From positions 2,287,990 to 2,351,989 of the forward strand of contig NZ_CP075524.1 in the NCBI RefSeq assembly GCF_025808395.1: a stretch of 64,000 bases of DNA, written 5' to 3'. The translations under genes were made by a program, and so were the position numbers. Shown here piece by piece: positions 1-64,000 of the stretch (its first letter is position 1; each line of letters opens with the position of its first letter). The notes below the pieces were generated by a model. The model had not been told where the DNA came from, did no database searches, and saw only the letters and a program-made list of their open reading frames with translations. This DNA comes from Microcella sp. Lineage in GTDB: Bacteria > Actinomycetota > Actinomycetes > Actinomycetales > Microbacteriaceae.

Positions 1-57
1 GACGCTCTGCACCCCGGGCGTCGTGAGCAGCACGTCACGGATGGTCGTTGCGAGCAC
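1..57 (-). CDS. possible 5' end of a divergently transcribed gene (partial, runs off the window)
   Basis: A GTG at 57 (plus-strand CAC 55-57) is preceded 5 nt upstream by GGAGGAGG (complement of 63-70). The frame is open to position 1 (VLATTIRDVLLTTPGVQSV). Only 19 codons are visible and the product is unknown. Confidence 0.3.
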   Translation of the reverse strand, partial: MLATTIRDVLLTTPGVQSV

Positions 58-118
58 GAGTGCCTCCTCCGCCGCCCGATGCCCGTGTGGCGGCTGTTCT
101 CCAACCTACACTCGACTC

Positions 119-946
119 ATGAGCGAACAGTTGCCCCGCATCGCGATCCTCGGGTCTGGCTCGATGGGCGGGGCCATTCTCACCGGGCTTCGTCACCCCG
201 ACGTCGAGGTCGAGGGGGTGCGGGCGACGACGAGGTCTGACGCCTCAGCGGCCGCCTTGCGATCGCAGGGCATCGACGCTCGAGGCGTCGAGCACGACTC
301 AGAGGCGAACACCTGGGCGGTGACGGATGCCCGCCTCGTGCTGCTCGCCGTCAAACCCGCGCAGATCACGAGTCTTCTGGCCGACATCGCCCCGAGTCTG
401 CACCCTGAGGCGCTCGTGGTGAGCGTCGCCGCGGGCGTCACCACAGACGCCATGCAGGCCGTCGTGCCGAATGCAGTCGTCCGGGCCATGCCCAACACTC
501 CCGCCCTCATCGGCCGGGGTGTCACGGGCATCAGCGGTGGCTCGCGAGCGACCGCCGCCGATCTCGCACTCGCCGACGACCTGTTTCGCACCGTCGGCAC
601 CGTGGTCGAACTGCCCGAGTCGCAGATCGACGCGCTCTCGACCATCAGCGGCTCTGGCCCCGCCTATGTGTTTCTGCTGATCGAAGAACTGACCCGTGCG
701 GCTGAGGCGATGGGGTTCGAAGAAGACGTGGCGGCGCTGCTCGTGCAGCAGACCTTCACCGGTGCCGCCCTGCTGCTCGAGTCGACCAGCGACGACCCCG
801 CCGAGCTTCGCCGCCGCGTCACGAGCCCGAGGGGCACGACCGAGCAGGCGATCGCCGTGCTGCAGGAGGCCCGGTTGTCTGAACTCTTCGGCCGGGCGGC
901 CGATGCCGCTCTGCAACGAGCAAGGCAACTGGCCGCTGGCGCATAG
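119..946 (+). CDS. proC: pyrroline-5-carboxylate reductase
   Basis: ORF 23..946 trimmed to ATG 119. The N-terminus IAILGSGSMGGAIL is a Rossmann motif, and VTSPRGTTEQAI is the P5CR C-terminal signature. 275 aa. Confidence 0.9.
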   Translation: MSEQLPRIAILGSGSMGGAILTGLRHPDVEVEGVRATTRSDASAAALRSQGIDARGVEHDSEANTWAVTDARLVLLAVKPAQITSLLADIAPSLHPEALVVSVAAGVTTDAMQAVVPNAVVRAMPNTPALIGRGVTGISGGSRATAADLALADDLFRTVGTVVELPESQIDALSTISGSGPAYVFLLIEELTRAAEAMGFEEDVAALLVQQTFTGAALLLESTSDDPAELRRRVTSPRGTTEQAIAVLQEARLSELFGRAADAALQRARQLAAGA

Positions 947-1038
947 ACGGGGCATAGGCGGCGCATAGTCGGGCCGCGCACGGTGTGAACGGTGATTCGC
1001 GAACCTCCGCGACTCTTCGACCGCAAGGGAGCATCCCG

Positions 1039-1413
1039 ATGACTGATCAGACCAGCCCCGCTGCCAGCGCTGACGACCCTGTCGCACCGGCACCGGCACC
1101 CGCACCCGCACCCGCAGCGCCGCCACGCGCGCGCGCCCCTCGCGCGCTCGCCATCACCGGCATCGCCGCGGCGGGAGCACTCGCACTCGGCCTCGCGTTC
1201 GCCGGCGGAGTCGGCGTCGGGCGCCTGCTGCCCGATCATCGCCCACCGATCTCTGTCGAGGTGCGCGGCCCCTTCGGCGGGCCGAGTGCTGAACGCTTCG
1301 ACGATCGGCAGCAGCGCGGCGACGATCGCCAAAGCGAGCGGGCCGAGCGGCGAGAGCTGTTCGAACGCTGGCTCGAGCAGCAGCACGACCTTCCGGTCGA
1401 CTCCGACGAGTAG
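1039..1413 (+). CDS. hypothetical single-pass membrane protein with a Pro/Ala-rich N-terminus
   Basis: ORF 985..1413 trimmed to ATG 1039, with AAGGGA at 1025-1030. It has a (PA)n tract, then the TM segment LAITGIAAAGALALGLAFAGGVGV, then a charged tail. No family recognised. Confidence 0.5.
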   Translation: MTDQTSPAASADDPVAPAPAPAPAPAAPPRARAPRALAITGIAAAGALALGLAFAGGVGVGRLLPDHRPPISVEVRGPFGGPSAERFDDRQQRGDDRQSERAERRELFERWLEQQHDLPVDSDE

Positions 1414-1433
1414 CGCCGACGGCGTCGGCCGGT

Positions 1434-2105
1434 TCAGCTGTCGAGCGACGCGAACCGGTCGATGTCGGCCTCGGTGCCCGAGACGATGATGAGGTCGTGG
1501 TTCGACACGACCGTCTGCTCGGTCGCATAGGTGAAGGGCTTGCCAGGGCTCTTCACGCCGACGACGGTGATGTTGTACTTGGTGCGCACTTGCGACTCGG
1601 TGAGCGACAGACCGCGGATCGGCTTCGGCGGGTACATCTTGACCAGCACGAAGTCGTCGTCGAACTCGATGAAGTCGATCATGCGACCCGAGACGAGGTG
1701 CGCCACCCGCTCGCCCGCCTCGGCTTCGGGGTAGATCACGTGGTTGGCGCCGATGCGCGCCAAGATCTTGCCGTGCGACTGGCTGATCGCCTTCGACCAG
1801 ATCTGCGGAATCTTGAGGTCGACGAGATTGGCGGTGATGAGCACGCTCGACTCGATCGATGAGCCGGTGGCCACGACCGCGATGCTGAACTCGTGGGCGC
1901 CGACCTGCCGCAGGGCGTCGATCGATCGAGCATCGGCCTGCACCGTGTGCGTGACGCGCTCTGCCCACTTCTGCACGAGGTTGGCGTCTTCATCGACGGC
2001 GAGCACTTCGCGGCCCAGCCGCTGCAGCTGACCGGCCGTGGCGGCACCGAACCGCCCGAGACCGATGACGAGCACGGGAGCGTCGTGGCGAATTCTCTCA
2101 ACCAA
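1434..2105 (-). CDS. trkA: Trk/Ktr potassium uptake system, NAD-binding RCK subunit
   Basis: 223 aa. It has the N-terminal Rossmann motif VLVIGLGRFG and a TrkA-N plus TrkA-C layout. It overlaps the upstream trkH stop by 8 nt. Confidence 0.85.
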   Translation of the reverse strand: MVERIRHDAPVLVIGLGRFGAATAGQLQRLGREVLAVDEDANLVQKWAERVTHTVQADARSIDALRQVGAHEFSIAVVATGSSIESSVLITANLVDLKIPQIWSKAISQSHGKILARIGANHVIYPEAEAGERVAHLVSGRMIDFIEFDDDFVLVKMYPPKPIRGLSLTESQVRTKYNITVVGVKSPGKPFTYATEQTVVSNHDLIIVSGTEADIDRFASLDS

Positions 2106-3549
2106 CGATGGGCCTCTCTTCTGCCCGCCGGAACAGTCGCCGGCGCTGACTTGCCGCGAGGGCCGCGGCGAGGGTCACTGTACCAACGCGACCCGCCCAC
2201 ATGGTGGCCGCGAGCACGTACTTCGCCGAGTCGGGCAGGTCGTTGCTCGTCAACCCGGTTGAGAGCCCGCACGTGGCGAAGGCAGAGATCACGTCGAAGA
2301 GCACCATGTCGAGCGGCGCTTTCGTGATGTGCAGAATGATGATCGACGCAGTGGCCACGATGGTGGCGCCCCACAGCACGATGCTGACGGCGAGGCGCAG
2401 AACGTCGTTCGGAATCCTGCGGTCGAACACTTCCATGTCGTCGACGCCCTTGGCCTCGGCGTAGGCGGCCAAGAAGAGCACCGCGAGGGTCGTCACCTTG
2501 ATGCCGCCGGCCGTCGACGCCGAGCCGCCGCCGACGAACATGAGCATGTCGAGCACGAGCAGGGTCGAACCGTTCATCGCCCCGATGTCGATCGTGCTCA
2601 AGCCGCCTGAGCGGGTCATCACCGAGGTGAACACCGCGGTCATCGGTCGTACGGCGCCGTCCTGGGCGCCGAGCGTGTTGCTGTTGTTCCACTCGAGCAG
2701 CAGAATCGCGAAGGCCCCGAGCACGATCAGCGCCAGCGTGGTCACGAGCGTCAATCGGGCGTGGATGCTCAGCCGAACCCGCGACCGCGCCCAGCGCGCG
2801 AGCGCGAAGATGACCGGAAAACCGATGGCCCCGAGAAACACCGCGACGGCGAGCACTGTGAGCATCCACGGGTCAGCGGCGAACTGCTCCATTCCGTCGG
2901 CGAAGGGAACGAAGCCGGTGTTCGTGAAGGCCGAGAGCGAGATGTAGAAGCCCTGCCAGATCGCCGTCCAGACGTCGAACCCGGCGAGCAGCAGGCGGGG
3001 CACGACGAGAGCGGTGACGACGAGCTCGATGACGATGGCACTGAGCGCGACCGTGGCCAAGAGCGAGCCGATGTCGCCGAGCCGCACTGCCTGCGATTCA
3101 GACACCGGGCCGGCGTGGCCTCGAGCGGGGTTCGTGTCGCTCGCGGCGATGAGCTTGGCGCGCAAGCCGATGCGGCGCGCGACGACGAGGCCGAGAATGC
3201 TCGCCATCGTGAGTACGCCGATGCCGCCGATCTGCATCGCGAGCACGATGACGACGTTGCCGAAGACCGACCAGTGCGTCGCCATGTCGACGGTGACGAG
3301 CCCCGTCACGCAGATCGCTGAGACGGCGGTGAAGACGGCGTCGGCGAGCGGGGTGCCCGAGCCCTCGCCCGCGCGCGCGATCGGCAGCGTGAGCAAGAGC
3401 GTCGTGATCGTGATGAGCCCTGTGAAGACCACGATGGCGAAGCGAGCCGGCGACGCCGTGGCCGAGTCGGTGACCGTGCGCCACGCGCGCGCAAGCGGGT
3501 TGCTCGGCTCGTCGCGACGGTTGCCGCGGATGCGATTGCTCGTAGCCAT
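2098..3549 (-). CDS. trkH: TrkH/KtrB family potassium transporter membrane subunit
   Basis: 483-aa polytopic protein with four pore-loop-like motifs (CVTGL, TNTGF, RSGGLST, CGLSTG), as in the TrkH/KtrB family. It forms an operon with trkA. Confidence 0.85.
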   Translation of the reverse strand: MATSNRIRGNRRDEPSNPLARAWRTVTDSATASPARFAIVVFTGLITITTLLLTLPIARAGEGSGTPLADAVFTAVSAICVTGLVTVDMATHWSVFGNVVIVLAMQIGGIGVLTMASILGLVVARRIGLRAKLIAASDTNPARGHAGPVSESQAVRLGDIGSLLATVALSAIVIELVVTALVVPRLLLAGFDVWTAIWQGFYISLSAFTNTGFVPFADGMEQFAADPWMLTVLAVAVFLGAIGFPVIFALARWARSRVRLSIHARLTLVTTLALIVLGAFAILLLEWNNSNTLGAQDGAVRPMTAVFTSVMTRSGGLSTIDIGAMNGSTLLVLDMLMFVGGGSASTAGGIKVTTLAVLFLAAYAEAKGVDDMEVFDRRIPNDVLRLAVSIVLWGATIVATASIIILHITKAPLDMVLFDVISAFATCGLSTGLTSNDLPDSAKYVLAATMWAGRVGTVTLAAALAASQRRRLFRRAEERPIVG

Positions 3550-3597
3550 CGACGCTCCTCACCGGCCCGCAGACCGCGTGCAATGGTACTCCCGGCC

Positions 3598-3613
3598 CAG
3601 GCTGACTAGCCTG
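3598..3613. promoter_or_regulatory. candidate operator (6-4-6 inverted repeat) just upstream of the ArsR-family gene
   Basis: CAGGCT-gact-AGCCTG is a perfect inverted repeat ending 5 nt before ATG 3619, in the divergent trkH/arsR intergenic region. Motif only. Confidence 0.3.
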
Positions 3614-3618
3614 TTGTC

Positions 3619-4104
3619 ATGGCCGACATCTTTGACGTGATCGCCGACGTGACGCGACGCGAACTGCTGCAGCACCTGCTCGATGCCTCTTTGCGAGATG
3701 ACGCGGGGCTCGGTGAGCTCAGCGTGAGCGAACTGGTCGAGCGCATGGACGCGACGCAGCCGACCGTGTCGAAGCATCTCAAAGTACTGCGCGACCATGG
3801 TCTCGTGACGGTGCGAGAAGAAGGTCAGCATCGCTACTACGCGGTCGACGCCGGCCCTCTCGAAGAAGTCGAAGACTGGGTCATCTCGTTCTTGAGCGCC
3901 GGGTTCGACCCGAACGACGACTCGACCTCGCCCGTCTTCGCAGCGTGGGCAGGAGCCGACGTGGCGAACGCCGGCAGCTCGGTCGGTCGGGCAGCGGCTG
4001 ACGCGTCGCACCAGGCGCGCACTGTCATCCACGGGGCTCAAGAGAAGCTGCACGATGTGGGCGAGGCGGTCACCAAGCGCCTGCCGTGGAAGCGCGACGA
4101 CTGA
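3619..4104 (+). CDS. ArsR/SmtB family transcriptional regulator
   Basis: The N-terminal winged HTH LSVSELVERMDATQPTVSKHLKVLRDHGLVTVREEGQHRYY is typical of ArsR. 161 aa. Confidence 0.8.
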   Translation: MADIFDVIADVTRRELLQHLLDASLRDDAGLGELSVSELVERMDATQPTVSKHLKVLRDHGLVTVREEGQHRYYAVDAGPLEEVEDWVISFLSAGFDPNDDSTSPVFAAWAGADVANAGSSVGRAAADASHQARTVIHGAQEKLHDVGEAVTKRLPWKRDD

Positions 4105-4210
4105 GGCCCCCGTTCGCGCGTCTTTACACCAGTCACACCAGCCCCTACCCTGAACGACAGGCACTCGCGCCACATGGCGCGGTGCGATGCCCAGGTGAAG
4201 GACACAGCCC

Positions 4211-4405
4211 ATGACGAGAGATCTCTCAGACGTGCGGTTTCTCACGGTTGCCGAAGTCGCCGACATGATGCGCGTGTCGACGATGACGGTGTACCGCATG
4301 GTGCACGCCGGCGAGCTCCCCGCGATCCGCTTCGGGCGCAGCTTCCGCATTCCCGAGTCGGCCGTCGCCGCCGCCATCGAGACCCCCATCGCCGACGTCG
4401 GCTAG
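4211..4405 (+). CDS. excisionase/MerR-like helix-turn-helix DNA-binding protein (Rv0500A/BldC-like)
   Basis: 64 aa. LTVAEVADMMRVSTMTVYRMVHAGELPAIRFGRSFRI matches the excisionase-family HTH. It lies directly upstream of bS22, as in mycobacteria. Confidence 0.8.
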   Translation: MTRDLSDVRFLTVAEVADMMRVSTMTVYRMVHAGELPAIRFGRSFRIPESAVAAAIETPIADVG

Positions 4406-4475
4406 ACTCTCGGGGTACACGACACGGTCCTGAACGGGCCGTTGATCCCGTTCAGTTGACGATCAGAGGTTTTTC

Positions 4476-4574
4476 ATGGGTTCAGTGATCAAGAAGCGCC
4501 GCAAGCGGATGGCCAAGAAGAAGCACCGCAAGCTGCTGCGCAAGACGCGTCACCAGCGTCGCAACAAGAAGTAG
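4476..4574 (+). CDS. 30S ribosomal protein bS22 (actinobacterial 32-aa basic protein)
   Basis: Not in the ORF track because it is too short. Translation from ATG 4476 to TAG 4572-4574 gives [32 protein letters not shown]. The position after the HTH gene is conserved, and an intrinsic terminator follows. Confidence 0.8.
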
Positions 4575-4593
4575 GGCTACGCCCGCACGCCGA

Positions 4594-4624
4594 GGCGCTC
4601 GACCGAGAGGGTCGGGCGCCTTTT
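4594..4624 (+). terminator. intrinsic terminator after bS22, between convergent genes
   Basis: GGCGCTCGACC-gagag-GGTCGGGCGCC forms an 11-bp stem with one G-U pair, followed by TTTT (4621-4624). Confidence 0.6.
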
Positions 4625-4647
4625 CGTGTGCCCAGGGGTCGAGATGC

Positions 4648-5376
4648 TCAGGGTCGATCGCGCATGATGGGCCAGTCGCGCGCCACGGCATGCCGAGCCA
4701 GTTCGGCGTCGGGGTTCACGACCTGCTGGTGGCCGACGAGCTCGAGCAGCGGAATGTCATTGCGCGAGTCGCTGTACGCCCAGCAGTCTGAGAGCCGAAT
4801 TCCCTTCTCGCCCGCGAGCCGGGCGGCGGCGTCGGCCTTGTGGCCGCCGTGCATCACCGGGCCGAGCAGGGCACCGGTGAAGACGCCGTCGATGCTCTCG
4901 ACTCGAGTGCCGAGAGCGCCGGTGAGACCGAGCCGCAGCGCGATGACGCTCGCGCAGGCCTCGGGGGTCGCGGTGATGAGCCACACCTCATGACCGTGAG
5001 CGATGTGGTCGCGAGCTCGGGCGACGACCTTCGGCAGCATGAGCGCGTGCAGGTAGGCGTCGTAGGTCTCGACGGCGAGCTCTTGCAGCTCTTGCTCGGT
5101 GTGGCCCGCGACGAGTTCGAGCGCGCGTTCTCGAGCGCTGAGCTGGTGGCGGTAGTTCTCGCCCACCGACTTGAACCTCGCCTGCTGCCACGCGAACCGT
5201 GAGAGATCTCGCCACGTCACATAGCCTCGGCGCCACGCGACACGAGCGAGGTGGTAGATGCTGGCGCCGTGCACGAGCGTGTTGTCGACGTCGAAGAACG
5301 CAATCACGCTGGGTGCGTCGCTCGGCCGCTGCGCTGCGCCGGCGTCGTTGTCTGGGGTGGACATCGTCTCCAGCAT
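4648..5376 (-). CDS. HAD-IB family hydrolase (SerB-like phosphatase)
   Basis: It has HAD motif I FFDVDNTLV and the late acidic motif SDSRNDIPLL. 242 aa; the start could also be the Met 4 codons downstream. Confidence 0.75.
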   Translation of the reverse strand: MLETMSTPDNDAGAAQRPSDAPSVIAFFDVDNTLVHGASIYHLARVAWRRGYVTWRDLSRFAWQQARFKSVGENYRHQLSARERALELVAGHTEQELQELAVETYDAYLHALMLPKVVARARDHIAHGHEVWLITATPEACASVIALRLGLTGALGTRVESIDGVFTGALLGPVMHGGHKADAAARLAGEKGIRLSDCWAYSDSRNDIPLLELVGHQQVVNPDAELARHAVARDWPIMRDRP

Positions 5377-5399
5377 AGGTCGGTGTCTAGGGTGGTGGT

Positions 5400-5654
5400 G
5401 TGCCCGCTGCCATTGTCACTCTGCTGAGCAAGCCCGGCTGCCACTTGTGCGACGACGCGCGTGCGGTCGTGGCCGAGGTGGTGCGCGACTTTCCGAACGC
5501 CGAGCTGGTGGAGGCGAGCATTCTCGACGACGCCGAGCTGCACGCGCGGTACTGGGATGAGATTCCGGTCGTGCTCATCGACGATGTCGTGCACTGCATC
5601 TATCGTGTCGACCCAGGGCGACTGCGGGCGGCGCTCGCCGAAAGGGGCCACTAG
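5400..5654 (+). CDS. glutaredoxin-like thioredoxin-fold protein (DUF836-like)
   Basis: 84 aa with the CxxC motif SKPGCHLCDDA near the N-terminus. Its stop directly abuts the SRAP start (TAG then ATG). Confidence 0.7.
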   Translation: MPAAIVTLLSKPGCHLCDDARAVVAEVVRDFPNAELVEASILDDAELHARYWDEIPVVLIDDVVHCIYRVDPGRLRAALAERGH

Positions 5655-6377
5655 ATGTGCGGTCGATATGCCAACACGAAGAGCGGAGAAGAGCTCGGAG
5701 CCTACTTCGAGGCCGATGAGGTCGACGACGTGGCCATGCCTCCGAGCTGGAACATCGCGCCGACGCAGCAGGTGCCGGTGGTCGTCGATCGCGTGCCGAA
5801 AGACGAGCCAGATGCGATGCCGTCGCGGCTCGTCACGACGGCCCGCTGGTCGCTCGTGCCTCGATGGGCGACCGAACTGACCAGCAAGTACCCGACGTTC
5901 AACGCCCGCAGCGAGACGGTCACCGAGAAGAGCACGTTCAAGAATGCCGTGGTGCGCTCGCGCGCCATCCTGCCCGCCGACGGCTACTACGAGTGGCACA
6001 CGGTCACCGGCGCCTCGGGCAAGCCCGTGAAGACCCCGCACTACATCACCGATCCCGAAGCGGGCGAGCTCGCCTTCGCGGGTCTCTACTCGTGGTGGCG
6101 GGCACCGGTGGCTGACGGTGCCGTGCCGGGGCCGTGGGTGCTGACTGCCACCATGCTGACTCGGGCTGCGCACGGGCCTGCGGCGAGCATCCACGATCGG
6201 TCACCCGTCATGCTGCCTCGTGAGGTGTGGGACGAATGGCTCGACCCCACCGTCGAGGGCGACCAGTCGCTCGTCGACATGATCGTTGCCGAGAGCGATT
6301 CGGTGCTCGAGCGCCTGCAGTTTCACGCGGTCGCGCCCCTGCGGGGCGATGGCCCAGAGCTGGTGGAACCCGTCTAG
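5655..6377 (+). CDS. SOS response-associated peptidase (SRAP/YedK family, abasic-site sensor)
   Basis: It starts MCGRY (catalytic Cys2) and has the WSLVPRW, FAGLY and IHDRSPV motifs. 240 aa. Confidence 0.85.
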   Translation: MCGRYANTKSGEELGAYFEADEVDDVAMPPSWNIAPTQQVPVVVDRVPKDEPDAMPSRLVTTARWSLVPRWATELTSKYPTFNARSETVTEKSTFKNAVVRSRAILPADGYYEWHTVTGASGKPVKTPHYITDPEAGELAFAGLYSWWRAPVADGAVPGPWVLTATMLTRAAHGPAASIHDRSPVMLPREVWDEWLDPTVEGDQSLVDMIVAESDSVLERLQFHAVAPLRGDGPELVEPV

Positions 6378-6886
6378 CAGGCGCTCCACAGCCCGAGGCC
6401 GGCATCGCGCGCCTGCCGCTCCAGTGCCCGCAGCTCGTTCCAGTGCCGGTCGTTCGGCTCGAACAGCACCGCCGTAGCGAATCCCTGTTCGACGAGCGCG
6501 GCGTTGATGAACACTCCATCGAGGGTGAACAGGTACATCAGTTCACGATCAAAACGGTCGCGACGGTCGACATCGTAGGTGAACGTCAGTTGAGAACCCT
6601 CCGGCGCGAGCTCGGCGATGGCCGCGCTGGCTTCGGGGCCGAAGCACTCGATGTCGGGATACACCTCGGGGGTGTCGATGCCGATGAGTCGCACGCGCAC
6701 ATCGTCGCCGTCGACCTCGAGCCGCAGCGTATCGCCATCGATGATCGAGGTGACGGTGCCGACTCCGTCGTGCTCCGAGGCCGTCGGAGAGGGCCCGAAC
6801 GTGCTGCCCTGCTGGCACCCGCCGACCCCCGCAGTCAGGCCGATGATGAGGGCCGCTGAGCTGAGGCGGCGAGCGATCGGGGGCAT
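6374..6886 (-). CDS. thermonuclease (SNase) family lipoprotein
   Basis: It has a signal peptide with the lipobox LTAGVGGC and the SNase motif DGDTLRL...VRLIGIDTPE. It overlaps the SRAP 3' end convergently by 4 nt. Confidence 0.8.
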   Translation of the reverse strand: MPPIARRLSSAALIIGLTAGVGGCQQGSTFGPSPTASEHDGVGTVTSIIDGDTLRLEVDGDDVRVRLIGIDTPEVYPDIECFGPEASAAIAELAPEGSQLTFTYDVDRRDRFDRELMYLFTLDGVFINAALVEQGFATAVLFEPNDRHWNELRALERQARDAGLGLWSAC

Positions 6887-6961
6887 GCTGTGAGGCTACC
6901 GGGCGACCGGCGATCGGGCGGGTGGCCGGCGTTAGGCTATGCCCGCGATGAAGGAGCGCTG

Positions 6962-7474
6962 ATGGTCACGAAGAAGTCGAGCGACGTCGACCCGCGGTTT
7001 CCGCCCGTCTACCAGCGTGGTGGAGAGTCAGCGTTGCCGCCGGTCAATTCCGCTCCGCTCAGCACCCCTGAGCTCGACGACGCGCCGCTCGCTACCGGTG
7101 CCGCGGCCCGATTTGTCTCGAGAGATCGTGAACGGATGCCCTTCGCCACAGTCGCCGCGTCGGCAGTCGACCCGCAGGGCGACGGCCGGCACTTCGAGCT
7201 CGTCGTGGCCGGAAACCCGTGGTTGCGCGCACTGTGGGTCGTGGGTTCGGCGGCCACTGCTGTGGGCTTCGCCCTCACGTTCTATGCGGAGTTCGCATTC
7301 AGCGCTCCGCCGCCGGGGGGCATCTACGACCCGAGCTTCTACGTGGTTCCGCGCCTGGCCGAGGCGGTCTCGCTGCCGCTCGTCATCGCTGGAGTGGTGG
7401 CGCTCGTCGCCGCGACGACGCTGCGTTTAGTGGCGTGGCGCCCCAGCGGCACGTCGGCGATCGAGCGAGAGTAG
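6962..7474 (+). CDS. hypothetical membrane protein
   Basis: ORF 6890..7474 trimmed to ATG 6962, with GAAGGAG upstream. It has two predicted TM helices (LWVVGSAATAVGFALTFY and SLPLVIAGVVALVAATTL). No family recognised. Confidence 0.45.
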   Translation: MVTKKSSDVDPRFPPVYQRGGESALPPVNSAPLSTPELDDAPLATGAAARFVSRDRERMPFATVAASAVDPQGDGRHFELVVAGNPWLRALWVVGSAATAVGFALTFYAEFAFSAPPPGGIYDPSFYVVPRLAEAVSLPLVIAGVVALVAATTLRLVAWRPSGTSAIERE

Positions 7475-7480
7475 CTCGAC

Positions 7481-8272
7481 TCAGCGCTGACATTGGGGGC
7501 AGAACCAGGTGATGCGCTCGGTGAGTGCATCGTCTCCGAGCAGTCCGCGACGAATCCGCGTGCCGCAGCGGCGGCAGGGCCGACCGTCGCGGTGCGCCAC
7601 CCAGAGCCGCTCGCCCCGCCGGGTATTGCCGGTGGTCGTGCGCTCGTCGCGGTCTCGATTGGCGCGGATGAGCCGCACGCCCAGGTCGAGCGCAGCCTCG
7701 ACGTCGATCGCGCCCACGGGCGTCTCGGGCAGCACGCCGCGCAAGAACAGCAGCTCGTTGCGGTAGTCGTTGCCGAAACCGGCGACGGCGCGCTGGTCGA
7801 GCAGCGCGAGGCCAATAGGCCTCGCGGGGTTTGCCGTGAGCCGCCGCACCGCCTCGTCGCGATCGAAGTCGGGCGAGAGTGGGTCGGGCCCCAGGTGGCC
7901 GATGACCTCGTGCTCGGCGTCGTGCGCGAGGAGGTCGAGCTCGCCAAGCGCGAAGCCGACGGCTTGCCAGGGCGCGCCCTCGGTCGCGGTGGTCTCGAGC
8001 ACCATACGCGCCTCGAACACGGGGCGACGCCAGCGCTCGCCGAGCCGCATGAGGTGCCAGGCGCCTTCCATCTTGAGGTGCGAGTGCACGGTGATGGGGC
8101 CGATGCGCATGAGCAGGTGTTTGCCGCGGGCGACCACCTCGTCGACGGCGTGGCCGCCCAGATCGGCGGTGGCGAAGCGCGGCACGCGCACGTCGCTGCG
8201 CAGCACCGTCTGCCCCGCGAGCGCGGCGTGCAGTCGCGCCGCTGCGCGGTGAACGGTGTCGCCTTCGGGCAT
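7481..8272 (-). CDS. nei: Fpg/Nei family DNA glycosylase (endonuclease VIII-like)
   Basis: ORF trimmed to the ATG at 8272, giving the N-terminus MPEGDTV (Pro2/Glu3 catalytic). It has the C-terminal zinc finger CRRCG...CPQCQ. It starts 11 nt after the lhr stop. Confidence 0.85.
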   Translation of the reverse strand: MPEGDTVHRAAARLHAALAGQTVLRSDVRVPRFATADLGGHAVDEVVARGKHLLMRIGPITVHSHLKMEGAWHLMRLGERWRRPVFEARMVLETTATEGAPWQAVGFALGELDLLAHDAEHEVIGHLGPDPLSPDFDRDEAVRRLTANPARPIGLALLDQRAVAGFGNDYRNELLFLRGVLPETPVGAIDVEAALDLGVRLIRANRDRDERTTTGNTRRGERLWVAHRDGRPCRRCGTRIRRGLLGDDALTERITWFCPQCQR

Positions 8273-8282
8273 CTCGTCCCCC

Positions 8283-11200
8283 TCAGATCCTGATGCGCAT
8301 GCCTTGAGGCGTGGCGACGAAGCCTGCGGCCTGCAGGGCGTCGGCGAGGGGGGTGCCGAAGGCGCTCGCACCGTTCACCCGTTCGACCCGCAACGACCGC
8401 AGGCGAGCGCGCACGACACCCGCCAACTCGTGCGAGGCGGCGGCGAGCACCGCCGGTTCATCGGTGAAGGTCAGCACGCTCTTGCCGCCGCGCTCGAGAT
8501 AGATCGCCAGGTGTCCGTCGACGAGCACCACGAGGGCTCCGGCTTTGCGCCCGGGTCGGTGCGCTGTCGCCCCAGCGGCCGCGTCGGGCAGGGTCGCGGG
8601 CCACGGAAGCGCCGCGCCGTAGGGGTTGGCAGGGTCGGTCGCGGCGAGCACGAGGGGCGACAGTGCTGGAGCCGCATCCGCGTCCCGTGAGAACGTGCGC
8701 ACCCGGTCGACGGTCGCGGGCGTCGCGAACTGCGCCGCCCCGAGCCCTTCAACGACATAGCCGCGGCGCACTGAACCAGCCTCTTCCATGCGCGCGAGCA
8801 CCGAGTAGGCCAGCGCGAAGCCGCCGCGCAAACCCTCTGCCTGCACGGCTCCGCGGGTCACGACGCCGTGCCGCTCGATCAATCGATCGACTGCCGCGGT
8901 CGTGCGGCGGGTCGCGTCGCTCTCGCGGTCGGGCAGCAGCGACCAACGGCCGGCGACGGTGGGCGGCCCCGATGCGGCGACGGATGCTGGGCGCGCGTAC
9001 CCCCGGTAGGCACGCGAGCGGGGCGCAGGGCGGCGGGTGCTCGAGCCACCGCCCAGCGTTGCTCGCAGCGGCGCAAACGTGTCATTCGTAAGGTGCCCGG
9101 CCCAGACGAGTTGCCACAGTTCGTCGACGAGGCCTGCGTCGTCGGAGGCACCCTCGTCGGCGACCGCGCTCGCAAGCTGCCGAAAGAAGAAGCCGCCCCC
9201 GCCCGCGAGCGCGTCGAGAATGCGCTGCTGCCGAGCCGTGAGGTCGATGTCGTCGGGGTCGGTGAGGCTCAGGGGCGCGGTGCCTGCAAGGTGCAGGCTC
9301 ACCCAGCCGTCGTTACCGGGCAGGCTGCCCGCCCCCGCCCAGATGACGTCGCCGCTCGCACACAGCTCGTCGAGCCACGCGGGGGAGTACTCGCGCACAC
9401 GGCTCGGCAGCACGAGCGTCTCCCACGCGCTCGCTGCCAGCGCAGCCCCCTGCAACTGCTCGATGGCCTGCAGCACACCGTCGATGCCCTGCAGGCCGGG
9501 TCGGGGAGCCGACGAACTCGCCCCGGAACTCGCAGAACCAACGTTCTGCCACGACGGCAAGAATCTTCCCAGCGTGCCAGCGCTGACCGGCTCGATTTCG
9601 CGACGCAGGGCCGCGAGGCTGCGCGATCGCAAGCGGCGCAGCACCTCGGCATCGACCCATTCGGTGCCCGAGGCGCCCGGGCGAAACTCGCCCTCGATGA
9701 TGCGCCGGTCGGCAGCGAGCCGGCGCAGGGCATCCGTCGCGACGGCGACACCAACCCCGTAGCGGCTCGCCGCATCGCTCGCGGCGAAGGGCGTGTGGGT
9801 GCGGGCATAGCGCGCCATGAGGTCGCCGATGGGGTCGGGCACGGGGTCGAGGAAGGCGCTCGGCACACCGTGCGGGATCGGAGTGCCGAGCGCATCGCGT
9901 AGCCGCGCGGCATCTTCGACCACGGCCCACCGGGCGTCGCCCGCGATCGTGGCCGCGAAGACCCGGTTGGTGCGGGCGAGTTGCTCGAGCGCCGCCGTCA
10001 CGTCGACCTCGTCGAGAGTGCGGTCGTCGATCTCCGCGATGGTCAACGGCCCCAGGATGCGCAGCAGGTCGACGACCCCTTCGGCGTCACGCGCGCGGCG
10101 GTCGGGCGCGAGCCGCTGCAGCTCGGCCTCGGTCTGCTCGATGACGGCCGGGTCGAGCACTTCGCGCAGCTCGGCCCGGCCGAGCAGCTCGGCGAGCAGA
10201 GCCGGGTCGATGCTGAGGGCTGCTGCCCGACGCTCGGCGAGCGGGCTGTCCCCTTCGTAGAGAAACGCGGCGACGTAGCCGAACAGAAGGCTGCGCGCGA
10301 AGGGCGACGGCAGTTCGGTCTCGACCTCGATGATGCGGATGCTGCGCTGGGCGATGCTCGCGGCCACCTCGATGAGCGACGGCAGGTCGTAGACGTCGCT
10401 CAGCACCTCGCGCACGGTTTCGAGAATGATCGGAAAGTCAGGAAACTCCCGCGCAACTTCGAGCAGCTGGCTCGCCCGCTGGCGCTGCTGCCAGAGCGGA
10501 CTGCGTCGACCGGGGTCGCGGCGCGGCAGCAGCAGGGCGCGCGCGGCACACTCCCTGAAGCGGGCCGCGAACACCGCAGAGCCCCCGACCTCGGCCGTCA
10601 CGAGATCGTGTAGCTCGTCGGCCTCGAAGAGAAACAGCTCGGCACCCGGCGGCTGCGCATCAGTGTCGGGCAGCCGCACGACGATGCCGTCATCGGCCGC
10701 GACTGCGGCGCCGTCGTAGCCATAACGCTCACGGATGCGCGCCGTGATCGCGAGCGCCCACGGTGCGTACACGGCGAGGCCGTATGGCGAGTGCAGCACG
10801 ACGCGCCAGTCTCCGAGCTCGTCGCGGAACCGCTCGATGATGAGCGTCTGCTCGCTCGGCACCTGCCCGGTGGCAGCTGCCTGCTCGGTCAGAAGCGCCT
10901 CGAGGTTGGCGATCGCGCGGTCGTCGAGGCCCGCGGCGGCGAGGCGCTCGCGGCGGGCATCCGTCGACGCGGTAGCGAGCTCACGAGTCGTGCGCCCGAC
11001 CGCGCGGCCCAGCTCAGCGGGGCGGCCGAGGCCGTCGCCCTTCCAGAACGGCACCTTGCCGGGCTGGCCGTACGCGGGGGTCACGATGACCTGATCGTGC
11101 GTGATCTCCTGAATGCGCCAACTCGTCGTACCGAGCGCGAAGACGTCGCCGACGCGAGACTCGTAGACCATCTCTTCATCAAGCTCACCCACCCGCCGAC

Positions 11201-12866
11201 CCGCGCCCTCGCCCGCGATGAAGACGCCGAACAGGCCGCGGTCAGGAATCGTGCCGCCGCTCGTCACCGCGAGCCGTTGCGCACCGGGTCGACCGGTGAG
11301 GGTGCCTGAGACGCGATCCCACTCGATGCGTGGGCGCAGTTCGCTGAACCGGTCGCTCGGGTAACGGCCGCTCAGCAGGTCGAGCACGGCGTCGAAGGCG
11401 CTGCGGGGCAGGGCTGCAAACGGTGCCGCTCGACGAACCAGGTCGAACCACTGCTCGACGTCGCACGGTTCGAGCGCCACGTGGGCGACCGTCTGCTGCG
11501 CGAGAATATCGAGCGGGTTTGCGAGCACGCGCAGCTCTTCGATCAGCCCGGCGGTCATCCGCTCGCTCGTCACCGTGGCGTGCAGCACGTCGAGCCGGTG
11601 CTTCGGCACGAGCACACCGCAGCTGATCTCGCCGACCTGGTGCCCGGCGCGCCCGACGCGCTGCAGGCCGCTCGCCACGCTCGGCGGCGCTTCGACCTGA
11701 ATGACGAGGTCGACCGCCCCCATGTCGATGCCGAGTTCGAGGCTGCTCGTCGCGACGACGCAGCGCAGCCGCCCGGTCTTGAGAGCCTCTTCGATCTCAC
11801 CGCGCTGCTCTTTGCTCACCGAGCCGTGGTGGGCGCGGGCAAGCAAGGGCTCGGCGCCGCCGGTGGAACCAGCTTGGGCCATCATCGCCGCCGGGATGCT
11901 CGCCTCGGGCAGCTCGCCGCCCATGCGCAGGGTGTAGATCTCGTTGAGCCGCGCGGTCAAACGCTCAGCAAGCCGACGCGAGTTCGCGAACACGATCGTC
12001 GAGCGGTGCTGCAGCACGCGGTCGACAATGCTCTCTTCGACGTGCGGCCAGATGGAGGGGGTCGGTGGGGCGCCCGACGTCTCGAACGCATCGTCGCCGC
12101 CGATCACGGGTGGTTGCGTCATGTCGTCGACCGGCACGACGACGCTGAGGTCGAACGTCTTGGCGGCGGGCGGCTGCACGATCGCGACGGGCCGCCCGCC
12201 GCCGAGAAAGCGAGCGACCTCGTCGGGTGGGCGCACGGTCGCCGAGAGCCCGATGCGCTGGGCAGGGTGGGGCAGTCGAGCGTCGAGCCGCTCGAGCGTG
12301 AGCGCCAGGTGCGCACCGCGCTTCGTGCCGGCGACGGCGTGCACCTCGTCGACGATGACGGTCGTCACGCCGTCGAGCGTCTCGCGCGCGCTCGCCGTGA
12401 GCATGAGATACAGGCTTTCGGGAGTCGTGATCAAGATGTCGGGGGGCGTCTTCTGCAGGGCTCGGCGCTCGGCGCTCGGGGTGTCGCCGCTGCGCACGCC
12501 CACAGTGATCGTCGGAGCGGTGCCGCCGAGCCGCAGCGCCGTCTGCGTGATGCCGATGAGCGGCGAGCGCAGGTTGCGCTCGACGTCGACGCCGAGCGCC
12601 TTGAGTGGGCTGATGTAGAGCACGCGCGTGCGGTGGCGCGGGTCGTCTGGCGGCGGCTCGGTCGCGAGCCGATCGATCGACCATAGGAAGGCCGCGAGTG
12701 TCTTGCCCGAGCCGGTCGGGGCGATCACCAGTGCGTTGCCGCCCGTTGAGATCGACTGCCATGCGCCAAGCTGCGCGGGCGTCGGGGCCGCGAAGGCCCC
12801 GCCGAACCACTCACGAGTGGCGGGCGCGAAGCGACCCAGCACGTCGTCGGGGGCTGGCGAGGTCAT
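8283..12866 (-). CDS. lhr: Lhr family ATP-dependent DNA helicase (large helicase-related)
   Basis: 1527 aa with Walker A APTGSGKTLAAF, a DEVH box (VIVDEVHAV), and the long C-terminal extension typical of full-length Lhr. Confidence 0.9.
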   Translation of the reverse strand: MTSPAPDDVLGRFAPATREWFGGAFAAPTPAQLGAWQSISTGGNALVIAPTGSGKTLAAFLWSIDRLATEPPPDDPRHRTRVLYISPLKALGVDVERNLRSPLIGITQTALRLGGTAPTITVGVRSGDTPSAERRALQKTPPDILITTPESLYLMLTASARETLDGVTTVIVDEVHAVAGTKRGAHLALTLERLDARLPHPAQRIGLSATVRPPDEVARFLGGGRPVAIVQPPAAKTFDLSVVVPVDDMTQPPVIGGDDAFETSGAPPTPSIWPHVEESIVDRVLQHRSTIVFANSRRLAERLTARLNEIYTLRMGGELPEASIPAAMMAQAGSTGGAEPLLARAHHGSVSKEQRGEIEEALKTGRLRCVVATSSLELGIDMGAVDLVIQVEAPPSVASGLQRVGRAGHQVGEISCGVLVPKHRLDVLHATVTSERMTAGLIEELRVLANPLDILAQQTVAHVALEPCDVEQWFDLVRRAAPFAALPRSAFDAVLDLLSGRYPSDRFSELRPRIEWDRVSGTLTGRPGAQRLAVTSGGTIPDRGLFGVFIAGEGAGRRVGELDEEMVYESRVGDVFALGTTSWRIQEITHDQVIVTPAYGQPGKVPFWKGDGLGRPAELGRAVGRTTRELATASTDARRERLAAAGLDDRAIANLEALLTEQAAATGQVPSEQTLIIERFRDELGDWRVVLHSPYGLAVYAPWALAITARIRERYGYDGAAVAADDGIVVRLPDTDAQPPGAELFLFEADELHDLVTAEVGGSAVFAARFRECAARALLLPRRDPGRRSPLWQQRQRASQLLEVAREFPDFPIILETVREVLSDVYDLPSLIEVAASIAQRSIRIIEVETELPSPFARSLLFGYVAAFLYEGDSPLAERRAAALSIDPALLAELLGRAELREVLDPAVIEQTEAELQRLAPDRRARDAEGVVDLLRILGPLTIAEIDDRTLDEVDVTAALEQLARTNRVFAATIAGDARWAVVEDAARLRDALGTPIPHGVPSAFLDPVPDPIGDLMARYARTHTPFAASDAASRYGVGVAVATDALRRLAADRRIIEGEFRPGASGTEWVDAEVLRRLRSRSLAALRREIEPVSAGTLGRFLPSWQNVGSASSGASSSAPRPGLQGIDGVLQAIEQLQGAALAASAWETLVLPSRVREYSPAWLDELCASGDVIWAGAGSLPGNDGWVSLHLAGTAPLSLTDPDDIDLTARQQRILDALAGGGGFFFRQLASAVADEGASDDAGLVDELWQLVWAGHLTNDTFAPLRATLGGGSSTRRPAPRSRAYRGYARPASVAASGPPTVAGRWSLLPDRESDATRRTTAAVDRLIERHGVVTRGAVQAEGLRGGFALAYSVLARMEEAGSVRRGYVVEGLGAAQFATPATVDRVRTFSRDADAAPALSPLVLAATDPANPYGAALPWPATLPDAAAGATAHRPGRKAGALVVLVDGHLAIYLERGGKSVLTFTDEPAVLAAASHELAGVVRARLRSLRVERVNGASAFGTPLADALQAAGFVATPQGMRIRI

Positions 12867-12901
12867 CCCCTCATTCTCGTCCCGCTCACTGACAGCCCGC
12901 C

Positions 12902-13546
12902 TCAGGGGTACTGCTCGCGCATGAAGGTGAGCACGTCGGCGAGCTCAGCCTCGCTGACCGCGTGCTCGAGCCCTTCGTAGATGCGTTCAGTGAGAGTCGC
13001 GTGGTGTGGCAGCCAACGTTGCGTGGCCGTCACGAATGAGTCGGGAATCACCGTGTCATGCGTGCCGCGCCCCCAAAACACCGGCGGAGCGAGTTCGCTC
13101 AGCCGGGCATCCGCCGGCGCTGGCCCTGGCACAACGAACCCCGCCAACGAGACGGCGAACGCGAATCGTTCGGGGGCGTGCCGCATGAGTTGGATGCTCA
13201 TCGCACCGCCCTGCGAGAAACCCAGCAGCCCGACCGACGTCGCTTGCACGCTGTCAAGCCAGTGCAGCACTCCTCGCGCGGCAGCGTTGGCACCGTCGGA
13301 TCTGCTCTCGTTGCTCGCGCCCTCAAGGTCGTACCAGGCGTAGCCGGGGCCCGCGCGCAGGGGAGCGCGCAGTGATGCGATGACGGGTTGCAGCGGCAGA
13401 TGGGGTGCAAGCCCGAACAGGTCTCCTTCGTGCGAGCCATAACCGTGCAGCAGCACGAGCAAGGGTCGGTCGGCGCGCTCTGACTCTGGAGCCGACCACA
13501 GCACGGCGGTCTCGTCGATCAACTGCATTTCAGTCATGCCCTCCAT
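12902..13546 (-). CDS. alpha/beta hydrolase, phospholipase/carboxylesterase family
   Basis: It has LLVLLHGYGSHE, the nucleophile elbow GFSQGG, and a late GTHD motif. 214 aa. Confidence 0.7.
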   Translation of the reverse strand: MEGMTEMQLIDETAVLWSAPESERADRPLLVLLHGYGSHEGDLFGLAPHLPLQPVIASLRAPLRAGPGYAWYDLEGASNESRSDGANAAARGVLHWLDSVQATSVGLLGFSQGGAMSIQLMRHAPERFAFAVSLAGFVVPGPAPADARLSELAPPVFWGRGTHDTVIPDSFVTATQRWLPHHATLTERIYEGLEHAVSEAELADVLTFMREQYP

Positions 13547-13592
13547 CGTGTCAGGTGCCCCAGGTCACCGCCCGAACGGTGACAATGGAGCC

Positions 13593-14135
13593 ATGGCTTC
13601 TGTGCGCACTCCCGACCCGAACCCGGGCTGGCTCTCTGACGAAGAGCTCGAGCAGATCCGTCAGCGCTTGCCGCTGGTCTATGTGGAGGCCGTGCCCGTT
13701 CGCGTCGACGGCATGGGGTCGGTGACCGAGGTCGGAGTGCTGCTGCGGGTGAACCCGGCGGGCAGCATGACGCGCACGCTCGTGAGCGGTCGCGTCATGC
13801 ACGGTGAGACGTTGCGCGACGCCCTGTTTCGGCACTTGGAGAAAGACTTGGGGCCGATGGCGTTTCCGCAGCTGCCGCCGTCGCCGACCCCCTTCTCGGT
13901 GGCCGAGTACTTTCCGTTTCCGAGCCCAACGCGCTTCAGCGACGATCGGCAGCACGCCGTGGCGCTCGCGTATGTGGTGCCGGTGACGGGCACGTGCGAA
14001 CCGCGACAGGATGCCCTCGAGCTCACTTGGATGACCCCCGACGAGGCAGCATCGCAGCGCGTCGCCGATGAGCTCGAGGGCGGTCGTGGAGCACTGCTGC
14101 GCGCTGGGCTCGCCTCGGTGGGCGTGCTGCCGTAG
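13593..14135 (+). CDS. NUDIX-fold-like protein (DUF4916-like)
   Basis: ORF 13536..14135 trimmed to ATG 13593. The layout VYVEAVPVRVDG...VGVLLR...GRVMHGETLRDALFRHLEKDLG resembles a degenerate Nudix box. The family call is from memory. Confidence 0.5.
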   Translation: MASVRTPDPNPGWLSDEELEQIRQRLPLVYVEAVPVRVDGMGSVTEVGVLLRVNPAGSMTRTLVSGRVMHGETLRDALFRHLEKDLGPMAFPQLPPSPTPFSVAEYFPFPSPTRFSDDRQHAVALAYVVPVTGTCEPRQDALELTWMTPDEAASQRVADELEGGRGALLRAGLASVGVLP

Positions 14136-14343
14136 TCACGGGTCTCGACCTCGCCACGAGGCGAAAGTGAAACTCTTTGCCCCCCGAAGTGGGGCGCAAA
14201 TGACCCCCTCGTGGGGTACGGTTCGCGGCGCGCCTTCGCCCTAGATTGAAGAGTGTTCGCGGTAAGGCGAACAGTCTTCACGTCGCTCGCACGGGGTGCT
14301 CCCACCATCCTGACGGGCCGACACCCGGGGGGAACACCGCATC

Positions 14344-17300
14344 ATGAGTCTGTCGTCATCGCACCGCCGCCGAAGCCGGCGCTTCGTTCCCGGGGTGGCC
14401 GTCGTGGCCCTCGTGACCCTGTTCTCTCCGTTCATCGCGTTCCAGCCCGCGACGGCAGGCGAAGGCGACCCAGACGAGCCGGTGCTGATCCAGTTCGAGA
14501 AGGACGCGATTCCCGCAGCACCGACCGCCGTCGGCCCCGGCCAGACCGTCACCTATCAGTTCACGATCAACTGCTCCTCGCTCGAGACCGACTGCCTCGA
14601 CCTGACGCTCGCCGACTCGGTTCCTGCTCCGCTCGTGCTGCAGTCGGTGACGATGGCAACGCAGAACCCGCCGATCGACATCCAGATCACCGGCAACGAC
14701 TTCACGGTCGAGGTGGTCGACGACCTCGGCGGCGGCGCCACCGGCATGCAAGCGGGAACCGGCGTGCAGCTCAACGCCACCGCGACCGTGCCCGCAAACC
14801 TCTCCGCTGACTTCGACGGCACCACTCTCGTGAACACCGCGGTCGTGACGGTGTCGAATCGTGCCGACCTCACGCTCGATCCTCCGCGACCCAACGTGGT
14901 CGAATCGAGCGCCGAGGTGCTGCTCGCCGTGCCGCGGGTGCTCGGCTCGAATACCACGAAAGACGTCACCCCCGCGACGAGCCCCGCAGTGCAGGGCCGC
15001 TCGGTCGCTTTCGCTCTCGGCGCCACCAACACCAGCAACGGCTCGGTCGACGAGCTCGTCATGCAAGAGCCGGCCGACCCTTCGTCGTCGATCCTCACCT
15101 ACGTCGAGATCACCGGGCTCAGCGGCCTCAGCCTGCCGGCGGGGGCCAACCGGGTGCGGGTCGACTGGTTCGACGGCGCCGACTGGAACGTCGGCACGCC
15201 CGCCGCCTCGGCCGCTCTGCCGCCGGGCGTCGACACGGCCGACCTGCGCGGCCTGCGGTTCGTCTTCACCTCGACGACGGGGCGCGTCGATCGCGGCGCG
15301 ACCGCCGCGATCACGATCGAAGGCGAGTTGACGTCGACGGCGGCGGCAGTGCCGTCGACCCTGACCGTCACGAACACGGCGAGCTCGTGGGTGCGCTTCG
15401 GCGACGACTCGACCACGCCGGTTCTCGCCGCCGACACCATTCGCCTCGACCCGACGAGCGTGTCGCCCGTTGCCTCGAAGCAGTTCGAGAACTCGTACGT
15501 CATCGGCGGCGTGCTCGAGCGCGTCACCATCGGCGGGCAGAACGGCGGAGACTTTCCCCTCAAAGAGATGACGCTCACCGAGCCCGCCCCGGGCTCGACG
15601 TCGCTCGCCGGCCAAGGGTTGAGCTTCGACGGCTGGGTCACCGCCGACATCGAGTGGCCCGTCGGTGCGACCAGTGCCGAGGTCAGCTACTGGTACGAAG
15701 GCGATGCCGACTTCAGCGCCCCGGTCACCACCACGACGGTCGACACGATTCCAGCCCCGGTGGATGCCGAGCTCGTGCAGAGCATCCGGGTCAGGTTCAT
15801 CAGCACCCTGCCGGGGGGCATGGCGCCCGGCCAGTACGCCTCGCTGCCGTTCCGCGTGCTCACCGGCACCGTCGAGACCGACGTCACCACGGTCAACCAG
15901 GTTCGCGTCGACGTCGTGACCCTCGACGACCAGACCGGCACGGCGCTCGCCTCAGACGATCTGACCCGCCGAACCTCTCGAGTGAACACGCTCGCGAACA
16001 AGACGATCACTCCAGACACTCTCTACGGTGTCGAAGGGGCCACGACGCTGATCTCGCTGCCGAGCAGCATCACGCCTCTGCCCACCTCGGCGGTCGACCC
16101 CACCTCATCGACGGTCGGTTCGGTCTCGCTCGTCATCACCGACCCGGTCGACAGCGCCGCCGACGAGTTCTGGAACCACTTCGACCTCACCAACATCGTC
16201 GCGACGGCGGTGCCGGCGAACACGACGCTGACCGTGGAGTACTTCACGGGCTCTGAGTGGCTCGTGCTGCCCGGTGCCGACGCGCTGCTCGGCCCGACCT
16301 TCTTGAACACGACCATCAGCGGGTCGTTGCGCGAGCAGATCTCGGCGATCAGGTTCACGTACCAGCACCGAGACTTCGAGACCCTCGGCACGCTGCTCAA
16401 CCCCGGCTTCACCGTGCAGCCGAACCTGCGTTTCGCTCTGCGCGACGAGTTGCGCGACGGCACCGGCGACGCCGCATCGGCGACGCGCACCGAGTCGATC
16501 GAGCTGACCAACACGGTGTCGACCGCCGTCACGAACCCCGTCGCGACGCCGCCCGAGGCCACCGACGATGCCGTCGCCTCGATCGAGCTGCTGCCCACCA
16601 ACGATGGCTCCGGTGGTGGCACAGGCAACATCTCGGCGATCTCGAAAGACTGGCAGCCGGTGCCGAGCACGGGCTTCGAGGCCGTGAATGCTCGCAGCGG
16701 CGAGCAGGCGACGGCGCGCATCCGGTGGGGCACCGCCGGCACCACCTTCCACACGGTCGTGCTTTCTGACACCGCATCTGACCCCGCCACGACGCCGGTC
16801 GGGCAGACCGTCTTCGAGGCGTTCAACCTGGTGCGCATTCCCGCGATCACGAGCGGAGTGGATTCGCGCCTCACGTTCGACCGAGTGGCGGCCGTGCAGC
16901 TCTACATTCCCGGTAGCGGCTGGGTCGACGCGAGCGGCAGCCCGTGCCCCGCGAGCTGCGACGGCACCTTCCCCGGCTACACACTCACCACAGCCGAGCG
17001 CACCACCGCCACAGGTGTGCGCCTCATCATCGAAGAGAGCCCCACGCGTGCCGCCCGCATCGGCACGAACCCCGCCGCACCTCCCGTCGGGTCGGGAGTC
17101 GCCGCGTCGATGAACCTCGACCGGCGGTTCGATCTGGTCTTCGAGGTGCGCGACGTGCGCCGCTCTGACCCCTCGGTTGCTGTGCTCGGCAGCACGCGCG
17201 AGGCGCTCTACAACACGGGGTCGTTCGGTGTCGTCAACAACACCGTGCGCTTCGACGGTCGAGACGCCGACAACGCCGTGGTGCTCACCCGCACCTCGGC

Positions 17301-20300
17301 TGACTCGATCCAGATCTTCGACCAGCCGCTGACGATCGAGGTGACGAAGACCTGGGTCGACGGACCCCTCGGCACCCCGCCCGACGGAACGCCTCAAGAG
17401 TTCTATCCACGAGCACGCATGACCATCGAGGCAGAGAACACCTCGGTCTCGCGGGTCGACGAGTTGTCGATTCTCGACCCCGTCGCGGGCACAGACCCGT
17501 TCGACGCCGTCAACCTCTTCGACATCGTGTCGCTCACCGTGCCCTCGGGCGCCACCGACACGGTCGTCATTCTCGAGCGCGAGTCGGGCGACTTCGACTC
17601 ATTCACCCGCACTGCCGCCCTGGCCTTGATGGCCTCGCAGCTTGCCGACGTCGTCGGCATCGAGGTCGTGCACACCGGACGCATCGACGTGCAGGCGACG
17701 ACGCGCCTCGTCGTCGACACGCAGTTGCGAGAGTTCTTGCGCAGCGCCCCCGCCACTCGAGTGACCGCCGCCACCAGCGCCTTCGTGCCCAACACCGTGC
17801 GAGCGACCATCAGTGATCCTGGTGGACTCACCCAGCCGCCCGAGGGGCAGTCGAACAACACCCTCATCGCGCAGGCGACCGCCAGCGTGTCGGTCGAGAA
17901 CCTGTCATACGGAGTCACTGCCACCAAGGGCATCCAGGCCGACACCACGGCGACGATCACGGTGCCCGCCACCCAGTTCGAGGGCAACTCGCGCATCGCG
18001 ACGGTCACCCTCACCGGTCAGCCGTCGGGCAACGTGCGGTCGACCGACATGGTGTTCGAAGACCTCACCCCCTCGTTCTGGAACGCCTACAACTTCACCG
18101 GCTTCGGCTCGCACTCGTTCGCCAGCCCGCTCAACCGCGTGAAGGTCGACGTGCTCATCGGGGTCGACTACGTCATCGACGGCAGCGGCGGCATCACAGC
18201 AGAGTGCGGCGGTTCGGCCGTGCTCGACGACTGCTGGGTCGAGGGTGCCTTCGGCTCGACTCTGACGCTGCCGACGCTGCCCCCCGGGGCCGTCACCGCT
18301 GACATCCGCGGCGTGCGGTTCCACTACACGCGGGCCGACGGTGCCGCATGGGAGCGGCCGTTCAACCCCCTCCAGACCGTGCGCTTCACGGTGACGCGGC
18401 GCGATCTGCTGGTCGAGCCGAGCGACCAGCCCGTGCCGTCGACGCTCTACATCTATGACGAGCCGGCACCGGGCGAGTCGCAGATCGGCATCTTCACGAA
18501 CGACGTCACGGTCACGTCGTGGGCAGATGATGGCTCGGATGCTCCGCTCTGGCAGGCCACCGCCGACGACACCCGGCAGATCCTCTTCCAGCACCGGCCG
18601 GCGAAGGTTCGCGTCATCAAGACCCCGTTCGGCCCGCTCACTCTGGGCGCCCCGATTCCCTATGAGATCGAGGTGCGCAACCTGGGCACCGGTCACGACA
18701 AAGACCTCGCCGAGCTGCAGATCGTCGACCTCATCCCCGTCGACCTCAGCGGGCCGATGCTCGTGCTCGGCATCGACCCCGAGACGGGCGTCAGCTACCT
18801 GCCCGAAGACCTCATCAGCCTCTCGCTCGTGAACACCTCGGGCACGGCAGTGGCTGCCCCATCGTTTACGGCGGTGCTCGGCGCGAGCGGCCCGGGCGGG
18901 CAGGCGCTGACGATCACCCCCGACCCGGCCTTCGTGCTGCCGAAGGGGTGGACCTTGACGATCAAGGCGCCGCTGCTGTTCCGGCAGTTCCTCGAAGCGG
19001 GCTCCGAGTCGAGCAACTTCGTGCTCAACAGCGCGATCGTCACGAGCGACCAAGAGTTCGACCGCTGCGAGTACTCGACGAACGGTGCTCTCGAACTCGA
19101 CCCCCAGCTGTTCGTGAGCAGCTGCACCGCGACCACGAAGGTCTGGGCCCTGCCGAGCGCACCGATGAACATCGTCAAGGGCGTCAAGGGCGTTGAAGCG
19201 GGCCCGCTCGACCTCGACGGCAACCTCATCATCGACCCCGACACGGGGCTGCCGTTCGACGACCTCGGGGTGATCCGCACCGTCAACAACGGCATCGACT
19301 GCAGCGCGCCGACGCTCGATGTCGACGGCACCGACTACTACCGCTACCCATGCGTGCCGATCACTCGACCCGGCGGCACCGAAGAGTGGGTGGGCAACTT
19401 CTTCAACGCGGGCAACGTGCGCGTCTTCGAGGTCGTGGCGATCGATGTGCTGCCGCGCCAGAACGACCGAGGCGTCATCATCAACGACGCGCGCTCGTCG
19501 CGCTGGGCCCCGGTGCTCACCGAGCGCCCGCGGCTGGTCGGCTGGCCAGACGAGGCGCTCACGGTGTACTACACCGACCGTCTCGACCTGGCGACCCCGC
19601 AGTGCAACGGCGCAGACATCCAGTTCGAGCTGGGCATGAACGCGAGCTCGACCCCGCCGATGGTGCAGTCGTATCTGCCGTGCATCACGAGCGGTAGCCC
19701 GGGTGGCCTGCCTGATCGTGCTGACCCCATCACGGGGTGGAAGGTCATGCCGTCGGCCCCCGACGCCGCGCTGCTCGAGAGCGTCATCGCCCTCAAGTTC
19801 GTCGTCGACTTCACCGTCGGTGTCGACGTCGCAGACCACGGTCTGGTGCCGGGCGACGACATCTCGATCGTCTACCGGTCGCAGACCGCCTCTGAGCCCG
19901 TGCTGCGAGAGACCAACGCGAACCTCGCGCGCGACTCGATCGCCTACAACTCGATCGCGGGTGCCGCTCGCGGCCGTGACGGAGACAACGACCTGCCCTA
20001 CCGGTTCGTCACCGAGCCTCGTAAGGTCGGCGTCGCCCTCGCGACCGGCGCGATCGACCTCGCCAAGGTCGTCGACGGCGCCGCGGCGGCGTTCGCTCCT
20101 GCGACCTTCGCGATCGACGTCGCGTGCTCAGTCGACGGAGAGCCGATCTCGCTGCTCGACAGCGCCGGCAACAACCGTTCGCCGTTCACCCTCACCGGCA
20201 ATGCGGCGTCGACGCGCATCCTCGGCATCCCCCTCTACGCAGAGTGCGACATCACCGAGGTCGGCACCACCGGTGCCACGACCACGGCAGCGCTGCCGCA

Positions 20301-23300
20301 AACGGTGACCGTGCGGTCGCTCGACTCGAGCCCGTCGGTGGTCTTCAACCCCAGGCCCGCGTTTGACGAGCGCGACCCGATCGAGCTCAGCGAGGTGACC
20401 AACACCTACGAGTCTGCGTCGCTCACGATCAGCAAGACCGTGAACATGAATGGTGCCGTCAACGCGGCGGGTGCTCCGGTGATGCAGACCAGCTTCACCT
20501 TCAGCATCGCCTGCACCTTCAACGTCGGAGCAGGCCCGCAGCCGGTGTCGGTGACGCCGGCGACCTTCACCCTCAACGACGGCGAGTCGCGCACCTATAC
20601 GGGGCTCCCCGCCGGTGCCGTCTGCACCGTCACCGAGACCAACACCCGTGGCGCCACCGTGACCAAGACGATCACCACCGGCGGCGCGTCGACCGAGCCG
20701 AACGCGACGACCGCGGTGGTGACGCTGTCGCCCGACGCCGAGGGGGGCGCAGCGACCAACACGGTGGCGTACACCAACAGCATTCCGGTCGCCTCGCTGA
20801 CCGTGAACAAGGTGCTCACGGGCGCGGGTGCGACGCAGTACGGCACCGGCACCTTCACGATCCGCGTGAGCTGCACGAAAGCGGCCACCGTCAACGACAT
20901 GCCGACTGGTGCCCCGACGAACTCGGTCTGGTACGGCACCTTCACCCTGTCGTCGGCCAGCGGGCTGAGTCGCACGATCGACAACATTCCTGCCGGCTCG
21001 AGTTGCACGGTGACCGAGACCGAGAGCGCCGGTGCCACCCAGGTGACCACCCAGGGGGCGATCACCCTCACGGCATCGCCCACGGTCACTCGGTCGGTGA
21101 CCAACCGATTCGCGCTCGCCTCGCTCGTGGTCGGCAAGACGGTGCAGACCGCAGCCGTCGACGCTGAGGGCAACCCGGTCTACCCCATCGACCCGTTCGC
21201 CTTCGAGGTGGCCTGCACCTTCCAGGGCGGCACCGTGCTGGCCACCGGCTTCGCAGCCTCGCCCATGACCTTCGCACTGCGGCACGGAGAGACTCGCACG
21301 CTCGCAGGGCTGCCGGCGGGTGCCTCGTGCGTCGTCACCGAGACCGACGATCTCGATGCCGATTCGACCTCGATCGCGCGCACCGTCAACGCCACCTCGA
21401 CGTCGATCGAGGGCACGTCGACGACGATCGCCTCGCTCGCCGAAGACGTGTCGGGAGCGCCGCGCAACAGCACCCAGTTCACCAACCGCTACGGCGTCAC
21501 GAGCTTCACGATCTCGAAAGACGTCATCGGCGGGGCAGCCGGGCAGTTCGCGCCCGAGTCGTTCACGGCGAACCTGGTCTGCACGTCGCCCCTCGTCGGT
21601 GAGTCGTTCAACGACGACCTCACGGTGCCGGCCAACGGCTTCGTGACGATCGAGAACCTCGCCGACGGCTCGACGTGCACGGTCTTCGAGCGCGATGTCG
21701 CCGCGACCGGTGCCGACGCTCACCGTATCGTCGACGACGAGGGCACCGTCATCGACGGCACCGACATTCTCGTGACCACGGGCAACCCCGCGTCGGTCAC
21801 GCTCGAGAACTACTACCTCACCGGTGAGCTCGAGGTGTCGAAGTCGGTCATCGGCGCCGGCGCCGTGTACGGCGATGGCCCATTCGAGGTGACCCTGGCC
21901 TGCGTGCGCGACGGCATCGCCGTCGACATCGCCGGCGGCGCCACTCGCGAGCTCGCTCCCGACGGCACCGTCAGCTACACCCTGCTGCCGTCTGGCGCAG
22001 AGTGCACGCTGACCGAGACAGATCGCGGCAGCGCCACCTCGAGCCGCGTCCTCGACGAGAACGGCGACGAGCTGACCACCAACGTCGGCACGGGTTACAC
22101 CTTCACGGTGATCGTCGACGCCTCTGAGCTCGTCGATGACCAGCCGCAGCCCTCGCTCGAGGTCGAGAACACCTTCGAGCTCGCGAGCCTCGCCGTCTCG
22201 AAGACCGTGTCGAGTGCGGCCGTCGATCAGAACGGCGATGCGATCGAGTTCGGGCCGTTCCCGGTCACGGTCGACTGCCTCTTCCAGTCGGTCAACGTCT
22301 ACGGCACCGGCTACGACGCCGAGACTCAGATGCAGCGCGAGCTCGTCGACGGCGAGACCTGGGTTCTCACCGGGCTGCCCGACGGCGCCGTGTGCACCGT
22401 CACCGAGACCGACACCATGAGTGCCGTCGAGACGCGCATCACCACGGTGCGCGACGGCGCCGGCTCGTCGACGACCACCTCGAGTTCGGCGGTGGTCACG
22501 CTCGGCACCGAGACGACCGCCGAGATCATGAACGACTACACGGTCGGCTCGATCGAGTTGTCGAAGGCGGTCATCGGCGAGGGCACCGGCGAGTGGGCGG
22601 ATGCTCCCTTCGAGATCGACGTGACGTGCGTGCTCGACGACAGCACGGGTGAGCGAGTGGTCTTCTCTCACAGCTTCACGTTCGTGCGCGGAGACGACCC
22701 GGTGACGATCGAGAATCTCGCGTCGGGTGCGCTGTGCACCATTACCGAGACCGCGACCGGTGGCGCGAGCTCGACGACCGTGACGATCGATGGCGACTCC
22801 GTGAGCGGCGTGACCGCCGATGTCGTCATCGCCGATGACCTCGTCGCGGCGACCGTGACGAACACCTTCGGCCTCGGCGAGGTTCGTGTCGAGAAGGTGC
22901 GCGACGGCGAGGGCGCAGACACGTGGGGGGCGGGCCCCTTCGAGGTCGAGCTGTCGTGCGTGCGCGACATCGACGGCGTCGACGAGCAGATCGAGATTCC
23001 GGGCGGCGCTCTGCGTCTCCTGACGTCTGAGGGGTTCTATCGAGCGACCTACGACCTGCTGCCGATCGACGCGGTCTGCTCGCTCGTCGAGACCCGCACC
23101 GCTGGTGCGACGAGCACGAGCATCGATGTCGACGCGGTGACCGTGGGGGCCGCGCCCGTGCAGTTCACGGTGACCAACACCTTCGATGTCGGCAGCGTCG
23201 CGATCGAGAAGACGTTCGCCGGCGACGGCACCGGCCTGTTCGTGCAGGGTCCGTACGAGGCGAGCCTCGCGTGCACCCTCGAGATCGACGGTGTCATCAC

Positions 23301-24009
23301 TGACCTCGAGATTCCCGGTGGTGCTGCACGCGAGCTCACCGAGGTGAACGGATACCGCAACGGGTGGCATCAGATTCCGGCGGGCGCAGAGTGCTCGGTG
23401 ACGGAGACCCGCACGGGTGGTGCTACTCGAGTCGACGCCGTCGATGCCGAGTTCACCGTTGAGGCTGACGAGCAGCACACCGTGATTCTCGAGAACACCT
23501 TCCTGCTGGCCGCGTTCTCGATCACCAAAGACGTCACGGGGCCGTTCGCGCACGAAGCGCGTGACGCTGTGTTCCTCATCGAGACCGAGTGCGTGTGGGA
23601 TCGCGATGGCGAGCAGGTGCCGCTGCTTCCGGGCGGCTGGCCGCGCGAGTCGATCGATCAGGCCGAGAGCGACGACGAGGCGACCGAGCAGCCGACGAGC
23701 GTCCGCTCTGAGATTCGCCATGGCGTCACGGTGACCTTCGACAACTTGCCGGCCAGCGCGGTCTGCTCGGTGTCAGAGGTCGACAGCGGCGGCGCGACGA
23801 TGCAGCTGATGTGGCTCGACGGCGTGCTGCAGCTCGGTGAGCTCACGCTCGCCGACGGCGAGAACGACTCGACCCTCGCGAACGTCTTCATGCTCACGCT
23901 CGCCAACACGGGTGTCGAGATCATGCTCTGGCTGTGGGTCATCGCCGCGCTGCTGTTCAGCGGCCTCGTGCTGCTGACGATCGCGCGTCGACGAGCGTCG
24001 GCGGGCTAG
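14344..24009 (+). CDS. giant secreted cell-wall-anchored surface protein (3221 aa) with DUF11-like segments and 11 tandem CnaB/SpaA-like domains
   Basis: It has an Arg-rich N-terminal signal peptide (predicted cleavage after QPATA, aa 38). It has DUF11-like 'conserved repeat' segments (GQTVTYQFTINCS...LADSVPAPL; GAPIPYEIEVRNLG...IVDLIPVDL). The C-terminal domain array is followed by LANTG, a hydrophobic helix and RRRASAG. Confidence 0.9.
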   Translation: MSLSSSHRRRSRRFVPGVAVVALVTLFSPFIAFQPATAGEGDPDEPVLIQFEKDAIPAAPTAVGPGQTVTYQFTINCSSLETDCLDLTLADSVPAPLVLQSVTMATQNPPIDIQITGNDFTVEVVDDLGGGATGMQAGTGVQLNATATVPANLSADFDGTTLVNTAVVTVSNRADLTLDPPRPNVVESSAEVLLAVPRVLGSNTTKDVTPATSPAVQGRSVAFALGATNTSNGSVDELVMQEPADPSSSILTYVEITGLSGLSLPAGANRVRVDWFDGADWNVGTPAASAALPPGVDTADLRGLRFVFTSTTGRVDRGATAAITIEGELTSTAAAVPSTLTVTNTASSWVRFGDDSTTPVLAADTIRLDPTSVSPVASKQFENSYVIGGVLERVTIGGQNGGDFPLKEMTLTEPAPGSTSLAGQGLSFDGWVTADIEWPVGATSAEVSYWYEGDADFSAPVTTTTVDTIPAPVDAELVQSIRVRFISTLPGGMAPGQYASLPFRVLTGTVETDVTTVNQVRVDVVTLDDQTGTALASDDLTRRTSRVNTLANKTITPDTLYGVEGATTLISLPSSITPLPTSAVDPTSSTVGSVSLVITDPVDSAADEFWNHFDLTNIVATAVPANTTLTVEYFTGSEWLVLPGADALLGPTFLNTTISGSLREQISAIRFTYQHRDFETLGTLLNPGFTVQPNLRFALRDELRDGTGDAASATRTESIELTNTVSTAVTNPVATPPEATDDAVASIELLPTNDGSGGGTGNISAISKDWQPVPSTGFEAVNARSGEQATARIRWGTAGTTFHTVVLSDTASDPATTPVGQTVFEAFNLVRIPAITSGVDSRLTFDRVAAVQLYIPGSGWVDASGSPCPASCDGTFPGYTLTTAERTTATGVRLIIEESPTRAARIGTNPAAPPVGSGVAASMNLDRRFDLVFEVRDVRRSDPSVAVLGSTREALYNTGSFGVVNNTVRFDGRDADNAVVLTRTSADSIQIFDQPLTIEVTKTWVDGPLGTPPDGTPQEFYPRARMTIEAENTSVSRVDELSILDPVAGTDPFDAVNLFDIVSLTVPSGATDTVVILERESGDFDSFTRTAALALMASQLADVVGIEVVHTGRIDVQATTRLVVDTQLREFLRSAPATRVTAATSAFVPNTVRATISDPGGLTQPPEGQSNNTLIAQATASVSVENLSYGVTATKGIQADTTATITVPATQFEGNSRIATVTLTGQPSGNVRSTDMVFEDLTPSFWNAYNFTGFGSHSFASPLNRVKVDVLIGVDYVIDGSGGITAECGGSAVLDDCWVEGAFGSTLTLPTLPPGAVTADIRGVRFHYTRADGAAWERPFNPLQTVRFTVTRRDLLVEPSDQPVPSTLYIYDEPAPGESQIGIFTNDVTVTSWADDGSDAPLWQATADDTRQILFQHRPAKVRVIKTPFGPLTLGAPIPYEIEVRNLGTGHDKDLAELQIVDLIPVDLSGPMLVLGIDPETGVSYLPEDLISLSLVNTSGTAVAAPSFTAVLGASGPGGQALTITPDPAFVLPKGWTLTIKAPLLFRQFLEAGSESSNFVLNSAIVTSDQEFDRCEYSTNGALELDPQLFVSSCTATTKVWALPSAPMNIVKGVKGVEAGPLDLDGNLIIDPDTGLPFDDLGVIRTVNNGIDCSAPTLDVDGTDYYRYPCVPITRPGGTEEWVGNFFNAGNVRVFEVVAIDVLPRQNDRGVIINDARSSRWAPVLTERPRLVGWPDEALTVYYTDRLDLATPQCNGADIQFELGMNASSTPPMVQSYLPCITSGSPGGLPDRADPITGWKVMPSAPDAALLESVIALKFVVDFTVGVDVADHGLVPGDDISIVYRSQTASEPVLRETNANLARDSIAYNSIAGAARGRDGDNDLPYRFVTEPRKVGVALATGAIDLAKVVDGAAAAFAPATFAIDVACSVDGEPISLLDSAGNNRSPFTLTGNAASTRILGIPLYAECDITEVGTTGATTTAALPQTVTVRSLDSSPSVVFNPRPAFDERDPIELSEVTNTYESASLTISKTVNMNGAVNAAGAPVMQTSFTFSIACTFNVGAGPQPVSVTPATFTLNDGESRTYTGLPAGAVCTVTETNTRGATVTKTITTGGASTEPNATTAVVTLSPDAEGGAATNTVAYTNSIPVASLTVNKVLTGAGATQYGTGTFTIRVSCTKAATVNDMPTGAPTNSVWYGTFTLSSASGLSRTIDNIPAGSSCTVTETESAGATQVTTQGAITLTASPTVTRSVTNRFALASLVVGKTVQTAAVDAEGNPVYPIDPFAFEVACTFQGGTVLATGFAASPMTFALRHGETRTLAGLPAGASCVVTETDDLDADSTSIARTVNATSTSIEGTSTTIASLAEDVSGAPRNSTQFTNRYGVTSFTISKDVIGGAAGQFAPESFTANLVCTSPLVGESFNDDLTVPANGFVTIENLADGSTCTVFERDVAATGADAHRIVDDEGTVIDGTDILVTTGNPASVTLENYYLTGELEVSKSVIGAGAVYGDGPFEVTLACVRDGIAVDIAGGATRELAPDGTVSYTLLPSGAECTLTETDRGSATSSRVLDENGDELTTNVGTGYTFTVIVDASELVDDQPQPSLEVENTFELASLAVSKTVSSAAVDQNGDAIEFGPFPVTVDCLFQSVNVYGTGYDAETQMQRELVDGETWVLTGLPDGAVCTVTETDTMSAVETRITTVRDGAGSSTTTSSSAVVTLGTETTAEIMNDYTVGSIELSKAVIGEGTGEWADAPFEIDVTCVLDDSTGERVVFSHSFTFVRGDDPVTIENLASGALCTITETATGGASSTTVTIDGDSVSGVTADVVIADDLVAATVTNTFGLGEVRVEKVRDGEGADTWGAGPFEVELSCVRDIDGVDEQIEIPGGALRLLTSEGFYRATYDLLPIDAVCSLVETRTAGATSTSIDVDAVTVGAAPVQFTVTNTFDVGSVAIEKTFAGDGTGLFVQGPYEASLACTLEIDGVITDLEIPGGAARELTEVNGYRNGWHQIPAGAECSVTETRTGGATRVDAVDAEFTVEADEQHTVILENTFLLAAFSITKDVTGPFAHEARDAVFLIETECVWDRDGEQVPLLPGGWPRESIDQAESDDEATEQPTSVRSEIRHGVTVTFDNLPASAVCSVSEVDSGGATMQLMWLDGVLQLGELTLADGENDSTLANVFMLTLANTGVEIMLWLWVIAALLFSGLVLLTIARRRASAG
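20047..23892 (+). repeat. array of 11 divergent tandem ~116-aa domains within the giant surface protein gene
   Basis: Each unit begins with [LIV]x[LIV]xK, has an internal Cys, then C-x-[VIL]-x-E (for example CTVTET), and ends with an N-x-[FY] strand (VTNTF, LENTF). 1282 aa divided by 11 gives ~116 aa per unit. The units are diverged at the DNA level. Confidence 0.75.
23899..24006 (+). other. C-terminal cell-wall sorting signal (LANTG + TM helix + basic tail)
   Basis: LANTG is encoded at 23899-23913, followed by VEIMLWLWVIAALLFSGLVLLTIA and RRRASAG. LAxTG is the class E sortase motif of Actinobacteria. Confidence 0.75.
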
Positions 24010-24060
24010 ACCGACAACGCCTCGGCGCAGGGTTCGACGAGAACTGAGCGCAGAGAAGGC

Positions 24061-24096
24061 CGGGCCCCGGTGGCGCGAAGGCGCGACCGGGGCCCG
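24061..24096. terminator. GC-rich hairpin between the convergent adhesin and helicase genes (candidate bidirectional terminator)
   Basis: CGGGCCCCGGT (24061-24071) pairs perfectly with ACCGGGGCCCG (24086-24096), and there is an inner GCGC/GCGC pairing. No T-tract, which is common in high-GC actinobacteria. Confidence 0.5.
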
Positions 24097-24123
24097 TGAG
24101 CCATCGTGAGCGTGTGGTGACGG

Positions 24124-25692
24124 TCAGCGCCCGCGGCGCTGCCCTCCCGACGAGTTCGCACGCACGACCTGGCCGACGCGAATCGCTCCGCCCGAACCGC
24201 CGCTGGGCGCGGATGCTCGGCGCGAGCCCTGACGAGCTCTCGCCGGTGCTGCCGCAGCCGTGTCGGTCGAGCGTGCAACGGGTGCCGCTGATCCTGACCG
24301 TGCCGGGGCCGCGTCGGTGCGCCGCTGGCTCGAACGCTGGCCGCCCTGGCCCGAACGCTGCCCGCCCTGGCCCGTACGCTGACCGCCCTGCCCCGAACGG
24401 TTCGCACGCTTGCGCTGAGCGTTCGCACCCTGCGACGAGCCTCCGCCTTCGGGCTGACGCTTGAGCACTGCCGGAAGCTCGTGCTCGGCGACCTTCGGTG
24501 CGACATCGCCGATGAGGCGAGTCACTGCTGGCGAGGTCGCGGTGACCTGCTGGGGCTGCACGCGAATCGAGGCCTTGCGCAGCAGGTCGGCCGTGTCTCG
24601 ACGCTGTTCGGGAAGCACGAGGGTGACCACGTCTCCTGCTGCTCCGGCACGCGCCGTGCGGCCCGAGCGGTGCAGGTAGGCCTTGTGCTCGGTCGGCGGG
24701 TCGACGTGGATCACGAGCTCGATGTCGTCGACGTGAACTCCGCGAGCCGCGACATCGGTCGCGACGAGCACTCGCACGCTGCCGTCGCCGAACGCGGCGA
24801 GGTTGCGGTCTCGCGCAGGCTGCGACAGGTTGCCGTGCAGGTCGACGGCGGGAATGCCGTCGGCCGTGAGCTGCTTCGCGAGCTTCTTGGCCGTGTGCTT
24901 CGTGCGCATGAACAAGATGCGGCGACCGCTGCCCGAGGCAAGGGCCGAGATCATGCGCTTCTTCTCGTCGGTGCCCGAGAGCTCGAACACGTGGTGGGTC
25001 ATGTCGGCGACGGGCGAGTTCGCCTCGTCGACCGAGTGCGTCACCGGGTCGTGCAAGAACTGCTTGACGAGCTTGTCGACCCCGTTGTCGAGGGTCGCGC
25101 TGAACAGCATGCGCTGCCCACGAGCGGGCGTGGCCTTGAGAATGCGGGTGACGCCGGGCAAGAAGCCGAGGTCGGCCATGTGGTCGGCCTCGTCGAGCAC
25201 CGTGATCTCGACTGAGTCGAGCGAGACGAAGCCCTGCTTCATGAGGTCTTCGAGGCGGCCGGGTGCGGCGACGACGATGTCGACGCCGCGCTGCAGCTGC
25301 TGCACCTGCTTGCCCTGCGAGACGCCGCCGAAGATCGTCATCGCGCGAAGTCCGTAGGCCTCGGCCAGCGGCTCGATGACCGCGAGAATCTGGGTGGCGA
25401 GCTCGCGAGTCGGCGCGAGCACGAGGCCGAGCGGCTTCATCGGCCGGCGCGGTGCTCCCGTGCGCATGCCGAGGCGCGCGACCATCGGAATCGAGAAGGC
25501 GAGGGTCTTGCCCGAGCCCGTCTTGCCGCGGCCGAGCACGTCGCGACCCGCGAGGGTGTCGGCGAGCGTGTCGACCTGAATCGGAAACGCCTCGGTCTTG
25601 CCCTGGCCGTCGAGAACCTCGACGAGCGGGTAGGGCACGCCGAGCGCGCTGAACGTGGTGGTGCTGGGGGTGATGAGTGTGGTGCTGGTCAT
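24124..25692 (-). CDS. DEAD-box ATP-dependent RNA helicase with a Gly/Gln/Arg-rich C-terminal tail
   Basis: ORF 24124..25779 trimmed to the ATG at 25692 (MTSTTLI...). Motifs present: GKTGSGKT, PTRELA, DEAD (VLDEADHM), SAT, HRSGRTARAG. 522 aa. Confidence 0.9.
   Translation of the reverse strand: MTSTTLITPSTTTFSALGVPYPLVEVLDGQGKTEAFPIQVDTLADTLAGRDVLGRGKTGSGKTLAFSIPMVARLGMRTGAPRRPMKPLGLVLAPTRELATQILAVIEPLAEAYGLRAMTIFGGVSQGKQVQQLQRGVDIVVAAPGRLEDLMKQGFVSLDSVEITVLDEADHMADLGFLPGVTRILKATPARGQRMLFSATLDNGVDKLVKQFLHDPVTHSVDEANSPVADMTHHVFELSGTDEKKRMISALASGSGRRILFMRTKHTAKKLAKQLTADGIPAVDLHGNLSQPARDRNLAAFGDGSVRVLVATDVAARGVHVDDIELVIHVDPPTEHKAYLHRSGRTARAGAAGDVVTLVLPEQRRDTADLLRKASIRVQPQQVTATSPAVTRLIGDVAPKVAEHELPAVLKRQPEGGGSSQGANAQRKRANRSGQGGQRTGQGGQRSGQGGQRSSQRRTDAAPARSGSAAPVARSTDTAAAAPARARQGSRRASAPSGGSGGAIRVGQVVRANSSGGQRRGR
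24340..24402 (-). repeat. 3 x 21-nt in-frame tandem repeat encoding (GQGGQR[TS])3 in the helicase tail
   Basis: Plus-strand units are gccgccctggcccgaacgctg, cccgccctggcccgtacgctg and accgccctgccccgaacggtt. They translate on the minus strand as QRTGQGG-type heptads. Confidence 0.7.
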
Positions 25693-25738
25693 TCTGGTGG
25701 TGCCTTTCGTGGTGCTCCGCGCCGCAGCATGCTTCAAC

Positions 25739-25786
25739 TTGCCACGTGTTGCCGCTACGCCGCCGCGATGCGGCAACAAGTGGCAA
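25739..25786 (-). promoter_or_regulatory. long imperfect stem-loop in the 333-nt region upstream of the DEAD-box helicase gene
   Basis: TTGCCACGTGTTGCCGC (25739-25755) pairs with GCGGCAACAAGTGGCAA (25770-25786). 16 of 17 positions are complementary, with a 14-nt loop. Its function is unknown. Confidence 0.35.
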
Positions 25787-26025
25787 CTCGGCGAGTGTCA
25801 TGCGCGAGCGAGGGATTGTGGCGACGGCGGCAGTGGCCGACATCGTTCGCCGTGAGAAAGTGTCGAACCGCTCCGGTGCGCGAGTCGGTGCGCGGCGGGC
25901 GGGAGGAGTAAGCGTTCTACGACGCAGGAGAACTGAGAACAGTTCTGCCTATGAATCAACCGTAGCAGGTCGCCCTGAAGGGTGCGCTCGAGCCGCATCG
26001 CGGTGCCTGCCGCACTCCGCCCAGC

Positions 26026-26682
26026 TCAGAGCACGAGCCGCCCATCGCCGTAGCGCTCGCCGACCTCAATGTTGACGTCGACGACGTTGCCGGGCGGCGC
26101 GAGCGGGCATGCCCAGGCCTCGTCGTAGGCGCACGAGGGGTTGTAGGCGAAGTTGAAGTCGAGCACGAGCGACCACGGTGCGCGACCCCCGCCGAGGTCG
26201 GCGCCCTTGACGGTGTCGAGCAGGTAGCGACCGCCGCCGTAGGTTCCGCCGGGCACACGCGAGAGCGCGTCGCGCACGGGCACGAAGATGCCACCGCCGT
26301 ACGAGGCGAGCCTCCAGACGTCGAGCGTGCCGACGCCGGGCACGTCGACGAGCCCGAGCCGCTCGAACGGCACGACTCCGTCGGTGCCCGTCTCGACGTC
26401 GATGCGCGCCGGCTCAGCATCCTGAATCACGCACTCGAACCGCCACGCGGGGTCGTAGGGCTTCACGCGCAGCCCGGTGAACGCCTCGCGGTCGGCGGGC
26501 AGCAGGGGCGAGGCGGGGTGGTGGGCGAAGAGCTCGTCGCGGGTGCGCCGCCAGTGGTCGTGCGCTGCGGGCAGGTCGGTCGCGGCACGCAGCTCGCAAT
26601 AGAGCGCGGCAGTGCGCCGACGCCAATCTGCGACCGCGAGCGCGCTGACGGCCCGGTCAGAAGCGCCGGATGCTGCGCTCAT
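26026..26682 (-). CDS. DUF1684 domain-containing protein
   Basis: The long ORF 26026..27201 is trimmed to the ATG at 26682 (MSAASGAS...). The C-terminal motif DFNFAYNPSCAYDEAWACPL is typical of DUF1684. Its ATG overlaps the upstream gene's stop (ATGA). Confidence 0.7.
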   Translation of the reverse strand: MSAASGASDRAVSALAVADWRRRTAALYCELRAATDLPAAHDHWRRTRDELFAHHPASPLLPADREAFTGLRVKPYDPAWRFECVIQDAEPARIDVETGTDGVVPFERLGLVDVPGVGTLDVWRLASYGGGIFVPVRDALSRVPGGTYGGGRYLLDTVKGADLGGGRAPWSLVLDFNFAYNPSCAYDEAWACPLAPPGNVVDVNIEVGERYGDGRLVL

Positions 26683-27197
26683 GCCGCGCCGCCTCGAGAG
26701 CCGCCCGACTCGCCGAACTGCGCCACCCAGCCGGGCGCGAGCCGCCGCAGCTGTCGGCCCCGCAGTTGCCAGAACACCCAGAACCCGAGCCAGGCGAGGG
26801 GCGTCAGCACGCCGGCGCCGAGCTCGAGGGTGTCGCGAAACCGTGTGCGAGCATCCGGTGCAGACGACTCGGGGCTGATCGCCATCTGGTGGTGCCAGCG
26901 CGTCACGATGCGCATGGCTCCCGTGAGCGGGCCGCCCTCGTCGTGCACGATGCGGGTGCCGTCGGTCAGCGTCTCGTCGCGCAGTCTGATGAGCTGCGTG
27001 CCCATGGGCAGCACGCCGAGCAGCCGCAGCCGCACCCGATGCTCGGTGTTGCTCCAGTGCTCGGGAAAGCCTGCAGGCTCGAGCGACTCGGCCGTCGTGA
27101 ACGGCCCAGACACCGCGCGGAACACGGCGGGCGAGTGCACGGCCCGCCACGCCGCATCGGCGGGGCAGTCGAGCAGCAGGTCGAGTCTCACGCGCAT
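26679..27197 (-). CDS. hypothetical protein, possibly SRPBCC/START-like fold
   Basis: ORF 26679..27395 trimmed to the ATG at 27197 (MRVRLDLLLDCPADAAW...). It is translationally coupled to the DUF1684 gene. The fold assignment is a weak impression only. Confidence 0.4.
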   Translation of the reverse strand: MRVRLDLLLDCPADAAWRAVHSPAVFRAVSGPFTTAESLEPAGFPEHWSNTEHRVRLRLLGVLPMGTQLIRLRDETLTDGTRIVHDEGGPLTGAMRIVTRWHHQMAISPESSAPDARTRFRDTLELGAGVLTPLAWLGFWVFWQLRGRQLRRLAPGWVAQFGESGGSRGGAA

Positions 27198-27232
27198 GCA
27201 CCCAGTGTGCGCCACCTCGGTACGATCGACCT

Positions 27233-27796
27233 GTGACCGCGCTCCACGACGACGATCGCCCCGACGCCCAGCAGCGCTATCAGGTGCGCTTCGATGTGGG
27301 GCTCGACGGCGCTCGACGCATCGGCGCGAGCGCGCACCTGCTCGTCTGGTGCGACGGTCTCGCGACCGAGCCTCTGCCGACTGATGCTCTGCCACCGCAT
27401 CTCGAGGTGATCGACGCGCGCTGCGGCGCTGCGGGGACGATCGCCCAGCGGCTGCTGCAGCTGCAGGCAGCGCGCGGCGAGCGAACGATGGTCGCCGTCG
27501 TGGCCGCTGGAGCGCCCGTGGAGGCGCCGGAGGGAATCCCGGTCGAAGACCACTTGCTCGCGGGCGCCGTCATCGACGCGCTCGGCGCGGTCGGCATCGA
27601 TGCGACGAGCCCCGAAGCCGCGGTCGCCGCGGCGGCCTATCAGGGGCTGCGTGGTGCGGTGGCGCACATGCTGAGCGCCTCGGTGGGCGGGCGGATGCTC
27701 GCCGCGAGCGCCGGTGCCACTGCCGTGAGCGAGGCGCGGGCGCGCTGGGAATCGACCGAACTCGTCGTGCTGCGGGAATTCGACCTGCCAGCCTGA
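27233..27796 (+). CDS. 2-phosphosulfolactate phosphatase (ComB)-like family protein
   Basis: 187 aa. The segments VEDHLLAGAVIDAL and SPEAAVAAAAY resemble actinobacterial ComB-family proteins as I remember them. Not verified. Confidence 0.4.
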   Translation: MTALHDDDRPDAQQRYQVRFDVGLDGARRIGASAHLLVWCDGLATEPLPTDALPPHLEVIDARCGAAGTIAQRLLQLQAARGERTMVAVVAAGAPVEAPEGIPVEDHLLAGAVIDALGAVGIDATSPEAAVAAAAYQGLRGAVAHMLSASVGGRMLAASAGATAVSEARARWESTELVVLREFDLPA

Positions 27797-27840
27797 GGTT
27801 GGGTCGAACGACCCGCCATCACTCGACCGCAGGAGGACCC

Positions 27841-28143
27841 ATGAAGGCTCACATCAACGGCACCGTCATCGCCGAGGCCGCAGAAGACGACCTCATCAAG
27901 ATTGAGGGCAACTGGTACTTTCCGCCGTCGAGCATCGTCGACGGATTTCTGACGACGAGCCCGACGCCGTACACCTGCCCGTGGAAGGGCGAGTGCCAGT
28001 ACTTCACCGTGACGGTCGACGGCCAGAGCCTGCCCGATCGTGCCTGGAGCTACCCGACCCCGTACGCGAGCGGTATCGAGCGGGTCGGCAAAGACTTCAG
28101 CAACTATGTCGCCTTCTGGAAAGAGGTCACCGTCTCAGAGTGA
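27841..28143 (+). CDS. DUF427 domain-containing protein
   Basis: ORF trimmed to ATG 27841, with AGGAGGA upstream. The NWYFP and CPWKGECQYF motifs are typical of DUF427. 100 aa. Confidence 0.7.
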   Translation: MKAHINGTVIAEAAEDDLIKIEGNWYFPPSSIVDGFLTTSPTPYTCPWKGECQYFTVTVDGQSLPDRAWSYPTPYASGIERVGKDFSNYVAFWKEVTVSE

Positions 28144-28647
28144 CTGAGCCATCGGCGGGGCTGTCTGGTCGCGCCAGGTGATGAGCGCTGCACGGCTGAA
28201 CGATCGCGAGCACCGGCCGCACGACACGTCGCGGCTGGGTCGCCGAAACCGCACGAACTCGTGCCCTCGCGGGCACGACCCTCGCCAGCGCGCGCGATCA
28301 TCGGCGATGGGCCCGTCATGGGTGGTGCCGCCGACATAGCCGAGGTCGCGCGCGATCTGGCGCCACACCGGCCCGTGCCCCGTGCCGGGCCCGGCGAGCG
28401 CGTGGGCGACTTCGTGCAGCAGGGTCTGGTGGATGGCGTCGTCGTCGAAGCGCTCTGCGAGGTGCCGTGACACCGAGATGCGCTTGCGCCTGAAGTCGCA
28501 CAGCCCGGCGCGGCGCGTGGCGTTGTCGAACGCGAAGCTCCACGAGTCGTCGAGGTGCAGGGCGATGAGCGATTCGGCCCAGTGCCGCACCCTCTGCATC
28601 TCGCTCACGTGGTCGATGCTAGGGGCAACCACCGACACTGCTGTCAC
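28135..28647 (-). CDS. SprT-like zinc metalloprotease domain protein
   Basis: It has the HExxH motif LLHEVAHAL and a C-terminal Cys-rich zinc ribbon (CPRGH...CGRC). The start may instead be the ATG at 28599 (MQRVRHW...). Confidence 0.75.
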   Translation of the reverse strand: MTAVSVVAPSIDHVSEMQRVRHWAESLIALHLDDSWSFAFDNATRRAGLCDFRRKRISVSRHLAERFDDDAIHQTLLHEVAHALAGPGTGHGPVWRQIARDLGYVGGTTHDGPIADDRARWRGSCPRGHEFVRFRRPSRDVSCGRCSRSFSRAALITWRDQTAPPMAQSL

Positions 28648-28674
28648 CGACGCGGGATGCGCGTGGTGAGCGCC

Positions 28675-29832
28675 TCAGTCGCGTTGGGTGAGGCCCAGCA
28701 CGAGCAGCCGATCATCGTCGGGCCCCGGGCGCCCGTTGGCGTCGGTGTTGCTCGTGAGCACGAACAGTCGACCGTCGGGCGTCGCGACCGCATCGCGGAT
28801 GCGCCCCAGCTGCTGCTCGACGTGCGCCTCGCTCGTGGTCGCCCGCTCGACGTCGATCACCCACAGGCGTTGACCGCGCAACGACGCCATGAACAGGGTG
28901 CCGCCCACGAGGCCGAGGCCGCTCGGGCTCGCCTCGCTCGTCGCCCACTGCTGCACGGGGTCGACGAACTCGGGCCTGCCCTCGATTCCTTCGACGACGG
29001 GCCAGCCGTAATTGGCACCGGCCTCGATGAGGTTCAGCTCATCCCACGTGTTCTGCCCGAGTTCTGACGACCACAGCCGGCCGTCGGCGTCGAACACGAT
29101 GCCCTGGGGGTTGCGGTGCCCGAGCGAGTACACGTACGACCCGGCAAAGGGGTTGTCTGCCGGTACCGCGCCGTCAGCGGTGAGTCGCAGTATCTTGCCG
29201 GCGAGCGAGTCGAGGTCTTGCGAGAGGCCCGGCGATTGAGCGTCTCCGGTCGTCGCGTAGAGCATGCCGTCTGGCCCGAATGCGAGCCGACCGCCGTTGT
29301 GATTCTGCGCTTTCGGGATGCCCGAGAGCAGCACCTCGCTGGCTCCGAGCCCGTACGACCCTGGTGCTCCTTCGAGGTCGAAGCGCACGATGCGATTGTC
29401 GGCGGCCGCAGTGTGGAAGGCGTAGAGCGCGGGAGTCGGGTCGTCGAGCACGGCAAGCCCGAGCAGGCCCCCCTCTCCGCCCGCGACCACGTCGGCAACC
29501 GTGCCCACCACGCGCACCGAACCGCCTGCCGTGAGTTCGAGAACCTGACCGGTGTCGCGCTCGCTGATGAGCACTGAGCCGGAGGCGAGGGGCACGACCG
29601 ACCACGGGGTGCGCAGGCCGATGATGAGGGTCTCGACGGTGCCGTCTGGCACCCACTGCTCGATGGCCGGTTCGACCGGCGGCGGCTGCGTCGAGGGGGG
29701 CGTGCTCGCGCCGGTGGGGCTGCGATCTGTGCCGCTCGACGAGCAGCCCGCGAGTGCGAGCAGCAGGGCCACACCGAGGGCGACGGGCGAGCGAGCACCC
29801 TGAGCGCTGGGCGACCGGCGGCGCTCAGCCAC
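28675..29832 (-). CDS. PQQ-dependent sugar dehydrogenase (glucose/sorbosone dehydrogenase family) lipoprotein
   Basis: It has the lipobox LALAGCSS and the motifs HNGGRLAFGPDGMLY and GHRNPQG of the soluble GSDH beta-propeller family. Confidence 0.8.
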   Translation of the reverse strand: MAERRRSPSAQGARSPVALGVALLLALAGCSSSGTDRSPTGASTPPSTQPPPVEPAIEQWVPDGTVETLIIGLRTPWSVVPLASGSVLISERDTGQVLELTAGGSVRVVGTVADVVAGGEGGLLGLAVLDDPTPALYAFHTAAADNRIVRFDLEGAPGSYGLGASEVLLSGIPKAQNHNGGRLAFGPDGMLYATTGDAQSPGLSQDLDSLAGKILRLTADGAVPADNPFAGSYVYSLGHRNPQGIVFDADGRLWSSELGQNTWDELNLIEAGANYGWPVVEGIEGRPEFVDPVQQWATSEASPSGLGLVGGTLFMASLRGQRLWVIDVERATTSEAHVEQQLGRIRDAVATPDGRLFVLTSNTDANGRPGPDDDRLLVLGLTQRD

Positions 29833-30688
29833 GTCGGCCCGTCATCGTGAAGAGCCCGGCCGAGGGCGCAGGCGACGGCACGGCGTTCTGATCGCTCACC
29901 ACCGAGGCTCCTGCCACCCACCTCGTGAGGTCGGCGCCGGCGGTGACCGTGGCGGGGTGAGGCCCGCGGGCCATGAGGCGCGGCATCCACTCGAGGGGCA
30001 GCTTGGTGCTCGAGGCGATGAGCACGACGTTGCCGAACCGTCTGCCCTTGAGCACGCTCGTCTCGGCGAGCGCAGCGACCTCGGGCAGCACGAGCTGCAG
30101 GGTGGCGGCCTGGCCTCGGGCGAAGGCGAGGCCGGGCCCGTCGGCAATGTTCACCGCGAGCACGCCGCCGGGGGCGAGAAAGACCGCGAGCTCTCGATAG
30201 AACTCGACGCTCGTGACGTGAGCCGGAATCTGGGCGCCGCTGAAGACGTCGACCACGATGAGGTCGACGGCGCCGTGCAGCGCAGCCGGCAGGCGCCCGA
30301 GCGTTGCGCGGGCGTCGCCATAGCGCAAGCGAATCGACGAGTGTCGAGGCAGCGGTAGGTGCTCTCGCACGAAGGCAACCAATGACTCATCGAGTTCGAT
30401 GACCTGTTGACGAGACCCGGGTCGGGTCGCGTGCACATAGCGGGGCAGGGTGAGGGCTCCTGCTCCGAGGTGCAGCGCGGTGAGCGGTGCGCCGGGCTCA
30501 CCCCACTCGTCGATGACGTGCCCGATGCGCTGCACGTACTCGAAGAAGAGTCTCGCGGGGTCGTCGAGGTCGACGTGCGATTGGGGTGTGCCGTCGACGA
30601 TGAGCGTGTAGCTGCCATCGGCCCAGCGATCGGGCTCGATCACGGCGCGCTGCCCGCTCGGCAGGCGCAGTTCGAGGGCGGCGGTCAT
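29825..30688 (-). CDS. spermidine synthase-like SAM-dependent methyltransferase-fold protein
   Basis: ORF trimmed to the ATG at 30688 (MTAALELR...). The LHLGAGALTLP, VIELD and VVDVF motifs fit the spermine/spermidine synthase-like fold. It overlaps the downstream gene's start by 8 nt. Confidence 0.6.
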   Translation of the reverse strand: MTAALELRLPSGQRAVIEPDRWADGSYTLIVDGTPQSHVDLDDPARLFFEYVQRIGHVIDEWGEPGAPLTALHLGAGALTLPRYVHATRPGSRQQVIELDESLVAFVREHLPLPRHSSIRLRYGDARATLGRLPAALHGAVDLIVVDVFSGAQIPAHVTSVEFYRELAVFLAPGGVLAVNIADGPGLAFARGQAATLQLVLPEVAALAETSVLKGRRFGNVVLIASSTKLPLEWMPRLMARGPHPATVTAGADLTRWVAGASVVSDQNAVPSPAPSAGLFTMTGRRG

Positions 30689-30840
30689 GCTCGACAGCGT
30701 GCCACATGTCACCGTGCGGCACATGAGTGAGCATCCCTCGATAAAAATGAGTAATCGCCGACCTGCCTCGTTCGCCGCCCGCGCGGAAGAATGGCACGGC
30801 GGCATGGTGCCGCACGATGACACGAGCAAGGGGGTGCGAG

Positions 30841-31212
30841 GTGAGTCTGTACGACGACATCGGCGGCGCCCCGGCGATCTCGCTCGCGGTCTCGGTGTTC
30901 TACCACCGCGTCGCCGCCGACGAGAGCCTTGCCCGATGGTTCGGCGACGTCGACATCGATCGTCTCGTCGCGCACCAGCGCGCCTTTCTCACCGTCGCGC
31001 TCGGCGGCCCCGACGTCTTCACCGGTCGCCAGATGCACGCGGCGCACGGTGGCCTGGGCATCACCGACGAGGCGTACGACGCCGTCATCGAGCACCTCGC
31101 CTACGCGCTGCTCGACGTGGGCCTCTCGCACGAGCAGGTCACCGACGTGATCGCCGGCATCGCGCCGCTGCGGGTCGAGATCGTCGACGAGCCTGCGGCG
31201 GCCGACGCCTAG
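30841..31212 (+). CDS. glbN: group I truncated hemoglobin
   Basis: The GTG at 30841 follows AAGGGGG. The N-terminus SLYDDIGG (Gly-Gly motif), HQRAFLTVALGGP and MHAAHGGLGIT (proximal His region) fit the family. 123 aa. Confidence 0.8.
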   Translation: MSLYDDIGGAPAISLAVSVFYHRVAADESLARWFGDVDIDRLVAHQRAFLTVALGGPDVFTGRQMHAAHGGLGITDEAYDAVIEHLAYALLDVGLSHEQVTDVIAGIAPLRVEIVDEPAAADA

Positions 31213-33878
31213 GCGCTCGCCAGCAGCCCGAGCGCTTCGGGCAGCTCGTGCCGACTGCGCACACCGAGCTTCGTGTAGGCAGACTGCAAGTGGTTGTTGA
31301 CGGTGCGGGGCGAGAGAAAGAGCTTCGTGGCGATGTCGTTGCTGGGCAGTCCGCGCGCGGCGAACGTGGCGATCTCGCGCTCGCGGGCGGTCAAGGGCTC
31401 GAGCTCATTGCTGAAGTGCAGCGGGGCAGTCGAGGCACCCTCCGTGCGATCGGCCACCGACCGAGCACGCCCGACGAACTGCGCCGCGTCTCGCGCTCGG
31501 CCCGCCTGACGGGCTGCGTCAGCGGCGAGCGCGAACGCCTCGGCCGCGTGCAGCAGGTAGCCGTGGCGCTCCCACTCGGTGCCGACGGCGGCCAGCTCGT
31601 CGAGAGAGCTCTCGACCATCGCCCGAGCGGTGCGCGTGCGCAGTCGCATGACGGGCGAGTCGGCCTCGGCGAGCATCGTGCCGAGAAGCTCGGCCGCGGT
31701 CGCCGGGTCTCCGAGTCGGGCCACGTCGAACGCGAGAATGCTCGCGAAGTCGACGTCGCCAGAGGTCATGCGCAAGCGCGTGCGCTCGATGAGCCGTTCA
31801 CGAGCCGCCACAGCATTGCCCCCCACGGCTTCGACCCATGCCCACCCCAGCAGCAGCAGCGAGTCAGTCTCGATGAGGTCGTCTGGCACCTCGGCGAGCA
31901 CGGTGCGAGCCTCTGCGACAAGACCCTGCTGTGCTCGAACTCGTGCGAGCATTCCCCGACCGAGCGGCTCATACCCCCGTGGGCCGCGGGTGCGCGCCCC
32001 GGCGATCACGTCTTTCAGCCAGCGGGCAGACGACTCGAGGCGACCCATCGCGAGCATGACAGCCGCCAGAGTGAACTCTGCCTGGCGCCCCCGCAGCTCG
32101 TCGTCGAGCTCGATCGATTCGCGCAGTGCATCAGCGGCGAACTGCCGAGCCTCGTCGAGCCGGCACGCCTGGGCGAGCGTCACGGCACGCATGAGATACG
32201 CCACCCGCAACGGAATCGACGAGTCGCTGAGGCGAGCCGCCGCCAGCGCTCGCTCGGTGATGTGCAGTGCGTCGTCGGTGCGCCCGAGCGCCACATACGG
32301 CACGGCCGTGTTGATGTCGAGCTCGGCCTGCTCGGCGGCGGTGCCGTCGTCGACGATCTTCTCGAGCTCGGCGAGCGCTTCGCGGGGCCGTTCGAGGCCG
32401 ACCAGAATGCGCGCGCGAGCCTGGAGCAGTCGCCGCGCGGCGTCAGGCAGTCGCTCGGGGGCACCGTCGAGAAGCTCGAGAGCCTCGTCGAATCGACTGC
32501 TGAGCGTCACGAGGGCGGTCGCCGTCATCGTGAGGATGCGCGCCGTGCGGTGCTGGTCTGCAGGGTCGGCCTCGTCGAGCCTGCGTGCCGCGTCGAGCGT
32601 GGCCAGTGCGTCGTCGACGCGGCCGAGCTTGATGAGAGCATCCGCGTGAATGAGCAGCAGTTCGGTGTCGACGGCGCCCGCTTGCGCAGCGGCGGTCGCC
32701 AATCGGGCGACCAGGTCGAAGTCTTCGGTGAGCAGAGCGAGGCGAGCCGCGTCGCCCAGCAGCTCTGCGTCGCCCGGTGCGCCGGCGTCGAGCTTCCAGG
32801 TGGCGATGCGCACAGCGTCGACATCTCGGTCTGGTGAGGCCTCTGCGCGGGCGGCGTGGTCGAGCAGCAGGTCGATGCGGCGCAGCGTCGGCACTCGTGA
32901 CTGCACCGCGGCGATGTACTGCGGGTGCGCGATCGTCGCCACGTAGCGCCCGGCCTCGAGCCGCAGCTGCACGAGCTGACGCTGCTCGAGCTCGCCGAGT
33001 GCCGTGCGCAGCTCGGGCTCGCCGAGGTGCGACAAGGGCAGCGACTGGCAGACGGCCAATCGCTCGAGCACATCGAGGTGCGCCTCGCCGAGTGAGCTCA
33101 GGCGCGCGGTGATGAGTTCGCCCAGCGCCGCCGAACCCCCCGGAGAACCCTGCAACACCCACGACCCGTGCTGCTCAGAGAGCGCACCAGTGGCGAGTGC
33201 GTGGGCGACGAGCTCGCGCAGAAAGAGCGGGTTTCCGCCAGAGGCGCCGTGCAGGGCGACGATGGTCTGGTGCGCGACCGTGTTGCCGAGCACCTCTGGC
33301 AGCAGCTGATCGAGGTCGTCGACCGTGAGGGGCGAGAGTGCGATGCGCAGACCGCGATCCGACGTCCACAGCGACACCATGGGCTCGGGCAGCAGCTCGC
33401 CGTCGCGAGCGGTGGCGAGCAGGCTCAGCGAGCCGATCGTCGCCAACTGCGCGAGCACGGCCACCGACAGCGGGTCGAGCTGCGGCAGGTCGTCGACGAC
33501 GACGAGCAGCGGCCCCTCGTCGTCACGGGCGGTCGCGAACTCTTCGACGAAGGCCATGAGCGATGCGGTGTCGGCACCGATGCGGGAGATGTCGTGCCGA
33601 GTCGCGCCCAAGATCGGCACGAGGGCCGCGAGCGGCACCGCCGAGAGGCTCGAGCTCGCCACGAGCCGACTGACGCGCCAGCCATCGTTCTCGAGCGACT
33701 CGGCGAGCTCGCTCGCGAGCCGAGTCTTGCCCACCCCCGCGTCACCCGACAGCACGACGAGCGACGTGCGCCGCGACGCCAAGGCGGCGGCGGCCTGCTC
33801 GAGCGAGGCACTGCGACCCACGAGCGGCCACAGCCCGGCAGCGCGTGCCTGCTGCACACCAGGGGGCATCGAGCTCAT
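31209..33878 (-). CDS. large ATP-binding LuxR-family (LAL/MalT-like) transcriptional regulator
   Basis: ORF trimmed to the ATG at 33878, with GGAGGA upstream. It has Walker A GDAGVGKT near the N-terminus, a long helical/TPR-like middle, and the C-terminal LuxR HTH LTAREREIATFAARGLPSNDIATKLFLSPRTVNNHL. 889 aa. Confidence 0.85.
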   Translation of the reverse strand: MSSMPPGVQQARAAGLWPLVGRSASLEQAAAALASRRTSLVVLSGDAGVGKTRLASELAESLENDGWRVSRLVASSSLSAVPLAALVPILGATRHDISRIGADTASLMAFVEEFATARDDEGPLLVVVDDLPQLDPLSVAVLAQLATIGSLSLLATARDGELLPEPMVSLWTSDRGLRIALSPLTVDDLDQLLPEVLGNTVAHQTIVALHGASGGNPLFLRELVAHALATGALSEQHGSWVLQGSPGGSAALGELITARLSSLGEAHLDVLERLAVCQSLPLSHLGEPELRTALGELEQRQLVQLRLEAGRYVATIAHPQYIAAVQSRVPTLRRIDLLLDHAARAEASPDRDVDAVRIATWKLDAGAPGDAELLGDAARLALLTEDFDLVARLATAAAQAGAVDTELLLIHADALIKLGRVDDALATLDAARRLDEADPADQHRTARILTMTATALVTLSSRFDEALELLDGAPERLPDAARRLLQARARILVGLERPREALAELEKIVDDGTAAEQAELDINTAVPYVALGRTDDALHITERALAAARLSDSSIPLRVAYLMRAVTLAQACRLDEARQFAADALRESIELDDELRGRQAEFTLAAVMLAMGRLESSARWLKDVIAGARTRGPRGYEPLGRGMLARVRAQQGLVAEARTVLAEVPDDLIETDSLLLLGWAWVEAVGGNAVAARERLIERTRLRMTSGDVDFASILAFDVARLGDPATAAELLGTMLAEADSPVMRLRTRTARAMVESSLDELAAVGTEWERHGYLLHAAEAFALAADAARQAGRARDAAQFVGRARSVADRTEGASTAPLHFSNELEPLTAREREIATFAARGLPSNDIATKLFLSPRTVNNHLQSAYTKLGVRSRHELPEALGLLASA

Positions 33879-34066
33879 GGGGGTGGATCCTCCGCCTGCC
33901 AGTGACGGCGCCAGAAGAGCGCTGAAGCGAAGTGTACTCACCGGCAGTGGCCAGTGCAGGGCAGTCACGAGGCGGCGAGAGCACCTGACGCTGCGGGATG
34001 CTCGCCTCGGGCATCCCGCAACTGCGCGGTTATAGCGCAGCAGGCCGAATTGGTCAAGAAAGCGAC

Positions 34067-34096
34067 TGGACACGGCGGCGCCAGCGCCCCTAGTAT
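34067..34096 (+). promoter_or_regulatory. candidate housekeeping-sigma promoter upstream of rpoB
   Basis: TGGACA (34067-34072), an 18-nt spacer, then TAGTAT (34091-34096). This lies ~185 nt upstream of the rpoB TTG start. Motif match only. Confidence 0.25.
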
Positions 34097-34280
34097 TGAG
34101 GTTTGCGCTCCCATGTCTGATCGGCCGTCATATGGCGGACGCCGATCGTGCCCCGAGTATAGCGGCGGGGTGGATTTCTCGTGAGAGGAATCCCCGCGGG
34201 TCAGAGCGCGTCCATTCGACCGCATTCACCTGTCGACGTTCGACAGAACCCGGGCCATAGAGCCCACGGAGGTTAGATCC

Positions 34281-37200
34281 TTGGCTGCTGCGCGCACCGC
34301 TAAGAACCAGTCCCCCAAGAACGGCCGCACCGCAACGCGGTTGTCGTTCGCCAAGATCAGCGACACGCTCACCGTGCCTGACCTTCTCGCCCTCCAGACC
34401 GAGAGCTTCGACTGGCTCGTCGGTGGAGACGGCTGGAAGGCCCGCCTCGAAGAGGCGCAGGCCGCGGGCCGCAGCGACGTTCCGTCGCACAGCGGTCTCG
34501 AAGAGATCTTCGAAGAGATCTCGCCCATCGAAGACCTCGGCGAGACCATGCAGCTCTCGTTCACGAACCCCTACCTCGAAGAGCAGAAGTACTCGATCGA
34601 CGAGTGCAAAGAGCGCGGCAAGACCTACGCCGCGCCGCTCTACGTCGAGGCCGAGTTCATGAACCACATGACCGGTGAGATCAAGACCCAGACCGTGTTC
34701 ATGGGCGACTTCCCGCTCATGACCGAGAAGGGCACGTTCATCATCAACGGCACCGAGCGCGTCGTCGTGTCGCAGCTCGTGCGCAGCCCCGGTGTCTACT
34801 TCGAGCGCCAGCTCGAGAAGACCACCGACAAAGACATCTACACCGCGCGCATCATTCCGAGCCGCGGTGCGTGGCTCGAGTTCGAGATCGACAAGCGCGA
34901 CCAGGTCGGCGTGCGCATCGACCGCAAGCGCAAGCAGTCGGTCACGGTCTTCCTCAAGGCGCTCGGCCTCACCACCGAAGAGATCCGCGAGAAGTTCGCC
35001 GGGGTCGACTCGATCGAGCAGACCCTCGAGAAAGACGCCATCCTCACCAAGGAAGAGGCGCTCAAAGACATCTACCGCAAGCTTCGCCCGGGCGAGCAGG
35101 TTGCCGCCGAGGCCGCGCGTGCGCTGCTCGACAACTTCTACTTCAACCCGAAGCGCTACGACCTCGCCAAGGTGGGCCGCTACAAGCTCAACCGCAAGCT
35201 GGGTCTCGACGCTCCGCTGAGCGACTCGGTGCTGAGCGTCGACGACATCGTGGCGACCATCCGCTACATGGTGTCGCTGCACGAGGGCCGCGAGACCATG
35301 CCGGGCGTCCGCGCTGGCAAGGCCGTCGACCTGCGTCTCGACGTCGACGACATCGACCACTTCGGCAACCGCCGCATCCGCGCTGTGGGCGAGCTCATCC
35401 AGAACCAGGTGCGCACGGGCCTCAGCCGCATGGAGCGCGTGGTGCGCGAGCGCATGACGACGCAAGACATCGAGGCGATCACGCCGCAGACCCTCATCAA
35501 CGTGCGCCCCGTCGTGGCCGCGATCAAAGAGTTCTTCGGCACCTCGCAGCTCAGCCAGTTCATGGACCAGAACAACCCCCTCGCGGGCCTCACCCACAAG
35601 CGCCGCCTGTCGGCGCTCGGCCCGGGTGGCCTGAGCCGTGAGCGTGCCGGCGTCGAGGTGCGAGACGTGCACCCCTCGCACTACGGCCGCATGTGCCCCA
35701 TCGAGACGCCTGAAGGCCCGAACATCGGTCTGATCGGCTCGCTCGCGTCGTTCGCGCGCATCAACTCGTTCGGGTTCATCGAGACCCCGTACCGCCGCGT
35801 CACCAAGGGCAAGGTGTCGGCGACGATCGACTACCTCACCGCGAGTGAAGAAGACGACCACGTCGTCGCGCAGGCCGGTGCGCCGCTCAACAAAGACGGC
35901 TCGTTCGCCGAAGAGCGCGTGCTCGTTCGCCGCAAGGGCGGCGAGGTCGAACTGGTGCCGGCCGAGCAGGTCGACTACATGGATGTCTCGCCGCGCCAGA
36001 TGGTGTCGGTCGCGACCTCGCTCATCCCCTTCCTCGAGCACGACGATGCGAACCGTGCCCTCATGGGCGCCAACATGCAGCGTCAGGCTGTGCCGCTGCT
36101 GCGCTCAGAGTCGCCGCTCGTCGGCACGGGCATGGAGAGCTACGCGGCCGTCGACGCCGGCGACGTGATCACGGCGACGGCACCCGGTGTCGTCACCGCG
36201 GTGGCTGCCGACTCGGTGACTGTGCAGCTCGACGAAGGCGGAACGCAAGACTACGTTCTGCGCAAGTTCGACCGCTCGAACCAGGGGACCAACTACAACC
36301 ACCGCGTCGTGGTCAGCGCTGGTGACCGCGTCGAGGTCGGCGAGGTCATCGCCGACGGCCCCGCCACCGAGAACGGCGAGCTCGCGCTCGGCAAGAACCT
36401 GCTCGTCGCGTTCATGTCGTGGGAGGGTCACAACTTCGAAGACGCCATCATCCTGAGCCAGAACCTCGTGAAAGACGACACCATGTCGTCGATCCACATC
36501 GAGGAATACGAAGTGGATGCTCGCGACACGAAGCTCGGAAAAGAAGAGATCACCCGCGATCTGCCCAACGTGAGCCCCGAGCTCTTGGCCGATCTCGACG
36601 AGCGCGGCATCATCCGCATCGGCGCAGAGGTTCGCCCCGGCGACATCCTCGTCGGCAAGGTCACCCCGAAGGGCGAGACCGAGCTCAGTGCTGAAGAGCG
36701 ACTGCTGCGCGCCATCTTCAACGAGAAGTCGCGCGAAGTGCGCGACACCTCGCTCAAGGTGCCGCACGGCGAGCAGGGCACGATCATCGGCGTCAAGGTG
36801 TTCGACGCGCAAGACGGCGACGACGAGCTCGGCTCGGGCGTCAACCAGCGCGTGGTCGTCTACATCGCCCAGAAGCGCAAGATCTCCGAGGGCGACAAGC
36901 TCGCCGGCCGCCACGGCAACAAGGGCGTCATCGCGAAGATCCTGCCCGTCGAAGACATGCCCTTCCTCGAAGACGGCACTCCTGTCGACATCGTGCTCAA
37001 CCCCCTCGGCGTGCCGGGCCGCATGAACTTCGGTCAGGTGCTCGAGATTCACCTCGGGTGGGCGGCATCGCGCGGCTGGAAGGTCGAGGGCAACCCCGAG
37101 TGGGCATCCCGTCTTCCCGCCGAAGCGCGCGAGGCGGCTCCCGGCACGAAGGTGGCGACCCCGGTGTTCGACGGCGCCAGCGAAGAAGAGATCGCCGGCC

Positions 37201-37772
37201 TGCTCGACTCGACCCTGCCCAACCGCGACGGCGTGCGCATGATCGACTCGAGCGGCAAGGCGCGACTGTTCGATGGTCGCACCGGCGAGCCGTTCCCCGA
37301 CCCGGTGTCGGTCGGCTACATGTACATCTTGAAGCTGCACCACCTGGTCGACGACAAGATTCACGCTCGCTCGACGGGCCCGTACTCGATGATCACCCAG
37401 CAGCCGCTCGGCGGTAAGGCCCAGTTCGGCGGCCAGCGCTTCGGTGAGATGGAGGTCTGGGCGCTCGAGGCCTACGGTGCCGCGTACGCGCTGCAAGAGC
37501 TGCTGACGATCAAGTCTGACGACATCCTCGGTCGCGTGAAGGTGTACGAGGCCATCGTCAAGGGCGAGAACATTCAAGAGCCCGGTATTCCCGAGAGCTT
37601 CAAGGTGCTCATCAAAGAGATGCAGTCGCTCTGCCTGAACGTCGAGGTGCTCTCGGCCGACGGCACGGCCGTGAGTCTGAAAGACAACGACGACGAGGTG
37701 TTCCGCGCGGCGGAAGAACTCGGCATCAACATCTCTGCCCGCTTCGAATCGTCGTCGATCGACGAGATCTAA
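34281..37772 (+). CDS. rpoB: DNA-directed RNA polymerase subunit beta
   Basis: 1163 aa with a TTG start. The rifampicin-cluster sequence [32 protein letters not shown] is present. Confidence 0.97.
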
Positions 37773-37826
37773 GCCGGCTCCGGTATTCACGAGACACTGA
37801 CGAGACGTTAGAGAAGAGAAGAACTA

Positions 37827-41675
<3,849 letters not shown>

Positions 41676-41693
41676 GCTGCAAACCGAACCGCC

Positions 41694-41727
41694 GAAGGGC
41701 CCGCACCGAACACGGTGCGGGCCCTTC
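41694..41727 (+). terminator. rpoBC terminator hairpin
   Basis: There is a perfect 14-bp stem, GAAGGGCCCGCACC (41694-41707) with GGTGCGGGCCCTTC (41714-41727), and a 6-nt loop. It starts 19 nt after the rpoC stop. No T-tract. Confidence 0.65.
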
Positions 41728-41880
41728 GCGTTCGCGGGGCGCATGTTAACAATGTGACTGGTGTGGACTACCCCCGAACGCGGGGCTATTGTCGGCAGTG
41801 CGGCGTGTCATACCTTTGCGGTCAGGCAGTCCGTGCAAGCGGCCCATCGGGGCGTTCGCATCCAGGGGGGAGGGTTTGCC

Positions 41881-43545
41881 GTGGTTTCCGTCAGTGAAGT
41901 GCTCATCATCCGTGGGTTGCTGCCCATCGAGACGCTCGACAAGGTGCGCGACGTCGGCGACGACGCCGTCGTGGGCGAGCTCATCGACAGTGGCCTTGTG
42001 TCGGCCTCGCAGGTCGCCTCAGCCAAGGCAGAGGTCGCCGGGCTGTCATTCGTCGAACTCGCTGAGTACCCCGTCGACCGCGCCGCCGTCGCTCTCGTGC
42101 CCGCCGCGCTCTGCCGTCGGCACAGCATCCTGCCCATTCACGCGACCGCCACCACGATCACGCTCGCGATGGTCGAGCCCGGCGACGTTCTCGCCATGGA
42201 CGACGTTCGCGCGCTCACTCGCATGCACGTCGTGGCGGTCGTTGCCGAGCGCAATGACCTGCTGGCGGCCATCAACCGGTTTCACCGCGCCGACAGCGAA
42301 CTCAGCGACCTCACCACGGCGATCGAAGAAGAGACGGCTCCGTCGCAGTCTGACGAGTTGGCGCTGCGCGATGCCGACCCCGACGATGCGCCGATCGTGC
42401 GGTTCGTCAACCTCATCATCGGGCAGGCGATTCAAGACCTCGCGTCTGACATCCACATCGAGCCCGGCGAGTTCGAGATGCGCGTGCGCTACCGCATCGA
42501 CGGCGTGCTGCACGATGTGCAGCAGGCGCCCAAGAACATTCAGAACGGTGTCATCTCGCGGCTCAAGATCATGAGCGACATCAACATCGCCGAACGTCGA
42601 CGCCCTCAAGACGGCCGCATGTCGGTGCAGCACGCCGGGCAGGTCATCGACTTGCGCGTGGCGACCCTGCCGACAGTGTTCGGCGAGAAGGTCGTCATGA
42701 GAATCCTCGACAACAACGCGACCCGTCGCGACATCGGTGAGCTCGGCATGCTCGAGCGCAATCTCACGGTCTACCGAAACTCCTACACCAAGCCGTACGG
42801 CATGATTCTGGTCACCGGCCCGACCGGGTCGGGAAAGTCGACGACGCTGTACACCACGCTGCACGCCGTCTCACGGCCCGAGATCAATGTGATCACCGTC
42901 GAAGACCCGGTCGAATACCGCATGGCGGGCATCAACCAGGTGCAGGTGAACCCCAAGGCCGGTCTCACCTTCGCGAGCGCGCTGCGCAGCATCCTGCGAT
43001 CTGACCCTGATGTCGTGCTCATCGGTGAGATCCGCGACCAAGAGACGGCGCAGATCGCCATCGAGGCCTCGCTCACCGGCCACCTCGTGCTCTCGACTCT
43101 GCACACCAACGATGCGCCGAGCGCCATCACCCGACTGATCGAGATGGATATCGAGCCGTTCCTGGTGGGCTCTGCACTCGACTGCGTGGTGGCCCAGCGA
43201 CTCGCCCGCCGCCTCTGCGACCGCTGCAAGCAGCTGCAAGAGTATGACACCGCCCACCTCGATCAGCTCGGGTTCGGTCGGCGCGAAGATGAGTTCTCGC
43301 CGCGGTTTTACCACGCTGTCGGCTGCTCGGCCTGCTCGGGCACGGGCTATCGTGGCCGGCTGGCGCTGCATGAGGTCATGCAGGTGAGCGAAGAGATCGA
43401 GCGGTTGGCGGTCGCGCGAGCGTCGAGCGTCGAGATCATGCACACCGCCACGGCGCAGGGCATGCTGACACTGCGTCAAGACGGCTGGGCGAAGGTGCGC
43501 GCCGGCATGACGTCGATCGAAGAGGTTTTGCGCGTCGTCGCGTGA
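41881..43545 (+). CDS. pilB: type IV pilus assembly (extension) ATPase, PilB/GspE family
   Basis: ORF 41761..43545; GTG 41881 is preferred because GGGGGGAGGG lies 6 nt upstream. It has an N-terminal GspE_N-like domain, Walker A VTGPTGSGKSTT, and the tetra-Cys motif CDRCK...CSACSGTGYRGR typical of extension ATPases. Confidence 0.88.
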   Translation: MVSVSEVLIIRGLLPIETLDKVRDVGDDAVVGELIDSGLVSASQVASAKAEVAGLSFVELAEYPVDRAAVALVPAALCRRHSILPIHATATTITLAMVEPGDVLAMDDVRALTRMHVVAVVAERNDLLAAINRFHRADSELSDLTTAIEEETAPSQSDELALRDADPDDAPIVRFVNLIIGQAIQDLASDIHIEPGEFEMRVRYRIDGVLHDVQQAPKNIQNGVISRLKIMSDINIAERRRPQDGRMSVQHAGQVIDLRVATLPTVFGEKVVMRILDNNATRRDIGELGMLERNLTVYRNSYTKPYGMILVTGPTGSGKSTTLYTTLHAVSRPEINVITVEDPVEYRMAGINQVQVNPKAGLTFASALRSILRSDPDVVLIGEIRDQETAQIAIEASLTGHLVLSTLHTNDAPSAITRLIEMDIEPFLVGSALDCVVAQRLARRLCDRCKQLQEYDTAHLDQLGFGRREDEFSPRFYHAVGCSACSGTGYRGRLALHEVMQVSEEIERLAVARASSVEIMHTATAQGMLTLRQDGWAKVRAGMTSIEEVLRVVA

Positions 43546-43637
43546 CGACGCGCTGTGCACGTGCGGCCGTGTCGGGGGGACGCGGCCGCACGGGGGTCGG
43601 CAACAATGACAGGCAATCACGAACCGAGGGGGAAGCA

Positions 43638-45119
43638 ATGACCGATCCACAGGGCGCGAGCGGAGCCGTCGACGCGACCGTGGGCGCGCGCAGGGTGTGG
43701 TCGGTCACGACCGACGACGCGATGCCGCCGCAGTCGGCGACTCCGCACCTTGCACCTCCTCCTCCGGTCGGCAGCCCCATCGCCACTCCGCCGCCGTCGC
43801 CGAGCGCCCCGCCGTTCGCCACGTCGGCGGCTGCATCGATACCGCTGTCTGCACCCAGCCCGATTGCTGTCGCTTCTCCGCAGCTCGCGCCGCCGCCCTC
43901 CGCACCGCCCATGCGGCTCGATGCCCCACCTCCGGTCGGCGCCGCCCCCCACGATGCACCGCCTCCGGTGAGCATCGGGGCGGTCACCATGCCGGGCATC
44001 CACCCCTCCCTGCTCAGCGCCCTCGACGATCTGGTCGCGCGCGGAGGCTCAGACCTTCACATCGCCGGCGACTCTCGCCCGATGCTGCGGGTCGACGGCG
44101 AGCTCGTGCCGGTCACCGACTCTGCCGTCTGGGCTCGTGCTGAGTCTGAATCGGTGCTCGGCAGCATCCTGACCGATCGGCAGCGCTCGGCATTCGAAGA
44201 CGAGTGGGAGCTCGACTTCGCGATCAGCCCGCGCGGCGACAACCGATTCCGTGTCAACTACTACCGCGAGCGCGACACCATCGCGGCGGCCTTCCGACTG
44301 ATCCCGAACGAGATCAAGTCGCTCAAGCAGCTCGGTGTGCCGAGCGTGGTCTCGCGCTTCGCCACTCTGCCGCGCGGTCTCGTGCTCGTCACGGGCCCCA
44401 CCGGTTCGGGCAAGTCGACCACGCTCGCAGCCCTCATCGATCTCGTGAACCGCTCTCGTGCCGACCACATCGTGACGATCGAAGACCCGATCGAGTTCGT
44501 GCACCAGAACCAGCGCTCGCTCGTCAACCAGCGCGAGGTCGGCGCAGACACGCACTCGTTCGCCGACGCTCTCAAGCGCGTGCTGCGCCAAGACCCCGAC
44601 GTCATCTTGATCGGTGAGCTGCGCGACCTCGAGACGGTCTCGACCGCCCTCACCGCGGCCGAGACCGGCCACCTCGTCTTCGCCACGCTGCACACCCAGT
44701 CGGCCGCGCAGACGATCGACCGCATCATCGACGTCTTTCCGCCGCATCAGCAGGGCCAGGTGCGCTCGCAGCTCGCGCTGACCCTGCAGGGTGTGGTCTG
44801 CCAGACCCTGCTGCCGCGCGCGACAGGCTCGGGCCGCATCATCGCCACCGAGATCATGGTCACGACGGGTGCCATCGCCAACCTCATCCGTGAGGGCAAG
44901 ACCTACCAGATTCCCTCGTCGCTGCAGGCGGGTCGAGAAGCCGGCATGCACACGATGGACCAGCACCTCGCCGATCTCGTCAACAGCCACATGGTGACGT
45001 ACGAGGCGGCGGTCGCGAAGATGCAAGACGCTGAGAGTTTCATGAGGCTCGTCCATGCGACGGGCTCACCCTCAGGTGCGGCTGCAGGCTTCGGCGACGT
45101 TGCAGGAGGGCAGCGCTAA
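43638..45119 (+). CDS. pilT: type IV pilus retraction ATPase PilT with a ~117-aa Pro-rich N-terminal extension
   Basis: It has Walker A VTGPTGSGKSTTLAAL, IIDVFP, and the PilT-specific motif AIANLIREGK. It has no tetra-Cys motif. ATG 43638 follows GAGGGGGAAG. Alternative starts are GTG 43542 (GTGA overlap with the pilB stop) and ATG 43989 (canonical length). Confidence 0.85.
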   Translation: MTDPQGASGAVDATVGARRVWSVTTDDAMPPQSATPHLAPPPPVGSPIATPPPSPSAPPFATSAAASIPLSAPSPIAVASPQLAPPPSAPPMRLDAPPPVGAAPHDAPPPVSIGAVTMPGIHPSLLSALDDLVARGGSDLHIAGDSRPMLRVDGELVPVTDSAVWARAESESVLGSILTDRQRSAFEDEWELDFAISPRGDNRFRVNYYRERDTIAAAFRLIPNEIKSLKQLGVPSVVSRFATLPRGLVLVTGPTGSGKSTTLAALIDLVNRSRADHIVTIEDPIEFVHQNQRSLVNQREVGADTHSFADALKRVLRQDPDVILIGELRDLETVSTALTAAETGHLVFATLHTQSAAQTIDRIIDVFPPHQQGQVRSQLALTLQGVVCQTLLPRATGSGRIIATEIMVTTGAIANLIREGKTYQIPSSLQAGREAGMHTMDQHLADLVNSHMVTYEAAVAKMQDAESFMRLVHATGSPSGAAAGFGDVAGGQR

Positions 45120-46351
45120 TGGCCTCTACATTGACCTATGCATACACCGGTCGTGATTCAACGGGCAAAGTCGTAAAGGGTCGGGTCGATGCTCCAGGAG
45201 AGGCCTCGGTCACGTCGAGGCTTCGAACCATGGGTATTGCGCCGATCTCTATACAGCAGGTATCTGCCGGGTCGGGTCTGAACCGCGAGATCTCGATGGG
45301 CGGACTCTTCGACAAGCGCGTGACCATGAAAGACCTGGCCGTCATGAGTCGCCAGATGGCGACCATGATCGGTGCCGGTCTGCCGCTGCTTCGAGCCTTG
45401 GCAATTCTCGCGGAACAGTCAGAGAACCCCAAGCTGGCTCAGACTCTCGAGGAGGTGCGTGCCGCCGTAGAGAGTGGTGCCACGTTCTCAGACTCTCTTG
45501 CGAAGCATCCAAAGGTGTTCCCGCCTCTCTTAATCAACATGGTGCGCGCAGGAGAGGTTGGCGGATTCTTGGAGTCTGCGCTGGAGTCAGTGGCGCGAAA
45601 CTACGAGAAGGAAGTGCAACTGCGCGCGACCATCAAGTCGGCTCTGACCTACCCGGTGGTGGTGCTCATCATGGCGCTGGTCGCCGTCGTCGGCATGATC
45701 CTCTTCATCGTTCCCATCTTCGAGCAGATGTTTGCTGACCTCGGCGGCACACTGCCCGTACCCACCCTCATACTCGTCGCCATCTCGAACAGTATGATCT
45801 GGCTGGGGCCGCTCCTACTGGTCGCGATGATCATCGGCACAGTGTGGTGGCGAGCGAACCGGCACACGCCCAAATTCCGGTCGGTGTACGAGCCGGCACT
45901 CTTGAAGATGCCGGTGTTTGGCCCACTCTTCGCCAAGGTCGCTATCGCTCGCTTCTCGCGCAACTTCTCGACAATGGTCGGATCTGGAGTGCCGATCTTG
46001 CAGGCACTCTCGATCATCGGCTCGACATCCGGCAACTGGCAGATTGAACAGGCGATCATCAAGGTGCAGGACTCTGTGAGGCAAGGACGCTCGATCTCAG
46101 CTCCGCTGCAAGAGGAATCGATCTTTCCGTCTATGGTGACCCAAATGATCGCGGTGGGCGAAGACTCGGGCGCTCTAGAAGCCATGCTCGACAAGATTGC
46201 CGACTTCTATGACGCCGAGGTTCAAAGCACGACCGAGCAACTCACGGCACTCATCGAACCGATCATGATCGCCTTCCTGGGAGTCATACTCGGGGGCATG
46301 ATCGTGGCTCTGTATCTGCCCATCTTCGACATCTTCAATCAGGTCCAGTAG
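45119..46351 (+). CDS. pilC: type IV pilus platform protein, PilC/GspF family
   Basis: 410-aa polytopic protein with duplicated T2SSF-type domains. It has a 1-nt TAATG overlap with pilT. Confidence 0.88.
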   Translation: MASTLTYAYTGRDSTGKVVKGRVDAPGEASVTSRLRTMGIAPISIQQVSAGSGLNREISMGGLFDKRVTMKDLAVMSRQMATMIGAGLPLLRALAILAEQSENPKLAQTLEEVRAAVESGATFSDSLAKHPKVFPPLLINMVRAGEVGGFLESALESVARNYEKEVQLRATIKSALTYPVVVLIMALVAVVGMILFIVPIFEQMFADLGGTLPVPTLILVAISNSMIWLGPLLLVAMIIGTVWWRANRHTPKFRSVYEPALLKMPVFGPLFAKVAIARFSRNFSTMVGSGVPILQALSIIGSTSGNWQIEQAIIKVQDSVRQGRSISAPLQEESIFPSMVTQMIAVGEDSGALEAMLDKIADFYDAEVQSTTEQLTALIEPIMIAFLGVILGGMIVALYLPIFDIFNQVQ

Positions 46352-46486
46352 GCGCGCCGAATGCCCCCCGCACTGGGGATGTTCGCGCCCGAACAACGCA
46401 TACATCATTAGTGGCGGGGGGCCGGTTTCATGTTCCGTGGGGGGCCCACCTATCAACCTTCACTTGATGGGAAAGGAAACGGACAC

Positions 46487-46894
46487 ATGTCCATCACTAC
46501 CGCACTGGAAACACAGCGACGTCGCATCGAGGACAACGAGAAGGGTTTCACCCTGATCGAGCTCTTGGTCGTCGTGCTCATCATCGGCATTCTCGCTGCG
46601 ATCGCCATCCCGGTCTTCATCGGCCAGCAGAACCAGGCCCGCGACGCTGCAGCGACCTCAGACCTCGCGAACATTCGCGTGGCTATGGTGTCGTACTCGG
46701 TCGCCGAAGGCGGCACCTTTGCAGGGGTCACCGTCGCTGACTTGCAAGGCAACGGCTATGTTCAATCGACCACCGCCGCTCCGACTATCGCCAGCGCAGA
46801 TGCCAACGGCTTTTGTGTGTGGGTGCAGTCAGACTCGGGTACCAACTTCCAGGTGACCGAGGCCGCTGGCGTGACTGAGGGCAACTGCACGTAA
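46487..46894 (+). CDS. pilA: major type IV prepilin
   Basis: ORF trimmed to ATG 46487, with GAAAGGAAA upstream. It has a 20-aa leader ending in Gly, then FTLIELLVVVLIIGILAAIAIPVF (Phe+1, Glu+5). Two C-terminal Cys (FCVWV...GNCT) suggest a disulfide loop. The mature protein is ~115 aa. Confidence 0.85.
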   Translation: MSITTALETQRRRIEDNEKGFTLIELLVVVLIIGILAAIAIPVFIGQQNQARDAAATSDLANIRVAMVSYSVAEGGTFAGVTVADLQGNGYVQSTTAAPTIASADANGFCVWVQSDSGTNFQVTEAAGVTEGNCT

Positions 46895-46933
46895 GCCTGA
46901 CAAGGCATGAAGACAGACGTCTTGTCTGTCGGC

Positions 46934-46968
46934 GGGGCGAGGGCACCAGCTTAGGTGCTCTCGTCCCC
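46934..46968 (+). terminator. candidate attenuator/terminator hairpin after the major pilin gene
   Basis: GGGGCGAGGGCACC-agctta-GGTGCTCTCGTCCCC forms an imperfect stem with one bulge and one mismatch. It is preceded by a smaller hairpin, GACAGAC-gtctt-GTCTGTC (46912-46930). Confidence 0.35.
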
Positions 46969-47030
46969 GTCGGGCCTCGCTGCAATGGAGAAGCAGAGCA
47001 GCGACAGCAATCTGACCGGGGGGAGCAGAG

Positions 47031-47447
47031 ATGAAAAGCGTCGAGACAGCACACCGATTTGCCGCTTCGCACGATCGCGAAGCGGGTTTCGGCTTGATCG
47101 AGATCGTCGTCTCGATGTTCCTCCTCGCACTCCTCGCCGTTGCGTTTGCGCCAGTTCTCATCTCTGCCATTCGCGCGAGCGCTGCGAACACCACCACGGC
47201 GACAGCTACCCAGCTGGTCAATGAGCGCATGCAGATTGCCCAATCACTCAGCCCAATCTGCGCGAACGTCGCCGGCCTGGTGGGCTCGGCCACTCTTGTC
47301 GACTCCCGCGACGTGACCATTGAGGTCACGACCATCGTGGGGGAGTGTCCCGGGGTTGTTGGCACCGTCCGCGTCGAGAGTGTCGCAGTTCGCCTTGACA
47401 CAGAAGAAGAGTTGGCGCGCGCGTCGACGCTGGTGTTTGTCGAATGA
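47031..47447 (+). CDS. minor pilin (prepilin-type N-terminal cleavage/methylation domain)
   Basis: 138 aa. The leader ends ...DREAG, then FGLIEIVVSMFLLALLAVAFAPVL (Glu+5). It has two Cys. It overlaps the next gene by ATGA. Confidence 0.7.
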   Translation: MKSVETAHRFAASHDREAGFGLIEIVVSMFLLALLAVAFAPVLISAIRASAANTTTATATQLVNERMQIAQSLSPICANVAGLVGSATLVDSRDVTIEVTTIVGECPGVVGTVRVESVAVRLDTEEELARASTLVFVE

Positions 47448-48031
47448 CACTTGCGCAGCGACTCCAAGGCTACGAGCAACGGCGAGACCGTGGACTGACA
47501 CTCGTCGAGCTCGTCGTCGCGGCAAGCCTTCTCTCTCTCGTGCTTGTGGTGGTGGGCGGTATCTTCACCAGCTTGATCAATGCAGAGCGCACGGTGACTC
47601 CCCAAAGCCAGGGTGCGACCGCCGCTCAGCTGGCTGCGAGTTCCATCAGCACAGCGATCCGCAACTCGTCGGAGTTTCGCATCACCGACGTGGGGGCAGA
47701 CCAGCTACTGGTTGCTCGCGTCGCCGGTACGGCCGCGAACATCGAATGGTCGTGCCAGGCGTGGTACTTCACGACGGCCGGCGACGGAGAGATCCGCTCT
47801 ACCATCGTGAACGATGGTGCCGCCATACTTGCACCCACCCCGGCACAACTGGCCGACTGGACTCTGCTAATCGCTGGGGTTGCACCACCAGCGGGTCAGA
47901 ACGTCTTCGTTGCAGCAGGATCCAGCTTGACTGTCGCGTTCGACGCGGATGCTGGCGATTCACCAACTATCGCGATCCGACTGACGGCCGCGAGTCTCAC
48001 CTCCGCGGGAGAGGAAGCCACATGTTTCTGA
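47444..48031 (+). CDS. minor pilin (prepilin-type N-terminal domain, PilW/GspJ-like size)
   Basis: 195 aa. The leader ends ...RRDRG, then LTLVELVVAASLLSLVLVVVGGIF (Glu+5). Confidence 0.7.
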   Translation: MTLAQRLQGYEQRRDRGLTLVELVVAASLLSLVLVVVGGIFTSLINAERTVTPQSQGATAAQLAASSISTAIRNSSEFRITDVGADQLLVARVAGTAANIEWSCQAWYFTTAGDGEIRSTIVNDGAAILAPTPAQLADWTLLIAGVAPPAGQNVFVAAGSSLTVAFDADAGDSPTIAIRLTAASLTSAGEEATCF

Positions 48032-49659
48032 CCAATTTGGTGCGTCGAGTTCGCTCTGACGACCACGGCGTCGCTCTCGCCTCTGTCATCGGCATGATGG
48101 CGGTGGGGCTCATACTCACTGCAGTCATATCGACCACAGTGGTGAGCTCGGTCAGCTTCACGTCTCTTACACGGGCTGGTGTGCAGTCGCAGGCCGGTGC
48201 CGAAGCGGGAGTCGCGGCCGCGCGCGCGGGTCTTGTCGCCGGCACTTGCGTCGTCAACGGCGGTGTCTATGAGAATGTCCCTGGCGAAGAGCCCGTTTTC
48301 GAGGCGACGATCTGGCTCGAGACACCAAGTGGCTGGACGCGAGGTTGCCCGACCAACACTTCGACGCAGGTGCGGATTCTCTCGACAGGATTCGCCTCCG
48401 AGACCGGAGCCGGGCAATCATCGGCTCGTGATGAGGCACAGCTAGAGGCAGTGCTGGGCTCAGTCACCGGGACGGGCGGCATCTTTCCGAGCGGCCCCGC
48501 CATCTACGCGTATAGCGCTTCAGGGTTCGGCGGGTCCGGAACACTCCTTGCTGTCGACGGTTCAAGCCCCAGCGTCTTGGTCAAGCAGGGAAACGTCACG
48601 TGCTCCGGCGCCAGCGGAGGTGATGCCGACTGGGTTGTCGACAACGGCAACTTGACCATCAGTGGATCGTGCCACATCGCTGGTAATGCGTGGGCGTCAG
48701 GTTTCACCACGATGTCGGGTGGCGTGCGCGTGAACGGCAACCTGGTGTCAAACGGCATTGACGTTTCGGGAAGCTCGGTCGTTCAAGGCAATGCTTGGTC
48801 GACGACTGGGATCACGTTGAGCGGCGGTGGCACCACCATCGGCGGCAACGCAAGTGCGAACGCACTCACCATGAATTCGAGCACTCGCATCGGGGGAAAC
48901 GCCTGGGTGGCAACAAACACGTACATGACGTGGGGCAGCCAGATCGGCGGTCGATTGACAACGCAAAGCCGCACTGGCCCCAGCGGCACGGTTGGTTCGT
49001 TGTCGTTGATTCCGGCCGGTCCTGGCCCGAGCCCGTACCTGACTCCGCCCCGACCGTTCGTTCCAGATTGGGTCGACTATCGGTTCGACCCAGACCTGTG
49101 GCCGGGCTTCACTGTTGTCACCTTGAGCGGAGCCTGCAACTATGGCACGTTCAACACCGCACTCGCCACCATTGGGTCGAGTCAAGGCGTGATTGATGCG
49201 CGTGGATGCACGAATGGCGAGTTCAATCCAGGAAGCTGGCAGAAGTTGAATCTCGTAAATGACGTCGCCATTATTGCAAACCGGTTCACCATGAACGGGA
49301 GCGCCGGGTTCACCGCCACCAACGATGTGCGGCTGTGGCTCATCACCCCCGACACTGTCATCGACGGCTTGCCTACGTGCCCTTCAGGTGCTTCGTTCAC
49401 GATCGGAGGCTCGTTCACCTTCTCGACGCCGATCTCGACCCTCATCTACACACCCTGTGATGCGAACATCGCCTCGGGCCTTCGCATCAAAGGACAACTG
49501 TTTGCCGGTGAGGTTAGCGTTGGCGGGGCCGCTCAGATCTCTTATGACCCCATTGGTATCCCCGGCGTCAACCTCTCGACCGGCGAGCAGTCAGCCGGTG
49601 GCACCTCTGAGTCTGACCGGCAAGTACTTTGGATCCGGTCGGTCAACGGTGTCGGCTAG
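48022..49659 (+). CDS. large Glu5-less minor pilin / putative pilus tip protein (PilX/GspK-like N-terminus, beta-helix-like repeats)
   Basis: ORF 47320..49659 trimmed to ATG 48022, with GGGAGAGGAAG upstream. The N-terminus ...SDDHG then VALASVIGMMAVGLILTAV has Ser at +5. There are G-N-A-W / G-N-x repeats at 48682-48960. 545 aa. Confidence 0.6.
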   Translation: MFLTNLVRRVRSDDHGVALASVIGMMAVGLILTAVISTTVVSSVSFTSLTRAGVQSQAGAEAGVAAARAGLVAGTCVVNGGVYENVPGEEPVFEATIWLETPSGWTRGCPTNTSTQVRILSTGFASETGAGQSSARDEAQLEAVLGSVTGTGGIFPSGPAIYAYSASGFGGSGTLLAVDGSSPSVLVKQGNVTCSGASGGDADWVVDNGNLTISGSCHIAGNAWASGFTTMSGGVRVNGNLVSNGIDVSGSSVVQGNAWSTTGITLSGGGTTIGGNASANALTMNSSTRIGGNAWVATNTYMTWGSQIGGRLTTQSRTGPSGTVGSLSLIPAGPGPSPYLTPPRPFVPDWVDYRFDPDLWPGFTVVTLSGACNYGTFNTALATIGSSQGVIDARGCTNGEFNPGSWQKLNLVNDVAIIANRFTMNGSAGFTATNDVRLWLITPDTVIDGLPTCPSGASFTIGGSFTFSTPISTLIYTPCDANIASGLRIKGQLFAGEVSVGGAAQISYDPIGIPGVNLSTGEQSAGGTSESDRQVLWIRSVNGVG

Positions 49660-50485
49660 CCTGGTCGCACCCGCGATCGTTGCGGCGCTACTAGGTGCGA
49701 TGATCGGCTCATTTCTGAACGTGGTGATCCACCGTGTGCCCGCTGGCCGTTCGATCGTTCGACCAGCCAGCGCCTGCCCCGCCTGTGGAGCACGCGTGCG
49801 ACCTCGTGACAACGTTCCAATCGTGTCGTGGTTGCTTCTCAAGGGTCGTTGCCGCGACTGCGACGCCCAAGTATCGCGCCGCTACCCGATCATCGAACTG
49901 GTCACCGCGGCCGCTTTCGCTGGTGTCACCCTCGTCATGGCGGGCGCAGTACTCGATGCTCGCTCGGTGCCATATGCCCTCGCTGCAGTAACCGCACTCG
50001 TCGCGCATCTCTACTTCGCGTCGATCTCGATCGCACTTGCGGCGATAGATCTCGACACGCATCGGCTACCCGATGCAATCGTCCTTCCGTCATACGCGGT
50101 GGGTGGAGCATTGCTATCGATTGCTGCGATCGCCGCCGACGATCTCGAGGGGCTGGCGACTGCGGCCGCCGGTGCAGGAATCCTCTTCAGTCTCTACTTG
50201 ACGCTCGCCATGATCACGCCGCGCGGGATGGGTATGGGCGATGTCAAGCTTTCGGGCCTCATCGGCCTCTACCTAGGGTGGGCAGGATGGTCAGCGATCG
50301 CCGTCGGCACACTCGCTGCATTTTTGCTCGGTGGTGTGCTCGGCATCATTCTCCTCGCCACTCGGCGGGCGAGTCGCAACACCGGAATACCCTTCGGGCC
50401 GTGGATGCTAGGGGGAGCCTGGATGGGAATCATGCTCGGTGAGCCGATCGCGCAGGGCTATCTCGCGATCTTTGGTCTGGACTAA
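49649..50485 (+). CDS. pilD: prepilin peptidase (A24 family, PilD)
   Basis: ORF 49325..50485 trimmed to GTG 49649. It has the N-terminal CPACG...CRDC zinc motif. The first catalytic Asp lies in GMGMGDVKL and the second region is IPFGPWMLGG. It is polytopic, 278 aa. Confidence 0.85.
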   Translation: MSASLVAPAIVAALLGAMIGSFLNVVIHRVPAGRSIVRPASACPACGARVRPRDNVPIVSWLLLKGRCRDCDAQVSRRYPIIELVTAAAFAGVTLVMAGAVLDARSVPYALAAVTALVAHLYFASISIALAAIDLDTHRLPDAIVLPSYAVGGALLSIAAIAADDLEGLATAAAGAGILFSLYLTLAMITPRGMGMGDVKLSGLIGLYLGWAGWSAIAVGTLAAFLLGGVLGIILLATRRASRNTGIPFGPWMLGGAWMGIMLGEPIAQGYLAIFGLD

Positions 50486-50493
50486 GGGGCAGC

Positions 50494-51543
50494 ATGTCAA
50501 GCGGAGTGGTCGGAATCGACATCGGCAGCTCTCTGTTGCGCGCAGTCGAGATTGATGATGCATCAAAGGAACGGCCTACCGTATTGAGGGCACACGAGGT
50601 TCCGCTACCCGAGGGTTCGGTCAAACGCGGTGAGGTGCTTGAAGTCCACACAGTAGCTTCTGCCTTCAAGCGATTGTGGGCCGCGGGAGGCTTTCGATCG
50701 AAGAATGTCGCGCTGGGTATCGGTGGGCAGAGCGTCATTGTGCGCGATCTTGCTGTGCCCCGCATGCCTTTGCCCCAGATTCGAGAGTCGCTTCCTTTTC
50801 AAGTTCAAGACCTATTGCCCGTGCCGGTCAACGATGCGGTTCTCGACTACTACCCGATCTCGGAGGGCCAGGCAGAGTCGGGGCCAATCGTCAACGGTCT
50901 GCTCATCGCTGCGTTCAAGCAAGCGGTGAGTTCCAACGTCACTGCGGCGACGATGGCCGGGCTCACTCCCATCAGCATGGATCTCTTGCCGTTCGCCATG
51001 ACGCGAATGCACAGCTTGTCGTCGCCGACCAACGGATTCGCCGTGCACATGAGTATCGGAGCGAACACCACTTCCATTGTCATTGCACAGGGGGCCGTTC
51101 CTCTGTTCGTGCGAATCGTTCCTGCGGGAGGCGACGATGCAACACGTTCACTCATGACGCGTTTGAATGTGCCGCGGGAGAAAGCGGAGGCCCTCAAGCG
51201 CGAATTGGGCCTGACCTCCCCCGGCGCGACTGACGAAGAGCGTCGCGCCGTCGAGGTCATCCACGAATCGACCAGCGAACTCCTGACTGCGGTTCGCAAC
51301 ACCCTGGCCTATTTCGCGGGGGTGAGAAGCGGCGTAACGTTCGAGCACCTCTCCGTTGCGGGAGGGGCTACCCGCATGAAGGGATTCGCTAATGCACTTG
51401 CAGAATCGACACGGATATCTGTGGTGCCGGTGAACCCACTGGCCGGTGTGACCGTCAGTCGTGCTCTCCGCGGAAAGACGAATGACGAACGAATCCAAGA
51501 GTGGATCACCGCGATCGGTCTCGCCATGGGAAGTGCATCGTGA
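50494..51543 (+). CDS. pilM: type IV pilus assembly protein PilM (actin-like ATPase fold)
   Basis: 349 aa with the N-terminus VVGIDIGSSLLRAVEI (actin-fold phosphate-1 motif). The position and size fit PilM. Confidence 0.8.
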   Translation: MSSGVVGIDIGSSLLRAVEIDDASKERPTVLRAHEVPLPEGSVKRGEVLEVHTVASAFKRLWAAGGFRSKNVALGIGGQSVIVRDLAVPRMPLPQIRESLPFQVQDLLPVPVNDAVLDYYPISEGQAESGPIVNGLLIAAFKQAVSSNVTAATMAGLTPISMDLLPFAMTRMHSLSSPTNGFAVHMSIGANTTSIVIAQGAVPLFVRIVPAGGDDATRSLMTRLNVPREKAEALKRELGLTSPGATDEERRAVEVIHESTSELLTAVRNTLAYFAGVRSGVTFEHLSVAGGATRMKGFANALAESTRISVVPVNPLAGVTVSRALRGKTNDERIQEWITAIGLAMGSAS

Positions 51544-52211
51544 GTCGGCGTGACGCGCGGGAGACGACCTCCATCATCTTGGGAGCCGCCCCACGAGCAC
51601 GCCTCATGCCGCCAGAGGTTGCTCTGCGTCGCAAAGAAACGGGGCGCAGGCGAGGCCTCATCGCGGTCATGGTTCTGGTTGTTTCGCTCGTTGCTGGAGG
51701 CGTTGCAGCCGCCTTCTGGTATGCGGGACAGGCTGAGGCGCGCCTTGCAGCTGAACGCCAGGTTACGGACGAGCTGCTCACTACTCAATTGCAGTACGCC
51801 GAAGTAATTCAGGTTCGTTCGCAGCTCGACAGCATCAAGGGAGTTCGAGATCGATTGGGTGCGACGGAAGTGTTGTGGCGCGACGTAGTGACTCAATACT
51901 TGGCAGTGCTGAACGCAGAAGAGATTCTCGAGGCTGCCTCGATCACAGGCATTGACCCCAACGGGCCTGCGCTGGGGCTCGCAGACCCATTGAGGAGCCC
52001 CCGAGCCGCGACGATTATCATGACGGTGGCGACAGTCGATCTACCGACACCTCACCAATGGCTGCGGTCGTGGAAGCTCTTGGACACGTTTGCGGATGCC
52101 AGCATTGACTCCATCCTCGAGGAGGACGGTTGGTATCTCAGCACTGTGACGATCAACTTGGACAGCACCGCGCTCTCAGGACGGACCAGTGAGTCGGAGG
52201 TCGAACAATGA
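51540..52211 (+). CDS. pilN: type IV pilus assembly protein PilN-like
   Basis: GTG 51540 overlaps the pilM stop (GTGA). The N-terminal RLMPPEV resembles the PilM-binding (I/V)NLLP motif. It has a single TM helix followed by a coiled coil. 223 aa. Confidence 0.65.
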   Translation: MSRRDARETTSIILGAAPRARLMPPEVALRRKETGRRRGLIAVMVLVVSLVAGGVAAAFWYAGQAEARLAAERQVTDELLTTQLQYAEVIQVRSQLDSIKGVRDRLGATEVLWRDVVTQYLAVLNAEEILEAASITGIDPNGPALGLADPLRSPRAATIIMTVATVDLPTPHQWLRSWKLLDTFADASIDSILEEDGWYLSTVTINLDSTALSGRTSESEVEQ

Positions 52212-52894
52212 CGACTGCATCCACGAGGATCTGGACCTTCGCGACCGTCATCGTTGTCATCGTCGTCATCGCGCTCGGGTGGTTTCTCGGGGTCTCCCCC
52301 AAGCTCGCTGAGGCTGCGAGACTCGATGCCGAGCGCGCGGCGATCGAGTTGCAGAACGAGGCCACCCGAGTGGTCAATGCGCAACTCGAGCAAGACTTCC
52401 GTTCGATCAATAGCCTGCGAACCCAGATCGATGAACTCAGGGATCGTTTTCCCTCCGCCGTCGAATATGACAACGCCATCGAAGAGCTTCTGGCGGGCAT
52501 CGTTGGTGAGTCGCTGTCGTTGCAGAGTGTTGTTTTGGCGGCGCCAGTGGCTGACAGTCCTGATGCGATTGTCGATGAAAATGGACAGGTTGCCGCTGGC
52601 ACTCTCGTGCGTGTACCAATCACCATCACGGTGAAGGGGGACTTCAACCGGGCGTTGGGACTTATCAACAGAATGCAGTTGTCAGAACGCTTTGGCATCG
52701 TCGTTACCGCCGACTATGTCGATGGTCGGGATGAGGAAGAACGCACGACTGTCATCAACCTCGTGATATTCGTGGTTACCGACTCACCTGTGTCACTTCG
52801 TGATGGCAATGATCCGAGCGAGAGTGACGGTGAACCTGTCCCGAGCCCGAGTGCGTCACCCACCGCGGAACCTGACGACGAAACCGATCAGTAG
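52208..52894 (+). CDS. pilO: type IV pilus assembly protein PilO-like
   Basis: It has an ATGA overlap with pilN. It has a single N-terminal TM helix (IWTFATVIVVIVVIALGWFLGV), a coiled coil, then a small alpha/beta domain and an acidic Pro-rich tail. The call rests on topology and position. Confidence 0.6.
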   Translation: MTTASTRIWTFATVIVVIVVIALGWFLGVSPKLAEAARLDAERAAIELQNEATRVVNAQLEQDFRSINSLRTQIDELRDRFPSAVEYDNAIEELLAGIVGESLSLQSVVLAAPVADSPDAIVDENGQVAAGTLVRVPITITVKGDFNRALGLINRMQLSERFGIVVTADYVDGRDEEERTTVINLVIFVVTDSPVSLRDGNDPSESDGEPVPSPSASPTAEPDDETDQ

Positions 52895-52987
52895 GCGCGA
52901 TGAAGCTACGCTTCGCAGTCTGAATCTCTTCGGCCACCTCGCCTTGGTAGGGTGACGCGTTCGGATGTCTCAGTGAGAGGACGCGTC

Positions 52988-53806
52988 ATGGCTACGAAGC
53001 CCGCACCAGAGCCCGCAGAAGAACCGACGGACAACGAGACCCCGGCGGCGCCAGACTCGACCGCGCCGAGCGCGACGGCAGAGCAGCCCGTCGTCGAGCC
53101 GGCGCCCGCCGAGCCCGCACCGGCGGCCGATGCCGCTGAAACTGCTCCGGCAGCGCCCGCGGACGCCCCCGCGACGCCCACGTCGACCGAGGCGACAGCC
53201 CCAGTCGCCCCCGAGCAGCCCGCCGTCGTCTTCGTCACGGCGCCGCAGCCGCCGAAGAAGCGCGGCGCGCGCGGGGTCGGAGCCCTCGTCGTCGTGCTGA
53301 GCACCGTGCTCTTCGCCGCCGTCTATGCGGTGCTCGTGTTCATCATCGCTCTGCTGAGCGGCGTCAGTGGCGTCATCCAAGCCGCTCAATTCGTCTCATC
53401 GGTCAACTTCTACGTTCCGGTGATCGTGTTCTTCTTCGCGCATCTGCTGCTCGTGATCATCGTCAACCGGGGCGGCTGGTGGGCGCATGTGCTCGGCGGG
53501 TTCTTCGTCGCACTCGTGGTCTGGATCGGATTCGTCGGCGCCGCCCTCATCTCGGCCGGCGCCGTCGGTGCCGCGTCGAGCGTGGTCTCTGCCATCGTGC
53601 TGCAGCAGCTCACGAACCCGCTCGGCTTCGCCGCGGCGATCGCGGCGCGCGAGGTTCCGATCTGGGTCGGCGGCATCGTCTCGAAGCGCGGACGCACCGC
53701 TCGCGCGCGCAACGTCGAAGCTCACGCCGCCTACGAGCGCGAATTGGCCGAGCACCGTGCCACCGTCTCGAGCGCACCCAGCACGAGCACGAGAACTGCC
53801 GTTTGA
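52988..53806 (+). CDS. hypothetical polytopic membrane protein with a Pro/Ala/Glu-rich N-terminus
   Basis: ORF 52952..53806 trimmed to ATG 52988, with GAGAGGA upstream. It has ~100 aa of low complexity, then about 4 TM helices. GC returns to the backbone level here. Confidence 0.5.
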   Translation: MATKPAPEPAEEPTDNETPAAPDSTAPSATAEQPVVEPAPAEPAPAADAAETAPAAPADAPATPTSTEATAPVAPEQPAVVFVTAPQPPKKRGARGVGALVVVLSTVLFAAVYAVLVFIIALLSGVSGVIQAAQFVSSVNFYVPVIVFFFAHLLLVIIVNRGGWWAHVLGGFFVALVVWIGFVGAALISAGAVGAASSVVSAIVLQQLTNPLGFAAAIAAREVPIWVGGIVSKRGRTARARNVEAHAAYERELAEHRATVSSAPSTSTRTAV

Positions 53807-54093
53807 CCGCGAGCGCACCCGCACTCTATTCTTGACTTCGTGTGTGCTTCGGCGCGCGCTTGTGCCGTGCCGTGAAAACGGCCCGGTCGAGTTCGCGAAG
53901 GGCGCACGCAGAGGGTCACTGGATGCTCGTCCGCTTCGGCTGGCGGCCCCACACCCCCACGGCATATCTGTCACCGGTTGAGCCTGCTCGACTGATCCGT
54001 CAGATTTCGCGTGAGCCCGAGAGCGATTGAACTCGCACTCGGGGACATCCAACCGCAATCGCTGTCACCGTGCAGCACAGTCAAGGAGCAGTT

Positions 54094-54468
54094 TTGCCCA
54101 CTATTCAACAGCTGGTCCGCAAGGGCCGCTCGCCGAAGGTCTCGAAGACCAAGGCGCCGGCCCTCAAGGCCAACCCGCAGCAGCGCGGCGTCTGCACGCG
54201 CGTCTACACGACCACTCCGAAGAAGCCCAACTCGGCTCTGCGCAAGGTGGCCCGTGTCAAGCTCAGCAACGGCACCGAGGTCACCGCCTACATTCCCGGT
54301 GAGGGCCACAACCTGCAAGAGCACTCGATGGTGCTCGTGCGCGGCGGTCGTGTGAAAGACCTGCCCGGCGTGCGCTACAAGATCGTGCGCGGTGCGCTCG
54401 ACACCCAGGCGGTCAAGAACCGGAAGCAAGCGCGCAGCCGCTACGGAGCGAAGATGGACAAGAAGTAA
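54094..54468 (+). CDS. rpsL: 30S ribosomal protein S12
   Basis: TTG 54094 lies 5 nt after AAGGAG and gives (M)[11 protein letters not shown].... The sequence contains [34 protein letters not shown]. 124 aa. Confidence 0.95.
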
Positions 54469-54938
54469 TGCCACGTAAAGGCCCCGCACCCAAGCGCCCC
54501 GTCGTCGCAGACCCCGTCTACGGCGCTCCGATCGTCAGCCAGCTCGTCAACAAGATTCTTCTCGACGGCAAGAAGGGCCTCGCCGAGCGCATCGTCTACG
54601 GTGCCCTCGAAGGCGTGTCGGCCAAGAACGGTCAAGACGCTGTCGCGACCCTGAAGAAGGCCCTCGACAACGTGCGCCCCACCCTCGAGGTGCGGTCGCG
54701 TCGCGTCGGCGGCTCGACCTACCAGGTGCCCGTCGAGGTCAAGCCGCACCGCGCGAACACGCTCGCGCTGCGCTGGTTGACCAGCTACGCCAAGGCGCGT
54801 CGCGAGAAGACGATGACCGAGCGGCTCATGAACGAGATTCTCGACGCCTCGAACGGCCTCGGTGCCGCGGTCAAGCGTCGTGAAGACACTCACAAGATGG
54901 CCGAGTCGAACAAGGCCTTCGCGCACTACCGCTGGTAA
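54468..54938 (+). CDS. rpsG: 30S ribosomal protein S7
   Basis: [19 protein letters not shown].... It has a 1-nt TAATG overlap with rpsL. 156 aa. Confidence 0.95.
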
Positions 54939-55023
54939 CGACCAGCCTGCGGGCAGGGGCTGAGGGCCCCGGTCATCACCCCTGCTCGCACCCGCAACTT
55001 TTATCGAACCGGAGGAACCCCCC

Positions 55024-57138
55024 GTGGCACAGGACGTGCTCACCGACCTGAACAAGGTCCGCAACATCGGCATCATGGCGCACATCGACGCCGGCAAGAC
55101 CACCACGACCGAGCGCATCCTGTTCTACACAGGCATCACGCACAAGATCGGCGAGGTGCACGACGGCGCCGCGACCATGGACTGGATGGCGCAAGAGCAA
55201 GAGCGCGGCATCACGATCACGTCGGCAGCCACGACCTGCTTCTGGAACAAGCACCAGATCAACATCATCGACACCCCCGGCCACGTCGACTTCACGGTCG
55301 AGGTCGAGCGCTCGCTGCGCGTGCTCGACGGCGCCGTCGCGGTCTTCGACGGCAAGGAGGGCGTCGAGCCCCAGTCTGAGACGGTCTGGCGTCAAGCCGA
55401 CAAGTACGACGTTCCGCGCATCTGCTTCGTCAACAAGATGGACAAGCTCGGTGCCGACTTCTACTTCACGGTCGACACGATCATCAAGCGACTCGGTGCG
55501 AAGCCTCTCGTCATCCAGCTTCCGATCGGTTTCGAGAACACCTTCGAGGGTGTCGTCGACCTCGTCGAGATGCGCGCCCTCACGTGGCGCGGCGACTCGA
55601 AGGGTGACGTCGAGATGGGCGCCAAGTACGAGATCGAAGAGATTCCTGCCGACCTCGTCGACAAGGCGGCTGAATACCGTCAGGCGCTGCTCGAGACCGT
55701 CGCAGAGTCAGACGATGTGCTGCTCGAGAAGTTCTTCGGGGGCGAAGAGCTCACCGTCGCCGAGATCAAGGGCGCCATCCGCAAGATGACGGTGGCCTCT
55801 GAGATCTACCCGGTGCTGTGCGGCTCTGCGTTCAAGAACCGGGGCGTTCAGCCGATGCTCGACGCGGTCGTCGACTACCTGCCGAGCCCGCTCGATGTTC
55901 CTGACACGATCGCTCACGACCCGCGTGACGAAGAGAAAGAGATCGTGCGCAAGGCCAACTCGACCGATCCGTTCTCGGCGCTCGCGTTCAAGGTCGCTGT
56001 GCACCCGTTCTTCGGCCGCCTCACCTACGTGCGCGTCTATTCGGGCGCCATCGAGTCTGGCGCCCAGGTCATCAACTCGACCAAGGGCAAGAAAGAGCGC
56101 ATCGGCAAGATCTTCCAGATGCACGCCAACAAAGAGAACCCGGTCGACTCTGTCACGGCTGGCCACATCTACGCGGTTATCGGTCTGAAAGACACGACGA
56201 CGGGTGACACCCTCGCCGACCCGAACGCCCCCGTGGTGCTCGAGTCGATGACGTTCCCCGAGCCCGTGATCGAGGTCGCGATCGAGCCGAAGACCAAGGC
56301 CGACCAGGAGAAGCTCGGCACGGCCATCCAGAAGCTCGCCGAAGAAGACCCCACGTTCCGCACCGAGCAGAACCAAGAGACGGGTCAGACCGTCATCAAG
56401 GGCATGGGCGAGCTGCACCTCGACATTCTGGTCGACCGCATGAAGCGCGAGTTCAACGTCGAGGCCAACGTCGGCAAGCCGCAGGTGGCCTACCGCGAGA
56501 CGATCAAGCGCACGATCGAGAAGTACGACTACACCCACAAGAAGCAGACCGGTGGGTCGGGTCAGTTCGCGAAGATCCAGATCATGCTCGAGCCGCTCGA
56601 GGTGACGCCCGAGACGAGCTACGAGTTCGTCAACTCGGTGACGGGTGGGCGGGTTCCGCGCGAGTACATCCCCTCGGTCGACGCGGGCATTCAAGACGCG
56701 ATGCAGGTCGGCGTGCTCGCCGGCTTCCCGACGGTCGGCGTCAAGGCGACGCTGCTCGATGGTGCATCACACGACGTCGACTCTTCGGAGATGGCGTTCA
56801 AGATCGCCGGATCGATGGCCTTCAAAGAGGCCGCTCGCAAGGCGAACCCCGTGCTTCTCGAGCCGCTCATGGCGGTCGAGGTGCGCACCCCCGAAGAGTA
56901 CATGGGCGACGTCATCGGCGACCTGAACTCTCGTCGTGGTCAGATCCAGTCGATGGAAGACGCGACGGGTGTCAAGGTCGTCCGCGCCCTCGTGCCGCTG
57001 TCAGAAATGTTCGGATACGTCGGAGACCTCCGGTCGAAGACCTCCGGGCGCGCCGTCTACTCGATGACGTTCGACAGCTACGCGGAGGTCCCGAAGGCCG
57101 TCGCCGACGAGATCGTCCAGAAGAACAAGGGCGAGTAA
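55024..57138 (+). CDS. fusA: elongation factor G
   Basis: 704 aa with the G1 motif [12 protein letters not shown] and DTPGHVDF. Confidence 0.97.
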
Positions 57139-57246
57139 TCGCCCGACCTGCGAGGGCTCGCCGAGCCTGAGTACGATACATACACACCAAATCGCGCGGC
57201 TTCTGAAACACGGATGCTGGGCAACAAGTCCTGAGGAGGACCCACA

Positions 57247-58440
<1,194 letters not shown>

Positions 58441-58461
58441 TCCTTCTGCGTCACTCCGTGA

Positions 58462-58492
58462 GCGGGGGTCGGGCATTGCGCCCGGCCCCCGC
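58462..58492 (+). terminator. intrinsic terminator after tuf
   Basis: GCGGGGGTCGGGC-attgc-GCCCGGCCCCCGC forms a 13-bp stem with one G-U pair, followed by the T-rich TTCGTCGTTCTC. Confidence 0.6.
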
Positions 58493-58575
58493 TTCGTCGT
58501 TCTCGGCGCCCTGTTGCAGGCGGCCCCGACGGCAGTACGCTCGTCGCACGGGCAAGAGGCAGAGCGGAGTAGGCG

Positions 58576-59028
58576 ATGCGCGTCGTGCGCGAGGTGCTGG
58601 TGCTGGTCGGGTCGACCGTGCTCGTCTTCGCCGTGCTCGTGCTGCTGGTCTACAACGCTCTCGCGGGGCTCGACGTCGCTGAGCTGGTCACCGTGGTGCC
58701 CCAGTTCGTCTTGGGTTTCGCCGGCGCCGCCATCGCCACGTGGGCGCTGCTGGTGACTCTCGCCGCCATCCTGCTTCGCAACCGCGGCTCATGGTGGCGC
58801 ATCGGCGCCCACGTTCTCTCTGCTGGCATCGCCGGCATCGTCAACATTCCGATCGTGGTCGCCCTCGGTGATGCGGCGGATGCACAAGGCGGGTTCGTCG
58901 GAGCCCTCGGCCTGCTCGGCTCGGCCCTCTTCGTGCCGCTCGCCATGCTCGCGACACCGATCGTCGTGCTGCTGCTCGACCGCGGTCGCGCGACGGCCCC
59001 ACCTCAGCACACTCCGCCATCGCCCTGA
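58576..59028 (+). CDS. hypothetical polytopic membrane protein
   Basis: 150 aa with about four hydrophobic helices. No family recognised. Confidence 0.45.
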   Translation: MRVVREVLVLVGSTVLVFAVLVLLVYNALAGLDVAELVTVVPQFVLGFAGAAIATWALLVTLAAILLRNRGSWWRIGAHVLSAGIAGIVNIPIVVALGDAADAQGGFVGALGLLGSALFVPLAMLATPIVVLLLDRGRATAPPQHTPPSP

Positions 59029-59218
59029 CGCCAGGGTCGCACCTTCTGGGCGCCAGTGTTCCCGTTGCGCGCGAGCGTGCTCCCTCGGGCCAGAGACTGT
59101 CGCGCGCGAAGGGCACAATCGATGGGCGCTTCGTCCACGAGAGGGCTCTGCGGCGGTGCTCTCCACCGAAGAGGCCGGCATTGCAGGCGTCCGAGCTGCG
59201 TAGGCGAGCATCCGGAGC

Positions 59219-60169
59219 ATGGATGCTCTGCGCACACCACTCGTCACTCCCGACCCTCGCTCGCGAGGGTGGGGAGTCGAACCGCGCCTCGATGCGCGGG
59301 CACGAGCCGGCGAGCTCGTGCGCGTGCGCCGTGCTGTCTACGTGCCCGCGCATGAGTGGGTGCCCGACGATCGTGTGGCGGTCGCGACGCTCGGGGCGCG
59401 CGCCGCGCAGGCGAGAGCATCCGTTCCGCTCGTGTTCTCGCATGCGACAGCGGCGCTGATTCTCGGGCTGCCGGTCGTCGGAGCGCACGACCGCTCGCTG
59501 CACGTCACCAACCTCACGGCAGCGGCGCGACGCACGCGACACGGCATCGTCTGGCATTCGACCTCTCGGCCTGAGGCCATCGAGGTTCAGACGCAGGGCG
59601 ACCTGACCGTGACGACACCGCGCCAGACTGCGCTCGATCTTGCACGGTCAGCGAGCGCAGTGACGGCGTTCATCGTCGCGGATGCGGTGGCGCACCGCTC
59701 TGGCAACCCGGCGGAGGTGCGCGAGTGGTGGGTTCAGCGTCTGGGCGAGCTCGGGCCAGCTCGCGGAACCCGACGAGCAGCGAGCGTGCTGGGGCTGGTG
59801 ACGGGACTTGCCGAGTCGCCGCTTGAGTCGCTCAGTCTGCTGCGGATGCATGAACTCGGGTTTCACCTGCCCGAGCAGCAGATCGACGTGCTGACCCGTC
59901 GAGGCCTCTTCAGGCTCGACTTCGGGTGGGAGGGCGGCGCGATAGCCGGTGAGGCGGATGGGCGATCGAAGTACGGCGGCATCGAGTCTGCGGCGCAGAT
60001 GGAGCAGCGACTGTGGGAGGAGAAGCTTCGGCACGACGCGGTGCGCGAGAAGGCGCGGGCTTACCCACGGTGGACGTGGGACGATGCCTGGCTCGGCTCT
60101 GGGCCTGAGCGCGCGCTACTCGAAGCGGGGGTTCCTCGGCCGCACAAGCCTGTGCGACTTTCGTACTGA
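59219..60169 (+). CDS. hypothetical protein, AbiEi-like N-terminal wHTH plus DUF559/Vsr-like endonuclease-fold C-terminus
   Basis: 316 aa. The C-terminal FRLDFGWEGGAIAGEADGRSKY resembles the D...ExDG..(K/H) core of the DUF559-type proteins that are common paralogs in actinobacteria. From memory only. Confidence 0.4.
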   Translation: MDALRTPLVTPDPRSRGWGVEPRLDARARAGELVRVRRAVYVPAHEWVPDDRVAVATLGARAAQARASVPLVFSHATAALILGLPVVGAHDRSLHVTNLTAAARRTRHGIVWHSTSRPEAIEVQTQGDLTVTTPRQTALDLARSASAVTAFIVADAVAHRSGNPAEVREWWVQRLGELGPARGTRRAASVLGLVTGLAESPLESLSLLRMHELGFHLPEQQIDVLTRRGLFRLDFGWEGGAIAGEADGRSKYGGIESAAQMEQRLWEEKLRHDAVREKARAYPRWTWDDAWLGSGPERALLEAGVPRPHKPVRLSY

Positions 60170-60325
60170 CGGGGTTTCGCCGCGAACCCGGGCGGGCGCG
60201 GCGGCGAGTGTGCACGCTACGCGCAACTGTGCACGTTCCGGAGGGGCACACTCGTGCGCAGCAGGCACACTCGCGGGGAGGATGCCGCGGGGTGCGGCGC
60301 GGGGCCGCGCCGCAACGCGCCGCGC

Positions 60326-61099
60326 CTACGAGCGACCCTGCAGGCGCGCGCTGAGCGCGGCCGCGGCGTCGCGCACGGCGTCGGTGAGGGCATCCACGTC
60401 GGAGGGCGCGACCGCTTCGGCGCGGTAGGTGACGCCGAGCGCGGCGGCGGGGTAGCCCGTGCGGTCGATGCCCGTCGCGGCGACGGAGGCGTAGCCAGCG
60501 GTGATCTCGCCGTCTTCGGTGGCGACTCCGTGCTCGCGCGACACTGCGAGGATGCGGTCGAGCTCGGGCAGCGTGCGCGGGCCGACGCCGCGGCGGGTGA
60601 TGAGCGAGTCGCGGTGGGGGAAGAGCGCCCGAACTTGCGGCTGCGGCAGCGCCGCGAGCATCGCGCGGCCGGTCGCCGTGAGGTGCGCGGGCAGGCGCAC
60701 GCCGACGCGCACGACAGTGGTCGGTGCGCGCGGCGCTGACGCCTGAGCGACATACGACACGTCGCCGCCGGCGAGCACGGCGAGCTGCGCGACGACGGGC
60801 ACGGGGGCGGCTCGCACCAGCCGGTCGAGCAGGGGGGTGCCGAGGCGTGCGAGCCGGCTCGCGCTGAGCACTGAGCCGCCGATCTCGGCGACGAGGGCAC
60901 CCAGGCCGTAGGCGCGCGCCTCGGGGTAGTGCACGACGTAGCCTTCGTCTTGCAGCACGCGCAGCAGCTGGTAGATGCTCGACCGCGGCAGATCCAGCTC
61001 GCGCGCGAGGGTCGAGGCGGGCACGGGGTCGCTGTGGTGCGCGAGGTGCGTGACGATGCGCAGGGCGGCGCGGGCGGCGGGAACATCGGGCACGAGCAT
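60326..61099 (-). CDS. IclR family transcriptional regulator (candidate hut regulator)
   Basis: 257 aa with the N-terminal wHTH ASTLARELDLPRSSIYQLLRVLQDEGYV and a C-terminal IclR effector domain. It is divergent from hutH. Confidence 0.8.
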   Translation of the reverse strand: MLVPDVPAARAALRIVTHLAHHSDPVPASTLARELDLPRSSIYQLLRVLQDEGYVVHYPEARAYGLGALVAEIGGSVLSASRLARLGTPLLDRLVRAAPVPVVAQLAVLAGGDVSYVAQASAPRAPTTVVRVGVRLPAHLTATGRAMLAALPQPQVRALFPHRDSLITRRGVGPRTLPELDRILAVSREHGVATEDGEITAGYASVAATGIDRTGYPAAALGVTYRAEAVAPSDVDALTDAVRDAAAALSARLQGRS

Positions 61100-61109
61100 C
61101 CACCACCTT

Positions 61110-61147
61110 TGTCTGATATCTCAGACAGATTATCGTGCGCGCACGAT
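61110..61147. promoter_or_regulatory. two palindromes in the 81-bp iclR/hutH divergent intergenic region (candidate operators)
   Basis: TGTCTGA-tatc-TCAGACA (61110-61127) has 7-bp arms. ATCGTGCGCGCACGAT (61132-61147) is a perfect 16-bp palindrome. Confidence 0.35.
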
Positions 61148-61180
61148 GCGCGGCGGGGCGCTGCGGCGTTCACTGGAGGA

Positions 61181-62722
61181 ATGCAGATCACGCTCGGCCG
61201 CCAGCCCCTCACGATCGACGAGGTCGTCGCCGTCGCCCGGCACGATGCGACCGTCGCCATCGACGCCGGCGCGCTCGACGCGATGGCGGCGACGCGCGCG
61301 ATCATCGACGGGCTCGCCGACGACGTCGAACCGCACTACGGGGTGTCGACCGGGTTTGGCGCGCTCGCGACCACGCACATTCCCGCCGAGAAGCGCGCCG
61401 AGCTGCAGCGCTCGCTCGTGCGCTCGCACGCGGCGAGCAGCGGCCCCGAGGTCGAGCGCGAGGTGGTGCGCGGCACGATGCTGCTTCGGCTGCAGACGCT
61501 CACGACCGCACGCACCGGTGCCCGCCCGGTGGTCGCCGAGACCTACGCCGCGCTGCTCAATGCCGGCATCACGCCGATCGTCGGCGAGTACGGCAGCCTC
61601 GGCTGCTCGGGCGACCTCGCGCCGCTCGCGCACTGCGCGCTCGCGGTCATGGGCGAGGGAACGGTGCGCGACGCCCGCGGCGCGATCGTGCCCGCGGCCG
61701 AGGCGCTCGCCGCGGCGGGCATCGAGCCGATCGAGCTGCGTGAGAAAGAGGGCCTCGCCCTCATCAACGGCACCGACGGCATGCTCGGGATGCTCGCCCT
61801 CGCCCTCGCCGACCTCGACCGCCTCGTGGCCACAGCCGACCTCGCCGCGGCCATGAGCGTCGAGGCTCTGCTCGGCACCGATCGCCCCTTCGCCTCGGAT
61901 CTGCAGCAGCTGCGCCCCCACCCCGGCCAGGCGACCAGCGCCGAGAACATGCGCCGCGTGCTGAGCGGCTCGGCGGTGGTCACGAGTCATCAGACCGATG
62001 CCTGCACGCGCGTGCAAGACGCCTACTCGCTGCGCTGCGCGCCGCAGGTGCACGGCGCGGTGCGCGACACGATGGCGCACGCCGCAAGCGTGGCGAATCG
62101 CGAGCTCGCGAGCTCGATCGACAACCCCGTCGTCACGCTCGATGGCCGCGTCGAGTCGAACGGCAATTTTCACGGAGCGCCGCTCGGTTATGTGCTCGAC
62201 TTTCTCGCGATCGCCGTCGCCGACCTCGCGAGCATGAGCGAGCGCCGCACCGACCGCTTTCTCGACGCGAGCCGCAACCAGGGGCTGCCACCCTTTCTCG
62301 CTCATGACCCGGGTGTCGACTCGGGCCACATGATCGCGCAGTACACGCAAGCGGGAATCGTGAGCGAGCTCAAGCGCCTGGCCGTGCCGGCGAGTGTCGA
62401 CTCGATTCCGTCGAGCGCGATGCAAGAAGATCACGTGGCGATGGGCTGGTCGGCCGCGCGCAAGCTGCGGCGTGCGATCGACGGGCTGACACGCGTCGTC
62501 GCGATCGAGGTGCTGACGGCCGCACGGGGCCTCGACCTGCGCACCGCCGCACTGGGGGTCGACGCGGCACCGGCGACCGCTGCCGTCGTGAGAGCCCTGC
62601 GCGAGCACGTGCCCGGCCCCGGCCCCGACCGCTACCTCGCCCCCGAGATCGAGCATGCCGTGCAACTCACGCACGACGGCACGCTGCTCGCCGCCGCCCG
62701 CGCGGTCACCGAGATTCGCTGA
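61181..62722 (+). CDS. hutH: histidine ammonia-lyase
   Basis: ORF 60929..62722 trimmed to ATG 61181, directly after GGAGGA. It has the MIO-forming loop GSLGCSGDLAPLAH and the motifs NGTDGM and SIPSSAMQEDHV. 513 aa. Confidence 0.9.
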   Translation: MQITLGRQPLTIDEVVAVARHDATVAIDAGALDAMAATRAIIDGLADDVEPHYGVSTGFGALATTHIPAEKRAELQRSLVRSHAASSGPEVEREVVRGTMLLRLQTLTTARTGARPVVAETYAALLNAGITPIVGEYGSLGCSGDLAPLAHCALAVMGEGTVRDARGAIVPAAEALAAAGIEPIELREKEGLALINGTDGMLGMLALALADLDRLVATADLAAAMSVEALLGTDRPFASDLQQLRPHPGQATSAENMRRVLSGSAVVTSHQTDACTRVQDAYSLRCAPQVHGAVRDTMAHAASVANRELASSIDNPVVTLDGRVESNGNFHGAPLGYVLDFLAIAVADLASMSERRTDRFLDASRNQGLPPFLAHDPGVDSGHMIAQYTQAGIVSELKRLAVPASVDSIPSSAMQEDHVAMGWSAARKLRRAIDGLTRVVAIEVLTAARGLDLRTAALGVDAAPATAAVVRALREHVPGPGPDRYLAPEIEHAVQLTHDGTLLAAARAVTEIR

Positions 62723-62743
62723 ACGCCCGACAGGAGAACCGCC

Positions 62744-64000
62744 ATGACCCTTAGCCGTGCGACGAGCTCGAGCGCAGCATCCGGAGCCCGCCCCGTGCGC
62801 GCCCACCGCGGAACCCAGCTGCACACCCTCGGCTGGCAGCAGGAGGGCGCGCTGCGCATGCTGCAGAACAATCTCGACCCCGAGGTGGCCGAGCACCCCG
62901 ACGAGCTCGTCGTCTACGGCGGCACGGGCAAGGCCGCGCGCGACTGGGCGAGCTTCGACGCGCTGACCCGCACGCTCGCCACCCTCAAGGGCGATGAGAC
63001 GATGCTCGTGCAGTCGGGCCGACCGGTCGGCGTCATGCAGACGCACGCGTGGGCGCCGCGCGTGCTCCTGGCCAACTCGAACCTCGTCGGCGATTGGGCG
63101 AACTGGGACGAGTTTCGGCGCCTCGAAGCGCTCGGCCTCACGATGTACGGCCAGATGACGGCCGGCTCGTGGATCTACATCGGCACCCAGGGCATTCTGC
63201 AGGGCACCTTCGAGACCTTCGCCGCCGTCGCGACGCAGAGGTTCGGTGGCACCCTCGCCGGCACCATCACCCTCACGGGCGGGCTCGGCGGCATGGGTGG
63301 CGCGCAGCCCCTCGCCGTGACGATGAACGACGGCGTCGCCATCTGCGTCGACGTCGACCCCAGCCGCATCGCCCGGCGGCTCGAGCACCGCTACCTCGAC
63401 GTGCAGGCCGACTCTCTCGAGCACGCTCTCGAACTCGCGATCGAGGCACGGGATGCCCGTCGCGGGCTCTCGATCGGCGTGCTCGGCAATGCGGCCGAGG
63501 TCTTTCCGCGCCTGCTCGCGATGGGCGCCCCGATCGACATCGTCACCGACCAGACGAGTGCGCACGACCCGCTCGCCTACCTGCCCGTCGAGCACACGGT
63601 CGACGAGTGGCACGCGGCGCGCGAGCGCGACCCGATTGGCTTCGCGGCCGCGGCTCGGGCGTCGATGGCGCTGCAGGTCGAGGCCATGGTCGGGTTCCAG
63701 CGCGCGGGGGCCGAAGTCTTCGACTACGGCAACAACATCCGCACCGAGGCTCGCGCCGCGGGGTATGCCGACGCGTTCAGCTTTCCGGGGTTCGTGCCCG
63801 CCTACATCCGCCCGCTCTTCGCGCAGGGCAAGGGCCCATTCCGCTGGGCGGCGCTCAGCGGAGACCCCGCCGACATCGCCGCGACCGACCGCGCTGTGCT
63901 CGAGATGTTCCCCGAGAACGAGAGCCTGCAGCGTTGGATTCCGATGGCGCAGCAGCGCGTGCACTACCAAGGGCTGCCGGCGCGCATCTGCTGGCTCGGC
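62744..64000 (+). CDS. hutU: urocanate hydratase (3'-truncated by the window edge)
   Basis: Not in the ORF track because there is no stop inside the window. ATG 62744 follows CAGGAGAA. The translation contains [13 protein letters not shown] and [22 protein letters not shown]. The frame appears open across the stretch I translated by hand (to about 63230). The remainder to 64000 (419 codons in total) was not checked for stops. Confidence 0.9.

Follow-up and report, generated by a model that had tools for sequence, protein, structure and literature searches.

A probably complete and functional type IVa pilus locus between rpoC and the str operon of Microcella sp.

Gene content and layout

The window, the whole 64,000-nt stretch of DNA analysed, comes from a Microcella sp. 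MAG, in keeping with the Microbacteriaceae assumed by the sequence-only reading. Between 41881 and 52894 on the + strand it holds 11 co-directional, intact ORFs in which ORF, translation and motif checks found the catalytic and signature motifs present, in the order pilB, pilT, pilC, pilA, two minor pilins, a 545-aa pilin-like gene, pilD, pilM, pilN and pilO. The rpoC terminator flanks the locus on the 5′ side and the rpsL-rpsG-fusA-tuf operon on the 3′ side, which is where the sequence-only reading had placed it. No secretin or PilP gene lies within the locus, also as that reading had it. The features are:

41694–41727, + strand: rpoC terminator hairpin, upstream boundary of the locus (15-bp perfect G+C-rich stem)
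41881–43545, + strand: pilB, extension ATPase, 554 aa (Pfam T2SSE 1.1e-135, MshEN 2.4e-20)
43638–45119, + strand: pilT, retraction ATPase, 493 aa from ATG 43638 (TIGR01420 464 bits, cutoff 319)
45119–46351, + strand: pilC, inner-membrane platform, 410 aa (two T2SSF domains, 3.9e-65)
46364–46378, + strand: hairpin CCCCCC-N5-GGGG just 3′ of the pilC stop, read from the sequence
46416–46486, + strand: 71-nt conserved leader/promoter region directly upstream of pilA (comparison of 17 contigs)
46487–46894, + strand: pilA, major prepilin, 135 aa (N_methyl 1e-9, TIGR02532)
46895–46960, + strand: two hairpins after pilA (-30 kcal/mol, z = -2.5)
47031–47447, + strand: minor pilin 1, 138 aa (N_methyl 7.5e-6)
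47444–48031, + strand: minor pilin 2, 195 aa (N_methyl 6.2e-6)
48022–49659, + strand: large pilin-like protein, 545 aa (motif and AF2 fold)
49649–50485, + strand: pilD, prepilin peptidase/N-methyltransferase, 278 aa (A24_N_bact 1.5e-33, Peptidase_A24 1.2e-12)
50494–51543, + strand: pilM, actin-like cytoplasmic alignment protein, 349 aa (PilM_2 3.3e-37; TIGR01175 153.8 bits, cutoff 133)
51540–52211, + strand: pilN-like gene, bitopic protein, 223 aa (predicted fold, topology, N-terminal motif, fusion relative)
52208–52894, + strand: pilO, 228 aa (profile of homologues)

The junctions described earlier were all found in place and give the locus a tight, operon-like packing: TAATG at 45119 (pilT/pilC), ATGA at 47444 (minor pilins 1/2) and 52208 (pilN/pilO), GTGA at 51540 (pilM/pilN), a 10-nt overlap at 48022–48031 (minor pilin 2/545-aa gene) and an 11-nt overlap at 49649–49659 (545-aa gene/pilD). 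The rpoC terminator is a real hairpin (fold of 41680–41740, -43.1 kcal/mol, z = -6.2; 0/200 shuffles equally stable), with no U-tract 3′ of it. The letters of the promoter proposed before, TTGTCG-N16-TACCTT, are present, but it fails even a lenient sigma-70 scan, in which sites were no more numerous than in shuffles and none was convincing. The paired hairpins after pilA are possibly an attenuator, as a weak candidate.

Family assignment of motors, pilins and alignment proteins

HMMs confirmed eight of the 11 proteins directly. PilB carries the Walker A (GPTGSGKS) and tetracysteine (CDRC...CSAC) motifs already noticed, and its GTG start at 41881 is backed by an RBS, GGGGGGAGGG, and an identical N-terminus in Microcella relatives. 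Its best NCBIfam model is type IV-A PilB (TIGR02538, 630 bits; equivalog cutoff 675.65), and those of PilC, a GspF-type platform as previously read, are Myxococcus (416 bits) and Thermus PilC (391 bits); all of these scores lie under the equivalog cutoffs, so PilB and PilC are divergent members. PilB and PilT are strongly similar to the solved T4aP motors of Geobacter, Thermus and Myxococcus, with 499 bits to Geobacter PilB (5zfr) and 397 bits to Geobacter PilT (5zfq). TIGR01420 covers the PilT/PilU family, within which PilT of this locus scores higher to PilT than to PilU structures; it has a Walker A motif and AIANLIREGK, the form taken here by the AIxNLIREGK motif ascribed to it. The longest pilT ORF runs from GTG 43542 (525 aa), with the canonical core at residues 156–512 of that ORF, preceded by an atypical Pro/Ala-rich N-terminal extension of ~115 aa. 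Judged from alignment with Microcella pacifica, Leifsonia and MAG orthologues, every one of which has an extension, translation most likely starts at ATG 43638 and not at GTG 43542.

PilA and both small minor pilins have class III signals (KG/FTLIE, AG/FGLIE and RG/LTLVE; slash, cleavage site) and N_methyl matches that all exceed the gathering score, in line with the one major and two minor prepilins first proposed. PilA has a 20-aa leader, cleaved at G/FTLIELL, and a 115-aa mature protein, with a C-terminal Cys...Cys loop whose two Cys are kept in 20 alleles; the C-terminal halves are otherwise hypervariable. Minor pilin 1 has weak PilV and ComGE similarity, minor pilin 2 weak XpsI (GspI-type) similarity. 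With the 545-aa gene there are three minor-pilin-like genes and not the four-member core set, as had been observed.

These scores bear on two other identities. The type IV pili so far characterised in Bifidobacterium and Micrococcus are of the Tad/Flp kind (type IVc), the one usually found and studied in Actinobacteria (PMC6916266). Here that identity is refuted by the Pfam and NCBIfam HMM scores and is next to inconceivable: TadA reaches 43–50 bits against a cutoff of 373, one two-domain PilC stands in place of TadB plus TadC, the mature pilin is 115 aa with GFTLIE and not a 40–70-aa Flp, and PilT and PilMNO are present. A pseudopilus secretion or ComG-like system, in which a short periplasm- or wall-spanning fibre exports proteins or merely opens the wall, is very unlikely. 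PilB does score 588 bits to GspE, PilC 360 bits to GspF, and the best NCBIfam match of PilA is GspG (48 bits), but all T2SS and ComG models (ComGA, ComGB with 129 bits to PilC, and ComGC among them) stay under their cutoffs and under the T4aP models. A bona fide PilT is present, whereas T2SS and ComG systems are without one, PilM/N/O replace GspL/M/C, and the disulphide loop at the pilin C-terminus is of the T4a type and the exposed regions are hypervariable, as in a surface-exposed fibre.

The A24 peptidase claimed for pilD was borne out by both domains, and its translation contains CPAC...CRDC and the Asp motifs DLDTHRLPD and GMGDVK. The expected HMM assignment of PilM, PilN and PilO held for PilM; as single sequences PilN and PilO did not match, and they were established indirectly. 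PilO alone gave E = 0.083 to PF04350, which is not significant, while a profile of 28 homologues, six of which contain PF04350 (best 3e-8), matched PilO of M. xanthus (3jc8, 3.9e-7) and P. aeruginosa (2rjz, 1e-4). PilN has no match in any curated HMM (Pfam, NCBIfam); it has a conserved PRAxLMPPEV motif at the N-terminus, a single TM segment and a long helix. Foldseek with its AF2 model (pLDDT 77) ranked T. thermophilus PilN first (4bhq, E 5.5e-3, prob 1.0) and periplasmic domains of PilO and GspL next, with modest matches (TM 0.27–0.51), and a relative, P0398, is a PilM_2 plus PilN-like fusion. PilN of the locus belongs to a divergent family outside the reach of Pfam PilN.

The large third pilin was correctly described as lacking Glu5 (HG/VALAS), and matches no Pfam or NCBIfam family over threshold. 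Its homologues are annotated PilX/bactofilin in IMG, many with PF04519; the family has eight invariant Cys, and its profile matches a bactofilin/YdcK beta-helix. In the AF2 model (pLDDT 81.5) an N-terminal hydrophobic helix is followed by a small beta-sheet, a beta-solenoid and a C-terminal domain. The best Foldseek match, to the beta-helical part, is the tapirin C-terminal domain (6n2b, E 4e-5), and the second is ComZ, a competence pilin of T. thermophilus (6qvi, E 2e-3); these matches draw mainly on a generic beta-helix, and their TM-scores are low (0.2–0.4). Caldicellulosiruptor tapirins are not known to be pilin-like or to have a class III signal or an N-terminal pilin helix. Their genes lie beside those of a type IV pilus, and the proteins are cellulose binders (bioRxiv 10.1101/359786); the TM-score is just 0.27–0.41, and their binding specificity is not transferable to the 545-aa protein, a putative tip subunit.

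The ComZ match raises another role for this machine without changing its identity: it would serve chiefly as a DNA-uptake (competence) pilus, with a ComZ-like tip that binds DNA and PilT retraction feeding ComEA/ComEC encoded elsewhere. ComZ is a DNA-binding protein that has been placed at the pilus tip in a model and argued to be a tip pilin (PMC6561018), and T4aP-dependent transformation needs PilT in several bacteria (PMC6668835). Against this, TM to ComZ is just 0.20–0.23, the cellulose-binding tapirins match better and the beta-solenoid is a generic scaffold. There are no com genes within the window, and Micrococcus luteus, the one cited actinobacterial case, transforms via Tad-type pili (PMC6916266). 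DNA capture by the predicted beta-solenoid protein may be a serious alternative or additional role, if a rather unlikely one.

Conservation of the locus and of the pilA leader

The identical 11-gene order was found at the rpoC-rpsL site in Microcella pacifica and ~15 Microcella-like metagenome contigs; Leifsonia, Curtobacterium and Microbacteriaceae MAGs agree with it in site and order as far as their contigs reach. In Clavibacter, Microbacterium, Homoserinibacter, Gryllotalpicola and Leucobacter this site lacks the locus; the comparison suggested earlier thus revealed a presence that is variable and not universal in the family. The motors are 78–94% identical and the pilins and putative tip protein 30–57% in most Microcella-like contigs (putative tip protein 66% in L088), the conservation pattern of an exposed filament. 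Ka/Ks is 0.017–0.21 for the nine pil genes comparable with a close relative (pilO Ks is saturated), which shows purifying selection and points to functional genes.

GC3 is atypically low across pilC-pilO, which suggests that this part was replaced by recombination. The low GC3 and the failure of the sigma-70 scan to find a recognisable promoter could also point to a locus that is decaying or silent and no longer functions, but this is extremely unlikely: 11/11 ORFs are intact with catalytic motifs, Ka/Ks is low (0.02–0.21), order and position are kept across genera and the leader before pilA does not vary.

Across 17 distinct contigs this 71-nt leader shows little or no variation, in contrast to the pilin coding region and the spacer on its 5′ side; 24 of its nucleotides were set by the search pattern, so that for these the constancy reflects how the contigs were selected. 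It holds a TGGGGGGCC direct repeat and the RBS GGAAAGGAAAC. With this RBS the most likely start of pilA is ATG 46487 and not ATG 46430 further upstream; in three other assemblies, too, the gene is called from 46487. A predicted hairpin, CCU(A/G)UCAA...UUGAU(G/A)GG, has no compensatory changes available among the 17 contigs, and the leader has no Rfam match. The C-run/G-run stem after pilC is kept in 17 Microcella-like contigs with variable loops, and similar elements occur in Leifsonia and Curtobacterium.

Proposed assembly and relation to known systems

HMM assignments, profile matches, fold predictions and synteny all agree on the T4a locus with a PilT motor first read from the sequence, and we put the probability that it is a complete, functional, secretin-less monoderm-type type IVa pilus machine at about 0.85. 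Filament assembly, retraction and role we infer as follows. PilD would cut the 20-aa PilA leader at G/F, and probably N-methylate the product, and would treat both small minor pilins likewise. The minor pilins and the GspK/ComZ-like 545-aa protein without Glu5 would form a priming complex that comes to lie at the pilus tip. A PilB hexamer, docked on PilC and held by PilM-PilN-PilO, would polymerise pilins through membrane and cell wall, and PilT would take its place and depolymerise the fibre, giving retraction. Most likely the pilus would serve to attach cells to surfaces or particles and to pull them in the manner of twitching.

Compared by description, the clusters of Actinoplanes missouriensis and Rubrobacter (WhiG-controlled) likewise encode actinobacterial non-Tad type IV pili, under FliA/WhiG-type sigma control tied to a motile spore stage, whereas in Microcella visual inspection of the sequence before pilB and before pilA showed no sigma-28-like promoter. 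In A. missouriensis, pilT-dependent retraction has reportedly also been described. Its zoospore pilus was studied experimentally (Kimura et al. 2019, cited in PMC12871210) and is required for adhesion to hydrophobic surfaces (PMC12871210). Surveys of genomes have already recorded T4aP loci in Actinobacteria (Denise et al. 2019, PMC6668835; Pelicic 2019, PMC6916266). The earlier remark that such pili have hardly been examined in the phylum is fair, but the Microcella locus is a further member of the already predicted actinobacterial T4aP, not unprecedented: well supported, and rather ordinary apart from some unusual details.

Monoderm Firmicutes T4aP (Streptococcus sanguinis, Clostridium perfringens, C. 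difficile) share the single clustered locus without secretin/PilP/PilQ, by gene content PilB, PilT, PilC, PilD, PilM, PilN and PilO, and a long major-pilin leader peptide plus a bulky modular pilin-like protein (PMC6916266). Microcella differs in phylum, in having three core minor-pilin genes and not four, a PilN beyond Pfam reach, the Pro/Ala-rich PilT extension and a predicted beta-solenoid in the large pilin in place of, e.g., a vWA module; an Rfam search of the region before pilA gave no c-di-GMP riboswitch. The Thermus thermophilus T4aP/DNA translocator has similar PilB (PilF), PilT and PilC, a PilN periplasmic domain that is the best structural match of Microcella PilN, and in ComZ a large pilin-like protein combining an N-terminal pilin helix with a beta-solenoid, as predicted here. 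Thermus differs in being diderm, in its PilQ secretin and in the much greater size of PilF; the structural ComZ match is weak (TM ~0.2), and the profile of the 545-aa family detected no ComZ similarity at the sequence level. Relative to the T4aP of Pseudomonas aeruginosa, Myxococcus xanthus and Geobacter, the Microcella locus is one operon-like cluster without PilP, PilQ, TsaP, FimV and PilY1, with three minor-pilin genes and a pilin leader of 20 aa, not 6–7 aa. Shared with these diderms are motors closest to those of Geobacter, the PilO profile matches to M. xanthus and P. aeruginosa, and the T4a-type pilin N-terminus with a C-terminal disulphide loop.

Gene content and family assignment of the pil locus

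The window carries a type IVa pilus (T4aP) locus, from Microcella, of an already predicted and studied kind. Eleven co-directional ORFs on the + strand make up the locus, which lies between rpoC and the ribosomal protein genes as follows:

37827-41675: rpoC, upstream neighbour of the pil locus
41694-41727: rpoC hairpin, a perfect 15-bp G+C-rich stem (-43 kcal/mol, z = -6.2)
41881-52894, + strand: pil locus (pilB, pilT, pilC, pilA, two minor pilin genes, a large pilin-like gene, pilD, pilM, pilN, pilO)
52952 or 52988 to 53806: Pro/Ala-rich membrane protein gene downstream of pilO, followed by rpsL, rpsG, fusA and tuf

The tight packing described in the sequence-only reading is exact at each junction (TAATG at 45119, ATGA at 47444 and 52208, GTGA at 51540), as are the overlaps of 10 nt (48022-48031) and 11 nt (49649-49659). 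Intergenic gaps >100 nt occur only either side of the major pilin gene (135 nt 5′, 136 nt 3′), and a further 92 nt separates pilB from pilT if the latter starts at ATG 43638. This is most likely the pilT start (MTDPQG...), as it aligns with MTEANG... of M. pacifica and MNE... of other orthologues, while the pilB start (GTG 41881) has a strong RBS and an identical N-terminus in relatives. The gene ending at 53806 was rejected as a twelfth pil gene, since its homologues occupy the same place in genomes without pil genes; they precede rpsL in genomes with and without pil genes and are thus not pil-specific. Its 272-284-aa product matches no family; the N-terminal half is rich in Pro, Ala and Glu, and several transmembrane helices are predicted.

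A weak candidate promoter proposed ahead of the locus is present as sequence but fails a lenient sigma-70 scan. Scanning for sigma-70 promoters and intrinsic terminators gave sites not in excess of shuffles and missed both this promoter and the rpoC hairpin, which lacks a U-tract. No FliA/WhiG-type promoter (TAAA-N15-GCCGATAA) was seen by eye upstream of pilB and pilA, and an Rfam scan of 41000-55000 (E <= 1) found neither a riboswitch nor a known leader, its only matches being sub-threshold chance ones on the rpoC terminator.

Families were assigned by Pfam and NCBIfam HMM scans, scored against gathering or equivalog cutoffs. PilB matches T2SSE (1.1e-135) and MshEN in Pfam and has a Walker A motif and a tetracysteine motif (CDRC...CSAC); its best NCBIfam model is TIGR02538 (‘type IV-A pilus assembly ATPase PilB’; 630 bits, below the equivalog cutoff of 675.65) and its closest solved structure is Geobacter PilB (499 bits). 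The RLG triplets of the MshEN c-di-GMP-binding motif, RLGxx(L/V/I)(L/V/I)xxG, are not conserved in the PilB N-terminus when inspected by eye, and no claim is made for c-di-GMP. PilT scores well above the TIGR01420 cutoff (464 vs 319 bits) and carries Walker A plus AIANLIREGK, the dedicated retraction-ATPase signature (AIRNLIRE-type); Geobacter PilT (5zfq, 397 bits) is the closest solved structure, and PilT structures outscore PilU. PilC is a single polytopic platform protein with two T2SSF domains (PF00482, 3.9e-65), best matched in NCBIfam by the Myxococcus and Thermus PilC models, below their equivalog cutoffs. PilD matches A24_N_bact (1.5e-33) and Peptidase_A24 (1.2e-12), with the Asp motifs and four Cys visible in translation, and PilM matches PilM_2 and TIGR01175, the latter above cutoff. 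Three pilins have the N_methyl motif above the gathering score, the major pilin also exceeding the TIGR02532 cutoff, with prepilin signals G↓FTLIE (PilA, KG↓FTLIELL), G↓FGLIE and G↓LTLVE. All the motifs on which the sequence-only reading relied (both Walker A motifs, PilB tetra-Cys, PilT AIANLIREGK, prepilin signals) were thus recovered. HMM scans gave no match to the secretin PilQ or to PilP among the eleven pil genes and the flanking gene, as expected in a monoderm and not disqualifying for a T4aP (PMC6668835).

Assignment by HMM to Tad or to a competence pseudopilus only, the outcome that would have spoken against a T4aP, does not hold, with the TadA and ComG models all below their cutoffs. 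A Tad/Flp (type IVc) system is rejected on the TadA score (43-50 bits vs a cutoff of 373), one PilC in place of paired TadB/TadC, and a 115-aa mature pilin with GFTLIE. For a ComG pseudopilus, ComGA reaches 264.5 (cutoff 300), ComGB 129 (240) and ComGC 39 (75), and the presence of PilT, PilM, PilN and PilO argues against it. The type II secretion models also stay below cutoff (GspE 588, cutoff 630; GspF 360, cutoff 424; GspG 48, cutoff 89), with GspE and GspF lower than the PilB and PilC model scores; this system too is rejected, there being no secretin and PilT being present.

PilN, PilO and the large pilin-like protein

As single sequences, neither PilN nor PilO has a significant Pfam or NCBIfam match. 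For PilO, a profile of 28 homologues matches PilO of M. xanthus (3jc8, 3.9e-7) and P. aeruginosa (2rjz, 1e-4), and six of the 28 match Pfam PilO (PF04350; best 3e-8). For PilN, searching Pfam and NCBIfam at E up to 10 gave noise only, and the family profile has no match among PDB sequences. The PilN family has a conserved cytoplasmic N-terminus (PRAxLMPPEV) followed by one transmembrane segment and a long helix. In the Thermus PilM-PilN structure PilN reportedly binds PilM via an (I/L)NLLP motif, which PRAxLMPPEV recalls. An AlphaFold model of PilN (pLDDT 77) has a C-terminal alpha/beta domain. Among PDB structures this domain best matches, though modestly, the periplasmic domain of T. thermophilus PilN (4bhq; E 5.5e-3, prob 1.0), with PilO and GspL/XcpY domains next. 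The gene is flanked by pilM and pilO and overlaps both at its start and stop codons. In one 633-aa relative (P0398), a PilM_2 domain (7-346) is joined to a PilN-like domain (421-631), a putative ‘Rosetta stone’ fusion linking the two families, although the joined ORF could instead be a gene-calling read-through.

From topology, N-terminal motif, predicted fold, the PilM fusion relative and gene position, the product of 51540-52211 is accepted as a probable divergent PilN. By sequence alone this assignment would stay inconclusive; with it, the PilM-PilN-PilO alignment subcomplex is counted as present. An exhaustive HMMER search gave 1,749 cluster representatives of this family. Nine of ten relatives checked against Pfam have no PilN domain or other relevant match, the tenth being the PilM fusion, and the NCBI name for the PilN of the window is ‘hypothetical protein’; actinobacterial PilN is missed by current HMM libraries.

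The 545-aa large pilin-like protein (48022-49659) has a signal without Glu5 (G↓VALAS), weak N-terminal similarity to GspK (E 0.074) and no match to a curated Pfam or NCBIfam family. Its homologues are annotated in IMG as ‘PilX / bactofilin (CcmA)’, many with PF04519, and eight Cys invariant in the family fit an exported, disulphide-bonded protein. The AlphaFold model (pLDDT 81.5) consists of a helix (17-73), a small sheet, a beta-solenoid (~160-330) and a beta-rich C-terminal domain. Foldseek places the C-terminal domain of a Caldicellulosiruptor tapirin first (6n2b, 4e-5), with the T. thermophilus competence pilin ComZ also matched (6qvi, E 2e-3, TM 0.20-0.23); TM-scores are low across the tapirin and ComZ matches (0.2-0.4). 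In ComZ a beta-solenoid is inserted into a GspK-like pilin domain; the protein binds DNA and has been argued to form the pilus cap (PMC6561018), while tapirins are cellulose-binding proteins whose genes adjoin a T4P locus (bioRxiv 10.1101/359786). The predicted architecture (pilin helix plus beta-solenoid) is compatible with ComZ-like tip pilins, but sequence similarity to them is undetected: searched against PDB sequences, the family profile matches only generic bactofilin/YdcK beta-helices, and neither ComZ nor tapirin. The lack of Glu5, the weak GspK similarity and the place of the gene after two small minor pilin genes fit a GspK/PilX-class tip subunit, which, judged from the architecture, would bear a putative ligand-binding module.

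Distribution, divergence and the pilA region

A synteny scan (RpoC C-terminus as query, one genome per species, capped at 80 loci) identified pil genes directly 3′ of rpoC in a Microcella MAG, Leifsonia virtsii, Leifsonia sp. EB34, Curtobacterium oceanosedimentum and two Microbacteriaceae/Actinomycetales MAGs. Within the same sample, they are not found 3′ of rpoC in Clavibacter, four Microbacterium species, Homoserinibacter, Gryllotalpicola or Leucobacter, nor in any of ~60 sampled loci from other actinobacterial families. Comparison of the rpoC-rpsL interval across Microbacteriaceae, suggested as a check in the sequence-only reading, thus reveals variable presence: the locus is found in some members and absent from others, and is therefore conserved but not universal, within a variable interval. 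All eleven genes recur in identical order between rpoC and rpsL of Microcella pacifica, and ~15 Microcella-like metagenome contigs have the same pil gene order as far as each contig reaches. Proteins of the window are 100% identical to Microcella sp. MAG entries KIT89_11355, 11370 and 11375.

Where pil genes are missing from this interval, ORF translations examined by eye suggest ABC transporter genes in Clavibacter, whereas Gryllotalpicola, Homoserinibacter and Microbacterium would carry Ser/Thr-kinase-like genes plus a 2,223-aa ORF. The stretch preceding rpsL exceeds 10 kb in three genomes. The rpoC-pilB interval is non-coding in the window, whereas in Microcella sp. MAG W128 (L004, 10975-11430) it contains a pilin gene (GFTLIELL), on a contig that ends right after pilB.

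Ka/Ks values against a close relative (L084) are 0.017-0.21 for the nine comparable genes, with pilO Ks saturated. Protein identity to M. pacifica and other Microcella-like contigs falls from 89-94% for PilB through 73-86% for PilT, PilC and PilM and 61-69% for PilD to 40-53% for PilN and PilO. For PilA and for the minor and large pilins, identity is 30-57% in most Microcella-like contigs, although minor and large pilins of one related locus (L088) reach 55-66%. Such pilin hypervariability is what diversifying pressure on a working filament exposed at the surface would be expected to produce.

GC3 is 0.66-0.76 from pilC through pilO (45119-52894), vs 0.84-0.89 in rpoC, pilB, the pilT core and the downstream genes. 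The window and L084 alone share this drop; the remaining Microcella, Leifsonia and Curtobacterium loci lack it, apart from a milder dip limited to pilD-pilO in one Microcella-like contig (L092). PilC of the window is an outlier: its identity to other Microcella-like PilC is 78-81%, vs 84-96% among those proteins. PilB of the window, in contrast, falls within the Microcella-like PilB set (92-94%). A reasonable reading is that pilC-pilO may have been replaced by recombination from a lower-GC relative, with a breakpoint near the pilT/pilC junction.

A Pro/Ala-rich low-complexity extension of ~115-150 aa precedes the canonical core of PilT (43542/43638-44000). All orthologues compared (M. pacifica, Leifsonia and Microbacteriaceae MAGs) have Pro-rich extensions of variable length (~60-200 aa), with a few short motifs conserved within Microcella (RKVWSVT, TPHL..PPPPVG, YDAPPPV).

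The start of pilA is most likely ATG 46487, which is directly preceded by a strong RBS (GGAAAGGAAAC) and used by independent gene calls in three assemblies. The upstream ATG 46430 is rejected because conservation reaches 5′ of it, substitutions there are mostly non-synonymous and the strong RBS lies before 46487. The 115-aa mature pilin predicted in the sequence-only reading follows from this start and a 20-aa leader, which is longer than in diderm T4a pilins and similar to those of other monoderms (PMC6916266). Three minor-pilin-like genes, two small with E5 and one large without, follow pilA in the window, vs four (GspH/I/J/K-like) in the core T4aP set.

The major pilin has a class III signal and two C-terminal Cys conserved in 20 alleles (46487-46894 and loci L084-L103). 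These alleles also share the leader and the N-terminal half (alpha1N helix), while their C-terminal halves are hypervariable and differ in length. This pattern points to diversifying selection or cassette exchange at what would be the exposed pilin surface.

Across 17 distinct Microcella-like contigs the 71 nt 5′ of pilA (46416-46486) show little or no variation, unlike the adjoining spacer and the pilin gene. This leader contains two direct copies of TGGGGGGCC, 23 nt apart, and is predicted to form a hairpin immediately 5′ of the RBS, in which pairing survives two one-sided changes. No Rfam family matches the leader, and a covariation test found 0 compensatory pairs, the element being too invariant. 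It is a candidate promoter/operator or 5′-UTR element. A separate C-run/G-run hairpin (CCCCCCGCACTGGGG; 46364-46378) lies just 3′ of the pilC stop and recurs with variable loops in the pilC-pilA spacers of Microcella-like contigs, Leifsonia and Curtobacterium (L008 and L014), in the latter two genera followed by a common GGGATTC(T/C)GC motif.

Proposed mechanism and role

By homology to characterised T4aP, PilD would process the prepilins, and the minor pilins plus the large Glu5-less protein would prime assembly and end at the tip. PilB acting on PilC, placed by PilM-PilN-PilO, would extend the fibre through the wall without a secretin, and PilT would retract it. The role is most likely adhesion and twitching, with DNA uptake a serious alternative; the content of the window favours neither. 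We consider it unlikely that in Microcella and related Microbacteriaceae a PilT-powered T4a pilus uses a ComZ-like beta-solenoid tip as a DNA receptor in natural transformation. If true, Actinomycetota would gain their first T4aP-dependent competence system, in which the lineage-specific Pro/Ala-rich extension of PilT would offer a new means of controlling retraction, and the invariant pilA leader one of controlling pilin expression.

The survey of Denise et al. 2019 (PMC6668835) recorded T4aP from monoderms, Actinobacteria among them. Pelicic 2019 (PMC6916266) also notes them, and gives Tad-type as the actinobacterial pili that have actually been studied. In Actinoplanes missouriensis zoospores a type IV pilus is required for adhesion, and WhiG is predicted or confirmed to target type IV pilus clusters in Rubrobacter, Actinoplanes, Cellulomonadaceae, Jonesiaceae and others (PMC12871210). 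The statement in the sequence-only reading that such machines have hardly been examined in this phylum is fair, but has to take account of the work on the Actinoplanes zoospore pilus. In the literature searched, no paper deals specifically with type IV pili in Microbacteriaceae, or in Leifsonia, Curtobacterium or Microcella, which is not proof of absence.

The locus overturns nothing. Monoderm type IV pili are far less studied than those of diderms, with experiments in Actinomycetota confined mostly to Tad and one Actinoplanes spore pilus, and in several common environmental or plant-associated Microbacteriaceae genera (Microcella, Leifsonia, Curtobacterium) selection has kept a compact gene set predicted to encode a T4a machine that includes a retraction motor. 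Its fixed, easily found chromosomal site makes this a tractable system for asking how the wall is crossed without a secretin, how a three-member minor-pilin set and a beta-solenoid tip operate, and whether the pilus serves twitching or DNA uptake.

Elsewhere in the window, 14344-24009 (+ strand) encodes a 3,221-aa protein with ten DUF5979 and two DUF7601 domains; this giant product is probably located at the cell surface and possibly a second adhesion factor.
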